A stretch of DNA of 63,905 nt, counting the filler, from Lophium mytilinum (lineage: Eukaryota): NCBI GenBank assembly GCA_010093605.1. It is 18 parts of 5 records of this genome, joined end to end, with 100 filler letters (N's around TTAATTAATTAA, not from the genome) between each part and the next. Parts side by side here need not be neighbours in the genome. Positions count along the whole stretch, not along the records: positions 30,474 to 33,857 come from MU004182.1; positions 33,958 to 47,908 come from MU004182.1; 16 more parts are not named here. One strand, given 5' to 3'. The notes under the pieces are model-generated. The model saw nothing but the letters and a program-made list of their open reading frames with translations, was not told the origin of the DNA and did not search any database. Both the position numbers and the translations under genes were made by a program. Below, one piece after another: positions 1-63,905 of this stretch (positions are counted from its first letter, which is position 1; every line of letters begins with the position of its first letter).

Positions 1-204
1 TAATACTAGATTAAAGTATATCTAGCGCTAGTAATAGAGTATATATTCTATCCGCCCGCTTATTTTCTAAGAAAAGTAGGGCTAGAGAAGTAGTAGTTAG
101 AGTAGAGTTAAAAGCTAGTAAAAAATATAGATATATAGTTGCATATAGTAGTTAGAAAGATTAAGAGCTATATATATAAAAGATTATACTAAAACTAAGG
201 CGCT

Positions 205-350
205 ATTATATAGAGTAGAGCGGGAGGAATAGAGAAACTTAGTAGAAAAAAAATTCTATAGAGTAGAGCGGGAGGGATAGAAAAACCTAGTAGATAAAAA
301 AGCTTATAGAGTAGAGTAGAAGGGATAGAGAAGCTTAGTAGATAATATAA
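205..350. repeat. 48-bp tandem repeat x3 inside the large element
   Basis: TAGAGTAGAGYRG unit starts at 211, 259 and 307. The same array is at ~31655-31795. Confidence 0.85.
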
Positions 351-1688
351 GCTAGTAATACTAGAGTATATTACTTTTATCTAATATAGCTCTATAAAAC
401 TATACTAGTCTAACTACTAACCTAGATATTAGTACGCTATTAGCTTTCTATTATAGTAGATACTATTAGTAAGCTATATCTATATACTACCTTTTATTCT
501 CTATATTCTAGCTTCTTAGATAAGTTTCTACTAGCTTTAGCCTCTACTATAATTTATTAGTATATATAATTTTAATACCTGCTATATTTTAAATAGTTAG
601 CCTTAAGTTAATCTCTACTATAACTTTTCTATCTTTTTAACTCTTACTACCTTCTACTACTCTATAGTATAGAGAAAGAGATATAGAGTAGGCTTTTATA
701 CCTATAGAATAGAGGAGAATAGTTCTATTATATATATAGGTAGGCGCTAGAAATTTAAGACTTAGGCGCATGTATTTTAACTAATAGTTACTATATACTT
801 TTCTCTTAAGTGCACTATTAGAATCTTATATAAGTGCATCTTTATAGTAGTATACTATTATTACTAATAGTTATTTTTAATTAGTCTTAGGTTTAATCCC
901 TTATATTATAGCTTAACGCGCTAGATATTATAACTATAGAATATCTCTAAATAGGTATTATAAGACTAGTAGTATTTTTAAGCGTATATAGTTTAGAGGG
1001 TTTATATTAAAAGTAGATAGATAAGTAGTTTTTAAGTTAAAGCTTAGGGTAAAGGTAGGCTTTAAGATATAAGGTATATATATATACTGCGCATCTATTA
1101 AAAGTTAACTTAGTAGTAGTATAAAAGTATAAAAGGTATATAGAGAGTATATATAGGTAGACTTATATAGTTCTATTTAAGGCCGCTTTCTACCTATATA
1201 TACGCTAGAAAATTAGTAATTTCTTAAAAAGGTACTTACTATACTAAGTATATACGCCTTCTATATCTACTTTTAGGCGTCTTTTAGATAATATTAAAGG
1301 AGTAGAAAATAGTAGAGTTAGTATTCTTCTTTTTATTTCTTACTATATAAGTATATATAATTTTTAAGGCCTTCTTAATACTAGTTTAAGCTATAATTAG
1401 GCCTATTTTAGCCTTATATAAGGCTACCTCTACCGCCTTTAAGCTATTTAGGTCTTCTATAAATAATACCTTCTTTATAGTATTTTCTTTATTCTAGTTA
1501 ACTTTTTCTATCTAGTTCTTTCTATTATTAAAGTAGTATATATCTAATTTATCTTTATCTTCTATAAGGTCTATAGGCTCTAGTTTATTAGATAGCGCTT
1601 TATATTTATTCTTTAAGGTTGCACCTTAAGTCTCTTATTCTAATACTACTATTTCTAAGTTCTTCTTTTTAGCCTTAGCTATTACTAA

Positions 1689-1850
1689 GGTCTCTAGTAA
1701 TAATAGTACCTCTTATATACCTCTAGTCTTCTAGTATATTAAGGTTTACAGCTTATCTATAAAGATATAGGTCTTTAGTAATAATAGCGCTACTTATATA
1801 CTTCTAGTCTTCTAGAATATTAAGATCTATAGCTTAACTATAAGGATATA
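1689..1850. repeat. 81-bp tandem duplication (27 codons) in a probable minus-strand coiled-coil ORF relic
   Basis: GGTCTYTAGTAATAATAG... starts at 1689 and 1770. The duplication is also present at ~33138-33300. Confidence 0.85.
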
Positions 1851-3782
1851 CTTAGTATAAATTTAGACTTCTAGTTAGAGGTTATAGTTATTTTTCTCTT
1901 CTTTCTTTCTATATATAGCTATATAGCAGCTAATAGCTTTACCTAAGGTGGCATAATTTAAGTAGAATAATATTAGGTTTATAAGGCTAACTTTAAATAT
2001 AGAACTATCTTTAGGGTTAATAAAGTAGGTATATATTAGTAAGAGAACTAAATATAGATTAGTAAATATATAATCTTCTTATATATAGTAGTAGTATATA
2101 TTTTAGGTCTTAGTAGTAGTAGAAGGTCTTTCTAATATCTATATTAATAATTATAGATTAGAATATACTTAGTAGGGTAGGTATTAAAGTATAGCTTATA
2201 TATATAATTAGTACTACACTACTAGTAATATTAAGTATATTTATAAATATATTAACTTAGAGTTTATAGCTTTTATATAGCTATACTACTATATCTTCTT
2301 TACCTCTAGAGTATTTAAAGCTATTCTTATCTAGAACTATAGATACTATAAGCTTCTTATACTAGTAAATAGTTAGTAGATATAAATAGAAAAGTAGTAG
2401 ATAGACTTATATAGGCCTAATTCTTAATAAAAAAGCTTTTAGAGCTATCTCTATAGGCCTTCTTTACTACCTCTAGTATAGTCTTTATCTCTAGCTTATT
2501 AGACTAGCCGCCCTTTATATTACCTAATTCTTAACTTAAAACTAGGTATAGTAAATACTTATATATAGACTAGATAAGTGCGTTATATTTAACCTTAAAG
2601 TNNNNNNNNNNNNNNNNNNNNNNNNNNNNNNNNNNNNNNNNNNNNNNNNNNNNNNNNNNNNNNNNNNNNNNNNNNNNNNAAGAGTATAGTAAGGCTTATA
2701 TATAAGAGTAAAGTTAGAGTTAAGTTTTACTTACTAGCCTACTTAGTTATTAGTAGAGGAGGTAAAGGTCTTTACTAGCTATAATATAATACGCGCCTAC
2801 CGGGTAAAGCGGGTTTATAGCCTTAGCTTAGGTAATAGATAATACTATATAGCCTAAGAAGTTAGATAGTTAAGGTAGACTTTATACTATTATAAGAGGG
2901 TAATAATCTCTAATTATAATTAATTATATTAAGTATTAAAGGTAATAGAGTAGAAGCTATAGGCAATACTAGGCTTTATAAAGGGCGGTTTTCTAGCATT
3001 AGGGCCTAAAGGTAAAGAATAATATATACTACTTTAGAATTAGAGAAAGAATTTAGGTTTATTAGATGGGGTAGTAGGTCTACTAATAGAATGCCTCTTA
3101 ATATTATTAGAGATATAGCCCCTAATATTAGCTACTCTAGGTATTACTTTAAATAGTTTATAGGGTGTAAATCTTAACTAGTATAACTAACTTATATATA
3201 CCTGCGTAGTGTTTAAATAAGTAGTAGCCCTACTTAATAAGAAGGGGTATAATAGAATTAAAATAGGTAAGATAATATAAGTAGCGGGCTAACTCTAATT
3301 ATAAAAGGAAGATATATATAATTTCTAATTATAATTAATAATCTATAAAAGAGAAGGGTTAAGTATATAGATAGTAAAAAAAATTAAATTACTAGTAATT
3401 AACTTATATATTAATATTTTTAAAACTCTATTATATCTTATACTTAAATATAGACGCTATTATAGGATAAACTACTATATTTAGGGGTCTAGACTAACTA
3501 TATATACCGCCTACTATATAACTTAAGTATACTTAAAAGAAGCCTTCTACCTGCTATTCTCTATCTCTATATTATCTACCTCTATCTCTACTTTAGTATT
3601 ATCTACCTTGCCTACCTCTATCTCTATATTCTTCTTTTCTATATTATCTATATTAGGCTTAAATTCTAACTTAAATACTTTACTTATCTCTAAATTAGTT
3701 CTATAGTTAGTAAGTTCTATTATATATAGATTAACTAANNNNNNNNNNNNNNNNNNNNNNNNNNNNNNNNNNNNNNNNNNNN

Positions 3783-3794
3783 TTAATTAATTAA
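3783..3794. other. Artificial contig spacer TTAATTAATTAA within N runs (17 occurrences in the window)
   Basis: The identical 12-mer is centred in N blocks and encodes stops in all six frames. Confidence 0.97.
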
Positions 3795-6700
3795 NNNNNN
3801 NNNNNNNNNNNNNNNNNNNNNNNNNNNNNNNNNNNNNNTTATAGATTATATTAGATTATAGGCTAGTATATAGTACTTATTATTCTTTAATAGTATATAA
3901 CGCGTTTTAATAGAAGGCGGGCTATTTTATTAGCCTAGAACCTTAATATATCTACGCGTTAAAAACTATAGCTTACTTTTTTAAACTATAACTCTAAAGC
4001 CTATATATAATTATTTCTATTATTTCTATATTCTTTATAGCTAGTATAAACCTTTATAGTAGGTATAGTTTTAAGCGCGTACTAGTAGTTATATCTAGTT
4101 TCTCTAGTTCTAATAGTATAGCGTGTATTAAAAGTAAGTATTACCTCTTACTAATTTCTAGTATCTAACTTTCTACTATAGTTACTAGCTATAGCAAAGA
4201 ACTCTTAACTCTAGGCAAGTGCTATCTAGGTAATATAGAAGAAGATACTAAGTTTAAGCATATTACTCTCTTCTATAAGGCAAGTACTAGATAGTAATAT
4301 ATTACTAGTCTAGTAGAATAAAGTTAATAGGTATCTACTAAGAGTACTAGTATTATTAAGAAGACGGCCGCTAGAGTAAGTACTAGTTATAGAATAGCTA
4401 TAAGATAGTAATATTAAATACGCATTAAGTAGCCTAGGTTAAACTCCGCGTCTTTCTTAGCCGGCGCAAAATTAGATAATAGCTAGAAGGCGCTAGTTAG
4501 GTAGGGAGTTTTATAATATTACTAATTTAGCTACTTAAGCCTCTTATATGCGGTAGAATTAGCAGTATATATATTAGTAATAACTATACTTAATAAGAAT
4601 AAGGTAGATAGAGAGTAGATAACTTATAAGAACTAGTAAGTAGTAAGGGTAGAGAACTATCTTCTTATAGATTATAAGAGTACTTAAGCCTTTCTTTAAT
4701 AGTCTATACTGCGCTATTAGAAGTAGATTAAGTTTTTTAGCTACTTTTATAATAATACTCTAGTAAAACTCTAGGCTCTATTCTATACTAGGTTAATAGA
4801 AAAGCTAAAGAATTATTAAGCCCTTATTAATAGTACTAGAAATTAGGCTAGTAGATATTTAGCTTTAGGAAGATATTAGCTTATAGGCTATATATATTAC
4901 TATCTAGTATTTATATATATAATCTATAGTAAATATAATAATAACTTAGTATTTTAAATTAAGTATATAGGTATAGAAGACTTCTAGATTACTAATATCT
5001 CTAAATTAGTAGTAGGGATACTACCTCCTATTTAAGTTACTAGCGCCTATAACTAGTACTAGTAGTAACTCTTATACTATAGTCTACCCGGGCCGCCTAT
5101 AGAATATTTAATTATTTTTAATTATTATTAATTATTTCTAATTATNNNNNNNNNNNNNNNNNNNNNNNNNNNNNNNNNNNNNNNNNNNNTTAATTAATTA
5201 ANNNNNNNNNNNNNNNNNNNNNNNNNNNNNNNNNNNNNNNNNNNNTCTATTAGCTAATTCTCTATAGATTATATATAAGATAATAGGTATATACTATTTA
5301 GAATATAGATTCTAAGGTAGACTAATATAAGACTTATACTTATTTTAGACTCTTATATAGTAAATAGCGTTCTATATTAACCTTTTATAGGGTTCTACTA
5401 GCTTAGCGGGGGTAGCTAGTTAGATTAAAATAATAGTAAGAAAGATAGGGACCTCCGCTAGCTTTTTACTAGCGGTTGCGTTAGTATTATACCTAATTAT
5501 CTAGCCTCTAAATAAGGGCGGTAGGTATTCTCCTAGAATCTTAAAAACCTTAAGAATGCCCTTAATAGTAAGGTTATAGTAGTACTTAGGCTTATTTATA
5601 AAGGCTACCTTTTATAGTTTATATATATCTAGATTAAAATAATAAGAGTAAGTATACTATTATACACCCGGTATATTAGTAGGTAGGCTAGGGCGTATCT
5701 AAGTAGAAATTCTAAATTAGTACTTAATTATAACTTACTTTAGTAGCTCTTAGTTTTATAGCGCCTTAGTAAGCTTTACTATATAGGTGGTATTAGGTAT
5801 AGTTATTAGAATAATAGTAAGGGTATAGGCATCTATTACCTCTATTTAGTCTTCTAAGATTAGGATATTTACTATAGAATTAAGTTAGTATTTAGTATAT
5901 CTCTAGCGCTTTTAGAGGTTACTATATTTATCTTTAAAGGTTACTATAGGTTTAGACCTATTAGTAGACTATATTATAGTTATTTAAGTAGTAAGTATTT
6001 TCTTAAGTTCTACTTTCTATAGTTTATTTAATTTATTTCTTATAATTAAGATTTTATATATACTATATAAAAGATTAAAGAATTAGTTAGTACCCTTAAA
6101 GTAAAGTTAAAAAAAGAGCTTAGTAGTAACCTCTCTATATATAAATTAGTCTATTAAGTCTAGATACTACTATATATAAGCTAGACTTACTACTTAGTCT
6201 CTATTTAAAGTATATTAGCCTTTACTATTCTAGACTATATATTACTATTAGGCCTAATATATTTAAATAGTTAGTTAGTATTAGTATAGGTAGATACGCT
6301 TATATTCTAAATAAAATAGTTAGAGTTAAAAGAGAGGCTATAATTTAATAGCGAGTAGATTATTAGAAGAGTTTAGGGCTTTAGTCTAATATGCGCTAGT
6401 AGTATATTAGCTATTATTATAGAAGGTATAAGTTACTATAGTAGTAGCTACCTTTTAGAGAGTTAAAGTTAAGGCTAGTATAATATTAGGCTAATAATTA
6501 GATTAGGACTAAGTACTATTATATCTAGTAAGATATTAGTTATATTAAGAGGCTTTTATCTAAATATATATTTAATAGCTAAATTATCTAGTAGAATATA
6601 GGTACTATATAGTAGTTAATTAGTCCCCTAAATATCTAAGTATTACTCTATTATCTTTCTTATCTACTTCTAATCTACCTTTACTAATTTTAAGCTATAC

Positions 6701-7945
6701 TTAAAAGTTAGCCTTATAGTATACTATAACGGGTAAATTTAAGTATTACTAATTTATATATATTCTAGAGGTATAGCCTATAAAATATAACTATATAATT
6801 CTACTACTTTTAGAAAGGCTAAATCTATAAAAAGAAGTACGCTAACCTAGTTATTAGAGCGCAAGCTATAAGAGATAGAAAGAAAGCGGAAACTACTAAG
6901 TAGAGCCTCTAGAAAGTACTACCTAGAGTAGTAGAGAGCTATAAAAGAGAGAGATATATAGACTAGTTAAATACGGACTATAGTTAGCCTAGCGCTAGTA
7001 GAGGTAAGTAAGTAGATAAAAAGTATAATAAATATATAGATAGATAACGCTAGTTTTTCTAGGTAGATTAAAGTAGGCGTTCTTTATATAGAGGCGGTGT
7101 ACGCGCTAGTAGAGAAGCTAGAGAGTAAGAGTACTTATTTAGTAAAAGAGAAAGTAGATAAGTAAGCTATTCTATAGTATAAGCTAAATTAGTAATACTT
7201 ATAAAAAGAGTAAATAGTAAAAAGATATATAAATTAGTACTACTACCTACTAGCTTATAGAGCGTAACTTTAGTAGATAATAAGCTACTATTAGAGGTAG
7301 AAAGGCGCGTAGTAGCTTAGGTAATAATAAGTAGTATAGTACCTTTTTAGATAGCTATAGCTAACTTTTCTTTCTATTCTAAGAATCTTAATCTATTAGC
7401 CGCTAATCTAGTAGAGCTTATAACGCTAACTTAAATAATAAAAGGGGGCACCTATATATAGAAATTAGCCTTTCTCTCTATATTAACTAATCTAGGTAAG
7501 TAGAAGATAATATTAAATAGAAGTTATTACTAATCTATTAAGTATTACTAAAAGCTAATAGATATAAATAAATATTAAGGTAGAGGCTAATTATTACTAA
7601 TTATTAGGTAGTAGAGTTTTTTAAGCTATATAACTCTTTACTTCTATTATATTATAATATAGCCTATTTACTAATTATAAACTTAATTATATACTACTTT
7701 AAACTTTACCTTCTATCTAGCCTTTTAATTCTAATTCTTATCTACTATTCTTACCTATCTTTTCTTTCTTATTCTTCTCCTTCTCTATCTCTCTCTTTTC
7801 TCTCTTTCTTCTTCTTCTTCTTTCTTTCTTATACGCTAACTTTCTNNNNNNNNNNNNNNNNNNNNNNNNNNNNNNNNNNNNNNNNNNNNTTAATTAATTA
7901 ANNNNNNNNNNNNNNNNNNNNNNNNNNNNNNNNNNNNNNNNNNNN

Positions 7946-9874
7946 AAGAAATAGTAGAGTAAGAGAAATAAAGAAAGTAGAAACTACTAGTAGAGAAGAA
8001 GGTATAGAAGCTATAAATAGAAAAGAAAGTATAACTAATCTAATAGATACTTAATATTATCTAGCTATATACTAAGTTAATATATAATTCTATTTAGCCT
8101 AGTATTATCTATAATAAGGTTATATAGTAGCTTAAGGCGCTTAGGCCTAAAACTACTTAGTATTTAACTGCCTAAAAATAACTCTATGCGCTTATAGTTA
8201 CTATAGAGAGTAGCTAGACTATTTCTAGTAATACCTAAGTTATAGGGAATATAGTAATTAGTAGTATTAATATTATAGCTATACTTAAATTTAATATATA
8301 TAGTTTTAGTAAGACTAGACTCTCTATAAATATAAATAAGATAATTATAGCTAATATAAAGAAGGTAGATACTATTAATATTACTACTATAATAGCTCTA
8401 ATATTAAGCTCTATAAAGAATATCTTAGTAGTAGTATTTAAGAAAGTACTATAGTTTTTTAGTTTACCTCTAATATATAGGAATTTTTCTAGTAATATAA
8501 TCTTTAAGCTACTAGAAATAACTACTAATTTAAAAATGCGTGCAGCCCTATACTAGGTAGCCGGGATATATAGCATTATCTAAGGTCTTACTAGTAAAGT
8601 ATATAGGCTAATTCTTATAGACCCCCCTAGAATAGAAAAAACTCTATAAATATTAATAGCATTTACTACTTATACTAGAGAGGCTAGTACTAATACTTTG
8701 CATTCTAGTAGTATTAAAGGCTATATTATTTAGCTTACTAAGAAGAGTCTACTAAATTAGACCTATAAGAAGGTAAAATACTAGCTAGATATTAAATATA
8801 AAAATAAAAATTTTAAGATTTCTAGTAAAAGACTTTATATCTAGTATATATATAGAAGTATTATAGAGGGTAACTTTACCTCTAAAGACTAGAAGAACCT
8901 TAGGCCTATCTACTAAGAAATAAATAGTTAGATATAGTATAAGCTAAATCTAAGAGTAAAAACCTACCTTATTATTATAAGCGTAGAGACCTCTAATAAA
9001 AAATATAATAAGAATTTAAACTTACTAGAGACCTTTATAATATTCTATAACCTATTATATAGTAATAAAGTAACCCCTATATATATATATAGGGCTATTT
9101 TTTTTAATAAGTTCTATCTAGAATTTAATAATATATCTCTATATATTATAGCTTTTAGCTATATTAAGTCTATATAGTATTAGTATATATTCCGCCTAAC
9201 TATATATAAATAGGTAAATATTAACTATATACTTAATTAGGTTTATTAGGGCTAGAACTTAAAAGGGTTTAATAAGGCTACTAATCTATATAGCTACCCT
9301 AGAGGCTTATTTTATAGTAGAACTCTTTTTCTCTATAGCCCTAAAACTCTATTATATCTAATAGTTATACTATATAGAGGTTTATAGACGCTAACTTAGA
9401 TAATAGACCTAACTAACTTAAATACTAATATTAAAGATAATCTAGATAATACTCTTCTAGATAAGAAGTTAGAGAAAGAAAATATAGATAAAGAGAATAA
9501 GTTTAATATTCTTTATTAAGGCCCTACCCTCTAGTATATTAATTAAGAAGACCTTATAAAGGCTAGAGGTTACTACTATACCTTAAAAATAGAGAAAGAG
9601 TAGTAACTATAGAATAATTCTAAATTATCTAGGCGTCTCTAGAGAGTATTAAATATAATTATAGCTATAAGTATCTATAAAACGCTAATAAGCCTTAGCC
9701 TAAATAGCCTTTTCTTAGGGGATATACCGCTCTATATTATATAGTAGGTAATAGTTAGTATACCTAACTACTTTAAACTCTTTATTAAGAAGTACTATAT
9801 AGTTATTAGAGAGAGATATATAGACCTTAAAGAAGAGTATAAAGAATAGCTAAGGTATAGAGTAGTAATTAATA
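7946..9874 (+). pseudogene. SNF2-like helicase relic (copy 1, N-terminal lobe)
   Basis: Motif I region at 8290-8316 and de-RIPed DEFH at ~9106. Homologous to 45195-47125. Confidence 0.75.
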
Positions 9875-9974
9875 NNNNNNNNNNNNNNNNNNNNNNNNNN
9901 NNNNNNNNNNNNNNNNNNTTAATTAATTAANNNNNNNNNNNNNNNNNNNNNNNNNNNNNNNNNNNNNNNNNNNN

Positions 9975-10800
9975 TAGCCTAGACTTCTCTATTATTATAA
10001 AGTTACTAGTACTACCTAGAAATAGCCTAGTAAGAGACTAGATTATACTATTAGAAGTAATAATAGACTAGAACTTAAGGTAGTAGTACTTTTTATACCT
10101 AGAGTATATTATCTACTAGATCCGGGGGTTCTTTAGCTATATAATTAGGCGAGTAGTTCTATCTATATAGCCCTAGACTTTACTAATATCTAGGTAAAGT
10201 TTTATAGCTATTATATACTTCTCTAGCTTCTTATATATAAGCTACCGCCTATTCTAGTATAGCTACTACTACTACTAATCTATAAGAAAGATAATAGTAT
10301 CTCTAAATATAGTATAAAGCTATAAGCGGCTATATTTAAATACTACTAGCATATTACTAAAGTGGCGTAGTATTAAGAGGCGCTAAAGAAGTACGCAGAG
10401 TAAGAGAATTAAATAAGAATAACGCCTGTAAGTGTACTTAATCTTATTAAGCTAGAGAAGTATAGCTAACTGTCTAATTTCCTTATAGTTAAAGCGCATC
10501 TTAAAGCGCGCGCGCTTATTAGTAAGCTTATTATTAAACTAGTGCATAAAGTTAACCTAATTATATAGTAGCGGATTATATAGTTAAGAAATAAAGCTAT
10601 CTAGAACCTTATTAACTTCCTCTTTAGCCTCTATCTTATCTATCTTAGCGGCCTTATTATTAGCAAGGGCACGTTCTTTCTTATCTAATAGCTCCGCAAG
10701 CTTACTAACATTAATAGTAGTAGCCGCGGCAGCTATAATACTATCTAGAAGGGCTATAAGGGTAGTAATATAAGAATTATAATAATTTTCTATATTTTAA
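9975..10800 (-). pseudogene. Unidentified RIPed ORF relic
   Basis: The minus frame reads ...IAAAATTINVSKLAELLDKKERALANNKAAKIDKIEAKEEVNKVLDSF..., which is helical and charged. No family recognised. Confidence 0.35.
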
Positions 10801-11529
10801 TATATTTAAATAATTAAAATTAAATAAGATATAGGTACTAATAGCTAGTAGATAAAATTCTTACCTTATTATACTAAAATAACGTCTAATCTATATTATT
10901 AGAGGCTCTACGCTAATTACCTATAACTTTATAATCTATAATACTAAGCCGGGCAGCCTAAGCTATATATAGAGGCCTTAAACGGGTAGAAATTAAAATC
11001 TAATTTTTATAAAAATTACGCGTTAATAGCGGCCAGGGTAGCCCCCTATACTAATTTATTAGTGTTACTACTAAAATTAGCACACCTCTTACCCCTCTAA
11101 GCCTAGCTAACCGCTGTATAGATACTAGCGTAATTCCATTAAAATCTATCTATTAAGTAGTAATTATATCTATAAACTATCCCTAATTTAGTAAGGGATA
11201 AAATATAGTTAATATAGAGTATAGAGTATAGAAATATCTTATCTATAAACTTATTAATTATAAAACACATCTCTAATAGAATAATAGGTATTATTTATTC
11301 TCTATCGGCTGCGGAGTACTATTTCCGCTTTACATTTATCGGGTGCAAAACAGCTTAGAATTCTTAGTAAAGCTCCCTACTATATATATATTAATTTATA
11401 TAAGGAATATTAGAATTCTATCTAGAGAACTTAATTTTTTTACTATATCTTAATACTACCTAACTTAATAATTAGTAAGGCTATTAATACTATTCTAAAG
11501 CCTATATACTAACTTTTTCTAGTATAGTA

Positions 11530-11866
11530 GATTAAGAATTATATATTACTATAAGCGCTAGGTCTACTAGTAGTAATTAATACTCTATTACTACCTATTA
11601 ATATATATAGACTATTTAACTTCTTTAACTAGGCTAGCGCTCTAAGGCTATTATATATAAGGTTAAAATTAGCCTTAGTACTATTTATTAAACTAAAAAG
11701 AATATAATACTCTATAAAACTTCTATAAGGCTATATTAACTATATATAGAATAACTATATAGAGTCTTATTAGTAGATAAAGATATACTCTTTAAGTAGT
11801 TAAAGGTAGAAGAATAGTATAATTAAGATAAAATAGTAGCCTAGCTTAATAAGAAGTATAGTATTA
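11530..11866 (+). pseudogene. Tc1/mariner (IS630-like) transposase, N-terminal HTH part
   Basis: De-RIPed reading is LLQLGWRPEAI...STVYR...GRPR...DEDALFEWL...QDEMVAWL. It continues in frame at 20044 once the LTR element is removed. Confidence 0.8.
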
Positions 11867-12036
11867 TTATTATAGTTATAGCTATTATAGCTATAGAGAA
11901 CTATATATAATATATAGTACGTGCACGTTGCCTATATAAGTATAGCCTTAGTTATTACTGTTCTTAAGACGGCTCTATAGCTCTAGCCTAATAGTATACC
12001 TTTTACCTCTACTTTTATTATACTTAAACTATACTA
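11867..12036 (+). repeat. 5' LTR
   Basis: Direct repeat of 19870-20039, differing by transitions. Followed by TTTAGTAGC, a possible RIPed TGGTAGC primer-binding site (weak). Confidence 0.92.
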
Positions 12037-12359
12037 TTTAGTAGCTTAGTACTATACTATAGAGCTATATTATTATAGCTTACTAGCTTTATAAATTATA
12101 AAGCACTAGGCCTTCCGTAGCCCTCTAAACTAGCCTAAAGGGCTACCTCTTTATTATATAAGCTATTACTAATATTACCGGCCTTAGCTTTATAACTCTA
12201 TACTACTTATATCTATAATAGCTTCTATAAGCTTCTATAAGCCTAGTATATCTATCTTCTAGTTCTCTATTATCTATATTATAGAGAAGGATATTATAGA
12301 TATTAAAAATACTAATATCTTTAAACGCGGTAAACCCGGCCTTTTAAGCTTTAAATAAT

Positions 12360-12840
12360 AAGCTATCTTAGATAACTTTCTAGAAACTAATATCTTTTAT
12401 AACTTTCTAGAAACTAACGTCTTCTATAACTTTCTAGAAATTAATATTATCTATAACTTCTAGAAGCCGCTATCTTTAACGGCTTCTAGAAGCTTACTAT
12501 TCTATAGGGCTCTAAAAAAGAAGTTCTATAGTTTAGAGAAAACCACGTTATTAATAAACTCTATCTACTTTCCTCTTAACTCTATTAACCTTTTCTTCTT
12601 CTCTATAATCCCCTTTATTATAAACGTCTTCTTTATTATAAATATCTTCTTTATTAACGTCTCTCTAGTTTATAAATACCTACGTTAAAGACGCCCTTAT
12701 TAATAACGCTCTTATCTATAATAAGTTTATAGGTCGCTATTACTTTTAAGGCCGCTAGCATTTTATATGGCCGCTATTAGTCTTATATAGCTACTATTAG
12801 TCTTATATAGCCGCTATTAGCCTTTACTAGCCGCTATTAT
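12360..12840. repeat. Short tandem arrays (~27-bp, 18-bp and 20-bp units) in the Gypsy 5' leader
   Basis: TAACTTTCTAGAAACTAAYRTCTTYTA units at ~12372-12495. CTTTATTATAAAYRTCTT units at ~12612-12662. GCCGCTATTAGTCTTATATA units at ~12770-12840. Confidence 0.8.
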
Positions 12841-12879
12841 ATAAAGAGTATTCTCTCTCTATAGGTTACTACTATAGAT

Positions 12880-14750
12880 ATAGACTTCTATACCCTATAT
12901 CTAGTATAAGTAGCTCTAATACTCTCTTACTATAGTATATCTATTCTAACCTACCCTAGAATATTATCTATCTTAGGTACTAGCTTTACGCCTTTAAGCG
13001 TGCTAACCCTAGCTAACTCTAGAGCTAATTACTTAATGCAGCTCTTAGAAGCAGTTTTCTTATATAATTTCTAGTAGGGGAGTAGCTACTTAGCTCTTAT
13101 TAAATGTATCCTTTAGAGTAGCTAACCTTATCTTAAATACTTTAAACTAATATTAGAAACTTTATATAATAGCTTAAGTAATATTAGCTTACTATAGTTA
13201 TAGACTCTTTTTATTCTATAGGCTTAAACCTTACTAAGCACGTCCCCTATAATAAGAATTAGAACCCCCTACTAGATATAGCTACTAACTTTATGCCCTA
13301 GTAGTAAGCTTAAATTACTTAAATTATCTAGTAGAATATTACTTAAGCTCTTATAGTATTCTAATTTCTATAGCCTTCTCTAGGGCTACCGGGACTTTCT
13401 AGGCCTCTAGAAGCGGCAGGTGCAGCGGGTATAGATAGAACTAGCGCCGGTAATAGTAATAGAGGCTTCCGCGTATAAGAGATTAGTTTCTTCTAGCCTA
13501 ATAGTAGCTCTATAGAGAATATAACCTATATTAGTAGTAATATATATATCTATAATATATATATCTTTATTAAATACCTTAAAAATATTACTAGGCTTCT
13601 AGGTTACTTTAAAAACCTTATAAAGAATAAGCTACTATAATACTTATATAGTAGTATATTAACTTAGTTTACCTCCGCCCTTATAGACCTTAAGAAGGCC
13701 GGCCTCTATTAATTAACTCTTAAGGATAGCTAGTATAAGACGCTTATCTACTAATTTAAGAAACCGCTTATAAAGTTATTAAGTAAGCTTATATTAGTAT
13801 TCTATATACTTAAGAACGCTAGAGATAGATATAGTCTATCTACCTATATCTATAATATACTGCGCAGTATAAAAGCTATAAATATTAACCGCGTAGATAG
13901 TAGTAATAGCCTCGCCTTTATATAGAAAGAAATTAACCCCCTTCTCTAGAATAGCTTATTAGCCCTCTTTAAAAATACCGCCGTCTATAAATTTATATAG
14001 CTTTTAAAAGCTAAGTATAATAACTAGAGTAACCTAGTAGACTTCTATATATACCCCCGTCTATTCTAGGCTATAGTTCTTTTAGAAAGAGGTTAGTATA
14101 GTTTCTTTAATACCTAATAGAGTTTCTAGCCGTCTACTTCTAACTAACTAGGCGGGAACTTAAATCTATAGTACGGCGGGTTTATAAACTAGTAGTATAG
14201 AGGCCTAATAAACTAGTCTAGTAGCTACTATAACTATAACGCTTACTAATAATAGCCTTAGTCTTAGCTAAATATATCTTTAATAACGCTAAACTTATTA
14301 CTAGCCCTATGCTAACTACTAATACTTATAAGTAGTAATAAATAGCGCTCCGGTTATAATAATTAAGGCGGCTTAAGAACCTATAAGTACGCTAGTAATA
14401 ACTACTATAGTAAGCCGTCTAGAACCTCTATAAATAACGCCAACGCTAAAGCTAATAATAGTAATAGTAAAGACGCTAATAATTAATACTAGAATAATAT
14501 ACAAGCTAGAGTTAAGAAATAGCTTACGCAGCTTAGCTATACTAATTTTAACGCCCCCGAATAAGATAATAGTAATTAGTTAGGCCCTAAAGAGAAAGAT
14601 AGCAACCTTATAGACGCCGGATTTATAGATAGAGTAGTTAATATTATTAACGCTTTAATATCCCCGGTAGTACTATAGCCTAAGCGCGTATATAGAATAT
14701 ATAAGTCTAGCTTTCTATCTAATAACGCGCTCTATTACTACCTATATAGT
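12880..14750 (+). pseudogene. Gypsy gag relic
   Basis: De-RIPed GPPGPPGPP...FRAQEIGFFWP at ~13383-13500, located between the 5' LTR and the protease. Start and end are approximate. Confidence 0.6.
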
Positions 14751-14799
14751 AAGTACTAGCTAATATAGTAATAGCTAAAGCCTATATATACTCTCTACG

Positions 14800-17700
14800 C
14801 CTAAAATATAATAACTATAAAGCCTAAAACTAGGCTTATAGCTCTCTATAAAATTATAAGTAACTACTATATTACCTCTATAGTTAGTAATCTAAAGATT
14901 AGCTCTAGTATTACTTTTAAGGGTTACTACTATATAACTATAAAAGCCACGCTTATAAAAAAGGGCGTTCTTAATAATATTACTCTAGATAGCGGTAATA
15001 CTATAATGCTAATAGAAAAGAACTTTCTTATAAGTTAAGAAAACCTATATAAGTTCTATAAGATATAATAGCCTATTATAGTTTATAGGGTGGATAATAA
15101 GCTAACGCCCTTATCTAATTTTATAGTAGTTACGCTATATATTTCTAGATACCTAGAAGTTACTATTATTTACTTTAAAGCCTATATTATTAACTATCTA
15201 TATATAAATCTACTTATTAGTATAAACGTCTTATATTCTAAAGCTATAGTATTAGATCTCTAAGAACGCTATCTATAAATTAGTAGCTACTAGAATCTAG
15301 CCGTACCTATTACTATATAGGTATGTAGTAACGCTACTATTAAGGTCTACTATATTATTAAAGCTTATATAAATATAACCTTAGCTATCTACTCTATAAT
15401 AGCGGTACCTATTACGCTTTAGAAGTATAAATTACTATCTAACTATAATCTAGTCTTTATACTAGGCTTTACTATATCTAAGCTAGGCATTAAAAAAGGC
15501 CTATATACCTATCTTCTTAATACTAATACTAATTTTATCTATATTAGAAATAACTTAAACGCCCTATATATTATACTATATAACGCCCGCTTAGATATAC
15601 TTAATAATTTTATTAAAGAAGAAGCCTACTTAATCTACGCTAATAAATACCCCCTTACTATAGAATAAGCCCCCCTTTAGTAGCTCTAGACTAGTAAGTT
15701 AGCCTTTCTACTACTTAGGGCCTATAATAAAAACGCTAGCTAGATTACTAATATAGAACCTCTAACGTCTATAACGCCTACGCCTATATTACCTACACCC
15801 GCGTTACCTACGTCCGCGTTATCTACGCCTGTGCCGCCGGCTACTTATATTAATCTAAAGCCTAATATAGAGTTTAAGAGTTCTTTTAATATAACTATCT
15901 ATAGAGAATTAGTAGCTACTATATCTTAAATTAGTAATATTATCTATAAATTTAAGGTTATATTTATAGATAATAGAAAGGTTACTAGCGTACTAGAGAA
16001 TTAATAGCTTTAAATCCCCTTAGTTAATAACCTATCTTTAGCTAAGCTAGCGCACCGCGTCTACCCCCTTAGCCTTTAAGAACGCGCTCTTATTAATACT
16101 AAGTTTAATAAGCTATATAAGTAAGGCTATATAGATTAGTTAGATTCTATATAGTTTAGCTTTTTAGTTTTTATAGTCTAGAGAACTATAACGGTTAATA
16201 GGCTCCCTATAAGAAAGAAATATATTATAGTAGATATCTATAGGCTTAATAAGGTAATAGTAAAGAATAGCTACCTACTTCTATAGTAGAAAAAGCTTAC
16301 TAGCTCTATAGCTAGCTACCTATATATTTCTATAGTTAACGCTACCTCTTTCTTTTATTAATAGCCTATTACCTATAATAATTAGGAGAAATTTATAGTA
16401 GTATTATACTATAGCTAAGAATACTTTAATATTACTATTATAGGCTACTATAGATTGCCGCCCTATATATAATAGTAAATAGATCGCCTAATATAATAAT
16501 ATAGCCTAAAAGTATATTACTAGGCGTATATTAATAATATTATTATCTATAGCTATACTCTTAAGAACTATCTATAGCACCTTTATACTATCTTTATAGC
16601 TTTAAAGAATACTAATATTATACTTAAAGGCTTTAAATTCTACCTTAGATACCTATTACTTATGCTATTAGGGTAGAAGGTAGACGCCCTAGAGCTTATA
16701 ATAGCGGTAGAAAAGCTTATAGTAATCTATAATCTTACCTTTCTAGTAACTCTTAAAGAATTAGAATATTATCTAGGCCTAACTAGCTAGCTATAGTAGT
16801 ATATGCCTTACTACGCCTAGCTCTTAGAGGCACTTTAGTATAAGAAAACCCGGTTACTTAAGAACGCACCTATTACTAGGTATACTAGGCTGCGCTATAC
16901 TTAGGCCTCCCGCGTTTATAATAATACTAACGTCCGCAAATTCTATAAGGCTATCTAGGCCGCCTTTAATAAAGAGAAGATCTTAGTCTATTTTAATATT
17001 ACGCGTAGGCTTTACCTAGATATTAATGCCTCTAAAGCCTATAGCTTTAGTATTATACTCTACTATATTATAGGCGACCTACTACTAGACTAGCTTAATA
17101 ATATTAAGCGCGGTAAGGTCTAGCCTATCTTATTTCTTAGTAAGCTATTATTAGCTATAGAGAGGAATTACTAGCTAACTAAGTTAGAGGTTATATATTT
17201 TATATAGGCTGTGCAACGCGTATATTATATAATTTTATTATCTAAGTAGCCTACTATTATAATTACTAACTACGCTACTATAATAGAAATTATAAAGGCG
17301 TTATCTCTTATAAGCTTAGTAACTAATAAACTTAATATACGCCTAATCTAGGCTTTATAGTACCTCTTTTAATATTAGTTAGAGGTCTATTACTGCCCTA
17401 GAAAGTAATACCTCGTCCTAAACGCCCTATTACGGCTGCTATCCCTAATAAACTAGCTCCGTAACATTACGTCTAATATATTAGAGGAGCTATTATTTAA
17501 TATAACTATAATAAAGCTAAGTAATAATTTTTATAACGCCCTTATTAGGGCATATAAATTTAATAAGTACTAGGCAGGTATCTATACTATACTTATAGAT
17601 TCTAAAGGTAGTAACCTACTTTTAGAAGTCCCCTTTCTTATATATTATAGGCTTCTCTATTATTAGAATACTCTAGATAGACGTCTATAACTCTATATCT

Positions 17701-19295
17701 CTAAAAGCCTTAAAGGTAATATTTTTAGAGAATATTATAACGCTATACACGCCGGCTTCTACTATATATATAAGCGCGTCTAAAGTATCTACTATATTTA
17801 ATATCTAACCTGCAGGTTAATAATATATTTATATTACTACTCTATCTACTAGGTAAATAATACTAAGCGCTATAAGCTCTATAGCTTATTAGTATCTATC
17901 TAGACGCTACTAATCCCGTTCTATATAGTTACCTTAGATTTTATTATTAGCCTTCTAGACTATAATAGCTTTAACGCTATAGTTACTATTACTAATAAGT
18001 TTAGTAAGCGGGCTACTATAGGGCCCGGTAAAGATACCTATAATACTAAGAACTAGGTAAATATTATACTTAACCTACTTACTAATTAGAGTATACTAGC
18101 GGCGATAATAATAAATAGGGACTAGAAGTTTATAAGCGCGTTTTAGAAAGCTATCTTTAAATACTTAAATATAAGAATACTAATATCTACTATCTACTAC
18201 CTAAAGATAGACGGGTAGTCTAAGTATATAAACTAGATATTTAAGATAGCTCTATAATACTACCTATCTTAGGGTAATAAGAACTAGCCGGCTTTCTTAC
18301 CTACTCTATATAGATTACTTAATAACTCTATTAATTAATCTATAGGGAAATTACTAAATAAAGTTCTCTATAGCTTTTAGCTTAATAAGGGCCTTCTAAA
18401 TATAGCTTATAGACTTATTAAAAACCCTATTAATGCCCGCGAAAGCCTTATTAACGCCCGTAATAAGCTCTCTAAGATAAATACGCTATTTAAGACGGGC
18501 ACGCCGCTAAAGATAAACGCGCTATTTAAAATAAGTATATTCTTAATTATTTAGGCCCCTACTACTAATCTTAGGCTTATAATATTACCTACTCGGGCTT
18601 CTAATACTAACCTTAGGCTTAAAATATTACCTACTTGGGCTTCTAATATAGATCTATATAATGTAGCTAACCTATAAGTATTAAAATTTCTTTAAGACTA
18701 TAATAACGCGCGCTATAAGGCTACTAATACTATAGCCTTTACTACTACTAGAATAAAGCTTTAGTTTAATTAATCCCGGGCCCTATTATAGCTCTAGTCT
18801 AGTAACTTAGTCTATATACGCCTCTATAAGGGCTTTAAGATTCCGGGCCTATATAGAAAGTTTAGCTAATAGCGCGTAGGCCCTAGGCTTATTAAAAGAG
18901 TAGTTAGTTAGAACGTGTATAAAGTTAACCTGCCCTTAACTTAAAAGATCTACTCTATTATTTCTATTAAATAGTTAGAACCCGCGCCTCTATCTAATTA
19001 GGATCCTTTTAAATATAATATAGATATCTTAGAGCCTATAGCTATAGAGAATAAGTAGAATAATAACGCGTCCGCCTTCTATAAAGTACGCTAGCTCTTA
19101 GCCTAACGTTTCTATTATATTAGGCGTGTAAAAAAGCCTATCTAAGAGTACCTAGTTAAGTAGAAGAGCTATAGGCCCGAGCATAACTAATAGGTTTATA
19201 GGGATAATATTAATAAAGAACTTACTACTATATTTAACGCCACACTTCTAAAGTTAGCTGCTCTAGTAGCTAATTACTCCGCTAGACCGCCTTAA
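14800..19295 (+). pseudogene. Gypsy pol relic (PR-RT-RNaseH-INT-chromodomain)
   Basis: LDSG at ~14985. VYPL...FDKLH..G...FPVFVVW...VVVDIRGLN at 16060-16250. AYIDD at ~16524. LYLDIDASK at ~17010. HAGFHR and the integrase core at 17730-18350. EYLVKWKGYGPEH at ~19145-19190. Confidence 0.93.
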
Positions 19296-19869
19296 ACTAG
19301 TTGCGGAAGCTAAATTACTTCTCTTCTTTACCGAGTTTTAAAACCCTTTATTTTAGCTAGTTTCTAGCTTAGAGCTTACTAATTAGTATGCCTATATTAA
19401 TTATATAGCTTACGCCTATATTATTAACGCCCGCATTACTAATACCTATATTAATTAATACTTATATTACTAAGACCTATACTTATATTACTAATATCTA
19501 TAATACTTATAGCGCCCCTTAATTCTTTATAGGCCCTATATTACTTATACAGCTATTATTAATTAGATAACTACTCTTCTATCTTCTACGCTAGCTATTA
19601 CTTCTATATTTTTATTACTTACACGCCCGCTACTACTATTTAAGGACTTTAATAAACCTAATAATAGTAAGTTAATTACTATAGCTTAATTACTTATCTA
19701 TAAGCTAATTACCGCGGCTTAATTATAGCTATCTATAATGTCTATATAACCCTTACTACCTTTACCGGCCGCTATTATAGCCCCCTATCTTTTCTTCTAA
19801 CGCTTAGATATTAGGCATGTTTATAGATATAGTTATTAAGAATAATAATATCTTTTCTATTAGTAGTAA

Positions 19870-20039
19870 TTATTATAGTTATAGCTATTATAGCTATAGA
19901 GGACTGTATATAATATATAGTATATGCATATTACCTATATAAGTATAGCCTTAGTTATTACCGTTCTTAAGACGGCTCCGTAGCTCTAGCCTAATAGTAT
20001 ACCTTTTACCTCTACTTTTATTATACTTAAACCGTGCTA
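19870..20039 (+). repeat. 3' LTR
   Basis: Direct repeat of 11867-12036. Confidence 0.92.
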
Positions 20040-20043
20040 ATTA

Positions 20044-20830
20044 AGGTCTCTTAGTCTACTATCTTCTAGATAATAAAGTAATATAGTTAGAGTAGAAAGG
20101 TAGTAAAGTATAAGTTACTAAGGGTAAGTAAAGAGCTATAGCTTAGTTACCTAGTAGAGCTCTCTAAGTATAAGGCTAATAATCTTATTTTTCTAGATAA
20201 ATCTATCTTTAATAAAAAGACTAGTTAGTACTACTATATATATATACCTATTAGTAATTCTATATACTACTAGAGTAATATAATAAGAAGTAAAATATAA
20301 AGTATATATATAGTAATAAGCTAGAAGAGCTAGCTACTATATATAGATATATAAAAAGAATACTTTAATAGTAATAAGTTCTATAGCTAGGTTATTAACT
20401 ACCTACTACTAGTACTATAGTAGGTATTTAATAGTAGATCTAAGGTTATTATAATAGATAATCTAGGTATATATACTAATAATTATATTATAAAGGCTAT
20501 AGAGGCCTAGAGCTACCTAGTATACTACCTTTTACTATACTTTTTTAACTTTAATTCTATTAAGTTAATCTTTATAATACTTAAGGCCTAGATTTACTAT
20601 AACTACTACTATAAGCACTATTACTATCTAAACTTTAGTACTTTCTTATAGGTAGTAATTAAGTAGAGTTACTATAATAGGTTTACTATCTACTAGTTCT
20701 AGTATATAGCTAGTAGAATATATATAGTAAGAGAGTATATTATATAGATATATATAGAGCTAGATATATATAAGAGAAAAGATACTAATATCTAGATTAA
20801 GAAGAAGTAGGCTAAAAAGTAGGCTAAGAA
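20044..20830 (+). pseudogene. Tc1/mariner (IS630-like) transposase, DD34E catalytic part
   Basis: De-RIPed VSQSTI..GWSRK, LIFLDES (D codon at 20196), IMDN (D at 20457) and YLPPYSPDFNPIE (E codon at 20562). The D-to-E offset of 105 nt gives DD34E. Confidence 0.88.
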
Positions 20831-20874
20831 GTATATAGTTATATAGCCTTTCTATTTAATATATACTTTATATA

Positions 20875-20932
20875 TAGTATTACTATTTTAGTATTACTAT
20901 TTTAGTATTACTATTTTAGTATTACTATTTTT
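20875..20932. repeat. 14-bp tandem repeat x4
   Basis: Unit TAGTATTACTATTT is repeated downstream of the transposase. Confidence 0.85.
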
Positions 20933-22234
20933 ATATACTATCTAAGCTAAGGCTTAAGTATTAGTACTAGTAGATAATCTATAGCTTATATATTAGTATA
21001 GAGTAAAGTTATATAGTAAAGCTTAATAGCTATTATTTATTTTATTATATATTTTTACCTCCCTTTTAACTCTTTTCTTTCTTTAGACTCTATATACTAT
21101 TAATTACTACCTCTATAATACTATAGCTAATAATACTAGTAATTAGAGCTTTATTAATAGCCTAATTAATAATATTATTATAGAGCCTTCCCCCTTTCTA
21201 CTTCTTACCGCGTACCTCTTTAGGCCCCTTAGAGTTTACCTAGATTCTCTAGTAATATAGGTAGTAGCGGCTAGGCCGCTTTTTACTAAGAAGAAAATAA
21301 TAGGCATTTAAGCTAAAAATAAGGTACTAGAAGCTTTCTCTAGTAAAAGCCTAGAGAATTCTAGCTCTTAAAGGCTTTATATAGTGCGTAGTAAACCTAT
21401 ATACTTTTTTTCTACTTTTACTATTAGTAGAGATATCTATAATATATCTAACTAGAAGAAGAATAAAAATAAGAATAAAAATAAAGAAGAGAGAACTAAT
21501 TCCCCTCTACTATATATAATTTCTAGTATAGTAGCTTAAGAATATAGCTAACCTATTTATATAGAAAGCGCTATACTTACTATCTACTTTCTCTTCTTAC
21601 TATTACTATTATTCTAGGCCTACTAACTCTCTTTTAGTATACTAATAACCTTACTACTACTTTTAGCTTCTTTATTATTACTATAGCTCTTTAAGAGTAC
21701 TTCTACTGCGCTAAGCTTATCTATATAGAGCTTATTAATAGCTAATATAGCTAGAATTAGGTAGGCCTAGTCTATAGTATATATTTAGAGTGCGCCTAAA
21801 ATATATCTATAGGGGGCTATTATTAGTATAATATTAATTTCTATACTAATAATAATCTAGGTAGTAAATATAGTATATATAGGGTTAAAAGTAAGTACTA
21901 TATATAGATTAATACTATAGAAGATATAGTAGTATTTAAGTAGGCTCTAAAGCCTAGAGCTAGTTATACTAGAAGAAAAAAGTAGAGAATTAAGCCTATT
22001 TAACTATATACTTAGAAACTATAACTATAACTTTAAAAGTTTATTACTACTAATTAATATTTCTATCTATCTAGTATATAGATATAAATATATGTATCTA
22101 GACGCGTAATTTAGCTATCTATTTATATAATTTANNNNNNNNNNNNNNNNNNNNNNNNNNNNNNNNNNNNNNNNNNNNTTAATTAATTAANNNNNNNNNN
22201 NNNNNNNNNNNNNNNNNNNNNNNNNNNNNNNNNN

Positions 22235-25200
22235 TATTTATATTTATAGAGGGTCTAGTCTTACTAAGACTATATATATTAAATTTAAGCGTAGCTATAA
22301 TATTAATACTACTAATTACTATATCCCCCGCAACTTAAGTATTACTAGAAATAGTCTAGCCGCTCTTTATAGTAACTATAAGTATATAGAGTTATTTTTA
22401 GATAGTTAAATACTAAGTAGTTCTAGGTCTAAATGCCCTAAGCTGCTATATAACCTTATTATAGATAATACTAGGCTAAATAGAATTATATATTAACTTA
22501 GTATATAGCTAGATAATATTAAGTATCTATTAGAGTAGTTATGCTTTCTTCTCTATTTATAGCTTTTATACCTTCTTCTCTACTAGTAGTTTCTACTTTC
22601 TTTATTCCTCTTACTCTACTATTTCTTCTAGCTATTTCTACCTCTTTACTTTCTCTTTAGTTATAGTCTTAGCTAGCTCTCTCTTCTTTTATTCTATCTA
22701 CTTTTTAGCCTTCTCCGCTATTACTATATCTACTAGCTCTCTCTTTTTTATCTCTTTCTTCTTTATCTCTTTCTTCTTTCTTTCTTTCTCTACTTTTACT
22801 ATTTCTGCTAGCGCTTTCTCTACTAGCGCTTTCTCCGCCAGCTCTTTCTCTATTAACTCTTTCTCCTTCTTCTCTTTCTCTTTCTTTTTTTTCTCTACTT
22901 TTGCTGTTTCTACTAGCTCTTTTTTCTTTTTTTCTTTCTCTTCTTTTACTATATCTACTAGCTATTTCTACTTCTTCCCTTTATTCTACTCTATAGTAGA
23001 ATTAACTCTATCTATATTAGCTATATATATATCTAGACTTATAGTTAAGTTAATAATTATTTTATCTAGAGTATTAGCGGCGGTAGGTTTAGGTAGACCC
23101 TTAGCTGCGGTAGCCTTAGGCTTACTACAGCGGGGGCATTTTTTAGCCGGGCGGATACTAGGGGGCGGGGACTTAAGAAAGTATAGACCTAGCTATGCAT
23201 TAGTTAGTAGTAATATTTAATAATTAATAATAATTAATATATATTTAGTCTTAAGTTTAAATATTACCTTTTTAATATTAAGGCCCTTTACTATAAAACT
23301 AAGTACTATCTCTTTAGGTATACTCTTTATTTCCTTTAATAGCGTAGTTAGATAGAAGTTATTTTCTATTAACTTCTAGATTCTATTAACTATAATAATA
23401 TGCTCTAGAGGGTTAAAGTCTATAAAAGTTCTATTAATAGCTTCTAGAAACTTTATAAAGCTATAGTCTTCTAGCTCTAGGCCTTTACTACTAGACCTTA
23501 TAAGATAGAGAGTAAAAAGGCGTCTAGTACTTTTCTACTGCGGTAGCTAGTATATTATAGCAAGAACTGTATATAATAGCCGGGGCTTAAATAGGGTATT
23601 TTAGGTAGTAATATCTAGGGATTTTATTAGAGAGCTAAGGCCTACTAATATAACTAACTTTATAGATAAGGCTAACTTAAACTACTTCTACTTCTTATTA
23701 CTTTTAATAATATTACCCTATATCTTATATTTCTTATAGACTTTATACTAGATTAATATCTAATATACTTACTTCTACTTAGCTAATATAGAAGACTTCT
23801 TAAATATATAACTTTATATATCTATAAAAAGCGTATATATTTTAAACTAAGTATTTAAGTAGATATTATTCTTACTATAGTTATTTTAGCCTAGTTATAA
23901 GAAATATTTTACCTATAGGTACGCTTTAGAGTTCTCTATTAGTATAAATAAGTTAGCTTCTATTTAGCGCTATACCTTAAAAGCTAGACCTAAGCTAGCT
24001 ATAATATTTATTTAACTTAAGTAGCCTTTAGAGTTCTTAGTAAAATTAAATGCCGCCTTACTCTATATAGATATATTATATAGTAGGTCTACTAGAAGTA
24101 TTATAGCCTTTTCCTAAGTAGGTCTAGAGTATTAGCGGCTACTATAGAAAGGCCAGCGGCTATAGTAGTTATCTAGCTTATCTAGCTCTAAATTACTATT
24201 ATAGTCTACTTAACTAGAGTCTATACTTAATAACTATTTATCCAGGTTAAACTTCTTATTATTTTAATTATTAGGGAGGCGTTATTAGTAACTAGTACGT
24301 TAATTTAATCCTTTAGCTATATTAGGTAAATAAGATAAGAAGTTAGGGTATAAGAAAGGTAGATAGAAGAGAGTAGGGTTAGTAGATAAAATAGCGTTAT
24401 GCAGTAATACGGGCGAGGGCAGGTAGAAGGCTAATAATATTAGATAAATAGCAATAGTAAGTAATAAGTAAGGTAGTTACTTACCTATAAAGTTATAATA
24501 GTAGATGCTACTTATAGTATAATTAACCTTAGAATTACGCGCGTTAAAAAATAAGGTAACTATAGTAGAAGATATATAAATCTATACGCGCTAGTAATAG
24601 AAATAGCTACTCTTAGTTATACTTTTAAATAGGTATAATATCTATTAAAGAAATACTTATAGAGCGGTACTAGAAATATAGTAAATATAGATAAGCCTAA
24701 GGCGTAGAGAAGAAAGTTAGCGTATAAGGGAGGAAGGAGAAGAAGAAGAGAGAGAGGAAAGAGAGAGATAGAGGAGGAGGAGAATAAGAAAGAAAAGATA
24801 GGTAAGAATAGTAGATAAGAATTAGAATTAAAAGGCTAGATAGAAGGTAAAGTTTAAAGTAGCGCATAATTAAGTATATAATTAGTAAACAGGCTATATT
24901 ATAATATAATAGAAGTAAAGAGTTATATAGCTTAAAAAACTCTACTACCTAATAATTAGTAATAATTAGCCTCTACCTTAATATTTATCTATACCTATTA
25001 GCTTTTAGTAACACTTAATAGATTAGTAATAACTTCTACCTAATATTACCTTCTACTTGCCTAGGTTAGTTAATATAGGGAGGAAGGCTAATTTCTATAT
25101 ATAGGTGCTTCCCCCTATTATTTAAGTTAGTATTATAAGCTCTACTAGATTAGCAGCTAATAGGTTAAGATCCTTAGAATAGAAAGAGAAGTTAGCTATA

Positions 25201-28200
25201 GCTATTTAAGAAGGTACTATACTACTTATTATTACCTAAGCTGCTGCGCGCCTCTCTACCTCTAATAGTAGCTTATTATCTACTAAAGTTGCGCCCTATA
25301 AGCTAGTAGATAGTAGTACTAATTTATATATCTTCTTACTATCTACTCTTTTTATAAGTATTACTAATTTAGCTTATACTATAGAATAGCTTACTTACCT
25401 ACTTTCTCTCTTACTAAATAAGTACCCTTACTTTCTAGCCCCTCTACTAGCGCGCACACTGCCTCTATATAGAGAACGCCTACTTTAACCTATCTAGAAA
25501 GACTAGCGTTACTTATCTATATATTTATTATACTTCTTATCTACTTACTTACCCCTACTAGCGCTAGGCTAACTATAGTCTACATTTAACTAGCCTATAT
25601 ATCTCTCTCTCTTATAGCCCTCTACTACTCTAGGTAGCGCTTTCTAAAGGCTCTACTTAGTAGTTCCCGCTCTCTCTCTATCTCTTATAGCTCGCGCTCT
25701 AATAACTAGGTTAGCGTACTTCTTTTTATAGATTTAGCCTTTCTAGAAGTAGTAGAATTACGCAGTTATATCTTATAGGCTACGCCTCTAGAATATATAT
25801 AGATTAGTAATACTTAAGTTTATCTATTATAGTATACTATAAGGCTAACCCTTAAGTATAGCTTAAAATTAGTAGAGGCAGGTTAGAAGTAGATAAGAAA
25901 GATAATAGAGTAATACTTAGATATTTAGGGGACTAATTAACTACTATATAGTACCTATATTCTACTAGGTAATTTAGCTATTAAATGCGCGTTTAGATAA
26001 AAGCCTCTTAATGCAACTAATATCTTACTAGATATAATAGTGCTTAGTTCTAATCTAATTATTAGCCTAATATTATACTAGCCTTAACTCTAACTCTCTA
26101 GAAGGTAGCTACTACTATAGTAACTTATACCTTCTATAATAATAGCTAATATACTACTAGCGCATATTAGACTAAAGCCCTAAACTCTTTTAATAACCNN
26201 NNNNNNNNNNNNNNNNNNNNNNNNNNNNNNNNNNNNNNNNNNTTAATTAATTAANNNNNNNNNNNNNNNNNNNNNNNNNNNNNNNNNNNNNNNNNNNNAC
26301 TATATAGCTAAAGCGTTAGCTAAAATATAGTAAGTAGTAGAGGGCTACTATAATTAGAAATAATTAATAATAATTAAAAATAATTAGATATTCTACGGGC
26401 GGCCCGGGTAGACTATAGTATAAGAGTTACTACTAGCACTAGTTATAGGCGCCGGCGACTTAAATAGAAGGTAGTATCCCCGCTACTAATTTAGAGGTAT
26501 TAGTAATCTAGAAGTCTTTTATACCTATATACTTAATTTAAAATACTAAGTTATTATTATATTTACTATAGGTTATATATATAAATACTAGATAGTAATA
26601 TATATAGTCTATAAGCTAATATCTTTCTAGGGCTAAATATCTACTAGCCTAATTTCTAGCACTATTAATAAGGGCTTAATAATCCTTTAGCTTTCCTATT
26701 AACCCGGTATAGAATAGGGCCTAGAGTTTTACCGGGGTATTATTATAAAAGTAGCTAAAGAACTTAATCTACTTCTAATAGCGCGGTATAGACTATTAAA
26801 GAAAGGCTTAAGTACTCTTATAATTTATAAGAAGATAGTTCTCTACCCTTACTACTTACTAGTTCTTATAAGTTATCTACTCTCTATCTACCTTATTCTT
26901 ATTAAGCGCAGTTATTACTAATATATATGCCGCTAATTCTACCGCGTATAAGAGGCTTAAGCGGCCAAATTAGTAATATTATAAAACTCCCTACCTAACT
27001 AGCGCCTTCTAGCTATTATCTAATTTTGCGCTAGCTAAGAGAGATGTAGAGTTTAACCTAGGCTACTTAATGCGCATCTAATATTACTATCTTATAGCTA
27101 TTCTATAACTAGTACTTACTCTAGCAGCCGTCTTCTTAATAACGCCGGCACTCTTAGTAGATACCTATTAACTCTATTTTACTAGACTAGTAATATATTA
27201 CCGCCTAGCACTTATCTTATAGAAGAGAGTAATGCGCTTAAACTTAGTATCTTCTTCTATATTGCCTAGATAGCACTTGCCTAGAATTAAGAGTTCTTTA
27301 CTATAGCTAGTAACTGCGGTAGAAAGTTAGATACTAGAAATTAGTAAGAGGTAATACTTACTTTTAATACACGCTGTGCTATTAAAACTAGAGAAACTAG
27401 ATATAACTACTAGTATGCGCTTAAAACTACGCCTACTATAAAGGTTTATACTAGCTATAAAGAATATAGAAATAATAGAAATAATTATATATAGGCTTTA
27501 GAGTTATAGTTTAAAAAAGTAAGCTATAGTCTTTAACGCGTAGATATATTAAGGTTCTAGGCTAATAGAATAGCCCGCCCTTTATTAGAACGCGTTGCGT
27601 ACTATTAAAGAATAATAAGTGCTATATACTAGCCTATAATCTAATATAATCTATAATAATTACTTATAATCTATAAGTTTCTATATAGGGCTAACTAAAT
27701 TTAACTAGAAATAGAGTATATATCTTCTACTAAATATAGATACTACTATAAGTTATTTTAAATACTTAGCGCCCTAAATAAATATATACCGTGCTATAAA
27801 AAGCTTCTTAAAATACTATAGCGGGTCCCGCTTACTAATACTAGAACTATTAAATCTGTAATCTAGTCTTATATACTTTATATTATTTAGATAATAGACG
27901 GGATCTTATTTAGAACGCCTAGATTACTACTAGTAAGTCTACCCCTACTAGCTAACCTCTATAATAAGATAGAGTATAAGATAAATAAAATAGAGCTATA
28001 TATCTCTAGTAAACTAAAAGAGTACTAGAGTCCGCTTTCTATAAATAGAGGCCCTATAAGCTTAATATATAATAACCCGCTAGAGGCTACTAAATTCTAT
28101 ATTTTATACTAATAAGGCTAACTAATAATATTATCTATATTATTACTATAAGAGAAAGTATATTTCTCTACTAAATTAGGCATGCCCGCAGGGGCGTCTA

Positions 28201-30373
28201 TTAGACAGGCTAATGCTAGATAGTAGATATAAGTATTATTAGAGACCGCTATCCCCCCCGCCTATAAAGGTAGTATTAAAGCTTACTAACTAGTTACTCT
28301 ATTATAGGGACTAATCCCCCTTCTATCTATTCTAATTAGTATTTAACTATGCTTTTATATTATAGCTTTAGTAGATTAGCTGCACTAAGAATAATATTAA
28401 CCTGCTATTTNNNNNNNNNNNNNNNNNNNNNNNNNNNNNNNNNNNNNNNNNNNNTTAATTAATTAANNNNNNNNNNNNNNNNNNNNNNNNNNNNNNNNNN
28501 NNNNNNNNNNCTATAAGATATAATACTAAGATAAATTATCTAGAAAAGTTAGCAAGTATTAGCCTACTTAAAGAGGTAAGTAAGCACCCCCTCTTCTATA
28601 GATACCTACTAATATAATATCCCTTTTCTAGCTATTTAGATAATACTATTAAGACTCTATTATCTATAATACTTATACACACGCATTACTAGGTAAGATA
28701 CTAACCTTTACCCTTCTAAAATTCTTCTATATATACGGTTGCGTCTACTATATAGACCTAAATACTAATAAATACTTTAGCCTATAACTATTATCTCCTG
28801 CTATAATATATATAGATTGCGGATCCGCTAGCCTTATAGATAAGTATACTAGTCTAGACCCGCTCTAACTAAATATAGTTAACTAGTTAATAATACTTTA
28901 AAACCTTTTAAGTAATATCTATATATAATATATTATTAATAATAAATAATAGTTAGACTATAACCTACTAAAGCCTTTTAATCTAGAGGACTTTTAGTAC
29001 TTAGTTAATCTATATATAATAGAACTTACTAACTATAGAACTAATTTAGAGATAAGTAAAGCGTTTAAGTTAGAATTTAAGCCTAATGCGGATAATATAG
29101 AAAAGAAGAACACGGAGATAGAGGTAGGCAAGGTAGGTAATACTAAAGTGGAGATAGAGGCAGATAATATAGAGATAGAGGATAGTAGGTAGAAGGCTTC
29201 TCTTAAGCGTGCTTAAGTTATATAGTAGGCGGTATATATAGTTAGTCTAGACCCCTAAATATAGTAGTTTATTCTATAATAGTGTTTATATTTAAGTATA
29301 AGGTATAATAGAGTTTTAAAAATATTAATATATAAGTTAATTACTAGTAATTTAATTTTTCTTACTATTTATATACTTAACTCTTTTCTTTTATAGATTA
29401 TTAATTATAATTAGAGATTATATATATCTCCCTTTTATAAGTAGAGTTAGCCCGCTACTTATATTATTTTACCCGTTTTAATTCTATTACACCCCTTTTT
29501 ATTAAGCAGGGCTACTACTTATTTAAACACCGCGCAGGTATATATAAGTTAGTTATACTAGTTAAGATTTACGCCCTATAAACTATTTAAAGTAATACCT
29601 AGAGTAGCTAATATTAGGGGCTACATCTCTAATAATATTAAGAGGTATTCTATTAGTAGACCTACTACCCCGTTTAATAGACCTAAATTCTTTCTCTAAT
29701 TCTAAAGTAGTATATATTATTCTTTACCTTTAGGCTTTAATACTAGAAGACTGCCCTTTATAGAGTTTAGTATTGCCTGCAGCTTCTACTTTATTACCTC
29801 TAATACTTAATATAATTAATTATAATTAGAGATTATTGCCCTCTTATAATAGTATAAAGTCTATCTTAACTATCTAACTTCTTAGGCTATATAGTATTAT
29901 CTATTACCTAAGCTAAGGCTATAAACCCGCTTTACCTAGTAGGCACGCGTTATATTATAGCTAGCAAAAACCTTTACCTTCTCTACTAATAACTAAGCAG
30001 GCTAGTAAGTAAAATCTAACTCTAACCTTACTCTTATATATAAGCCTTACTATACTCTTTCTTACTATATTACTAATAGCTTAATAGCCTAAGTTACTAT
30101 AACCCTGCTACTATAATAGAGTAGATAGTAGTCTACTAGAATAGACTAGTAGACCTTACTATTACTATCTATATTAATAGCTATATAAACTACTTTAAAG
30201 CGCTATATACTATATATAGTAGAGATAACCTAAAGAAAGCTACTATATTTTTCTAGCGCTCTTAGAAAGATATTACTAACTTTAAGGTTAAATATAATAT
30301 ACTTATCTAGTCTATATATAAGTATTTACTATACCTAGTTCTAAGTTAAGAATTAGGTAATATAAAGGGCGGC
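22235..30373 (-). mobile_element. Large Plavaka/SNF2 element, copy 2 (inverted, partial)
   Basis: 22235-26198 is the reverse complement of ~41660-45590. 26299-28410 is the reverse complement of 37078-39190 and includes the Plavaka N-terminus. 29000-30373 is the reverse complement of 2508-3738. Confidence 0.9.
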
Positions 30374-33300
30374 NNNNNNNNNNNNNNNNNNNNNNNNNNN
30401 NNNNNNNNNNNNNNNNNTTAATTAATTAANNNNNNNNNNNNNNNNNNNNNNNNNNNNNNNNNNNNNNNNNNNNCTTAGTAGTACTAGAGCTAATATATAT
30501 ATGCCCTATATATAATACCGCCTACATCCTACTATAAAATAATTCTATTCGCCGCTCTTCCCTCTCTATAGTAGTGTAAGGCGGGGGTAGAAGTAAGTAG
30601 AAATAGTAAGTACTTAGGCTAGAACGTCTAATCTTTATTCTATAAATAGTTAGTATAGTAAAGTTAGAGCTATAGTAGTTAAAAAGTAGATTTAATAGAT
30701 ATATAGAGGATAGGTAGAAAAGATATAATTTATCTATTCTATAATTTAGTGCTAGGTCTAGCTTATAAATTATAATTGGGATACTTAATATATTCTTAGG
30801 TAGACTCTTACTATATTACTACTAAGACCTATTATTTAAAAGTTAGGCCGCGGTGTATAACTATCTATAAATAATAAAAAGTATATAACTATTCTACTAC
30901 TAATATAAGCTCTAGTAGTAGTCTCTTACATCTATATTATAGGATAGCCTCTAGTATTATAGCTATAACGCTACTGCCTCTATAGCTTCTTCTTTCTATT
31001 TACTTCTTCTATATCTCTTATTTCCCTCTATATTAGCACGCTTTACTCCTTCTATTTATATTTTAGGTTGCCGCTCCTCTATTTATAGTCTCTTCTATTA
31101 CACTTTTAACCTTAGAAGTTAGAATACTATTATTTTATAACCTAGCCTATAGTATACTTATATGCTAGAAGGTAATAAAAATATATACTCTCTATCTAGC
31201 GGGGCAGTTATAGAACCTAAAATATACTTAAAGGAATAGGCTAGAGTCTCTTTTAAAATATAAAAATATAGGGGGCACGCTATAATAATTATAGATAATC
31301 TTATATAATCCTAGATAATCTTACGCAGTACTATAAGAAGAGTTAGAGATATTAGAGTAGGGGTAGCTTTATTTTCCCTCTCTCTACCGCGTTATTATAT
31401 AGTAGATAGTTATCTATTACTAGCGTATATAAGGGCTAGGTTATCCCTATAATACTAGATTAAAGCATATCTAGTGCTAGTAATAGAGTATATATTCTAT
31501 CCGCCTACTTATTTTCTAAGAAAAGTAGGGCTAGAGAAGTAGTAGTTAGGGTAGAGTTAAAAGCTAGTAGAGAATATAGATATATAGTTATATATAGTAG
31601 TTAGAAAGATTAAGAGCTATATATATAAAAGATTATACTAGAACTAAAGCGCTATTATATAGAGTAGAGCGGAAGGAATAGAGAAACTTAGTAGAAAAAA
31701 AATTCTATAGAGTAGAGCAGGAGGAATAGAAAAACCTAGTAGATAAAAAAGCTTATAGAGTAGAGTAGAAGGGATAGAGAAGCTTAGTAAGTAATATAAG
31801 CTAGTAATACTAGAGTATATTATCTTTACCTAATATAGCTCTATAGAACTATACTAGTCTAACTACTAATTTAAATATTAGTGCGCTATTAGCTTTCTAT
31901 TATAGTAGATACTATTAGTAAGCTATACCTGCGTACTACCTTTTATTCTCTATATTCTAGCTTTTTAGATAAGTTTCTACTAGCTTTAGCCCCTACTATA
32001 ATTTATTAGTATATATAATTTTAATACCCGCTATATTCTAAATAGTTAGCCTTAAGTTAATCTCTACTATAACTCTTCTACCTTTTTAACTCTTACCACC
32101 TTCTACTACTCTATAGCGTAGAGAAAGAGATATAGGGTAGGCTTTTATACCTATAGAATAGAGAAGAATAGTCCTATTATATATGCGGGCAGGCGCTAGA
32201 AATTTAAGGCTTAGGCGTATGTATTTTAACTAATAGTTACTATATACTTTTCCCTTAAGTACACTATTAGAATCTTGCATAAGTGCGTCTTTATAGTAGT
32301 ACGCTATTATTGCTAATAGTTATTCTTAATTAGCCTTAGGTTTAATTCCTTATATTATAGCTTAACGCGCTAGGTATTATAACTATAGAATATCTCTAAA
32401 CAGGTATTATAAAACTAGTAGTGTTTTTAAGCGCGTGTAGTTTAGGGGGTTTATATTAGAAGTAGGTAGATAAATAGTTTCTAAGTTAGAGCTTAAAGTA
32501 GAGGTAGGCTTTAAGATATAAGGTATATATATATGCTACGCATCTATTAAAAGTTAACTTAGTAGCGGCGTAAAAGTATAGAAGATATATAGAAAGTATA
32601 TATAGATAGACTTATATAGTTCTATTTAAGGCTACTTTCTACCTATACATGCGCTAGAAAATTAGTAATTTCTTAAGAAGGTACTTACTATACTAAGCGT
32701 ATACGCCTTCTATATCTACTTTTAGGCGTCTCTTAGATAATATTAGAGGAGTAGAAGATAGTAGGGTTAGTATTCTTTTCTTTATCCCTTACTATATAAG
32801 TACGTATAATTTCTAAGGCCTTTTTAATACTAGTTTAAGCTATAATTAGGCCTATTTTAGCCTTATATAAGGCTGCCTCCACCGCCTTTAAGCTATCTAG
32901 GTCTCCTATAGATAATACCTTCTCTATAGTATTTTCTTTATTCTAGTTAACTTTCTCTATCTAGTTCTTTCTATTATTAAAGTAGTATATATCTAATTTA
33001 TTTTTATCTTCTATAAGGTCTATAGGCTCTAGTTTATTAGGTAGCGCTTTATATTTATTCTTTAAGGTTATACCTTAAGTTTCTTATTCTAATACTACTA
33101 TTCCTAAGTTCTTCTCTTTAGCCTTAGCTATTGCTAAGGTCTCTAGTAATAATAGCGCCTTTTATATACTTCTAGTCTTCTAGTATATTAAGGTCTATAG
33201 CTTATCTATAAAGATATAGGTCTCTAGTAATAATAGCGCCGCTTGTATACTTCTAGTCTTCTAGAATATTAAGATCTACGGCTTAACTATAAGAATATAC

Positions 33301-34239
33301 TTAGTATAAATTTAAACTTCTAGTTAGAGATTATAGTTATTTTTCTCCCCTTTCTCCCTAGATATAGCTGCATAGTAGCTAATAGCCTTGCCTAAGGTAG
33401 CGCAATTTAAGTAGAATAATATTAGGTTTATAAGGCTAACTTTAAATATAGAACTATCTTTAGGGTTAATAAAGTAGGTATATATTAGTAAGAGAATTAA
33501 ATGCGGGTTAGTAAATATATAATCTTCTTGCGTATAGTAGCGGCGTATATTTTAGGTTTTAGTAGTAGTAGAAGGTCTTTCTAATATCTATATTAATAAG
33601 TATAGATTAGAATATACTTAGTAGAGTAGGTATTAAAGTATAGCTTATATATATAATTAGTGCTACGCTACTAGTAATATTAAGTATATTTATAGATATA
33701 TTAACTTAGAGTCTATAGCCCTTATATAGCTATACTACTATACCTTCTTTACCTCTAGAGTATTTAAAGCTATTTTTATCTAGAACCGCAGGTACTATAA
33801 GCTTCTTATACTAGTAAATAGTTAGTAGACGCAGGTAGAAAAGTAGTAGATAGACTTNNNNNNNNNNNNNNNNNNNNNNNNNNNNNNNNNNNNNNNNNNN
33901 NTTAATTAATTAANNNNNNNNNNNNNNNNNNNNNNNNNNNNNNNNNNNNNNNNNNNNGTTAATTACTATAAAGTATTAAGAAAAGAAAGTAATTAGGGGG
34001 TAGTAAGTTTAAGTAGCCGGTAAATTTAATTAGGCGGCCGTTATTAGTAAAGGGAAATAGGTAAAGGTAGTAATATACAATTTTAAAAAGTAAAGTAAGG
34101 TAGCGCTAGTAGAGTATACTAGCATTATCTAGTTTTATAGAAATTATATAGGAAAGTATATAGTTATTATCTTACATTAATTAGCCTTAGAGGTTAATAA
34201 AGCTAAATAATACTTAATTATCTCTTAATAGTAGGGAAA

Positions 34240-37200
34240 AATTAAGAATATCTTTTCTTACGGCCTTATTTCTACCTATACTATTACTTACTAGTGCTAT
34301 AGCCCCTCTTTACTATGCTACTTCTTAGTGTTTACCGGCTTAGTTGCGGGAAAGAGGTATTAGTAAGTGCTTTTACCCTTATGCACTTTACTAAAAACTC
34401 CGCTGCATCTTTAACTTTTAAGGTAGCTTTAATCTCTTTAGCGCAACTGCTAAGCTAGTACTATCTTATTACTTCTTATGCCTCTATCTTCTAGTCTTCT
34501 ATATAGAGTATATTATATTAATCCTAGTTAATATAGTTATTAATAAAAAAATAGGTAGAATCTAGGCTAGAGGTAGCTAGTATAATATATGCACTTTAGA
34601 GAACTTATAGTAATAGATAGAATTAATATACTTCTAGCTTTTATTAGCGGCAGCTATTATTAGAAGCCTAAGGAGCTACCTCTACTAGACTATAGATGTA
34701 ATATAGCTTTCTATTATTAATTAGTGCTAGAAGGTAAATAAAAACTCTAGAGTATACCGCCTATAGAGTGTTTTTACCCTTTAGAATAGGGTCTATAATA
34801 GTTACTATAAATTATAGCTATTCTACTAACCTTCTATTAGTAATACTAATACGCATTTTTCTATTTTTAGTATAGTTTAAGCTATACTCTTGCACCTATA
34901 GATAGTTGCGTTACTATTCTTAGTTTTACTACTTAGGGTTATACTATAGATTTTCTTTTATAAGGCTTTCTAGGTTCTTACTAGTACCTAATTACTTCTA
35001 ATATAAAATACTAGCGTGGAACTTAAGCTAGAGGTAGCTAATCTAGAATAGATTAGGGTCTAATATATCTAGGCTGCTAGGCTTAGTATATTAGTCTTAG
35101 ATCTTGCGCCTCTCTTCTTAAATAAATATAGCGGCGGCGGCTATAAAGTCTAGCTTCCAGCTTATATTAGCTATATACTTAATACTTACTTTTAAATAGT
35201 GCACTATTTAGCCTTTATAGAAATTATTATATCTAGGCTATTTAAAGTTTAAAATATTAATACTTTTTAATACTATTATCTATCGCATTAGCATATCTCT
35301 TATTACTGCTAGTTAAGAATAGTAATATTAGTAGTTTAGTATATTATTTATGGCCTAGTTATTTATAAGTCTCTAGTTTAATTAGTAGATCTAGGGTAGA
35401 AAGTCCTTATAGTTTATTAACTAATACTATAATTTAACTAGGTATTAGTATTTTACTTTACTATTTAAGCCGGTATTATAGCTATTAATGGCGCTAAATT
35501 TCTATATAAAATTAACGTAGTGCTGCATAATATAGAATTTTAGGTAGTAGAAGGTATAGTTTCTATTCTTATCCCTAGGTTTAAATATTCTAAATTCTAA
35601 CTTATATATATTAATTTAAGCTATTACTAGCTCTATATACTCTAGCGTAGCCTTATTATGCGTCTTATACTATACTAGAATAGTAAAATTAAGTATTATA
35701 TAGATAAACTAGAGCGTATTTAGCGCCTTTACTTCTAGTAGTAGTACTACTACTACTATAAGCTAGCGGGCTATAGACTTTTATTTAGAGCTAGTATACT
35801 ATAAGAGTTTACTAAAATTCTTCTTATTAAATGTAGATAGACCCGGAAAAGGCGGCACGTTCTTAAATTGCTTATCTAGCTAGGTTAAGCTACTCTTATT
35901 TTCTATTAGAATACGGGCATCTTTTCTTCTAATTACTAGGGTGCAGACCTCTACTACTAGTAGCTAGACCTATTTAATAAGGTTATAAATAACGCCTATA
36001 AATAGTTAGTATAGAATATCTATTATTATTATCTAGTAGATATTAGTATAGGGGTATTTCTAGGTAAAGTTATTTATAGAATATATATATAACTCTATAT
36101 TAAGCTCTATAGCCTCTATATTATATAGCGCTTTATTTAATAGAAGTTTTAAATGCTCTTTATTATTGCGTTGCTATTTAATCTAAATAATAGTTAAGTA
36201 GTAAAACCTTATAGCGTATTTAGTCTCTAGGTCTTTATATTAATGCGATAGTACCTGGCATATAGTGTAGTATTTTCTAAATTTAATATCTATAAGTAGG
36301 CTCTATTCTTTATAATTAGCTATAATCCCGCATAATACTAGATAGCACCTTTAATTCTTACTATTTCTATATTCTAGTATAATTCCATTAGTAGTATATT
36401 CTATAATAGCTTATTTTATATTAGAAAACCGCTTAGTATTAGTAAGAATTTTACTAACGCCTAAGAATATAGCCTAAAGAGCTATAGTATAGCTANNNNN
36501 NNNNNAGAATATAGCCTAAAGAGCTATAGTATAGCTAATACTTTAGGTAGTCTTCTTTATCTACTATACTTAGTATAAAGCCTAGTAGTAGGGTGCTAGG
36601 TAATATATTTAAGCACCGCGTAGTTCTATCTAGGTTGCTAATAGTTAGATAGACTAGCTATACGCTCTTATTACTGTAATATTAGGTAAGCTATATCTTA
36701 TCTATAGAGAGTAAGATAGATATTACTATAGCCTCTACTAGAAGCTTTAACTAAGTCTACTACTACTAGTTTAATATATATAACTTAGTATATACCTACT
36801 AGCCTTCTATATTATAGACTTAAACTAGTATAAATATAAGGTAATTATAGAAAGGGCAGTATTTAATTAGAAATAATATAGCTGCTATTATATTAAAGTA
36901 GTATACTAGATACTACTCTCTACTTAAGCTTTATTTTTTACTTAGGAAATATAGTATCTCTACTATATAGTTAGTATTGCTAATACTATATCTAATTTTC
37001 TCTAGTTTACTATTCTATAAATCGCCTAATATAAATGTAAGGGAGTTAGAGAATATACTCTTAAGGTAGATATTATTAAATAGTAGATTAATATTATTCT
37101 TAGTATAGCTAATCTACTAAAGCTATAATATAAAAGCATAGTTAAACGCTAATTAGAATAGATAGAAGGGGGATTAGTCTCTATAATAGAGTAACTAGTT

Positions 37201-37700
37201 AGTAAGCTCTAATACCGCCTTTATAGGTAGAGGGGACGGCGGTTTCTAATAATACTTATATCTACTATCTAGTATTAGCCTATCTAATAGACGCCTCTAC
37301 GGGCATGCCTAATTTAGTAGAGGGATATACTTCCTCTTATAGTAATAACGTAGATAATATTATTAGTTAGCCTTATTAGTATAGAATATAGAATTTAGCA
37401 GCCTCTAGCGGGTTATTATATATTAAGCTTATAGGGCCTCTATTTATAGAAGGTAGACTCTAGTACTCTTCTAGTTTACTAGAGATATATAGCTCTATTT
37501 TATTTATCTTATACTTTATCTTATTATAGGGATTAGCTAGTAGAGGTAGACTTACTAGTAGTAATCTAGGCGTTTTAAATAATATCCCGTCTATTATCTA
37601 AATAACGCGGAGCATATAAAACTAGATTATAGATCTAGTAGTTCTAGTATTAGTAAGTAGAACCCGCTATAGCGTTTTAAGGAGCTTTTTATAGCACGGT
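34240..37700 (-). pseudogene. Plavaka-type transposase relic
   Basis: De-RIPed minus-strand motifs in order: PFYPF..FDYA (~37150), RVYTELHTSNWWW.TQ.KLP.GATVVPILLS.DKTQLT...GDKSAWPVYLTIGNL (36800-36630), RRCYPVLCGIMADYEEQ.LL.GIK....C..C.VP (36350-36250), LDKQFKNVPPFPGL.TF (35880-35830, readable without de-RIP), QYTG.EQK, LDFTILAQYKTHD..TL, PKFH..QHYVDFIRKFGAIDGYDT (~35540-35470), INNYIDWDQYNTLY (~34545-34505). Confidence 0.9.
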
Positions 37701-39199
37701 ATATATTTATTTAGAGCGCTAAGTATTTAGAATAACTTATAGTAGTATTTATATTTAGTAGAAGGTATATACTCTATTTCTAGTTAAATTTAGTTAGCCC
37801 TATATAGAAACTTATAAATTATAAGTAATTATTATAGATTATATTAGATTATAGGCTAGTATATAGTACTTATTATTCTTTAATAGCACGCGATATATTC
37901 TAATAGAGGGCGGGCTATTTTATTAGCCTAGAACCTTAATATATCTACGCGTTAAAGACTATAGCTTACTTTCTTAAACTGTAACCCTAAAGCCTATATA
38001 TAATTATTTCTATTATTTCTATATTCTTTATAGCTAGTATAAACCTTTATAGTAGGCGTAGTTTTAAGCGCGTACTAGTAGTTATATCTAGTTTCTCTAG
38101 TTTTAATAGCATAGCGTATATTAAAAGTAAGTATTACCTCTTACTAATTTCTAGTATCTAACTTCCTGCCGCAGTTACTAGCTATAGTAAAGAACTTTTA
38201 ACTCTAGGCAAGTACTATCTAGGTAATATAGAAGAAGATACTAAGTTTAAGCGCGTTACTTTCTTCTATAAGGCGAGCGCTGGGCGGTAATATATTACTA
38301 GTCTAGTAGAATAGAGTTAACAGGCATCTACTAAGGGTGCCGGCGTTATTAAGAAGATGGCCGCTAGGGTAAGTGCTAGTTATAGGACAGCTATAAGATA
38401 GTAATATTAGATGCGCATTAAGTAGCCTAGGTTAAACTCCGCGTCTCTCTTAGCTAGCGCAAAATTAGATAATAGCTAGAAGGCGCTAGTTAGGTAGGGA
38501 GTTTTATAATATTACTAATTTAGCTACTTAAGCCTCTTATACGCGGTAGAATTAGTAGTATATATATTAGTAATAACTACACTTAATAAGAATAAGGTAG
38601 ATAGAGAGTAGATAACTTATAAGAACTAGTAAGTAGTAAGGGTAGAGGACTATCTTCTTACAGATTATAAAAGTACTTAAGCCTTTCTTTAATAGTCTAT
38701 ACCGCGCTATTAGAAGTAGATTAAGTCCTTTAGCTACTTTTATAATAATACTCTAGTAAAACTCTAGGCCCTATTCTATACTGGGTTAACAGGGAAGCTA
38801 AAGAATTATTAAGCCCTTATTAATAGTACTAGAAATTAGGCTAGTAGATATTTAGCCCTAGAAAGATATTAGCTTATAGGCTATATATATTACTATTTAG
38901 TATTTATATATATAACCTATAGTAAATATAATAATAACTTAGTATTTTAAATTAAGTATATAGGTATAGAAGACTTCTAGATTACTAATACCTCTAAATT
39001 AGTAGCGGGGATACTGCCTTCTATCTAAGTTACCGGCGCCTATAACTAGTACTAGTAGTAACTCTTATACTATAGTCTACCCGGGCCGCCTATAGGATAT
39101 CTAATTATTTTTAATTATTATTAATTATTTCTAATTATAGTAGCTCTCTACTACTTACTATATTTTAGCTAACGCTTTAGCTATATAGTTCTATATTCT

Positions 39200-40602
39200 C
39201 TAGCTAAGCTTATCTTTATATAGATTCTATAGTCCGTAATTATCTTACGCGTTTAAGTTATTACTACTATTACTATCTCTATTAAGGAGCCTAGCGTAGT
39301 CCTTAAGGTCTAGAATAGCCTTATAGATATAATCTAAGATAGTTAGCTACTAGTATATTAATTTATTATCGCCTAAGTATAGTATATAGGTACTATCTTA
39401 GTTAGTATTATTATCTTTGCTAGTATTGCACTTAGAGTAGAAGTTATTACTTCCGTTATAGCTAAAGGCGGAGTAGTAATAGCTAACTACTAGATAGCTA
39501 CTTACTTTATAATAGTTAATAGTGCTATTAGTAATTAGTTCTTAAATAAATATAGTAAAACCTCTAGCTATATAGTAGTTAGTATAGAAGGTTAGACTAT
39601 TAATATAGTAGACTTTAGTAGCGTTCTATTTATCCCCCTCCGCACTATTACTAGCCTTAGCCTAGCCAGCCTTAAACTTATCTAGTACCTTAGCGTAGTA
39701 TTTAAGAATATTCTTAATATTATATTTACTATGCCCTTCTAGTCTACTAGTTATCTTAAAGTTATAAACTTACTTAACCATAACCTATACTAACTTAAAT
39801 AGGGATAGAAACTAGTTAGAGCGGCCTTAGTAGGAAATATTAATAGTATATAGTCTCTCTAGCGGTATATAATTCTCTATTATTAGAACCTAGTACTAAT
39901 CTAGATATATATAAAGGGGCTTAGTTGCGTCTATAAAGCCCTCTACTATATTATTTATTATATTTACTATATTTAGCGTTATAGGTAATACTATAAGTAT
40001 TTTAGTAGCTATATTATATAATACCTTATAAAACTTCTTATAAGTCTAGGCGTTAACCTATTTCTATAATAAGTTAACTAGTATAGTACGCCGGGTAATA
40101 TTTTTATATACTATCTAAGTAGTATACTAGCGCTTATTATCTAGACTTTACTCCTCTATATTAGAAGTAGTAACCTTAAAATAGAGAATATAATCTAGGT
40201 CTATATACTTACTTAGAGTATTAATAGAAGAGTAGGTATAGTAGTTACGCCGGGGCACTAGTAGGTTCTCTATAATTCTAATAAATAGTAGGTTAGTTTA
40301 GGTAAAAAGTTTAGCCTTTTATAACTCTAGGAGCGGGGGTATAGTTTATAGTAGGTTTAGGGGCTACTTAAGGCTATAAAATTCTCTAGCTTATACTTCT
40401 ATAGATACTAACTTCTCTAGAGTATCTAGTATAGACATAACTAGGTGCATCTAGGTAAAACTATCTATTATTATAGCCTTAAACTTCTTATTAGTATAGA
40501 TAGTATTAAGTAGAGAGTCTACTTAGCTATAGAATATAATCTAGTATAGCTTATTAGTATATAGTAATCTAAATACTAGAACTATAAATATAAGCTATAT
40601 TT
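39200..40602 (-). pseudogene. Unidentified ORF relic within the large element
   Basis: Long plausible minus-strand reading frame, but no recognisable motif. Frame openness is weak evidence in RIPed DNA. Confidence 0.3.
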
Positions 40603-41452
40603 NNNNNNNNNNNNNNNNNNNNNNNNNNNNNNNNNNNNNNNNNNNNNNNNNNNNNNNNNNNNNNNNNNNNNNNNNNNNNNNNNNNNNNNNNNNNNNNNNN
40701 NNNNNNNNNNNNNNNNNNNNNNNNNNNNNNNNNNNNNNNNNNNNNNNNNNNNNNNNNNNNNNNNNNNNNNNNNNNNNNNNNNNNNNNNNNNNNNNNNNNN
40801 NNNNNNNNNNNNNNNNNNNNNNNNNNNNNNNNNNNNNNNNNNNNNNNNNNNNNNNNNNNNNNNNNNNNNNNNNNNNNNNNNNNNNNNNNNNNNNNNNNNN
40901 NNNNNNNNNNNNNNNNNNNNNNNNNNNNNNNNNNNNNNNNNNNNNNNNNNNNNNNNNNNNNNNNNNNNNNNNNNNNNNNNNNNNNNNNNNNNNNNNNNNN
41001 NNNNNNNNNNNNNNNNNNNNNNNNNNNNNNNNNNNNNNNNNNNNNNNNNNNNNNNNNNNNNNNNNNNNNNNNNNNNNNNNNNNNNNNNNNNNNNNNNNNN
41101 NNNNNNNNNNNNNNNNNNNNNNNNNNNNNNNNNNNNNNNNNNNNNNNNNNNNNNNNNNNNNNNNNNNNNNNNNNNNNNNNNNNNNNNNNNNNNNNNNNNN
41201 NNNNNNNNNNNNNNNNNNNNNNNNNNNNNNNNNNNNNNNNNNNNNNNNNNNNNNNNNNNNNNNNNNNNNNNNNNNNNNNNNNNNNNNNNNNNNNNNNNNN
41301 NNNNNNNNNNNNNNNNNNNNNNNNNNNNNNNNNNNNNNNNNNNNNNNNNNNNNNNNNNNNNNNNNNNNNNNNNNNNNNNNNNNNNNNNNNNNNNNNNNNN
41401 NNNNNNNNNNNNNNNNNNNNNNNNNNNNNNNNNNNNNNNNNNNNNNNNNNNN

Positions 41453-43250
41453 TCTATTAAGTCTAGATACTACCGCGCATAAGCTAGACTTACTACTTAG
41501 TCTCTATTTAAAGTATATTAGCCTTTACTATTCTAGACTATATATTACTATTAGGCCTAATATATTTAAATAGTTAGTTAGTATTAGTATAGGTAGATAC
41601 GCTTATATTCTAAATAAAATAGTTAGAGTTAGAGAAGAGGCTATAATTTAATAGCAAGTAGGTTATTAGAAGAGTTTAGGGCTTTAGTCTAATATATGCT
41701 AGTAGTATATTAGCTATTATTATAGAAGGCGTAAGTTACTATAGCAGTAGCTACCTTCTAAAGAGTTAGAGTTAAGGCTAGTATAATATTAGGCTAATAA
41801 TTAGATTAGAACTAAGCACTATTATATCTAGTAAGATATCTATTGCGTTAAAAGGCTTTTATCTAAACACGTATTTAATAGCTAAATTACCTAGTAGAAT
41901 ATAGGTACTATATAGTAGTTAATTAGTCCCCTAAATATCTAAGTATTACCCTATTATCTTTCTTATCTACTTCTAACCTACCTCTACTAATTTTAAGCTA
42001 TACTTAAGGGTTAGCCTTATAGTATACTATAATAGGTAAATCTAAGTATTACTAACCTATATATATTCTAGAGGTATAGCCTATAAGATATAACTGCGCA
42101 ATTCTACTACTTCTAGAAAGGCTAAATCTGCAAAAAGAAGCGCGCTAACCTAGTTATTAGAGCGCGAGCTATAAGAAATAAAGAGAGAGTAGAAACTACT
42201 AAGTAGAGCCTCTAGAAAGCGCTGCCTAGAGTAGTAGAGGGCTATAAGAGAGAGAAATATATAGGCTAGTTAAATATAGACTATAGTTAGCCTAGCGCTG
42301 GCGGGGGTAAGTAAGTAGATAAGAAGTATAATAAATATATAGGTAGGTAATACTAGTCTTTCTAGGTAGGTTAAAGTAGGCGTTCTCTATATAGAGGCGG
42401 TGTGCGCGCTAGTAAAGGGGCTAGAGAGCGAGAGTACTTATTTAGTAAGGGAGGGAGTAGATAAGTAAGCTATTCTATAGTATAAGCTAAATTAGTAATA
42501 CTTATAAGAAGAATAGATAGTAAGAAAATATATAAATTAGTGCTACTACCTACTAGCTTATAGGGCGTAACTTTAGTAGATAATAAGCTACTATTAGAGA
42601 TAGAGAGGCGCGTAGTAGCTTAGGTAATAATAAGTAGTATAGTACCTTTTTAGGTAGCTATAGCTAACTTCTCTTTCTATTCTAAGAACCTTAATCTATT
42701 AGCTGCTAATCTAGTAGAGCTTATAACGCTAACTTAAATAATAGAGGGGGGCACCTATATATAGAAATTAGCCTTCCTCCCTATATTAACTAATCTAGGT
42801 AAGTAGAAGGTAATATTAAATAGAAGTTATTACTAATCTATTAAGTATTACTAAAAGCTAATAGGTATAGATAAATATTAAGGTAGAGGCCAATTATTAC
42901 TAATTATTAGGTAGTAGAGTTTTTTAAGCTATATAACTCTTTACTTCTATTATATTATAATACAGCCTATTTACTAATTATACACTTAATTATATACTAC
43001 TTTAAACTTTACCTTCTATCTAGCCTTTTAATTCTAATTCTTATCTACTATTCTTATCTATCTTCCCTCTCTTATTCTTCTCCTCCTCTATTTCTTTCTT
43101 CTCTCTCTCTCTTCTTCTTCTTCTTTCTCTCTTATACGCTAACTTTCTTCTCTATACCTTAGGCTTACCTATACTTACTATATTTCTAGTACCACTTTAT
43201 AAGTACTTCTTTAATAGATATTATACCTATTTAAAAGTATAACTAAGAGT
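41453..43250 (-). pseudogene. Unidentified low-complexity ORF relic (E/R-rich N-terminus, P/S/Q-rich body), divergent from the SNF2-like gene
   Basis: Purine-rich GAG/AGA/GAA tract on the minus strand at 43050-43150, seen on + at 24715-24800 and 61680-61770. Present in all four copies. Confidence 0.4.
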
Positions 43251-43538
43251 AGCTACTTCTATTACTAGCGCGCGTGGATTTATATATCTTCTACTATAGT
43301 TACCTTATTTTTTAATACGCGTAATTCTAAGGTTAATTATACTATAAGTAGCGTCTACTATTATAACTTTATAGGTAAGTAACTATCTTACTTATTACTT
43401 ACTATTACTATTTATCTAATATTATTAGCCTTCTACCCGCTCTTACCCGCATTACTATATAATGCTATTCTATCTACTAACTCCGCCTTCTTCTATCTAC
43501 CTTTCTTATACCCTAACTTCTTATCTTATTTACCCAAT

Positions 43539-46500
43539 ATAGCTAAAGAATTAGGTTAACGCACTAGTCGCTAATAACGCCTCCCCGATAATTAAAATAA
43601 TAAGGAGTTTAACCTAGATAAATAGTTATTAAGTATAGACTCTAGTTAAGTAGACTATAATAGTAATTTAAAGCTAGATAAGCTAGATAACTACTATAGC
43701 CGCTAGCCTTCCTATAGTAGCTACTAACGCTTTAGACCTACTTAGGGAAAGGCTATAATACTTCTAGTAGACCTACTATATAATATATCTATATAGAGTA
43801 AGGTAGTATCTAATTTTACTAAGAACTTTAAAAGCTACTTAAGTTAAATAAATATTATAGCCGGCTTAGGTCTAGCTTCTAAGGTATAGCGCTAGATAGA
43901 AGCTAACTTATTTATACTAATAGAGAACTCTAAAGCGTATCTATAGGTAAAATATCTCTTATAACTAGGCTAAAATAACTATAGTAAGAATAATACCTAC
44001 TTAAATACTTAGTCTAAAATATATACGCTTTTTATAGATATATAAAGTTATATATTTAAGAAGTCTTCTATATTAGCTAAGTAGAAGTAAGTATATTAAA
44101 TATTAATCTAGTATAAAGTCTATAAGAAATATAAAATATAGGGTAGTATTATTAAAAGTAATAAGAAGTAGAAGTAGTCTAAGTTAGCCTTATCCATAAA
44201 GTTAGTTATATTAGTAGGCCTTAGCTCTCTAATAAAATCTCTAGATGTTACTACCTAAAATGCCCTATTTAAGCCCTAGCTATTACATGCGGTCCTTACT
44301 ATAATATACTAGCTACTGCAGTAGAAAAGTACTAGACGCCTTTTTACTCTTTATTTTATAAGGTCTAGTAGTAAAGGCCTAGAGCTAGAAGACTATAGCT
44401 TTATAAAGTTTCTAGAAGCTATTAATAGAACTTTTATAGACTTTAACCCTCTAGAGCACGTTATTATAGTTAATAGAACCTAGAAGTTAATAGAGAATAA
44501 CTTCTATCTAACTACGCTATTAAAGAAAATAAAGAGTATACCTAAAGAAATAGTACTTAGTTTTATAGTAAAGGGCCTTAATATTAGAAAGGTAATATCT
44601 AAACTTAAGACTAGATATATATTAATTATTATTAATTATTAAATATTACTACTAACTAATATATAGCTAGGTCTGCACTTTCTTAAGTCCCTAGCCCCTA
44701 GTATCCGCCCGGCTAAGAAACGCCCCCGCTATAGTAAGCCTAAGGCTACCGCGGCTAAGGGTCTATCTAAACCTACCGCCGCTAATACTCTAGATAAAAT
44801 AATTATTAACTTAACTATAAGTCTAGATATATATATAGCTAATATAGATAGAGTTAATTCTACCGCAAAGTAAGATAAAGAGGAGAAGCGGAAATAGCTA
44901 GTAGATATAGCGAAAGAAGAGAAAGAAAAAAAGAAGAAAGAGCTAGTAGAAATAGCGAAAGTAGAGAGAGAAAAGAAAGAGAAAGAGAAGAAGAAGAAAG
45001 AGTTAGTGGAGAAAGAGCTGGCGGAGAAAGCGCTAGTAGAGAAAGCGCTAGTAGAAATAGTNNNNNNNNNNNNNNNNNNNNNNNNNNNNNNNNNNNNNNN
45101 NNNNNNNGGAGAAGGCTAAAAAGTAGATAGAATAGAAGGAGAGAGAGCTAGCTAAGACTATAACTAAAGAGAAAGTAAAGAGGTAGAAATAGCTAGAAGA
45201 GATAGTAGAGTAAGAGGAATAAAGAAAGTAGAAACTACTAGTAGAGAAAAAGATATAAAAGCTATAAATAGAGAAGAAAGTATAACTAGTTTAATAGATA
45301 CTTAATATTATCTAGCTATATACTAAGTTAATATATAATTCTATTTAGTTTAGTATTATCTATAATAAGGTTATATAGCAGCTTAGGGCGCTTAGGCCTA
45401 GAACTACTTAGTATTTAACTACCTAAAAATAACTTTATGCGCTTATAGTTACTATAGAGAGTAGCTAGACTATCCCTAGTAATACCTAAGTTGCGGGGGA
45501 TATAGTAATTAGTAGTATTAATATTACAGCTATGCTTAAATTTAATATATATAGTCTTAGTAAAACTAGACCCTTTATAGATATAAATAAGATAATTATA
45601 GCTAATATAGAGAAGGTAGATACTATTAATATTACTACTATAATAGCCCTAATATTAAGCTCTATAAAAAATATCTTAGTAGTAGCGTTTAAGAAGATGC
45701 TATAGTTTTTTAGTTTACCTCTAATATATAGAAATTTTTCTAGTAATATAATCTTTAAGCTACTAGAAATAACTACTAATCTAAAAATGCGTGTAGCTTT
45801 ATACTAGGTAGCCGGGATATATAGTATTATCTAAGGTCTTACTAGTAGGGCGCGTAGGCTAATTCTTATAGACCCCCCTAGAATAGAAAAAACTCTATAA
45901 ATATTAATAGCATTTACTACTTATACTAGAGAGGCTAGTACTAATACTCCGCGTTCTAGTAGTATTAAAGGCTACGTTATTTAGCTTACTAAGAAGAGTC
46001 TACTAAATTAGACCTATAAGGAGGTAAAATACTAGCTAGATATTAAATATAAGAATAAGAATTTTAAGGTCCCCGGTAGAAGACTTTATATCTAGTATAT
46101 ATATAAAAGTATTATAGAGGGTAACCTTACTTCTAAAGACTAGAAGAACCTTAAGCCTATCTACTAAGAAATAAATAGTTAGGTGTAGTATAAGCTAAAT
46201 CTAAGAGTAAAAACCTATCTTATTATTATAAGCGCGGAGACCTTTAATAAAAAATATAATAAGAATTTAAACTTGCTAGAGACCTTTATAATATTCTATA
46301 ACCTATTATATAGTAATAAAGTAACCCCTATATATATATATAGGGCTATTTTTTTTAATAAGTTCTACCTAGAATTTAATAATATATCTCTATATATTAT
46401 AGCTTTTAGCTATATTAAGTCTATATAGTGTTAGTATATATTCCGCCTAACTACGCGTAAATAGGTAAATATTAACTATGCGCTTAATTAGGTTTATTAG

Positions 46501-47908
46501 GGCTAGAACTTAAAAGGGTTTAATAAGGCTGCTAATTTATATAGCTACCCCGGAGGCTTATTCTATAGCAGGACTCCTTTTCTCCGCGGCCCTAAAACTC
46601 TATTATATCTAATAGTTATACTATATAGAGGTTTATAGACGCTAACTTAAATAGTAGACCTAACTAACTTAAATACTAATATTAAAGATAACCTAGATAA
46701 TACTCTTCTAGATAAAAAGTTAGAGGAAGAGGATATAGATAAAGGAAATAAGTTTAATATTCTTTATTAAGGCTCTACCCTCTAGCGTATTAATTAAGGA
46801 GACCTTATAGGGGCTAGAGGTTACTACCTTACTTTAAAAATAGAGAAAGAGCAGCAACTATAGAATAATTCTAAATTATCTAGGCGTCTCTAGAGAGTAT
46901 TAGATATAATTATAGCTATAAGTATCTATAAAATACTAATAAGCCTTAGCCTAGATAGCCTTTTCTTAGGGGATATACCGCTCTATATTATATAGCAGGT
47001 AATAGTTAGTATACCTAACTACTTTAAACTTTTTATTAAGAAGTACTATATAGTTATTAGAGAGAGATATATAGACCTTAAAGAAGAGTATAAAGAATAG
47101 CTAAGGTATAGAGCAGTAATTAATAAGCCGCCGCCTTTCTTTAGCCTAGGCGCCTTTCTAATAGACTTAGGTAAGAAGAGGCTGCCCCGGATTTTTATAT
47201 TAATTTCTAGGCTAGCTAAGTTAAAGATGTAATAGGAAGAGCTTAGCTTAATAAGTAATCTAATCTTTACTCTAGAAGATATTAAAAATGCGGGCTAGAT
47301 AGATTACATAGACTTAGAGAGTACCCTTACTAAATAGTATACTAACCTACTAGCTAATTTAGAAAAGCTAAAAAAGATTAGGAGTATAGTTTAATATATT
47401 TAAGCTAAGAAGAAGAAGATACTAATTATTAGCAAGGAGCCTATAGTTAATTTAGTTATCTATATTATAAGTTACTACCTATCTCTATCTATAATTAGCG
47501 ATTATTATCTAATAAACTAATATAATTAATACTAGATAATTATAAAGACTATACTAACTAAAAAGCTTGCATAGTTATATTTATTACTAATAGTTAAGTA
47601 ATAGAAGTAATTTAATACTAGCTTTAAGCGTAATTAAGATAATCTAGCGGCCGTTAATATTCTAGTTATAAACCGGAAGATTAGAGAAGTAGAAGGCTCT
47701 AACTTTACTTTTTAATGCACGTGCGTAATAGTTATAGAGCTATAGACTATATCTAGCCTTAAGGTATAGATTATATCTAGAGTATAGTAGAAGAACTAGA
47801 GGTCTAATAGAATATATAGCATTATTCTCGCCTATATAGGGGGTAATAACCTAGCGGATGCACTAGCTTAGTCTTATATAGTTAATAATAATAAGTTTAT
47901 ATATAAGG
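43539..47908 (+). pseudogene. SNF2-like DExH helicase gene relic with K/E-rich coiled-coil
   Basis: De-RIPed motif I FDxxGLGKT at 45541-45567 and motif II IFFDEFH at 46348-46368 lie in the same frame. HelicC region KMLI..E P, LH....R..F, ILV....G.EG.NF...CV.VMEP......E.Q...RV.R..Q at 47415-47800. K/E tract at 44870-45260. Probable 69-nt intron at 47467-47535. Confidence 0.8.
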
Positions 47909-48008
47909 NNNNNNNNNNNNNNNNNNNNNNNNNNNNNNNNNNNNNNNNNNNNTTAATTAATTAANNNNNNNNNNNNNNNNNNNNNNNNNNNNNNNNNNNN
48001 NNNNNNNN

Positions 48009-51000
48009 CTTAAAGTAGGTATAGAGAGGCCGCAGGGTGCGCAGGTATAGAATAGAAATTACTTAAAGGGTTTAGTATAAGAACAGCCTTACGCTTAAGA
48101 ATTAGTATAACTACTACTGCATGCAACTACTATAATGTAGCATAGAAGAAATATATAAAGAATTATATATAATACGTAATATAATAGCAATCTATTAACT
48201 TAGAATTAATATATAGGCTATAGTAGTAGTAGCAGTTATATATAGAGGTAAGATTCTAAATAATAGAAGTTACTTAAAGAGTTTAGTATAATACTAGCCT
48301 TATACTTAATAAAGACCTTAACTAGCGCTGTATAGAACTACTATAATATAAGGTTAAAGATATTTATAAGGAAAATTACTTATTATATAATGTAATAGTA
48401 TTCTAGCAATTTAGAAATATTTTACAGGCTATAGTTATAGCTCTAGGTAGGTGCAGAGGGTAAGAAAAGAGGGCGGCTAGCAGCGCAGAGTATAGCTCTA
48501 TAATTAAGCAGCCTTCTACTACTGCATATAATAACTCCTAGATATTAAGATACTATAATAGAGCTATAATACTATATATAGTATACGCAATTAAATTTAA
48601 AGTATTATAGAAAAGGCGAAGTTCTAGTAGTAGGTACCTATAGAGGGTAATAGATATAATAGAAAGGGTTTTATATTATAATAGCCTCGCCTTAGTATAA
48701 ATTACTGCTAGATAGTATTCTTATATAATAGAAATTTTAGCCGCATTAAATAAAATATATAAAGTAAAGGGCAGGATATAGTTTATATAATATTTATAGA
48801 TAAAGCAATTAATAGGGCTACCGCAGGAAGCCTTCCTACTAGGGCCCTTCCCTAGCAACCTTAACCGAGTAGCAGTATCCGTAAGGGGTGTTAAAATAGG
48901 TTAGGCGGGGTAAGCCCTATAATAAAAATATTAATAAATCCTTATTTTTAACTAATTACACTCCCTAACTGCTTTCCGCTTCTTAGCTCTATATTTTAAA
49001 CTATTATCCCCCTTACTACTATACCTAGTAGTTAGTATAGAACGCCCCCGAAAGTACTAGAATAAAGAAGAGTAAAAAGTAGCTAAATTATATTTAATAG
49101 TAGATTTAAACCAACGCAAGAGAGATAAAAAAAAGAGGGCTGTAGACTAAATAGCTGCAGCAGGAGAGGCTAGTAAGCCTACTTCTACTTCTATTCTAGA
49201 TCTATTTCTAATTATCTTTAAAAACCCTAGAGGTCTTTCTAGTATAAATATTAGGGCCTCTTATCCCACCCGCTCTGCGCCTACACTCTTTTAATAACTA
49301 ATTGCACTTTAGAAGCCTTTAGAGGAAACTATTATATAACTTATAATTAGTATATCTTTTGCAATCTTCTAGTATTTATAGTTAGGTTCTAATAAACTTA
49401 AGTAGAACCCGTCTTAATAGAAGAATTATTACCTTCTACCTCTACTTAATCTATGTAATATACTTCTCCGCAGCAGTCTACTTATAGTAGTACCTATTCT
49501 ACTATTTCTTCTCTATCTATCTAACCTATGTAACCTATGTAATATACTCCTCTATAGTAGTCTACCTATAGTAGTATCTATTCTACTACTTCTCCTCTAT
49601 CTACTAAACCCACCTAATATTCTACTCTAGGGCGGGCTACTTATAGTAGTACTTATTCTCTTGCTCCTCTAACCTCTTAACCTACTTAACTAATATAACT
49701 TTCTTATACCTAGCAGTCTACTAGTAGTAGTATACGCTTTAGTAAGTTAAGAGCAGCCTAATATATACCTAAAATTTAAAGTAATATAGAATTAATAGAA
49801 GCTATAGAGTAAAATTAAAGTAATAGTAGTAAGCATGCTATTATATAGACTATTAAGAAAGTAGCAGTTAAAGGAGAAAAAGAAGCAGCTAAAGAAAGTA
49901 AAGTAAATAAAGAAGTAGCCTAAGTAGATAAAGAAGTAGAAGAGGCAGTATTAGAGTTACTATTACCTATATCTTCTACATTATCTCCTTATACACCTGC
50001 GTTACTACCGCCTCTAGATACTAGAGAGGTATTGCCCTCTCCGTTACTACCTTATAGCGTAGGGATACCTTAGTAAGCCGCAAATAATAATAATAGAGCT
50101 CTAGGCTAGGTTCTACCTGCTATACGCTATCTCTATAAAGTGTTTCTTAAACCTGTAGCTATACTATATATATATACAGGCGTATATACTATTCTTACCC
50201 TCTAGAATACTCTATAGATAGCTATAATACTATATATAAGTTTACGCGCTTAATAAACTATAGCGGCTTCTACTCCTATATAACTAGAACTAATAATATA
50301 ACGCTAAATACTAGCCCTTATTACTATATTACTACTCTATATACTTACATAAATAACTAATAAAGAGATTATAGTAGAATTATTCTTAGCGCAATAAAAT
50401 AAGGCCGTAGAAGTGCTCTCTAGAATAGATACTGCAGAATAAATAGATAAGGAGGAAATGCTAGCTAATATAAGTTAGTTTATGCAACTAGCGTATAATA
50501 ATAGTTAGGTTTAGATAGAGTAGTACGCTGCCTTATTATCTCTCCGCCTAACGCCAGTAACTAAGGTTGTAGAAGAGGAATTTACCTAATTTAAGAATAA
50601 GGTAGAAGTAGGTGTAGATATAGATAAGGTATTAGATAATAGAGTTAAAAAGGGTAGAGAAGGTATATATACGTAAGGATAGCAAGATACTATAGATAAA
50701 TTACCGGGTTTACTTAATAAAGTTACGCTAGAGAATTAAGGTAGTAGGGTAGATAATACAGCCTTAAATAGTAAAGGCNNNNNNNNNNNNNNNNNNNNNN
50801 NNNNNNNNNNNNNNNNNNNNNNTTAATTAATTAANNNNNNNNNNNNNNNNNNNNNNNNNNNNNNNNNNNNNNNNNNNNATTTAGCATCTCTTTATATCCG
50901 CCTTGCATAAATTACTGCTAGATATAGTAATCCTACTTAATTATCTATACTATAGAAAAAAGAGTAGATAAATTAAAAAGACCCCTAGAATTCTATAACC

Positions 51001-53417
51001 TTATATAGCCTTAGGTTATTAGACTCCCTTAAGAAGTATAGTATAGCTTAGCTAAAGTTAGAGTACTTAGATTAGATAATAACGCCCCTATAACTTAGCC
51101 CTTAAGGCGTTAATTAACTGCAAGCCAGCCTTAGGAATTAATTCTAAGCTATATTTACTAAAGCTTAGATCTAGGTATCTCTTACTAGAGAGGATATAGA
51201 GATGCGGTATCTATAGTATAGTATTATAGCATAGTATATGCTAGCTATTTAACGCAAAAATAGGACTAAAGTGTAAAAAGATTAGTAATTAGCACCGCTA
51301 TAGATAGGTAAGGCAGCTGCGCTTATTATTAAGGTATACTATACTAATATATATAAGCTTCTAAGTAGACGGTATATAGAAGAAGATAGAAATACTAAGA
51401 TATAATAGGAGAGTAAAGAACTACGCAACTAATTTCTTAAGAGTATTCTAAATAGATCTATAGTTGCGCTTTATCCTAATATACTTATAAAGCTATATAG
51501 AAAGTTAGAACTTATAGTAAGCTACGCCTATATATAGAATATAGCTAGAAATAGTAATATAAATTATCTAAGGCACTTAACTAGACGCTAGATTAATTAA
51601 GTCTAGCCGCTATTTAATATTATAGATTTAGCTACAGAAACTTAAAAATAGAATAACAGTCTCTTCCATATAAAATTATAAAGATTAAATGCAATAATTA
51701 GAAATAAAGCGTTACTAAAAACAGTAGAATAATTTCTTAATAATCTATAAGCAAGAGCCGCCTTATTACTCTAGGTTCTTTTAAGATATAATAATAATAA
51801 AATTTTAACCACGCGTTAAGCTAAATAAAATAACTCTAAAGATATATAAGATAATATTAGGAGAAGAGATGCAATTATAAATATATAGTAGATTTATATG
51901 TAACTACTAAATAGCCACTACTATAAGGTAGCCTAACTAAGCTAATATATTAAAGAACGGGCTTAAGGGGGGGCAGTTAACCTTAGCATAGATGTAGTTG
52001 CAAAGGAAGTATAGAATATAACCTAGGGAAGCCTAGGAAAGTTAAAGATAATAATAATAGAGGATAATATTATAGGCCCTANNNNNNNNNNNNNNNNNNN
52101 NNNNNNNNNNNNNNNNNNNNNNNNNTTAATTAATTAANNNNNNNNNNNNNNNNNNNNNNNNNNNNNNNNNNNNNNNNNNNNTCTTTACTTCTATACTAAC
52201 CTCTCCTTTTATACTACTGCACCCCTATTACTTCTACTTATCTAGCTACCTGCGGAACAGTTGCGCACTAGTTTCTTACTTGCTAGATAATAGTTAGCAG
52301 CTTTCTAGCTATATTAGAGCCGCAATTAGCTTATTTTAGGCGTCTTTTTAGCTAGCAGTTAAGCCTTTTAGTAAGTTTACTATCTAGCAGATAAAATTAA
52401 GTTACGTTATAGCTAATTCTGCTAATAGGTTTATTCCATCGCAATTTCTCTAAGAGTAGAGTAAGGTAAGCATATTATAAGAATTATTATAGAAAGGCTT
52501 TCTGCTAGGGCCCTTTACTAGTCTTAGTAGATTAGTCTACCTTAATTTTAAAGATGCAGCGGTAGAAAATATTAAGAAAATAATAATACTAAAAATACCC
52601 GGCATAGTATAAAGGGTCTTAGTAGAAAGCCTTTCTACTAGGGCCCTTTATCTACCTTCTTTCTTCTATTATTTAAGATAAGCTAATATATTAATAGGCT
52701 GGCTATAAATACCTTAAGTAATAGGGACCCTAGTAAAGTAGTAGTAAAGGTTGCATCCCTGCGCATATTACCTGCAACTAACCTAGTAGATAGCTATAAG
52801 AAACTATCTACTTCTTCTAAAGTACTAGAAGATCTAAATTCTACCTCCCTACTAGTTACTAAATTAGGGGTTAAGGCCTATATTAATTTAAAGCGTAATT
52901 AGCCGGCTACTATAATAGATCTAGAGACGCTTATATTAGTAAATAGTAAAGTAGTTTATCTAGATAGCGATAACTATAGTAATAACTCTAATATCCCTAA
53001 GAACTTTAATAAAGAGCAAGAAAAGCTTTAAGCGCTAGTTACTAGTAGTAGAAAAGATAAAGAGTTAGAGAAGTTATAGGCCTTAGTAAATACGCTATAT
53101 GCTAGTAGAATAAAGTTAGCTAAGCTTTATAGTTAAATAAAAGCAGAACTTAAAGTAATTCTAGCTAAGCCTAATTTCTAAGCGATTTAGAATAAGTATA
53201 AGAATAGGTATTTAGACCTAAAGCGCGCCGTATATAGTTAGAATTAAGGGGCTAGTTTTACTACTATTTTAAATGCTTTTAAGACTAGCAAGTTATATAA
53301 TCTATAGTAATATACTACTTCTTAGCCTAAGATAGATAACTATAAACCTGTAGATTAGGCAGCTTAATTTATTAGTTAATACTTTAATTACTACCGGAAG
53401 CGGTTTAGTAGGTTTTT
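48009..53417. other. Unidentified RIPed multi-ORF block (probable different repeat family)
   Basis: No match seen to the large element. More surviving GCA/TGC. An 84-bp repeat at 49451/49535, a ~213-bp-spaced repeat near 48050/48262, and a recurring motif at 48825, 52491 and 52624. Confidence 0.4.
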
Positions 53418-53517
53418 NNNNNNNNNNNNNNNNNNNNNNNNNNNNNNNNNNNNNNNNNNNNTTAATTAATTAANNNNNNNNNNNNNNNNNNNNNNNNNNN
53501 NNNNNNNNNNNNNNNNN

Positions 53518-53621
53518 TAGGCTAATTTATAAGGGGAAACTATTTACTACTAGATAGAATAGCTATATAAACTCTAATAGAAGCTATACTAGTATAATAG
53601 AGTTTAATAATAATAATAATA
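53518..53621 (+). mobile_element. Terminus of a (TAA)n-tailed element
   Basis: 53550-53620 is the reverse complement of 61893-61963 and ends in (TAA)5. Confidence 0.6.
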
Positions 53622-56352
53622 TTTAGAATAATACTTTACTCTAACTCTAATAGTATACTTATTAAAAATAGTAGAACTAGTAATAGTTAAAATATATATA
53701 TCTAGGCTTTAAATATAATACTTACTTATATATATAATAGACTAGCTTTTCTATATATAGTAGATATAAAACTATTTCTAATTTATATTTTTTAACTATA
53801 TAAAGAAGTAAGAAAGTTTAAATTAATAGTAACTTAGTAAGAAAATAAAAATATTAATAGTAGTATTAAATAGTAATATATAAAAAACTATATAAGTATA
53901 TTCTTTAGCTATAGAAAGATAGAAAGAAAGGCCGGGCGTAGATATAGCTTACTAATAGTAGCTATTACTATAGAAGGCTAATAGTTATCTACTATTTATA
54001 CTAGTAACTAGCTTAATAGACTACTATAGAACTATAATAATAAAAAAAGTAATATACTTTAGTATTATAGATTTATAGTATATACTATATCTTATTTTTT
54101 TATTTCTTTATTCTATCTATATTTATAATTTAATCTTTTTCTTTTTCTTTCTCTATTCTATTCTATTTATATCTATAATTTAATATTTTTAGCTTTTTTT
54201 TCTTTTTACTTTATTTTATCTCTATACTACTATTTTTAACTTCTACTACCTTCTATATAATATATAGAAACCTTAAATTTAAATACTATTCTAAATACTT
54301 TAAATAACTTTCTATCTTTCTAGCCCTACTTTAATTACTAAATAAGTAGGTAGATAGAAAATATACTTTATAACTAGTACTAAATTAGCTTTTAATTTAA
54401 TATTATAGAAGTAAAGTTAGCTTTTTTATATACTAGTAATAAATATAGCTCTACTATATAATAATAGATAGGTAATATTATAAAAAAAGGCCTATACTTA
54501 TATGTATATTTAAACTTAAATAGCTAAATATATATCTATATATATAATAGGCTAATTTTCTTCTACTAGTATATATATAAACTTTATCTACTTTTATTTC
54601 TTAACTTTATAAAGGGGTAAGAGGGTTAAAACTAAAAAAAAAGTAATAAACTTAGTAGTTAATAAATAAATAGAGTAGAGACTTTNNNNNNNNNNNNNNN
54701 NNNNNNNNNNNNNNNNNNNNNNNNNNNNNTTAATTAATTAANNNNNNNNNNNNNNNNNNNNNNNNNNNNNNNNNNNNNNNNNNNNAATATAGTCTAGTTC
54801 TCTTAATAAACTCTAATATACTATTACTATATACTAGTCTACCTTATTCTTAATTAGAAACTTAAGATTATCTATAATATAGTAATATATAGTTTTACAT
54901 TCTATATTAAGACTAAATATTATATTTAACCTAGTAATAAGTATACTAAATTTAGAGGCTAGTATTACTAGCATACTCTTTAGTAGCATAAGTAGTGCAA
55001 GTTTATATACTAGTATAATATAGGCGGCCTTACTACCTAGCCGCTTTACTAATATTAACTTTATTTCTATATACGCTAAACTGCGGTAGCATTTAAAGTG
55101 CGGTAAAGTTCTATTTTATTTAGTAGGCGGAGTATCTATAGAATTAGAATAATAAGACGCGTTAATATAATCTTATCTTTTCTTATTATAGTTATATTAC
55201 TATATAAGTTTTAATATCTACTTATATTCTTCTTTAAGTAGAACGCGTAAAAGTATCTTAGAAAACTTCTTTATAATATCTATTATTATAGATTATACTA
55301 TCCCCCTAATTATCTTTAAGTAGAGGAATCCACCTAGCAGGTCTACTAATTTTATTTTAGTCTCTATTATAGTATATAGCGTGTTATATTTATAGGCGCT
55401 AATATTAAGGCTCTATATAAGCTTACTTCTAGAGTCTAGCTTAAGGTTATTAGGTATTAGGGACTAGCCTTATTTATCTAATAATATAATAGTTTAATAA
55501 TTCTTAAGATATAGAAGGGGTAGAAAAGGTAAAGTTAGAGTTAGTTTATATATATATTTAGATAATAGGGTGCTAAGACTAGACTCTTATCGCGTCTATA
55601 TAACTAAATTAGCTACTTTAGTAGTAACTATTTTATAGTAATTAATAGGATACCTATACTACCTCTTTTCTTAAGAAGAAACTAAAGCCCCTTTATATTA
55701 ATAGTAATCTAGTATTTATTAAGTTATTAGTATAAGATCTAGATAGTTTAGTATTAGGCTAAAAATTCTATATTTTATGCTACTGCCTAATATATTTATA
55801 TACTTAAGTGTTAGAGATAATTATAAATAATGCTCTATTATTAACTATTACTATATAACGGCCTGGTTTATTTATCTAAATATATACTTAGGCGGTGCTC
55901 CCTTTTTTATAATTATTAATATTATTATAGGGCGCTATTATAATACTTTAGGGCTTTAGCTAATTATATATAGTATAGGGATACTAATATTATAAGAGTA
56001 TAGGCCTACACGCCTATTTTAGAATACTCTTATTTAATTTATATAATAGCTAGAACTAGGGATATATACTTTCTTTAGTAACTTAGATATATTAAGAAGC
56101 GTAATAAATATAATAGTATTTTAGAGTATTTTTTAAATTAAGTAGAAAGGTTATAAATAGATAGCGTTTAAATTAGCTATAGAGTGGCATGTAAATATAT
56201 TATACTATTTTAAAACTAACCTAACTTATCTCTATATTTAATTAGCTATAGTNNNNNNNNNNNNNNNNNNNNNNNNNNNNNNNNNNNNNNNNNNNNTTAA
56301 TTAATTAANNNNNNNNNNNNNNNNNNNNNNNNNNNNNNNNNNNNNNNNNNNN

Positions 56353-58504
56353 ATTAGCTATAGTATTAGTAGTATATTAAAATATAGGTAGCTAGAAAGG
56401 GCTTAGCATTAGTAAGTATATACTTTTCTACCTATTTTCTTTTAGCTAGTATATATATATAGTACTAAATTATACTACTATAGGCCTATAGTGTACTCTA
56501 ATTTATAGGCTGCTCTATTTAAATCTCTTTATTAGGAATATAAGTAAGATTAGATATATACTATCTACTAATATTCTATAGTCTAGATTAAAAGGGTAGA
56601 ATAGAGAGTTCTTATAATCTTTCTATATCTTATAATATGCAAGAATATTACTAATAATATATGCAGGCCTATAGAGTATTAGCGCCGCTATATAAATATT
56701 TACCTATATAATACTATAGTTTATATTACTAATACTTAGGCCTTAAATTATATTTAAGGCTTATACTACTAATACCTAAGCCTTGCGGTAAGTATATAGT
56801 TAAGTAGATTATATTAATATTAAAAATAGGTAGTCTATAGTAGACCTACTATAGATATAGTATACTTATTAATGCAGCAATTATAGGTATATTATAGAAG
56901 TAGAAGTTAAAATAGTTTATTTTATAATATCTACTATAAAACTGTATACACTATATAATTAGTATATTTAGTAGTTACCTTAGTACTAATAGTTTTTTAG
57001 TTTTCCTTCTTTTTTAGTATACTTTATATAACCTTATATATAAACTTATTATTATTAACTATACGGGACTAAGCTAGTATATCCGCCGGGTTATTACTCT
57101 CTATATAGGTAAGAATAATACTATATATTTTATTAGACCTCTAGTTCTTCTACTATACTCTAGATATAATTTATATCTTAAGGCTAGATATAGTCTATAG
57201 CTCTATAACTATTATGCATATATATTAAAAAGTAAAGTTAGAGCCTTCTACTTCTCTAGTCTTCTAGTTTATAACTAGAATATTAATAGCCGCTAGATTA
57301 TCTTAATTACGCTTAAAGCCGGTATTAAATTACTTCTATTACTTAACTATTAGTAATAAATATAACTATATAAGCTTTTTAGTTAGTATAGTTTTTATAA
57401 TTATCTAGTATTAATTATATTAGTTTATTAGATAATAATTACTAATTATAGATAGAGATAGATAGTAACTTATAATATAGATAACTAAATTAACTATAGG
57501 CTCCTTGCTAATAATTAGTATCTTCTTCTTCTTAGCTTAAATATATTAAACTATGCTTCTAATCTTCTTTAGCTTCCCTAAATTAGCTAGTAGGTTAGTA
57601 TACTATTTAGTAAGGGTACTCTCTAAGTCTATATAATCTATCTAGCCCGCATTTTTAATATCTTCTAGAGTAAAGGTTAGGTTACTTATTAAGCTAAGCT
57701 CTTCCTATTATATCTTTAACTTAGCTAGCCTAGGAATTAATATAAAAATCCAGGGTAGCCTCCCCTTACCTAAGCCTATTAGAAAGGCGCCTAGGCTAAA
57801 GAAAGGCAGCGGCTTATTAATTACTACTCTATATCTTAGCTATTCTTTATACTCTTCTTTAAGATTTATATATCTCTCTCTAATAACTATATAGTACTTC
57901 TTAATAAAGGGTTTAAAGCAGTTAGGTATATTAACTATTACCTACTATATAATATAGAGTAGTATATCTTCTAAGAAAAAACTATTTAGGCTAAGGCTTA
58001 TTAGCGTTCTATAGATGCTTATAACTATAATTATATCTAATACTCTCTAGAGACGCCTAGATAATTTAGAATTATTCTATAGTTACTACTCTTTCTCTAT
58101 TTTTAAGATATAGTAGTAACCTCTAGCTTCTATAAGGTCTTCTTAATTAATACGCTAGAGGGTAGAGCCTTAATAAAGAATATTAAACTTATCCCCTTTA
58201 TCTATATTCTCTTTCTCTAACTCCTTATCTAGAAGAGTATTATCTAGATTATCTTTAATATTAGCGTTTAAATTAGTTAGATCTACTATTTAAGTTAGCG
58301 TCTATAAACCTCTATATAGTATAACTATTAGATATAATAGAGTTTTAGAGCTATAGAGAAAAGAAGTCCCGCTATAAAATAAGCCTCTAGGGTAGCTATA
58401 TAAATTAGCAGCCTTATTAAACCCTTTTAAGTTCTAGCCCTAATAAACCTAATTAAGTGTATAGTTAATATTTACCTATTTATATATAGTTAGGTAGAAT
58501 ATAT
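56353..58504 (-). mobile_element. Large element copy 4, SNF2 C-terminal part and downstream sequence
   Basis: 57032-58504 is the reverse complement of ~46436-47908. 56353-57031 extends past the end of copy 3. Confidence 0.85.
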
Positions 58505-58603
58505 NNNNNNNNNNNNNNNNNNNNNNNNNNNNNNNNNNNNNNNNNNNNTTAATTAATTAANNNNNNNNNNNNNNNNNNNNNNNNNNNNNNNNNNNNNNNN
58601 NNN

Positions 58604-60288
58604 NGGGAGTTAAAAGTAATTTAATAGCTAATATTCTATATAATAGCTTAGTACTTTTTCTTTTATATTGCGGCGTTGCTTTTCTTTAAAAGCTTATAGA
58701 GAGGTGCTAATATATAGGCGAAGTTCTTAATAAACTTTTAATAGTATATTACTAGTCTAATAAACTATTAGACCTTATAGATATTAGTAGAAATAGGCTA
58801 ATACTAAATAGCGTCTAGTTTATTAGTTATTAGTTTTATAGTTCTATAAGAAACTATATAGCTATAAAACTTAATAGTTTCTTAAGTAATTAAGTACTTA
58901 TTAGTTTTAGTAAATAGTTATTTCTTTTTAAGAGCTTTAAATAATAATTAGAGGTAGTTAAGATACTCTTCTAATATTTCTAAAAATACTATAATATTAT
59001 CTATATAGATAAGTATAAATTAATATAGATATAGTTGTAAGGTATTATTTATAATAGCTTAAAAGGTAGTAGAAGTATTATAAAGGCTAAAAGGTATAAC
59101 TAGAAATTTAAATTTTTCTTTAATTATATTAAAAGCAGTCTTATAGATATCTAATTAATAAACACGTAGCTAGTAATATCTAGAGGTTAAATTAATCTTA
59201 GTAAAGAATCTAGCCTTTTTAAATAACTATAGGTAGTTATTAATATATAGTAGGGGGTAGGTATTCTTCTAGGTTACTAGATTAAGTGCTCTATAGTTAA
59301 TATATATTTACTACTTACTATTTAGCTTTAGAATAAAAAGAACTAGAAATCTCTAGGTACTAATAGACTCTTAAATAAGACCCTATTCTAGCAGCTTATA
59401 AATCTATTAGGTCTATTTCTCTATTTAATAATATAAGAGGTAGTATATAGTATTATTTACTAGCTTTATATCTCTAGTATTAATTAAATAGTTATATCTA
59501 CGCTTAGGTAGTAGAACATTAGAAAGAATATTATAGAAATAAGGTCTATACTTTTTAAGAAGCTTTTAGAACTTCTCTTATATAGAAGTAGTAATATAAT
59601 TAATTAAAGGTAATAAATTCTTATCTTCTAATAGTAGATTAGTACTAGGTTATAGTACTTAATCTAGTATTAGCTTATTAGAAGCTTTTATAATATAAAG
59701 GTAAGTAGAATTAAGCTTATCTACTAAAAGCCTCTTATACTTCTAATAGAATATTATATTAATAAAACCCTAGTATTCTAGTTTAGAAAGACTAAAATCT
59801 ATAATAGAGCTTAATATATTAAGCTAATAAGCTACTAGTTTAATCTTTAGGTTGCGGCTAACCTGTATTTACAAGGTAATAGAATTAGTAAAGAAGTTAA
59901 TAATAGCTTAGTATTACTATAGCTAGGTTATACTAAGAATATATTAATACCCTTTAAGGTCTAGAATATATATAGTTAGAGTACCTAATAGTATATAGAT
60001 TTTAAATAGAATCTTTAAGGCTTTTATACTAATTATAGTTGCACCTAAGAAAAGTTTAACTACCTTAGAGGCTATTATTTTAATATTTCTTAGCTAATAT
60101 TAAGTATACTTTAATAATATATAGATAGAATTAGCGCTATAGTTAATTAAGAAGGTAGTTTTTTTCTAATAGTTAGATAGTTCTAAAGTTTTCTTATATT
60201 CTAAAAGATATTTACCTAGAAAGTTAAGATAGTAGATTCTTTCTTCTATTAATTTAATAATAATTTAGTTAGAAGAATTATTAAAGGG
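58604..60288 (-). pseudogene. Second Ty3/Gypsy family pol fragment (PR-RT)
   Basis: De-RIPed FLIDCGA at ~60140. KLLEQGLIQES.S.W.FPVLFVPKPNGKWRMCIDYRALN..T.KNAYPLPRIDD at 59400-59235. FTKIDLTSGYYQLRV follows. YxDD at ~59000. Confidence 0.92.
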
Positions 60289-60388
60289 NNNNNNNNNNNN
60301 NNNNNNNNNNNNNNNNNNNNNNNNNNNNNNNNTTAATTAATTAANNNNNNNNNNNNNNNNNNNNNNNNNNNNNNNNNNNNNNNNNNNN

Positions 60389-63300
60389 TATAAAAGTTCT
60401 ATTAATAGCTTCTAGAAACTTTATAAAGCTATAGTCTTCTAGCTCTAGATCTTTACTACTAGACCTTATAAAATAGAGAGTAAAAAGGCATCTAGTACTT
60501 TTCTACTATAGTAGCTAGTATATTATAGCAAGAACTATATATAATAGCTAGGGCTTAAATAGAGTATTTTAGGTAGTAATATCTAGAGATTTTATTAGAG
60601 AGCTAAGGCCTACTAATATAACTAACTTTATAGATAAGGCTAACTTAGACTACTTCTACTTTTTATTACTTTTAATAATACTACTCTATATCTTATATTT
60701 CTTATAGACTTTATACTAGATTAATATCTAATATACTTACTTTTACTTAGCTAATATAGAAAACTTCTTAAATATATAACTCTATATATCTATAAAAAGT
60801 ATATATATTTTAAATTAAGTATTTAAGTAGGCGTTATTCTTACTATAGTTATTTTAGCCTAGTTATAAGAGATATTTTACCTATAGGTATACTTTAGAGT
60901 TTTCTATTAGTATAAATAAGTTAGCTTCTATCTAGCACTATACCTTAAAAGCTAGACCTAAGCTAGCTATAATATTTATTTAACTTAAGTAGCCTTTAAA
61001 GTTCTTAGTAAAATTAAATACTACTTTACTCTATATAGATATATTATATAGTAGGTCTACTAGAAGTATTATAGCCTTCTTCTAAGTAGATTTAAAGTAT
61101 TAGTAGCTACTATAGAAAAGCTAGCGGCTATAGTAGTTATCTAGCTTATCTAGCTCTAAATTACTATTATAGTTTACTTAACTAGAGTCTATACTTAATA
61201 ACTATTTATTTAGGTTAAACTTCTTATTATTTTAATTATTAGGGAGGTATTATTAGTAACTAGTATATTAACCTAATTCTTTAGCTATATTAGGTAAATA
61301 AAATAAGAAGTTAGAGTATAAAAAAGGTAGATAGAAGGGGGTAGAATTAGTAGATAGAATAGCGTTGTGTAGTAATATAGGCAAGGGCGGGTAGAAGGCT
61401 AATAATATTAGATAAATAGTAATAGTAAGTAATAAGTAAGATAGTTACTTACTTATAAAGTTATAATAGTAGACGCTACTTATAGTATAATTAATCTTAA
61501 AATTACGCGCGTTAAAAAATAAGGTAACTATAGTAGAAGATATATAAATCCGCGCATACTAGTAATAGAAGTAGCTACTTTTAGTTATACTTTTAAATAG
61601 GTATAATATCTATTAAAGAAGTACTTATAGAGTAGTACTAGAAATATAGTAAGTATAGGTAAGCCTAAGGCGTAGAGAAGAAAGTTAGCGTATAAGAAAG
61701 AAAGGAGAAGAAGAAGAAAGAGAGAAAAGAGAGAGATAAAGGAGGAGGAGAATAAGAAAGAAAAGATAGATAAGAATAGTAGATAAGAATTAGAATTAAA
61801 AGGCTAGATAGAAGGTAAAGTTTAAAATAGCGCTTAATTAAGTATATAATTAGTAAATAGGCTATATTATAATATAATAGAAGTAAAGAGTTATTATTAT
61901 TATTATTAAATTCTATTACGCTAGTGTAGCTCCTGTTAGGGTCTATATAGCTGTTCTATCTAGGCTAATTTATAAGGGGAAACTATTTGCTGCCGGGCAG
62001 CGTTTAGGTAAAAACCTCGTCCTCTATTATATCTAGCATTAGGTGCCCTTCTTCTTTATATTTTACTATAGAGGATATATAGTAGGTCTATAAAAACTAC
62101 TATAGAATAAGCTATTAAGATGCGTCTTTCTATATCTATCTAGNNNNNNNNNNCTACCTAATAATTAGTAATAATTAGCCTCTACCTTAATATTTATCTA
62201 TACCTATTAGCTTTTAGTAATACTTAATAGATTAATAATAACTTCTATCTAATATTACCTTCTACTTACCTAGATTAGTTAATATAAAAAGAAAAGCTAA
62301 TTTCTATATATAGGTGCCCCCCTCTATTATTTAAGTTAGTATTATAAGCTCTACTAAATTAGTAGCTAATAGGTTAAGGTTCTTAGAATAGAAAGAGAAG
62401 TTAGCTATAGCTATCTAAAAAGGTACTATATTACTTATTATTACCTAAGCTACTATACGCCTTTTTACCTCTAATAGTAGCTTATTATCTACTAAAGTTA
62501 CGCCCTATAAGCTAGTAGATAGTAGTACTAATTTATATATCTTTTTACTATCTACTCTTTTTATAAGTATTACTAATTTAGCTTATACTATAGAATAGCT
62601 TACTTATCTACTTTCTTTCTTACTAAATAAGTACTTTTACTCTCTAGCCCCTCTACTAGCGCGCATACTGCCTCTATATAGAGAACGCCTACTTTAATCT
62701 ATCTAGAAAGACTAGTATTATCTACCTATATATTTATTATACTTCTTATCTACTTACTTACTTCTACCGGCGCTAGACTAACTATAGTCTATATTTAACT
62801 AGCCTATATATCTCTCTCTCTTATAGCTCTCTACTACTCTAGATAGTGCTTTCTAAAGGCTCTACTTAGTAGTTTCTACTCTCTTTCTATCTCTTATAGC
62901 TTGCGCTCTAATAACTAGGTTAGCGCGCTTCTTCTTATAGATTTAGCCTTTCTAGAAGTAGTAGAATTATATAGTTATATTTTATAGGCTATATTTCTAG
63001 AATATATATAGGTTAGTAATACTTAGATTTATCTATTATAGTATACTATAAGGCTAACTCTTAAGTATAGTTTAAAATTAGTAGAGGTAGGTTAGAAGTA
63101 GATAAAAAAGATAATAGGGCAATACTTAAATATTTAGGGGACTAATTAACTACTATATAGTACCTATATTCTACTAGATAATTTAGCTATTAAATGCGCG
63201 TTTAGATAAAAGCCTTTTAATGCAACTAATATCTTACTAGATATAATAGTACTTAGTTTTAATCTAATTATTAGCCTAATATTATACTAGCCTTAACTTT

Positions 63301-63905
63301 AACCCTTTAAAAGGTAGCTACTACTATAGTAACTTACGCCTTCTATAATAATAGCTAATATACTACTAGCATATATTAAACTAAAGCCCTAAACTCTTCT
63401 AATAATCTACTTACTATTAAATTATAGCCTCTTTTTTAACCCTAACTATTTTATTTAGAATATAAGTATATCTACCTATACTAATACTAACTAACTATTT
63501 AAATATATTAGGCCTAATAGTAATATATAGTCTAGAATAGTAAAGACTAATATACTTTAAATAGAGACTAAGTAGTAAGTCTAGCTTATATATAGTAGTA
63601 CCTAGACTTAATAGACTAATCTATATATAGAGAGGTTACTACTAAGCTCTTCTTTTAACTCTACTTTAAGGGCGCTAACTAATTCTTTAATCTTCTATAT
63701 AGTATACGCAAAATCTTAGTTATAAGAGATAAATTAAATAAACTATAGAAAGTAAAACTTAAAAAGATACTTACTACTTAAATAACTATAATATAGTCTA
63801 CTAATAGGTTTAAGTCTATAGTAACCTTTAAAGAGAAATATAGTAACCTCTAAAAGCGCTAGAAATATACTAAATACTAACTTAATTCTATAGTAAATAT
63901 TCTAA
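60389..63905 (-). mobile_element. Large element copy 4, central part
   Basis: Direct match to ~23420-26198, reverse complement of 41453-44440 and of ~5855-7845. Confidence 0.9.
61895..62143 (-). mobile_element. Insertion of a (TAA)n-tailed element into copy 4
   Basis: Interrupts the host at GAGTTAT|ATAGC (compare 24920-24950). Host sequence resumes after the gap at 62154. Confidence 0.7.

Follow-up and report, generated by a model that had tools for sequence, protein, structure and literature searches.

The region at 30474-47908 carries the degraded remnant of a Plavaka transposase, a long former open reading frame (ORF) and a set of segments that recur elsewhere in the window, by which is meant the whole stretch of 63,905 nt that was analysed. 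There are 39 runs of N in the window, and all 17 junctions examined proved to be an artificial 100-bp spacer (N44+TTAATTAATTAA+N44) with separate contigs on either side, thus the window is discontinuous sequence. The features that matter here are as follows.

1-9874, plus strand: copy A, partial, made up of five contigs that run X, Y, P, Q, R, each on the plus strand
22235-30373, minus strand: copy B, partial, three contigs (R/Q, P, Y) with order and orientation reversed
30474-47908: copy C, the region under study itself
56353-63905, minus strand: copy D, partial, R then Q, broken by an unrelated contig
30474-33857: segment X, a separate contig, of which 31450-33857 is repeated in copy A at 1-2408 (self-BLAST, 92.65% identity)
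33858-33957: artificial spacer (N44+TTAATTAATTAA+N44) at which the claimed unit passes from one independent entry to another
35985-36939, minus strand: degenerate Plavaka transposase domain (PF18759), two collinear Pfam matches
37078-39189: segment P, upstream of the transposase domain, repeated in copy B at 26299-28410 as the reverse complement (93.75%)
40603-41452: 850-N scaffold gap separating the Plavaka side from the long-ORF side, unbridged by any sequence
41453-45061: segment Q, the most repeated part, ending in a purine-rich low-complexity array (44891-45055)
45451-47908, plus strand: long former ORF, marked by a deficit of stops and still open where it leaves the contig end

The spacer at 33858-33957 means that 30474-33857 and 33958-47908 are separate assembly entries. 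Alignment of the copies gave no trace of a sequence overlap across it, and the left 3.4 kb (segment X) is joined to the rest only by means of this spacer. The region also crosses three N gaps of 10, 850 and 46 N, all of which fall within 33958-47908. The 10-N gap (36496-36505) splits the Plavaka domain and is flanked by an identical 32-bp overlap, whilst the 46-N gap (45062-45107) is covered by a contiguous contig of copy B (22235-26198). A contig of copy A extends 904 bp into the 850-N gap (5246-6149), with no overlap to 39190-40602. It is across this gap that the Plavaka remnant and the long ORF are linked, within the 14-kb scaffold 33958-47908. Two tandem arrays lie in segment X, one of 48 bp x 2.8 (31654-31789) and one of 81 bp x 2 (33137-33299), and in six frames the segment matched no Pfam family, nor did segment Q match any. 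The same was found for the copy B contig at 28511-30373 (six frames), which bridges a 78-N gap of copy A.

The window is AT-rich (GC 0.16-0.32) and contains no ORF of 150 aa or more. Repeat-induced point mutation (RIP) acts on duplicated DNA in Pezizomycotina, changing C to T and G to A, and the repeat is RIP-degraded with its reading frames destroyed, in agreement with the sequence-only reading that had been made of this DNA. In 12 gapless pairs, together 21,412 bp, the copies differ at 1,450 sites (6.77%, roughly 6.8%), with transitions making up 99.1% of the differences, and when C/T and G/A are collapsed the copies become 99.75-99.95% identical. Within the same pairs only 741 CpA+TpG are left versus 11,787 CpT+ApG and 13,290 TpA, and the RIP indices are 1.83 for TA/AT and 0.14 for (CA+TG)/(AC+GT). 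The copies therefore differ almost only by transitions, with CpA depleted and TpA in excess. Reversing RIP from the copies in the window alone restored no longer ORF, with eight frames of at least 90 aa before and eight after, as RIP is saturated and common to the copies. A 228-codon open frame at 22534-23217 was considered as a gene and rejected, it lies on the pyrimidine-rich strand of a purine-rich array and is presumably open through composition.

Evidence for the transposase comes from two Pfam matches, with positions 35-161 of the PF18759 profile aligned to 36939-36574 (E 9.4e-6, 25.5 bits) and positions 192-318 to 36416-35985 (E 1.3e-4, 21.8 bits). The two matches lie next to each other, collinear on one strand, and no family other than PF18759 was matched at E<=0.01 in the 30 frames scanned for the region. 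Each match is just below the Pfam gathering score of 26.3 bits, which is to be expected of a RIP-degraded copy that is read through with X at stops. RIP has degraded the translation beyond reading at the level of single residues, those of the catalytic DDE and of the C(2)C and H(3-4)H motifs included. Together they support the presence of a PF18759 transposase of the Plavaka type, as the sequence-only reading had predicted. That reading had also described the N-terminus of the transposase as contiguous with the neighbouring repeat segment in two copies, at 37078-39190 and 26299-28410. The repeat itself is real at 93.75% identity, with 37832-39138 found a further time in copy A (3839-5145), but segment P has no Pfam match of its own and the detectable domain (35985-36939) lies in a part that is present once in the window. 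As the domain is single in the window, it is by inference that its copy number would equal that of the other segments. When the Plavaka frame was used as query in a word-seeded protein search there were no matches; RIPed queries cannot seed such a search.

Self-BLAST shows that the order and orientation of the segments are collinear in four partial copies. For four contigs there are 384 possible arrangements of order and orientation, of which two are collinear, so the order observed is far from random. The proposal of one long unit recurring four times in conserved order thus holds for order and orientation, but only 41661-43148 is fourfold in the window. The remainder is found in two or three copies, and three stretches (30474-31449, 33958-37077 and 39190-40602, together 5,509 bp) occur there only once. 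Identity is even across the segments, at 92.6-93.8% in all but one of the 17 long copy pairs listed, the outlier (91.2%) being an alignment that crosses the 46-N gap. Both ends of every alignment of at least 200 bp are contig ends, bar three that abut an extra 249 bp in copy D (61895-62143, beside its 10-N gap). As the long alignments all stop at contig ends, no repeat terminus, terminal inverted repeat (TIR) or target site duplication (TSD) is visible in the window, and RIP would in any case turn short TIR motifs into AT-rich strings that are not distinguishable from background.

Beyond the window, 1,521 short contigs of run X1, each with at least 97% likeness, cover 29 of the 30 bins of scaffold 33958-47908. 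The variants among them are transitions only, and the one bin left uncovered by runs X1-X4 (40948-41413) is uncovered because it consists of N. This coverage fits the presence of many further RIP-variant copies in the genome, probably more than 10 in all, the depth figures of runs X1-X4 not being copy numbers. Among the contigs of the four runs aligned to 33958-47908, none crosses the 850-N gap and none reaches past either end of the scaffold. The air-metagenome runs X3 and X4 yielded just 22 and 13 short pieces, most of them continuing into unlike sequence, and are uninformative on the element. Contigs of runs X1 and X2 join 46269 to 34603, which indicates that rearranged arrangements exist. 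A test for TIRs at this joint gave no signal, with identity at 23 of 60 positions and agreement in purine/pyrimidine class at 29 of 60.

The long former ORF at 45451-47908 spans 819 codons with 50 stops (34 TAG, 16 TAA and 0 TGA), and copy D (58504-56353) carries it about 680 bp further. In copies C and A the stops fall to 9-11 per 600 nt in one frame, versus about 25-27 in the others. Of the 4-5 unknown genes proposed in the sequence-only reading, no more than a few stop-deficit frames besides that of Plavaka are seen in the region. The product of the long ORF had been proposed to be a SNF2-like helicase, which none of the searches supports. Searching for the families that the sequence-only reading had named for HMMER (PF18759, SNF2_N and Helicase_C) recovered PF18759, but within the 30 region frames at E<=0.01 there was no match to SNF2-rel_dom (PF00176), Helicase_C (PF00271) or any other helicase family, and six candidate frames matched nothing in Pfam even at E<=10. 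Likewise, phmmer with the long ORF gave 0 matches against PDB sequences at E<=10, and an exhaustive search of 1.84 billion proteins gave 0 matches at E<=0.001.

With a codon-level SNF2 profile that allows for RIP, the candidate frames came to 18.1 and 18.3 bits, values reached by 12 and 14 of 100 codon shuffles respectively, with a maximum of 21.7 bits over 138 frames across the window. A block of motifs IV-VI scored 16.8 bits in the frame of copy C (equalled in 19 of 200 shuffles), where its best alignment ends at 47799, and 17.9 bits at a non-homologous place in copy D (equalled in 8 of 200). In simulated-RIP controls typical SNF2 genes scored 341-520 bits and the remote RapA 27-33 bits. The profile is narrow, as rapA reaches only 41 bits even without RIP, and the RapA orthologues, mutually at least 83% identical, are too close for a general SNF2 profile. 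The 20 further loci left out of the profile are mostly from the same bacterial family, 14 of them scoring 319-687 bits. Neither an N-lobe with motifs I-III (SNF2-rel_dom; Pfam and the RIP-aware profile) nor a C-lobe with motifs IV-VI (Helicase_C; Pfam and the motif block) was detected, and SNF2 identity of the former ORF is not supported.

The reading that best accounts for these observations, to which we give a probability of about 0.5, is that of a RIP-killed multi-copy repeat which was formerly a large Plavaka-family element with a cargo gene of an unrecognised family. The region would then be a fragmentarily assembled copy of a dead, DNA-transposon-like repeat in an AT-rich part of an ascomycete genome. 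Its live form is most likely to have been a cut-and-paste element of the Plavaka family (CACTA/EnSpm-related, DDE), which would have measured at least about 14 kb within one scaffold (33958-47908) and in total may have reached about 20 kb. Such an element would have carried its transposase gene on the minus strand and at least one other long gene on the plus strand, from 45451 to beyond 47908. A recent burst could have produced near-identical copies, after which the C-to-T and G-to-A changes of RIP nearly emptied them of CpA and left no reading frame intact. We infer that all of the segments belong to one mobile unit of such a size, once moved by the transposase.

A serious rival, though one we hold only tentatively, is that the block is composite, with a Plavaka element of ordinary size beside or nested with unrelated repeats, the whole block being either copied by segmental duplication or contiguous only as an artefact of scaffolding, and then RIPed. 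The adjacency of the parts does depend on artificial spacers and the unbridged 850-N gap, and uniform identity would be seen in a segmentally duplicated block just as in a transposed one. The window also mixes remnants of transposable elements, with the pol of a RIPed LTR-retroelement at 16938-17240 between copies A and B, and within the unit of copy D an unrelated 1.7-kb contig (58605-60288) replaces what in copy C is 44439-46435. The joins of 46269 to 34603 in runs X1 and X2 point in the same direction, and one published consensus of a cargo-carrying Plavaka is just 9,895 characters long (Table S1, PMC12730594). Against this, the same order and orientation are kept in the four partial copies, all segments are alike in pre-RIP identity and in RIP divergence, and variant contigs of runs X1 and X2 cover the whole scaffold, which implies more copies than a few segmental duplications would yield.

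A single Plavaka transposon of 17-20 kb with a SNF2-family ATPase/helicase as cargo is very improbable, for although a long former ORF does lie at the claimed place and by eye its C-terminal strings loosely resemble helicase motifs V/VI, with the best motif IV-VI block ending there (47799), Pfam and both phmmer searches are empty, Plavaka is still detectable by Pfam in the same element where SNF2 is not, and the RIP-aware profile and motif block sit at noise whilst the simulated-RIP controls are detected.

A bolder form of the reading as a large Plavaka-family element with unrecognised cargo, which is possible but doubtful, is that of an autonomous Plavaka transposon of about 20 kb which underwent a recent burst in a RIP-competent ascomycete and carried a cargo gene of some 1000 or more codons of no recognisable family. 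Such an element would be roughly double the length of the TET-carrying Plavaka-11_AB consensus, and its cargo gene might conceivably encode an SF2 ATPase, one no closer to canonical SNF2 than bacterial RapA is.

Plavaka is a little-studied CACTA-related family, known for the most part from mushrooms and truffles. Were the block as a whole a single element, the family would gain an unusually large member with cargo, from an ascomycete in which RIP is active, and the block would record a recent burst that was afterwards shut down by RIP. As it stands the case is chiefly cautionary, in that contigs joined by spacers can mimic one giant element and a likeness to motifs seen by eye in RIP-degraded DNA, here to SNF2, fails statistical controls.

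In comparison with known systems, the RIP signature is textbook for Pezizomycotina, with no point of difference. The Starships, like the element proposed here, are large fungal mobile elements with cargo, and the earlier separation of the two is borne out. Their tyrosine-recombinase captain (DUF3435) is absent from six-frame Pfam scans of all segments of the unit, in which RIP lowers sensitivity, and a remnant of the DDE-type Plavaka transposase is found instead. Academ, a fungal DDE transposon that reportedly carries a helicase gene, would be the nearest precedent for a helicase cargo, but here no helicase is detected and the transposase is that of Plavaka.

It is with Plavaka itself (PlavakaA/B, in the CMCT clade with EnSpm/CACTA, Mirage, Chapaev and Transib) that the likeness is closest, in the PF18759 remnant and in being a multi-copy fungal repeat. 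Among ascomycetes, Plavaka elements that have TIRs and TSDs of 2 bp are reported from the genus Tuber (PMC12581995), and the termini described include TGT..ACA, CATCA..TGATG or a CATAC motif, with TSDs of 2-3 bp (PMC12730594, PMC12581995). Plavaka elements can also carry extra genes such as TET/JBP (PMC12730594), whereas here no TET/JBP or other cargo family is detected by Pfam and all copies are wrecked by RIP. A further difference is one of size, as the apparent length here of at least 14 kb, and perhaps about 20 kb, exceeds that of the consensus listed for the TET-carrying Plavaka-11_AB, at 9,895 characters (Table S1, PMC12730594).

The feature at 30474-47908 is read here, at roughly even odds (about 0.5), as a multi-copy and probably large Plavaka-family transposon killed by repeat-induced point mutation (RIP; C to T and G to A), with at least one long cargo ORF of no recognised family. 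A Pfam scan of six-frame translations of its five contiguous pieces (30 frames, stops read as X) gave two matches only, each on the minus strand and each to the Plavaka transposase family PF18759:

36939-36574, minus strand, PF18759 profile positions 35-161, E 9.4e-6, 25.5 bits
36416-35985, minus strand, PF18759 profile positions 192-318, E 1.3e-4, 21.8 bits

The two are adjacent and collinear over a trivial 10-N gap, so the feature holds a Plavaka transposase gene in degenerate form, and the transposase remnant of the sequence-only reading is borne out. The gap itself, at 36496, has one and the same 32-bp sequence on either side (36464-36495 and 36506-36537); it is a contig overlap left unresolved, as is typical of k-mer assemblers, so that the two sides really join by overlapping and not across a gap. 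No Pfam family was found in 12 frames of the segments present only in other copies (28511-30373 and 5246-6200).

Self-BLAST of the window places the feature among four partial copies of one repeat, built from segments X (the contig 30474-33857), Y, P (37078-39189), Q (41453-45061) and R:

1-9874, copy A, segments X, Y, P, Q and R, all forward
22235-30373, copy B, segments R/Q, P and Y, all reversed
30474-47908, copy C, the feature itself
56353-63905, copy D, segment R then Q, reversed

Identity is 92.6-93.8% in 16 of the 17 long copy pairs listed and 91.2% in the other, whose alignment crosses a 46-N gap. Twelve pairs without any indel (21,412 bp) differ at 1,450 sites (6.77%), 99.1% of these being C/T or G/A transitions (98.4-100% in five pairs examined separately), and collapsing transitions raises identity between the copies to 99.75-99.95%. 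The RIP indices of the window are extreme, with TA/AT at 1.83 and (CA+TG)/(AC+GT) at 0.14, and CpA+TpG are nearly absent (741, against 11,787 CpT+ApG and 13,290 TpA). Divergence almost entirely by transitions, together with CpA loss, is the signature of RIP on practically identical copies and implies recent amplification followed by RIP. De-RIP with the window's own copies recovered no ORF, thus RIP is saturated and largely common to the copies; GC is 0.16-0.32 in 2-kb windows and there is no ORF of at least 150 aa in the 63,905 bases. At 31392-31959, segment X weakly resembles, in inverted orientation, 53912-54464 of a contig that belongs to none of the four copies (68.7% over 584 bp). The two do not form a copy pair and may reflect an older or related repeat family. 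Segment X also holds tandem arrays at 31654-31789 (48 bp x 2.8) and 33137-33299 (81 bp x 2.0), which could, as speculation, be subterminal repeats of a CACTA-like element.

How far these copies represent one unit depends on how the window is put together. It contains 2,490 N in 39 runs, and its 17 junctions have one artificial form, 44 N + TTAATTAATTAA + 44 N (100 bp each, e.g. 3739-3838, 33858-33957 and 47909-48008), with the central twelve-mer identical at 17 of 17 examined. Six-frame-stop spacers of this type serve to string separate contigs together. The window is thus made up of 18 independent entries (contigs or scaffolds) set end to end, the feature being spread over two of them (30474-33857 and 33958-47908), and self-BLAST detects no sequence overlap across any spacer. 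Some entries have sized gaps inside them (78, 10, 850, 46 and 10 N). Three joins have sequence-level support: the 46-N gap of copy C, spanned by the contiguous contig 22235-26198 of copy B, the 78-N gap of copy A, spanned by B's contig 28511-30373, and the 10-N gap at 36496.

It is here that a serious rival has to be weighed, namely that several repeats make up the feature, as a composite or as a block copied by segmental duplication, a reading we regard as quite possible if short of probable. No sequence bridges the 850 N that separate the Plavaka side from the right-hand side; the contig of copy A enters this gap for 904 bp without overlap. Alignments of at least 200 bp all stop at contig ends on both sides, except for three that abut extra bases in copy D (61895-62143), and because of this no copy shows the end of the repeat, so that termini, TIRs and TSDs are not readable from the window. 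In copy D an unrelated 1.7-kb contig (58605-60288) stands at the place of C's 44439-46435. On the other side, four contigs can be arranged in 384 orders and orientations of which 2 are collinear; contig order and orientation are clearly non-random, and the spacers therefore probably reflect some real or reference-guided adjacency.

The claim of a long unit recurring four times in conserved order is thus upheld for order and orientation, which agree in the four partial copies, but not for extent, as only 41661-43148 is fourfold. Most of the remaining sequence is in two or three copies, and 30474-31449, 33958-37077 and 39190-40602 (5,509 bp together) have no second copy in the window. Overall the earlier observation is partly confirmed and its interpretation partly supported. 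The extra bases of copy D, about 249 plus a 10-N gap versus 18 bp in copies B and C, include a stretch (61892-61991) that matches 53518-53621 both directly and inverted, suggesting that a small repeat, inserted or hairpin-like, lies here.

Sequencing runs were also compared with 33958-47908. Two small runs from one organism and sample, X1 and X2, each contain 0.49 of the sampled words of 36506-40602, and at 97% likeness or more give 1,521 and 1,388 pieces (116-191 bp among the pieces listed) that cover 29 of 30 bins with transitions as the only variants, which fits a family with many RIP-variant copies. None of these pieces bridges the 850-N gap or passes the ends of 33958-47908. In contigs of the same runs a minority joint runs from 46269 back to 34603 through 34 letters of other sequence (depths 137.6 and 77.2); there is no inverted-repeat signal, the 34-letter filler is absent from the window, and the joint is a minority rearranged arrangement. 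The air-metagenome runs X3 and X4 give 22 and 13 near-identical pieces (43-131 bp among those listed), mostly continuing into unlike sequence, a hint at most of related repeats elsewhere.

In a stop-density map the plus-strand frame in phase with 45109 has, from about 45451 to the contig end, 9-11 stops per 600 nt versus about 25-27 in the other frames; its 819 codons include 50 stops (34 TAG, 16 TAA, zero TGA). Copy A has this deficit too. Where the SNF2-like gene had been put there is therefore a long former ORF, about 680 bp longer in copy D. At 228 codons, 22534-23217 (plus strand) is the window's longest open frame and corresponds to about 44640-45290 on the minus strand; it lies on the pyrimidine-rich strand of a low-complexity array rich in purines (TRF arrays 44891-45055) and is probably open for compositional reasons only.

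Translations of the candidate frames have no Pfam match of any kind at E up to 10, no phmmer match among all PDB chain sequences at E up to 10, and none among 1.84 billion representative proteins searched exhaustively at E up to 0.001. Because RIP could mask homology, a RIP-aware test was built from canonical SNF2 cores of 30 bacterial loci, 25 of which were aligned to 499 columns whose consensus has all SNF2 motifs; window codons were scored against profile columns, an observed T being allowed to stand for ancestral C and an observed A for ancestral G. In 138 frames from the 23 contigs of at least 600 bp the best score is 21.7 bits and the median 15.25, and the candidate frames score 18.1 and 18.3, reached by 12/100 and 14/100 codon shuffles. 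For the helicase motif IV-VI block, copy C gives 16.8 bits ending at 47799, the site of the by-eye resemblance (reached by 19/200 shuffles), and copy D 17.9 bits at a different, non-homologous place (8/200). The positive controls worked: four held-out SNF2 genes score 520-690 bits intact and 341-520 after simulated RIP (GC 0.19-0.37), and the remote member rapA 41 bits intact and 27-33 after RIP. The profile is drawn from one broad bacterial family, however, and could miss an SNF2 as divergent as RapA or more so. Even so, plain Pfam finds Plavaka but not SNF2 in this element, where both would have met an equal degree of RIP. With Pfam, both phmmer searches and the RIP-aware profile negative the SNF2 label has no support, and the giant SNF2-carrying element first claimed is improbable. 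In the portions of the literature reached by full-text search no Plavaka-plus-SNF2 element is described, SNF2 has zero occurrences among the listed papers on fungal giant transposons and their cargo, and "helicase" in the Plavaka literature examined refers to Helitrons, RecQ, a domain filter or a reference title.

Copies A and B are separated by a 12-kb contig (9975-22134) in which RT_RNaseH_2 is matched, in RIP-degraded form, at 16938-17240 (plus strand, E 2e-5) and a stop-deficit frame extends over 4.3 kb (14551-18900). This is what RIP has left of an LTR-retrotransposon pol, with no relation to the Plavaka repeat, and the neighbourhood is therefore a mixture of dead TEs.

For the RIP-killed Plavaka-family transposon preferred here, the closest known systems are the published Plavaka DNA transposons. 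In PMC12730594, the "CMCT" clade groups Plavaka with EnSpm/CACTA, and families reconstructed from Agaricomycotina include PlavakaA (termini TGT..ACA, 2-bp TSDs) and PlavakaB (CATCA..TGATG, 2-3 bp TSDs); some families carry TET/JBP genes, and in Table S1 the Plavaka-11_AB consensus has 9,895 characters (PMC12730594). Plavaka elements are also reported from a truffle, an ascomycete, where they have a terminal CATAC motif and TSDs of 2 bp (PMC12581995).

What the first reader, a model, noticed from the sequence alone, without database searches (positions are those of the whole stretch)
43539..47908. Element-borne SNF2-like gene (~1400 codons) with long unknown N-terminus, K/E coiled-coil and an intron
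Seen: motifs I and II are in frame, with HelicC-like motifs downstream. Removing ATAAGT...TAG (47467-47535, a RIPed GTAAGT...AG intron) gives a sensible helicase reading. The motifs look divergent from core chromatin remodelers (DEFH, degenerate motif VI). Inference: a transposon-encoded chromatin or DNA translocase that could assist transposition or counter host silencing.
Basis: partly seen in the sequence, partly recalled or inferred. Interest (0 to 1): 0.8.

Follow-up and report, generated by a model that had tools for sequence, protein, structure and literature searches.

The report
Dead repeat copy of helicase-like gene
This stretch is one mutation-riddled, non-functional copy of a high-copy fungal repeat that once carried a large ATP-driven motor gene, probably of the SNF2 chromatin-remodeler type, and similar dead repeats are already known.

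Summary
The region is saturated by repeat-induced point mutation (RIP): 29% GC, TpA/ApT 1.86, no ORF over 128 aa, and 68 stops in the 933-codon helicase frame. Standard searches find nothing. Pfam, phmmer against 1.84 billion proteins, PDB sequences and a word-based search all gave 0 hits.

I scored the codons with a model that allows for RIP (each T may have been C, each A may have been G). A Walker-A site at 45859-45900 is then the best match among about 120,000 window positions. An SNF2 motif-VI block is also ranked first, in the same frame 1.9 kb downstream. Collinear chains of SNF2 motifs beat codon shuffles (0 of 2000, 0 of 300, 3 of 500; whole window 6 of 300). DEAD-box, UvrD and Upf1 profiles give no signal. 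The Walker-A site alone fits AAA+ and SF1B equally well.

The SNF2-like reading is therefore moderately supported. 'DEFH', motif III and the intron are plausible but unproven.

The gene lies in a repeat unit of at least 11 kb. Four partial copies sit in the window and hundreds of read-contig pieces in the source organism, and the differences are almost all RIP transitions. No transposase, termini or Plavaka link could be shown. The closest precedent is the RIP-degraded X3X3R8 helicase repeat of Parastagonospora nodorum. Interest is low.

The parts
43539..44591 (+). Putative 5' part of the decayed gene (frame of 43302). The proposed start ATA would be a mutated ATG. The function of this part is unknown.
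   Evidence: This frame has fewer stops than the other two from about 43600 on. Counts are still 4-7 per 50 codons up to 44200 and fall to 1-2 after that. Pfam finds nothing. The start position is not established.
44592..44666 (+). Possible intron 1: 75 nt, GTAATA ... CTAAC ... TAG.
   Evidence: Read directly from the sequence. It is in frame and holds 2 stops. No RNA evidence.
44870..45290 (+). K/E-rich low-complexity stretch with a 45-nt (15-codon) imperfect tandem unit. It is interrupted by the 46-N assembly gap at 45062-45107.
   Evidence: Tandem Repeats Finder gives period 45, 2.2 copies and 88% matches at 44891-44987. The sister copy reverse-complement 22235-26198 fills the gap with 81 nt in the same frame. 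G-to-A changes make K from E, R or G codons, so part of the K-richness may be a RIP product (inference).
45787..45900 (+). Q-motif-like L-Y-stop-V-A-G followed by Walker A: L-I-L-I-D-P-P-R-I-E-K-T-L-stop. This can be read back as (A/I)(D/G)PPGxGKTxQ.
   Evidence: The SNF2 motif-I block scores 15.9 bits at 45859. That is rank 1 of 120,524 positions; rank 2 is its own copy at 8608, and the next unrelated place scores 7.4. The same site scores 17.7 bits with SNF2, 16.4 with AAA+ and 15.8 with SF1B P-loop contexts. The Q-motif tile is weak at 3.1 bits.
46333..46368 (+).
   Evidence: A generic 'hhhhDE' tile scores 9.1 bits here. The site lies 156 codons after the Walker-A lysine. SNF2 profiles prefer other sites, 46183 or 46501, so the assignment is unsettled.
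47467..47535 (+). Possible intron 2: 69 nt, ATAAGT ... CTAAT ... TAG.
   Evidence: Read directly from the sequence. It holds 3 stops in 23 in-frame codons and is conserved in the sister copy. Removing it brings the motif IV-to-V spacing from 85 to 62 codons, against 58 in the bacterial profile. Motif IV itself is not statistically supported.
47650..47805 (+). C-lobe motifs V and VI: ...I-L-V-I-N-R-K-I-R-E-V-E-G-S-N-F-T... and E-L-stop-T-I-S-S-L-K-V-stop-I-I-S-R-V-stop-stop-K-N-stop.
   Evidence: The motif-VI block is rank 1 of 118,730 positions at 47722 with -7.6 bits. Rank 2 is its copy at 57218, and the next unrelated place scores -10.3. 5 of 2000 region shuffles reach it. The motif-V tile at 47659 has region P = 0.006.
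7946..9874 (+). Sister copy of 45197-47125, more mutated.
   Evidence: 93.7% identity with no indels. 120 of 121 differences are C/T or G/A transitions.
22235..26198 (-). Sister copy of 41661-45589. It spans the N gap.
   Evidence: 91.2% identity. 248 of 251 substitutions are transitions. It fills the gap in frame.
56353..58504 (-). Sister copy of 46436-47908 plus about 680 nt beyond. It shows the 3' end of the gene.
   Evidence: 92.7% identity. The frame runs on for a few dozen more codons past the equivalent of 47908, with stops at its usual density, before stops become frequent.
37100..40602 (-). Second long decayed reading frame in the same repeat unit, pointing away from the helicase-like gene.
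   Evidence: One minus frame has 5-11 stops per 100 codons over about 3.3 kb, against 10-24 in most other frames. The segment 37078-39189 is repeated with the unit. Pfam finds nothing.

Best explanation
The span is one RIP-inactivated copy of a long (at least 11 kb), high-copy repeat of an ascomycete genome. Before mutation the repeat carried a gene of about 1,250-1,450 codons. Its parts were an N-terminal region of unknown kind, a K/E-rich tandem-repeat linker, and a two-lobed P-loop motor. The motor is most likely a SNF2-type (superfamily 2) DNA translocase with a long insertion between the lobes. Here it is a pseudogene and does nothing.

Shown: RIP saturation, the repeat nature, frame continuity, a Walker-A site, and collinear SNF2-like motif signal above chance.

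Inferred: membership of SNF2, the DExH box, both introns, and any past function.
For: RIP and repeat nature:
- RIP indices and composition.
- Copies differ almost only by transitions.
- 926 contig pieces of run X1 lay on the stretch, and the changes are RIP-type transitions in both directions: A>G 50, T>C 57, C>T 37, G>A 40, and 1 transversion.

Gene frame:
- One frame has the lowest stop density and is continuous across the gap.

Motif signal:
- Walker A is rank 1 of 120,524 positions, and the SNF2 motif-VI block is rank 1 of 118,730, in the same frame and in the right order.
- The 8-block SNF2 chain scores -62.6, against -83.9 for the best unrelated place.
- 0 of 2000 region shuffles reach it, and 0 of 1000 do when block I is ignored.
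- 6 of 300 whole-window shuffles reach it.
- With a broader profile (29 bacterial plus 73 viral SNF2), the chain scores 45.3 with z = 3.2. 3 of 500 shuffles and 2 of 212 other window stretches reach it. A repeat gave 0 of 300.
- DEAD-box, UvrD and Upf1-like profiles give z = -0.9, -0.7 and 0.2.
Against: - Pfam finds 0 families at E <= 1.
- phmmer finds 0 hits in 1.84 billion representatives, 0 in PDB sequences at E <= 10, and 0 among 7,999 word candidates.
- hhalign and hmmsearch with RIP-aware sampled alignments do not beat controls.
- In pairwise RIP-aware alignment, 10 of 60 shuffles reach the top score.
- The Walker-A site fits AAA+ and SF1B as well as SNF2. The AAA+ tile chain has the highest z, 4.3, through Walker A plus Walker B.
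- Motifs Q, Ia, II, III and IV are not individually above chance.
- One strong tile match, at 46267, is out of order.
- Using the least-mutated bases did not raise the score more than using the most-mutated bases.
- All reference profiles are prokaryotic or viral. No fungal SNF2 could be fetched.
Confidence: 0.6

Rival explanations
1. The gene is (or was) an accessory gene of a DNA transposon, the first reader's Plavaka-type element. Its motor would have helped transposition or countered host chromatin silencing.
For: High copy number and dispersal as a unit of at least 11 kb. A second long decayed ORF sits in the same unit and could be a transposase. Fungal DNA transposons are known to carry captured epigenetic enzymes: TET/JBP in Plavaka and others (PMC12730594, passages read).
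Against: No transposase domain was found in the flanks or in the second ORF, though RIP would hide one. The ends of the unit lie in assembly gaps, so no terminal repeats or target duplications can be seen. PMC12730594 has 0 occurrences of SNF2 and one unrelated occurrence of 'helicase'. All copies seen here are dead.
Confidence: 0.25
2. The repeat is a duplicated endogenous gene cluster, not a transposon. It was amplified segmentally and then struck by RIP, like the X3X3R8 family of Parastagonospora nodorum with its Rad5/SNF2-like helicase genes.
For: There is a direct precedent: a 26-kb RIP-degraded repeat holding three helicase genes, a Rad6-like gene and unknown ORFs, with a few copies still gene-like (PMC3017866, passages read). 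Here too the unit is long and holds at least two large ORFs. A GC-rich, apparently unmutated version of 46672-46695 exists in the same organism's reads: 11 of 24 letters differ, all in the RIP direction (compared by eye).
Against: Homology to X3X3R8 could not be tested. No annotated protein matched. The hundreds of contig pieces suggest a copy number more typical of a mobile element. No RING-like Cys/His pattern, which would appear as Y-x2-Y after RIP, was seen between the lobes in the listing (inspection only).
Confidence: 0.3
3. It is the relic of a different P-loop NTPase (AAA+, STAND/NACHT-like, SF1 helicase such as a Helitron Pif1-type), and the SNF2-like motifs are chance.
For: The Walker-A site read as GPPGxGKT fits AAA+ (16.4 bits) and SF1B (15.8 bits) almost as well as SNF2 (17.7 bits). 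The AAA+ tile chain has z = 4.3. Most SNF2 motifs are individually not significant.
Against: The Walker A-to-B distance is 156 codons, against 70 alignment columns in the AAA+ set. UvrD and Upf1-like profiles give no signal. The SNF2 motif-VI block is the window's best hit in the right frame and order. The chain stays significant without block I. PIF1 and NACHT profiles were not tested.
Confidence: 0.2
4. There never was a gene here. The motifs are chance products of reading AT-rich DNA through a permissive RIP model.
For: All standard searches are blank. RIP-permitted ancestor sets are broad. An out-of-order tile match as strong as the ordered ones exists.
Against: One frame keeps the lowest stop density for about 1.8 kb. 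Walker A is unique in the window. Chain tests beat shuffles and 210 of 212 other window stretches.
Confidence: 0.05

Closest known systems
X3X3R8 repeat family of Parastagonospora (Stagonospora) nodorum SN15 (Hane and Oliver 2010, PMC3017866; passages read; supplements not opened)
   Same: A long multi-gene repeat in an ascomycete. Most copies are destroyed by RIP, it carries SNF2/Rad5-like helicase genes plus unknown ORFs, and it is unrecognisable to ordinary searches until RIP is reversed.
   Different: Sequence homology was not testable here. No ubiquitin-conjugating gene was identified. No RING-like pattern was seen between the lobes. X3X3R8 was read as an endogenous gene cluster with some gene-like copies, whereas all four copies in this window are dead.
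Canonical SNF2-family ATPases (Pfam PF00176 SNF2-rel_dom + PF00271 Helicase_C), represented here by 29 bacterial and 73 viral sequences
   Same: Same order of Q/I, Ia-like, V and VI blocks. Walker A is followed two residues later by a codon that can only have been Q, R or W. Motif VI can be read as E-P-W-x-x-P-x-x-E-x-Q-A-I-x-R-x-x-R-x-G-Q in exact register.
   Different: The HMMs are not matched. Motif I reads DPPG rather than DEMG. Motifs II and III are not securely placed. The span from Walker A to motif VI is about 600 codons, against about 390 in the bacterial set.
Fungal DNA transposons that carry captured epigenetic enzymes (TET/JBP in Plavaka, Kyakuja, Zisupton and others; PMC12730594, passages read)
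   Same: The concept is the same: a mobile element that brings its own chromatin or DNA-modifying enzyme.
   Different: No transposase or termini were shown here. That paper reports no SNF2 cargo. Its TET/JBP-carrying families come from rusts, mushrooms and the Pezizomycetes (Abstract passage), none from a RIP-saturated genome region like this one.

Membership tests
SNF2 (Swi2/Snf2) ATPases | Significant match to the SNF2-rel_dom (PF00176) and Helicase_C (PF00271) models | tested here: not met
   0 families at E <= 1 for all three + frames read through with X. This tests the RIP-mutated sequence only. A de-RIPed sequence could not be handed to the tool.
SNF2 (Swi2/Snf2) ATPases | Walker A in the context hLADxxGLGKTxQ | tested here: inconclusive
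   Best site in the window at 15.9 bits, rank 1 of 120,524. AAA+ (16.4 bits) and SF1B (15.8 bits) contexts fit about as well as SNF2 (17.7 bits).
SNF2 (Swi2/Snf2) ATPases | DExH Walker B followed by motif III (S/T)GTP | tested here: inconclusive
   There are three competing Walker-B sites: 46183, 46357 and 46522. Taking the least-mutated base from each of two copies gives S-G-T-P at 46567-46578. The motif-III block is not above chance: 638 of 1000 shuffles reach it.
SNF2 (Swi2/Snf2) ATPases | C-lobe motifs V and VI (AGGxGxNL ... DxxWNPxxxxQAxxRxxRxGQ) | tested here: inconclusive
   The VI block is rank 1 of 118,730 but has a negative log-odds score of -7.6. 5 of 2000 shuffles reach it. The V tile has P = 0.006. 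The two 12-column VI tiles taken alone are not significant.
SNF2 (Swi2/Snf2) ATPases | All motif blocks collinear in one frame | tested here: met
   Chain tests: 0 of 2000 and 0 of 1000 region shuffles, 6 of 300 whole-window shuffles, 3 of 500 shuffles and 2 of 212 other stretches, 0 of 300.
Plavaka / CACTA-like DNA transposons | Plavaka or EnSpm-type DDE transposase in the same element | tested here: inconclusive
   Pfam finds nothing in six frames of 41453-43540 or in three minus frames of 36900-40602. RIP also hid the helicase from Pfam, so a blank result says little.
Plavaka / CACTA-like DNA transposons | Terminal inverted repeats with 2-3 bp target duplications (PMC12730594) | not testable with these tools
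   Every copy is cut by contig ends or N-linkers before the homology ends.
X3X3R8-type RIP-degraded helicase repeats | Sequence homology to the P. nodorum repeat or its SNOG genes | not testable with these tools
   No fungal DNA collection was available, and proteins cannot be fetched by accession. No annotated protein matched the mutated query.
AAA+ ATPases | Walker B about 55-70 residues after Walker A | tested here: not met
   The hhhhDE candidate lies 156 codons after the Walker-A lysine, against 70 columns in the E. coli AAA+ alignment.

The most novel reading that the evidence does not exclude
The repeat is a so far undescribed kind of large fungal mobile element that carries its own SNF2-type remodeler next to a second large gene. 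At least one little-mutated, possibly active, copy survives elsewhere in the same organism, as hinted by the GC-rich read fragment. That would be a transposon bringing its own chromatin motor.
Probability: 0.12. Interest if true: 0.6.

Novelty: new member of a known kind. Interest (0 to 1): 0.2.

Why it matters
As it stands it matters little. It is a dead copy in RIP-degraded repeat DNA of a kind already described.

Two things are of some use. First, it shows that such relics are invisible to Pfam and to billion-scale protein searches, and can only be read with a mutation-aware model. Second, the read data hint that a far less mutated copy exists in the same organism. If that copy is intact and sits in an element with transposon ends, it would show whether fungi harbour mobile elements that carry their own SNF2 motor.

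Tried and rejected
Blank standard searches:
- Pfam on read-through translations.
- phmmer against 1.84 billion representatives.
- PDB sequences.
- Word-based search with an alignment of the three copies.

Tools that could not be used:
- A whole-window Pfam scan failed because too much would have been printed.
- No whole genome is held for this window.

RIP-aware methods without signal above controls:
- RIP-aware sampled alignments with hmmbuild/hmmsearch.
- The same alignments with hhalign.
- Pairwise RIP-aware Smith-Waterman: 10 of 60 shuffles reach the top score.

Search for an unmutated relative:
- One 30-letter degenerate pattern run against JGI metagenome contigs gave one chance hit, a 70.7% GC contig with no similarity.

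Sequencing runs:
- No RNA holder was listed, and the one run guessed to be RNA laid nothing. This is no evidence on expression or on the intron.

Earlier notes of this scan: nothing found.

Ideas dropped:
- A RING finger between the lobes (Rad5/16 type). I looked for a Y-x2-Y pattern in the listing and did not see one.
- The Helitron Pif1 idea. UvrD and Upf1 profiles gave no signal and the motor span is too long. No PIF1 profile was tested.
- The expectation that the least-mutated merge of copies would score better than the most-mutated merge was not borne out.
Full report
WHAT IS THERE

The window is uniformly AT-rich, with GC between 0.16 and 0.32. It is a scaffold of short contigs joined by N44-TTAATTAATTAA-N44 linkers.

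The finding lies in two contigs, 41453-45061 and 45108-47908, separated by 46 N. Its end at 47908 is therefore a contig end.

The stretch is saturated by repeat-induced point mutation (RIP). TpA/ApT is 1.86 and (CpA+TpG)/(ApC+GpT) is 0.13. Only 21 CpA and 26 TpG remain in 4,324 bases.

There is no intact gene. The longest stop-to-stop ORF in the span is 128 aa, on the minus strand and running across the N gap, and the + strand has nothing over 83 aa. The proposed helicase frame has 68 stops in 933 codons.

IT IS A REPEAT

- Four partial copies lie in the window at 91-94% identity: + 1-9874, - 33857-22235, + 36506-47908 and - 63905-56353. The order of segments is the same in each.
- They differ almost only by transitions. 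Examples are 120 of 121, 107 of 108 and 248 of 251 substitutions, with no indels outside the N gap.
- The finding's copy is the least mutated of those that overlap it.
- In contigs of a DNA run of the source organism, 926 pieces lay on 45109-47908 at 85% or better. The changes are again RIP-type transitions in both directions: A>G 50, T>C 57, C>T 37, G>A 40, and 1 transversion.
- One loose contig end is a GC-rich version of 46672-46695. It differs at 11 of 24 letters, all in the RIP direction (compared by eye). At least one far less mutated copy therefore exists in that organism.
- Air-metagenome runs hold a 90-95% relative with transversions and indels.

GENE ANATOMY

- One + frame has the fewest stops from about 45.6 to 47.4 kb.
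- The sister copy on the minus strand fills the 46-N gap with 81 nt. This keeps the K/E-rich region and the motor in one frame.
- The K/E-rich part (44870-45290) contains a 45-nt tandem unit. Part of its lysine content may be a product of G-to-A mutation.
- Upstream of about 44200 the same frame is only slightly better than the others, so the 'long N-terminus' from 43539 is uncertain.
- The sister copy at 56353-58504 shows the frame going on for a few dozen more codons past 47908.
- Two intron candidates have fungal-type signals: 44592-44666 (75 nt) and 47467-47535 (69 nt). Both are in frame, so neither is needed to keep the frame open.
- The only indirect support for intron 2 is that removing it brings the IV-to-V spacing to 62 codons against 58 in the reference. 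Motif IV itself is not supported.

STANDARD SEARCHES FAIL

- Pfam: 0 families at E <= 1.
- phmmer against 1.84 billion representatives: 0 hits.
- PDB sequences at E <= 10: 0 hits.
- Word-based search with an alignment of three copies: none of 7,999 candidates passed.

MUTATION-AWARE TEST

For each codon I computed the probability of each ancestral residue. A T followed by A, or an A preceded by T, was given a 0.45 chance of having been C or G. Other T and A bases were given 0.18. These values were fixed before any scoring.

For reference I fetched:
- 29 canonical bacterial SNF2 genes (PF00176 at 250-270 bits);
- 73 viral SNF2 relatives, kept out of 80 loci;
- E. coli SF2, SF1 and AAA+ genes;
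- 3 Upf1-like genes.

Generic programs fed with sampled ancestral alignments showed nothing above frame and shuffle controls. This holds for hmmsearch and hhalign.

Position-specific block scans over all six frames of the window did show signal:
- The motif-I block is best at 45859: 15.9 bits, rank 1 of 120,524. Rank 2 is its own copy, and the next unrelated place scores 7.4.
- The motif-VI block is best at 47722: rank 1 of 118,730. Rank 2 is its own copy. The score is negative and the margin is small.

A collinear chain of eight blocks scores -62.6 there, against -83.9 for the best unrelated place:
- 0 of 2000 codon shuffles of the region reach it.
- 0 of 1000 reach it when block I is ignored.
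- 1 of 30 and 6 of 300 shuffles of the whole window reach it.

An unbiased 12-column tiling with the broader, weighted profile gives a chain of 45.3 (z = 3.2):
- 3 of 500 shuffles and 2 of 212 other window stretches reach it.
- A repeat run gave 0 of 300.

The same statistic with other families gives z = -0.9 for DEAD-box, -0.7 for UvrD/Rep, 0.2 for Upf1-like and 4.3 for AAA+.

RESULTS AGAINST THE SNF2 READING

- The AAA+ signal comes from Walker A plus a 'hydrophobic strand-DE' tile at 46333-46368. These features are shared by all such ATPases.
- The Walker-A site alone scores 17.7 bits (SNF2), 16.4 (AAA+) and 15.8 (SF1B).
- Motifs Q, Ia, II, III and IV are not individually above chance.
- SNF2 profiles place motif II at 46183 or 46501 rather than at DEFH.
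- A strong tile match at 46267 is out of order.
- Pairwise alignment is not significant overall: 10 of 60 shuffles reach the top score. The SNF2 family mean is the highest, at z = 4.2 with 1 of 60.
- The least-mutated merge of the copies scores no better than the most-mutated merge.

The AAA+ alternative has its own problem. Walker A and B are 156 codons apart, against 70 columns in the AAA+ set.

VERDICT ON IDENTITY

A relic of a P-loop motor gene is very likely. An SNF2-type motor is the best-supported family among those tested, at about 0.6. The span of about 600 codons between Walker A and motif VI implies a long insertion between the lobes. I did not see the Y-x2-Y pattern that a RIP-mutated RING finger would leave.

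ELEMENT CONTEXT

The unit also holds a second long low-stop frame on the opposite strand, at about 37100-40602. Pfam finds nothing there or in 41453-43540.

The ends of the unit fall in gaps, so transposon termini cannot be examined.

The 20 papers that mention Plavaka and the one I searched by passages, PMC12730594, give no link between Plavaka and SNF2. That paper has 0 occurrences of 'SNF2'.

The closest precedent is the X3X3R8 family of Parastagonospora nodorum. It is a 26-kb RIP-degraded repeat with Rad5/SNF2-like helicase genes and a Rad6-like gene, and its authors read it as a duplicated endogenous cluster (PMC3017866, passages; supplements not opened). My search for SNF2 + transposon + RIP + helicase listed 22 papers, and I followed up only this one.

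NOVELTY AND SCORE

This is a dead copy of a known kind of object. The transposon-remodeler idea is not excluded but has no direct support here. Interest 0.2.

Noticed in passing
window, 23 places, e.g. 47909-48008: Contigs are joined by N44-TTAATTAATTAA-N44, a linker with stops in all six frames. Other gaps are 850 N at 40603-41452 and 46 N at 45062-45107. Neighbourhood across these joins is known only at scaffold level, and gap sizes are not true: the 46 N stand for 81 nt.
   Followed up: partly
window 37100-40602 (-): A second long decayed reading frame (5-11 stops per 100 codons over about 3.3 kb) sits in the same repeat unit and points away from the helicase-like gene. No Pfam match.
   Followed up: partly
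window 14700-21900 (+): In the 12-kb contig that is unique in this window, one + frame is the lowest-stop frame in most 450-nt windows over about 7 kb. This may be the relic of another very large ORF, for example a retroelement polyprotein.
   Followed up: no
window 46672-46695 versus reads of run X2: A loose contig end in the source organism's reads is a GC-rich version of this stretch. 11 of 24 letters differ, all as RIP would change them. A far less mutated copy therefore exists somewhere in that genome.
   Followed up: partly
window 46267-46302 (+): L-N-L-L-E-T-F-I-I-F-Y is the window's best match to the SNF2 tile LNLT.ADTVIHY (motif V, second half). It lies in the N-lobe, out of order. 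This is either chance or a sign of how easily such tiles match RIP-mutated DNA.
   Followed up: no
window 53518-54685 and 53912-54464 versus 31392-31959: This is the most AT-rich contig (GC 0.19). It shares an older repeat at 68.7% identity with 31392-31959 and 1-482.
   Followed up: no
runs X3, X4 (air metagenomes): These runs hold a 90-95% relative of the repeat with transversions and small indels. A related strain or species with the same repeat family is therefore airborne.
   Followed up: no
window 1-2408 versus 31450-33857: This 2.4-kb segment has the same orientation at the 5' side of two copies that are themselves inverted relative to each other. It is either a separate element or a scaffold orientation error.
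   Followed up: no
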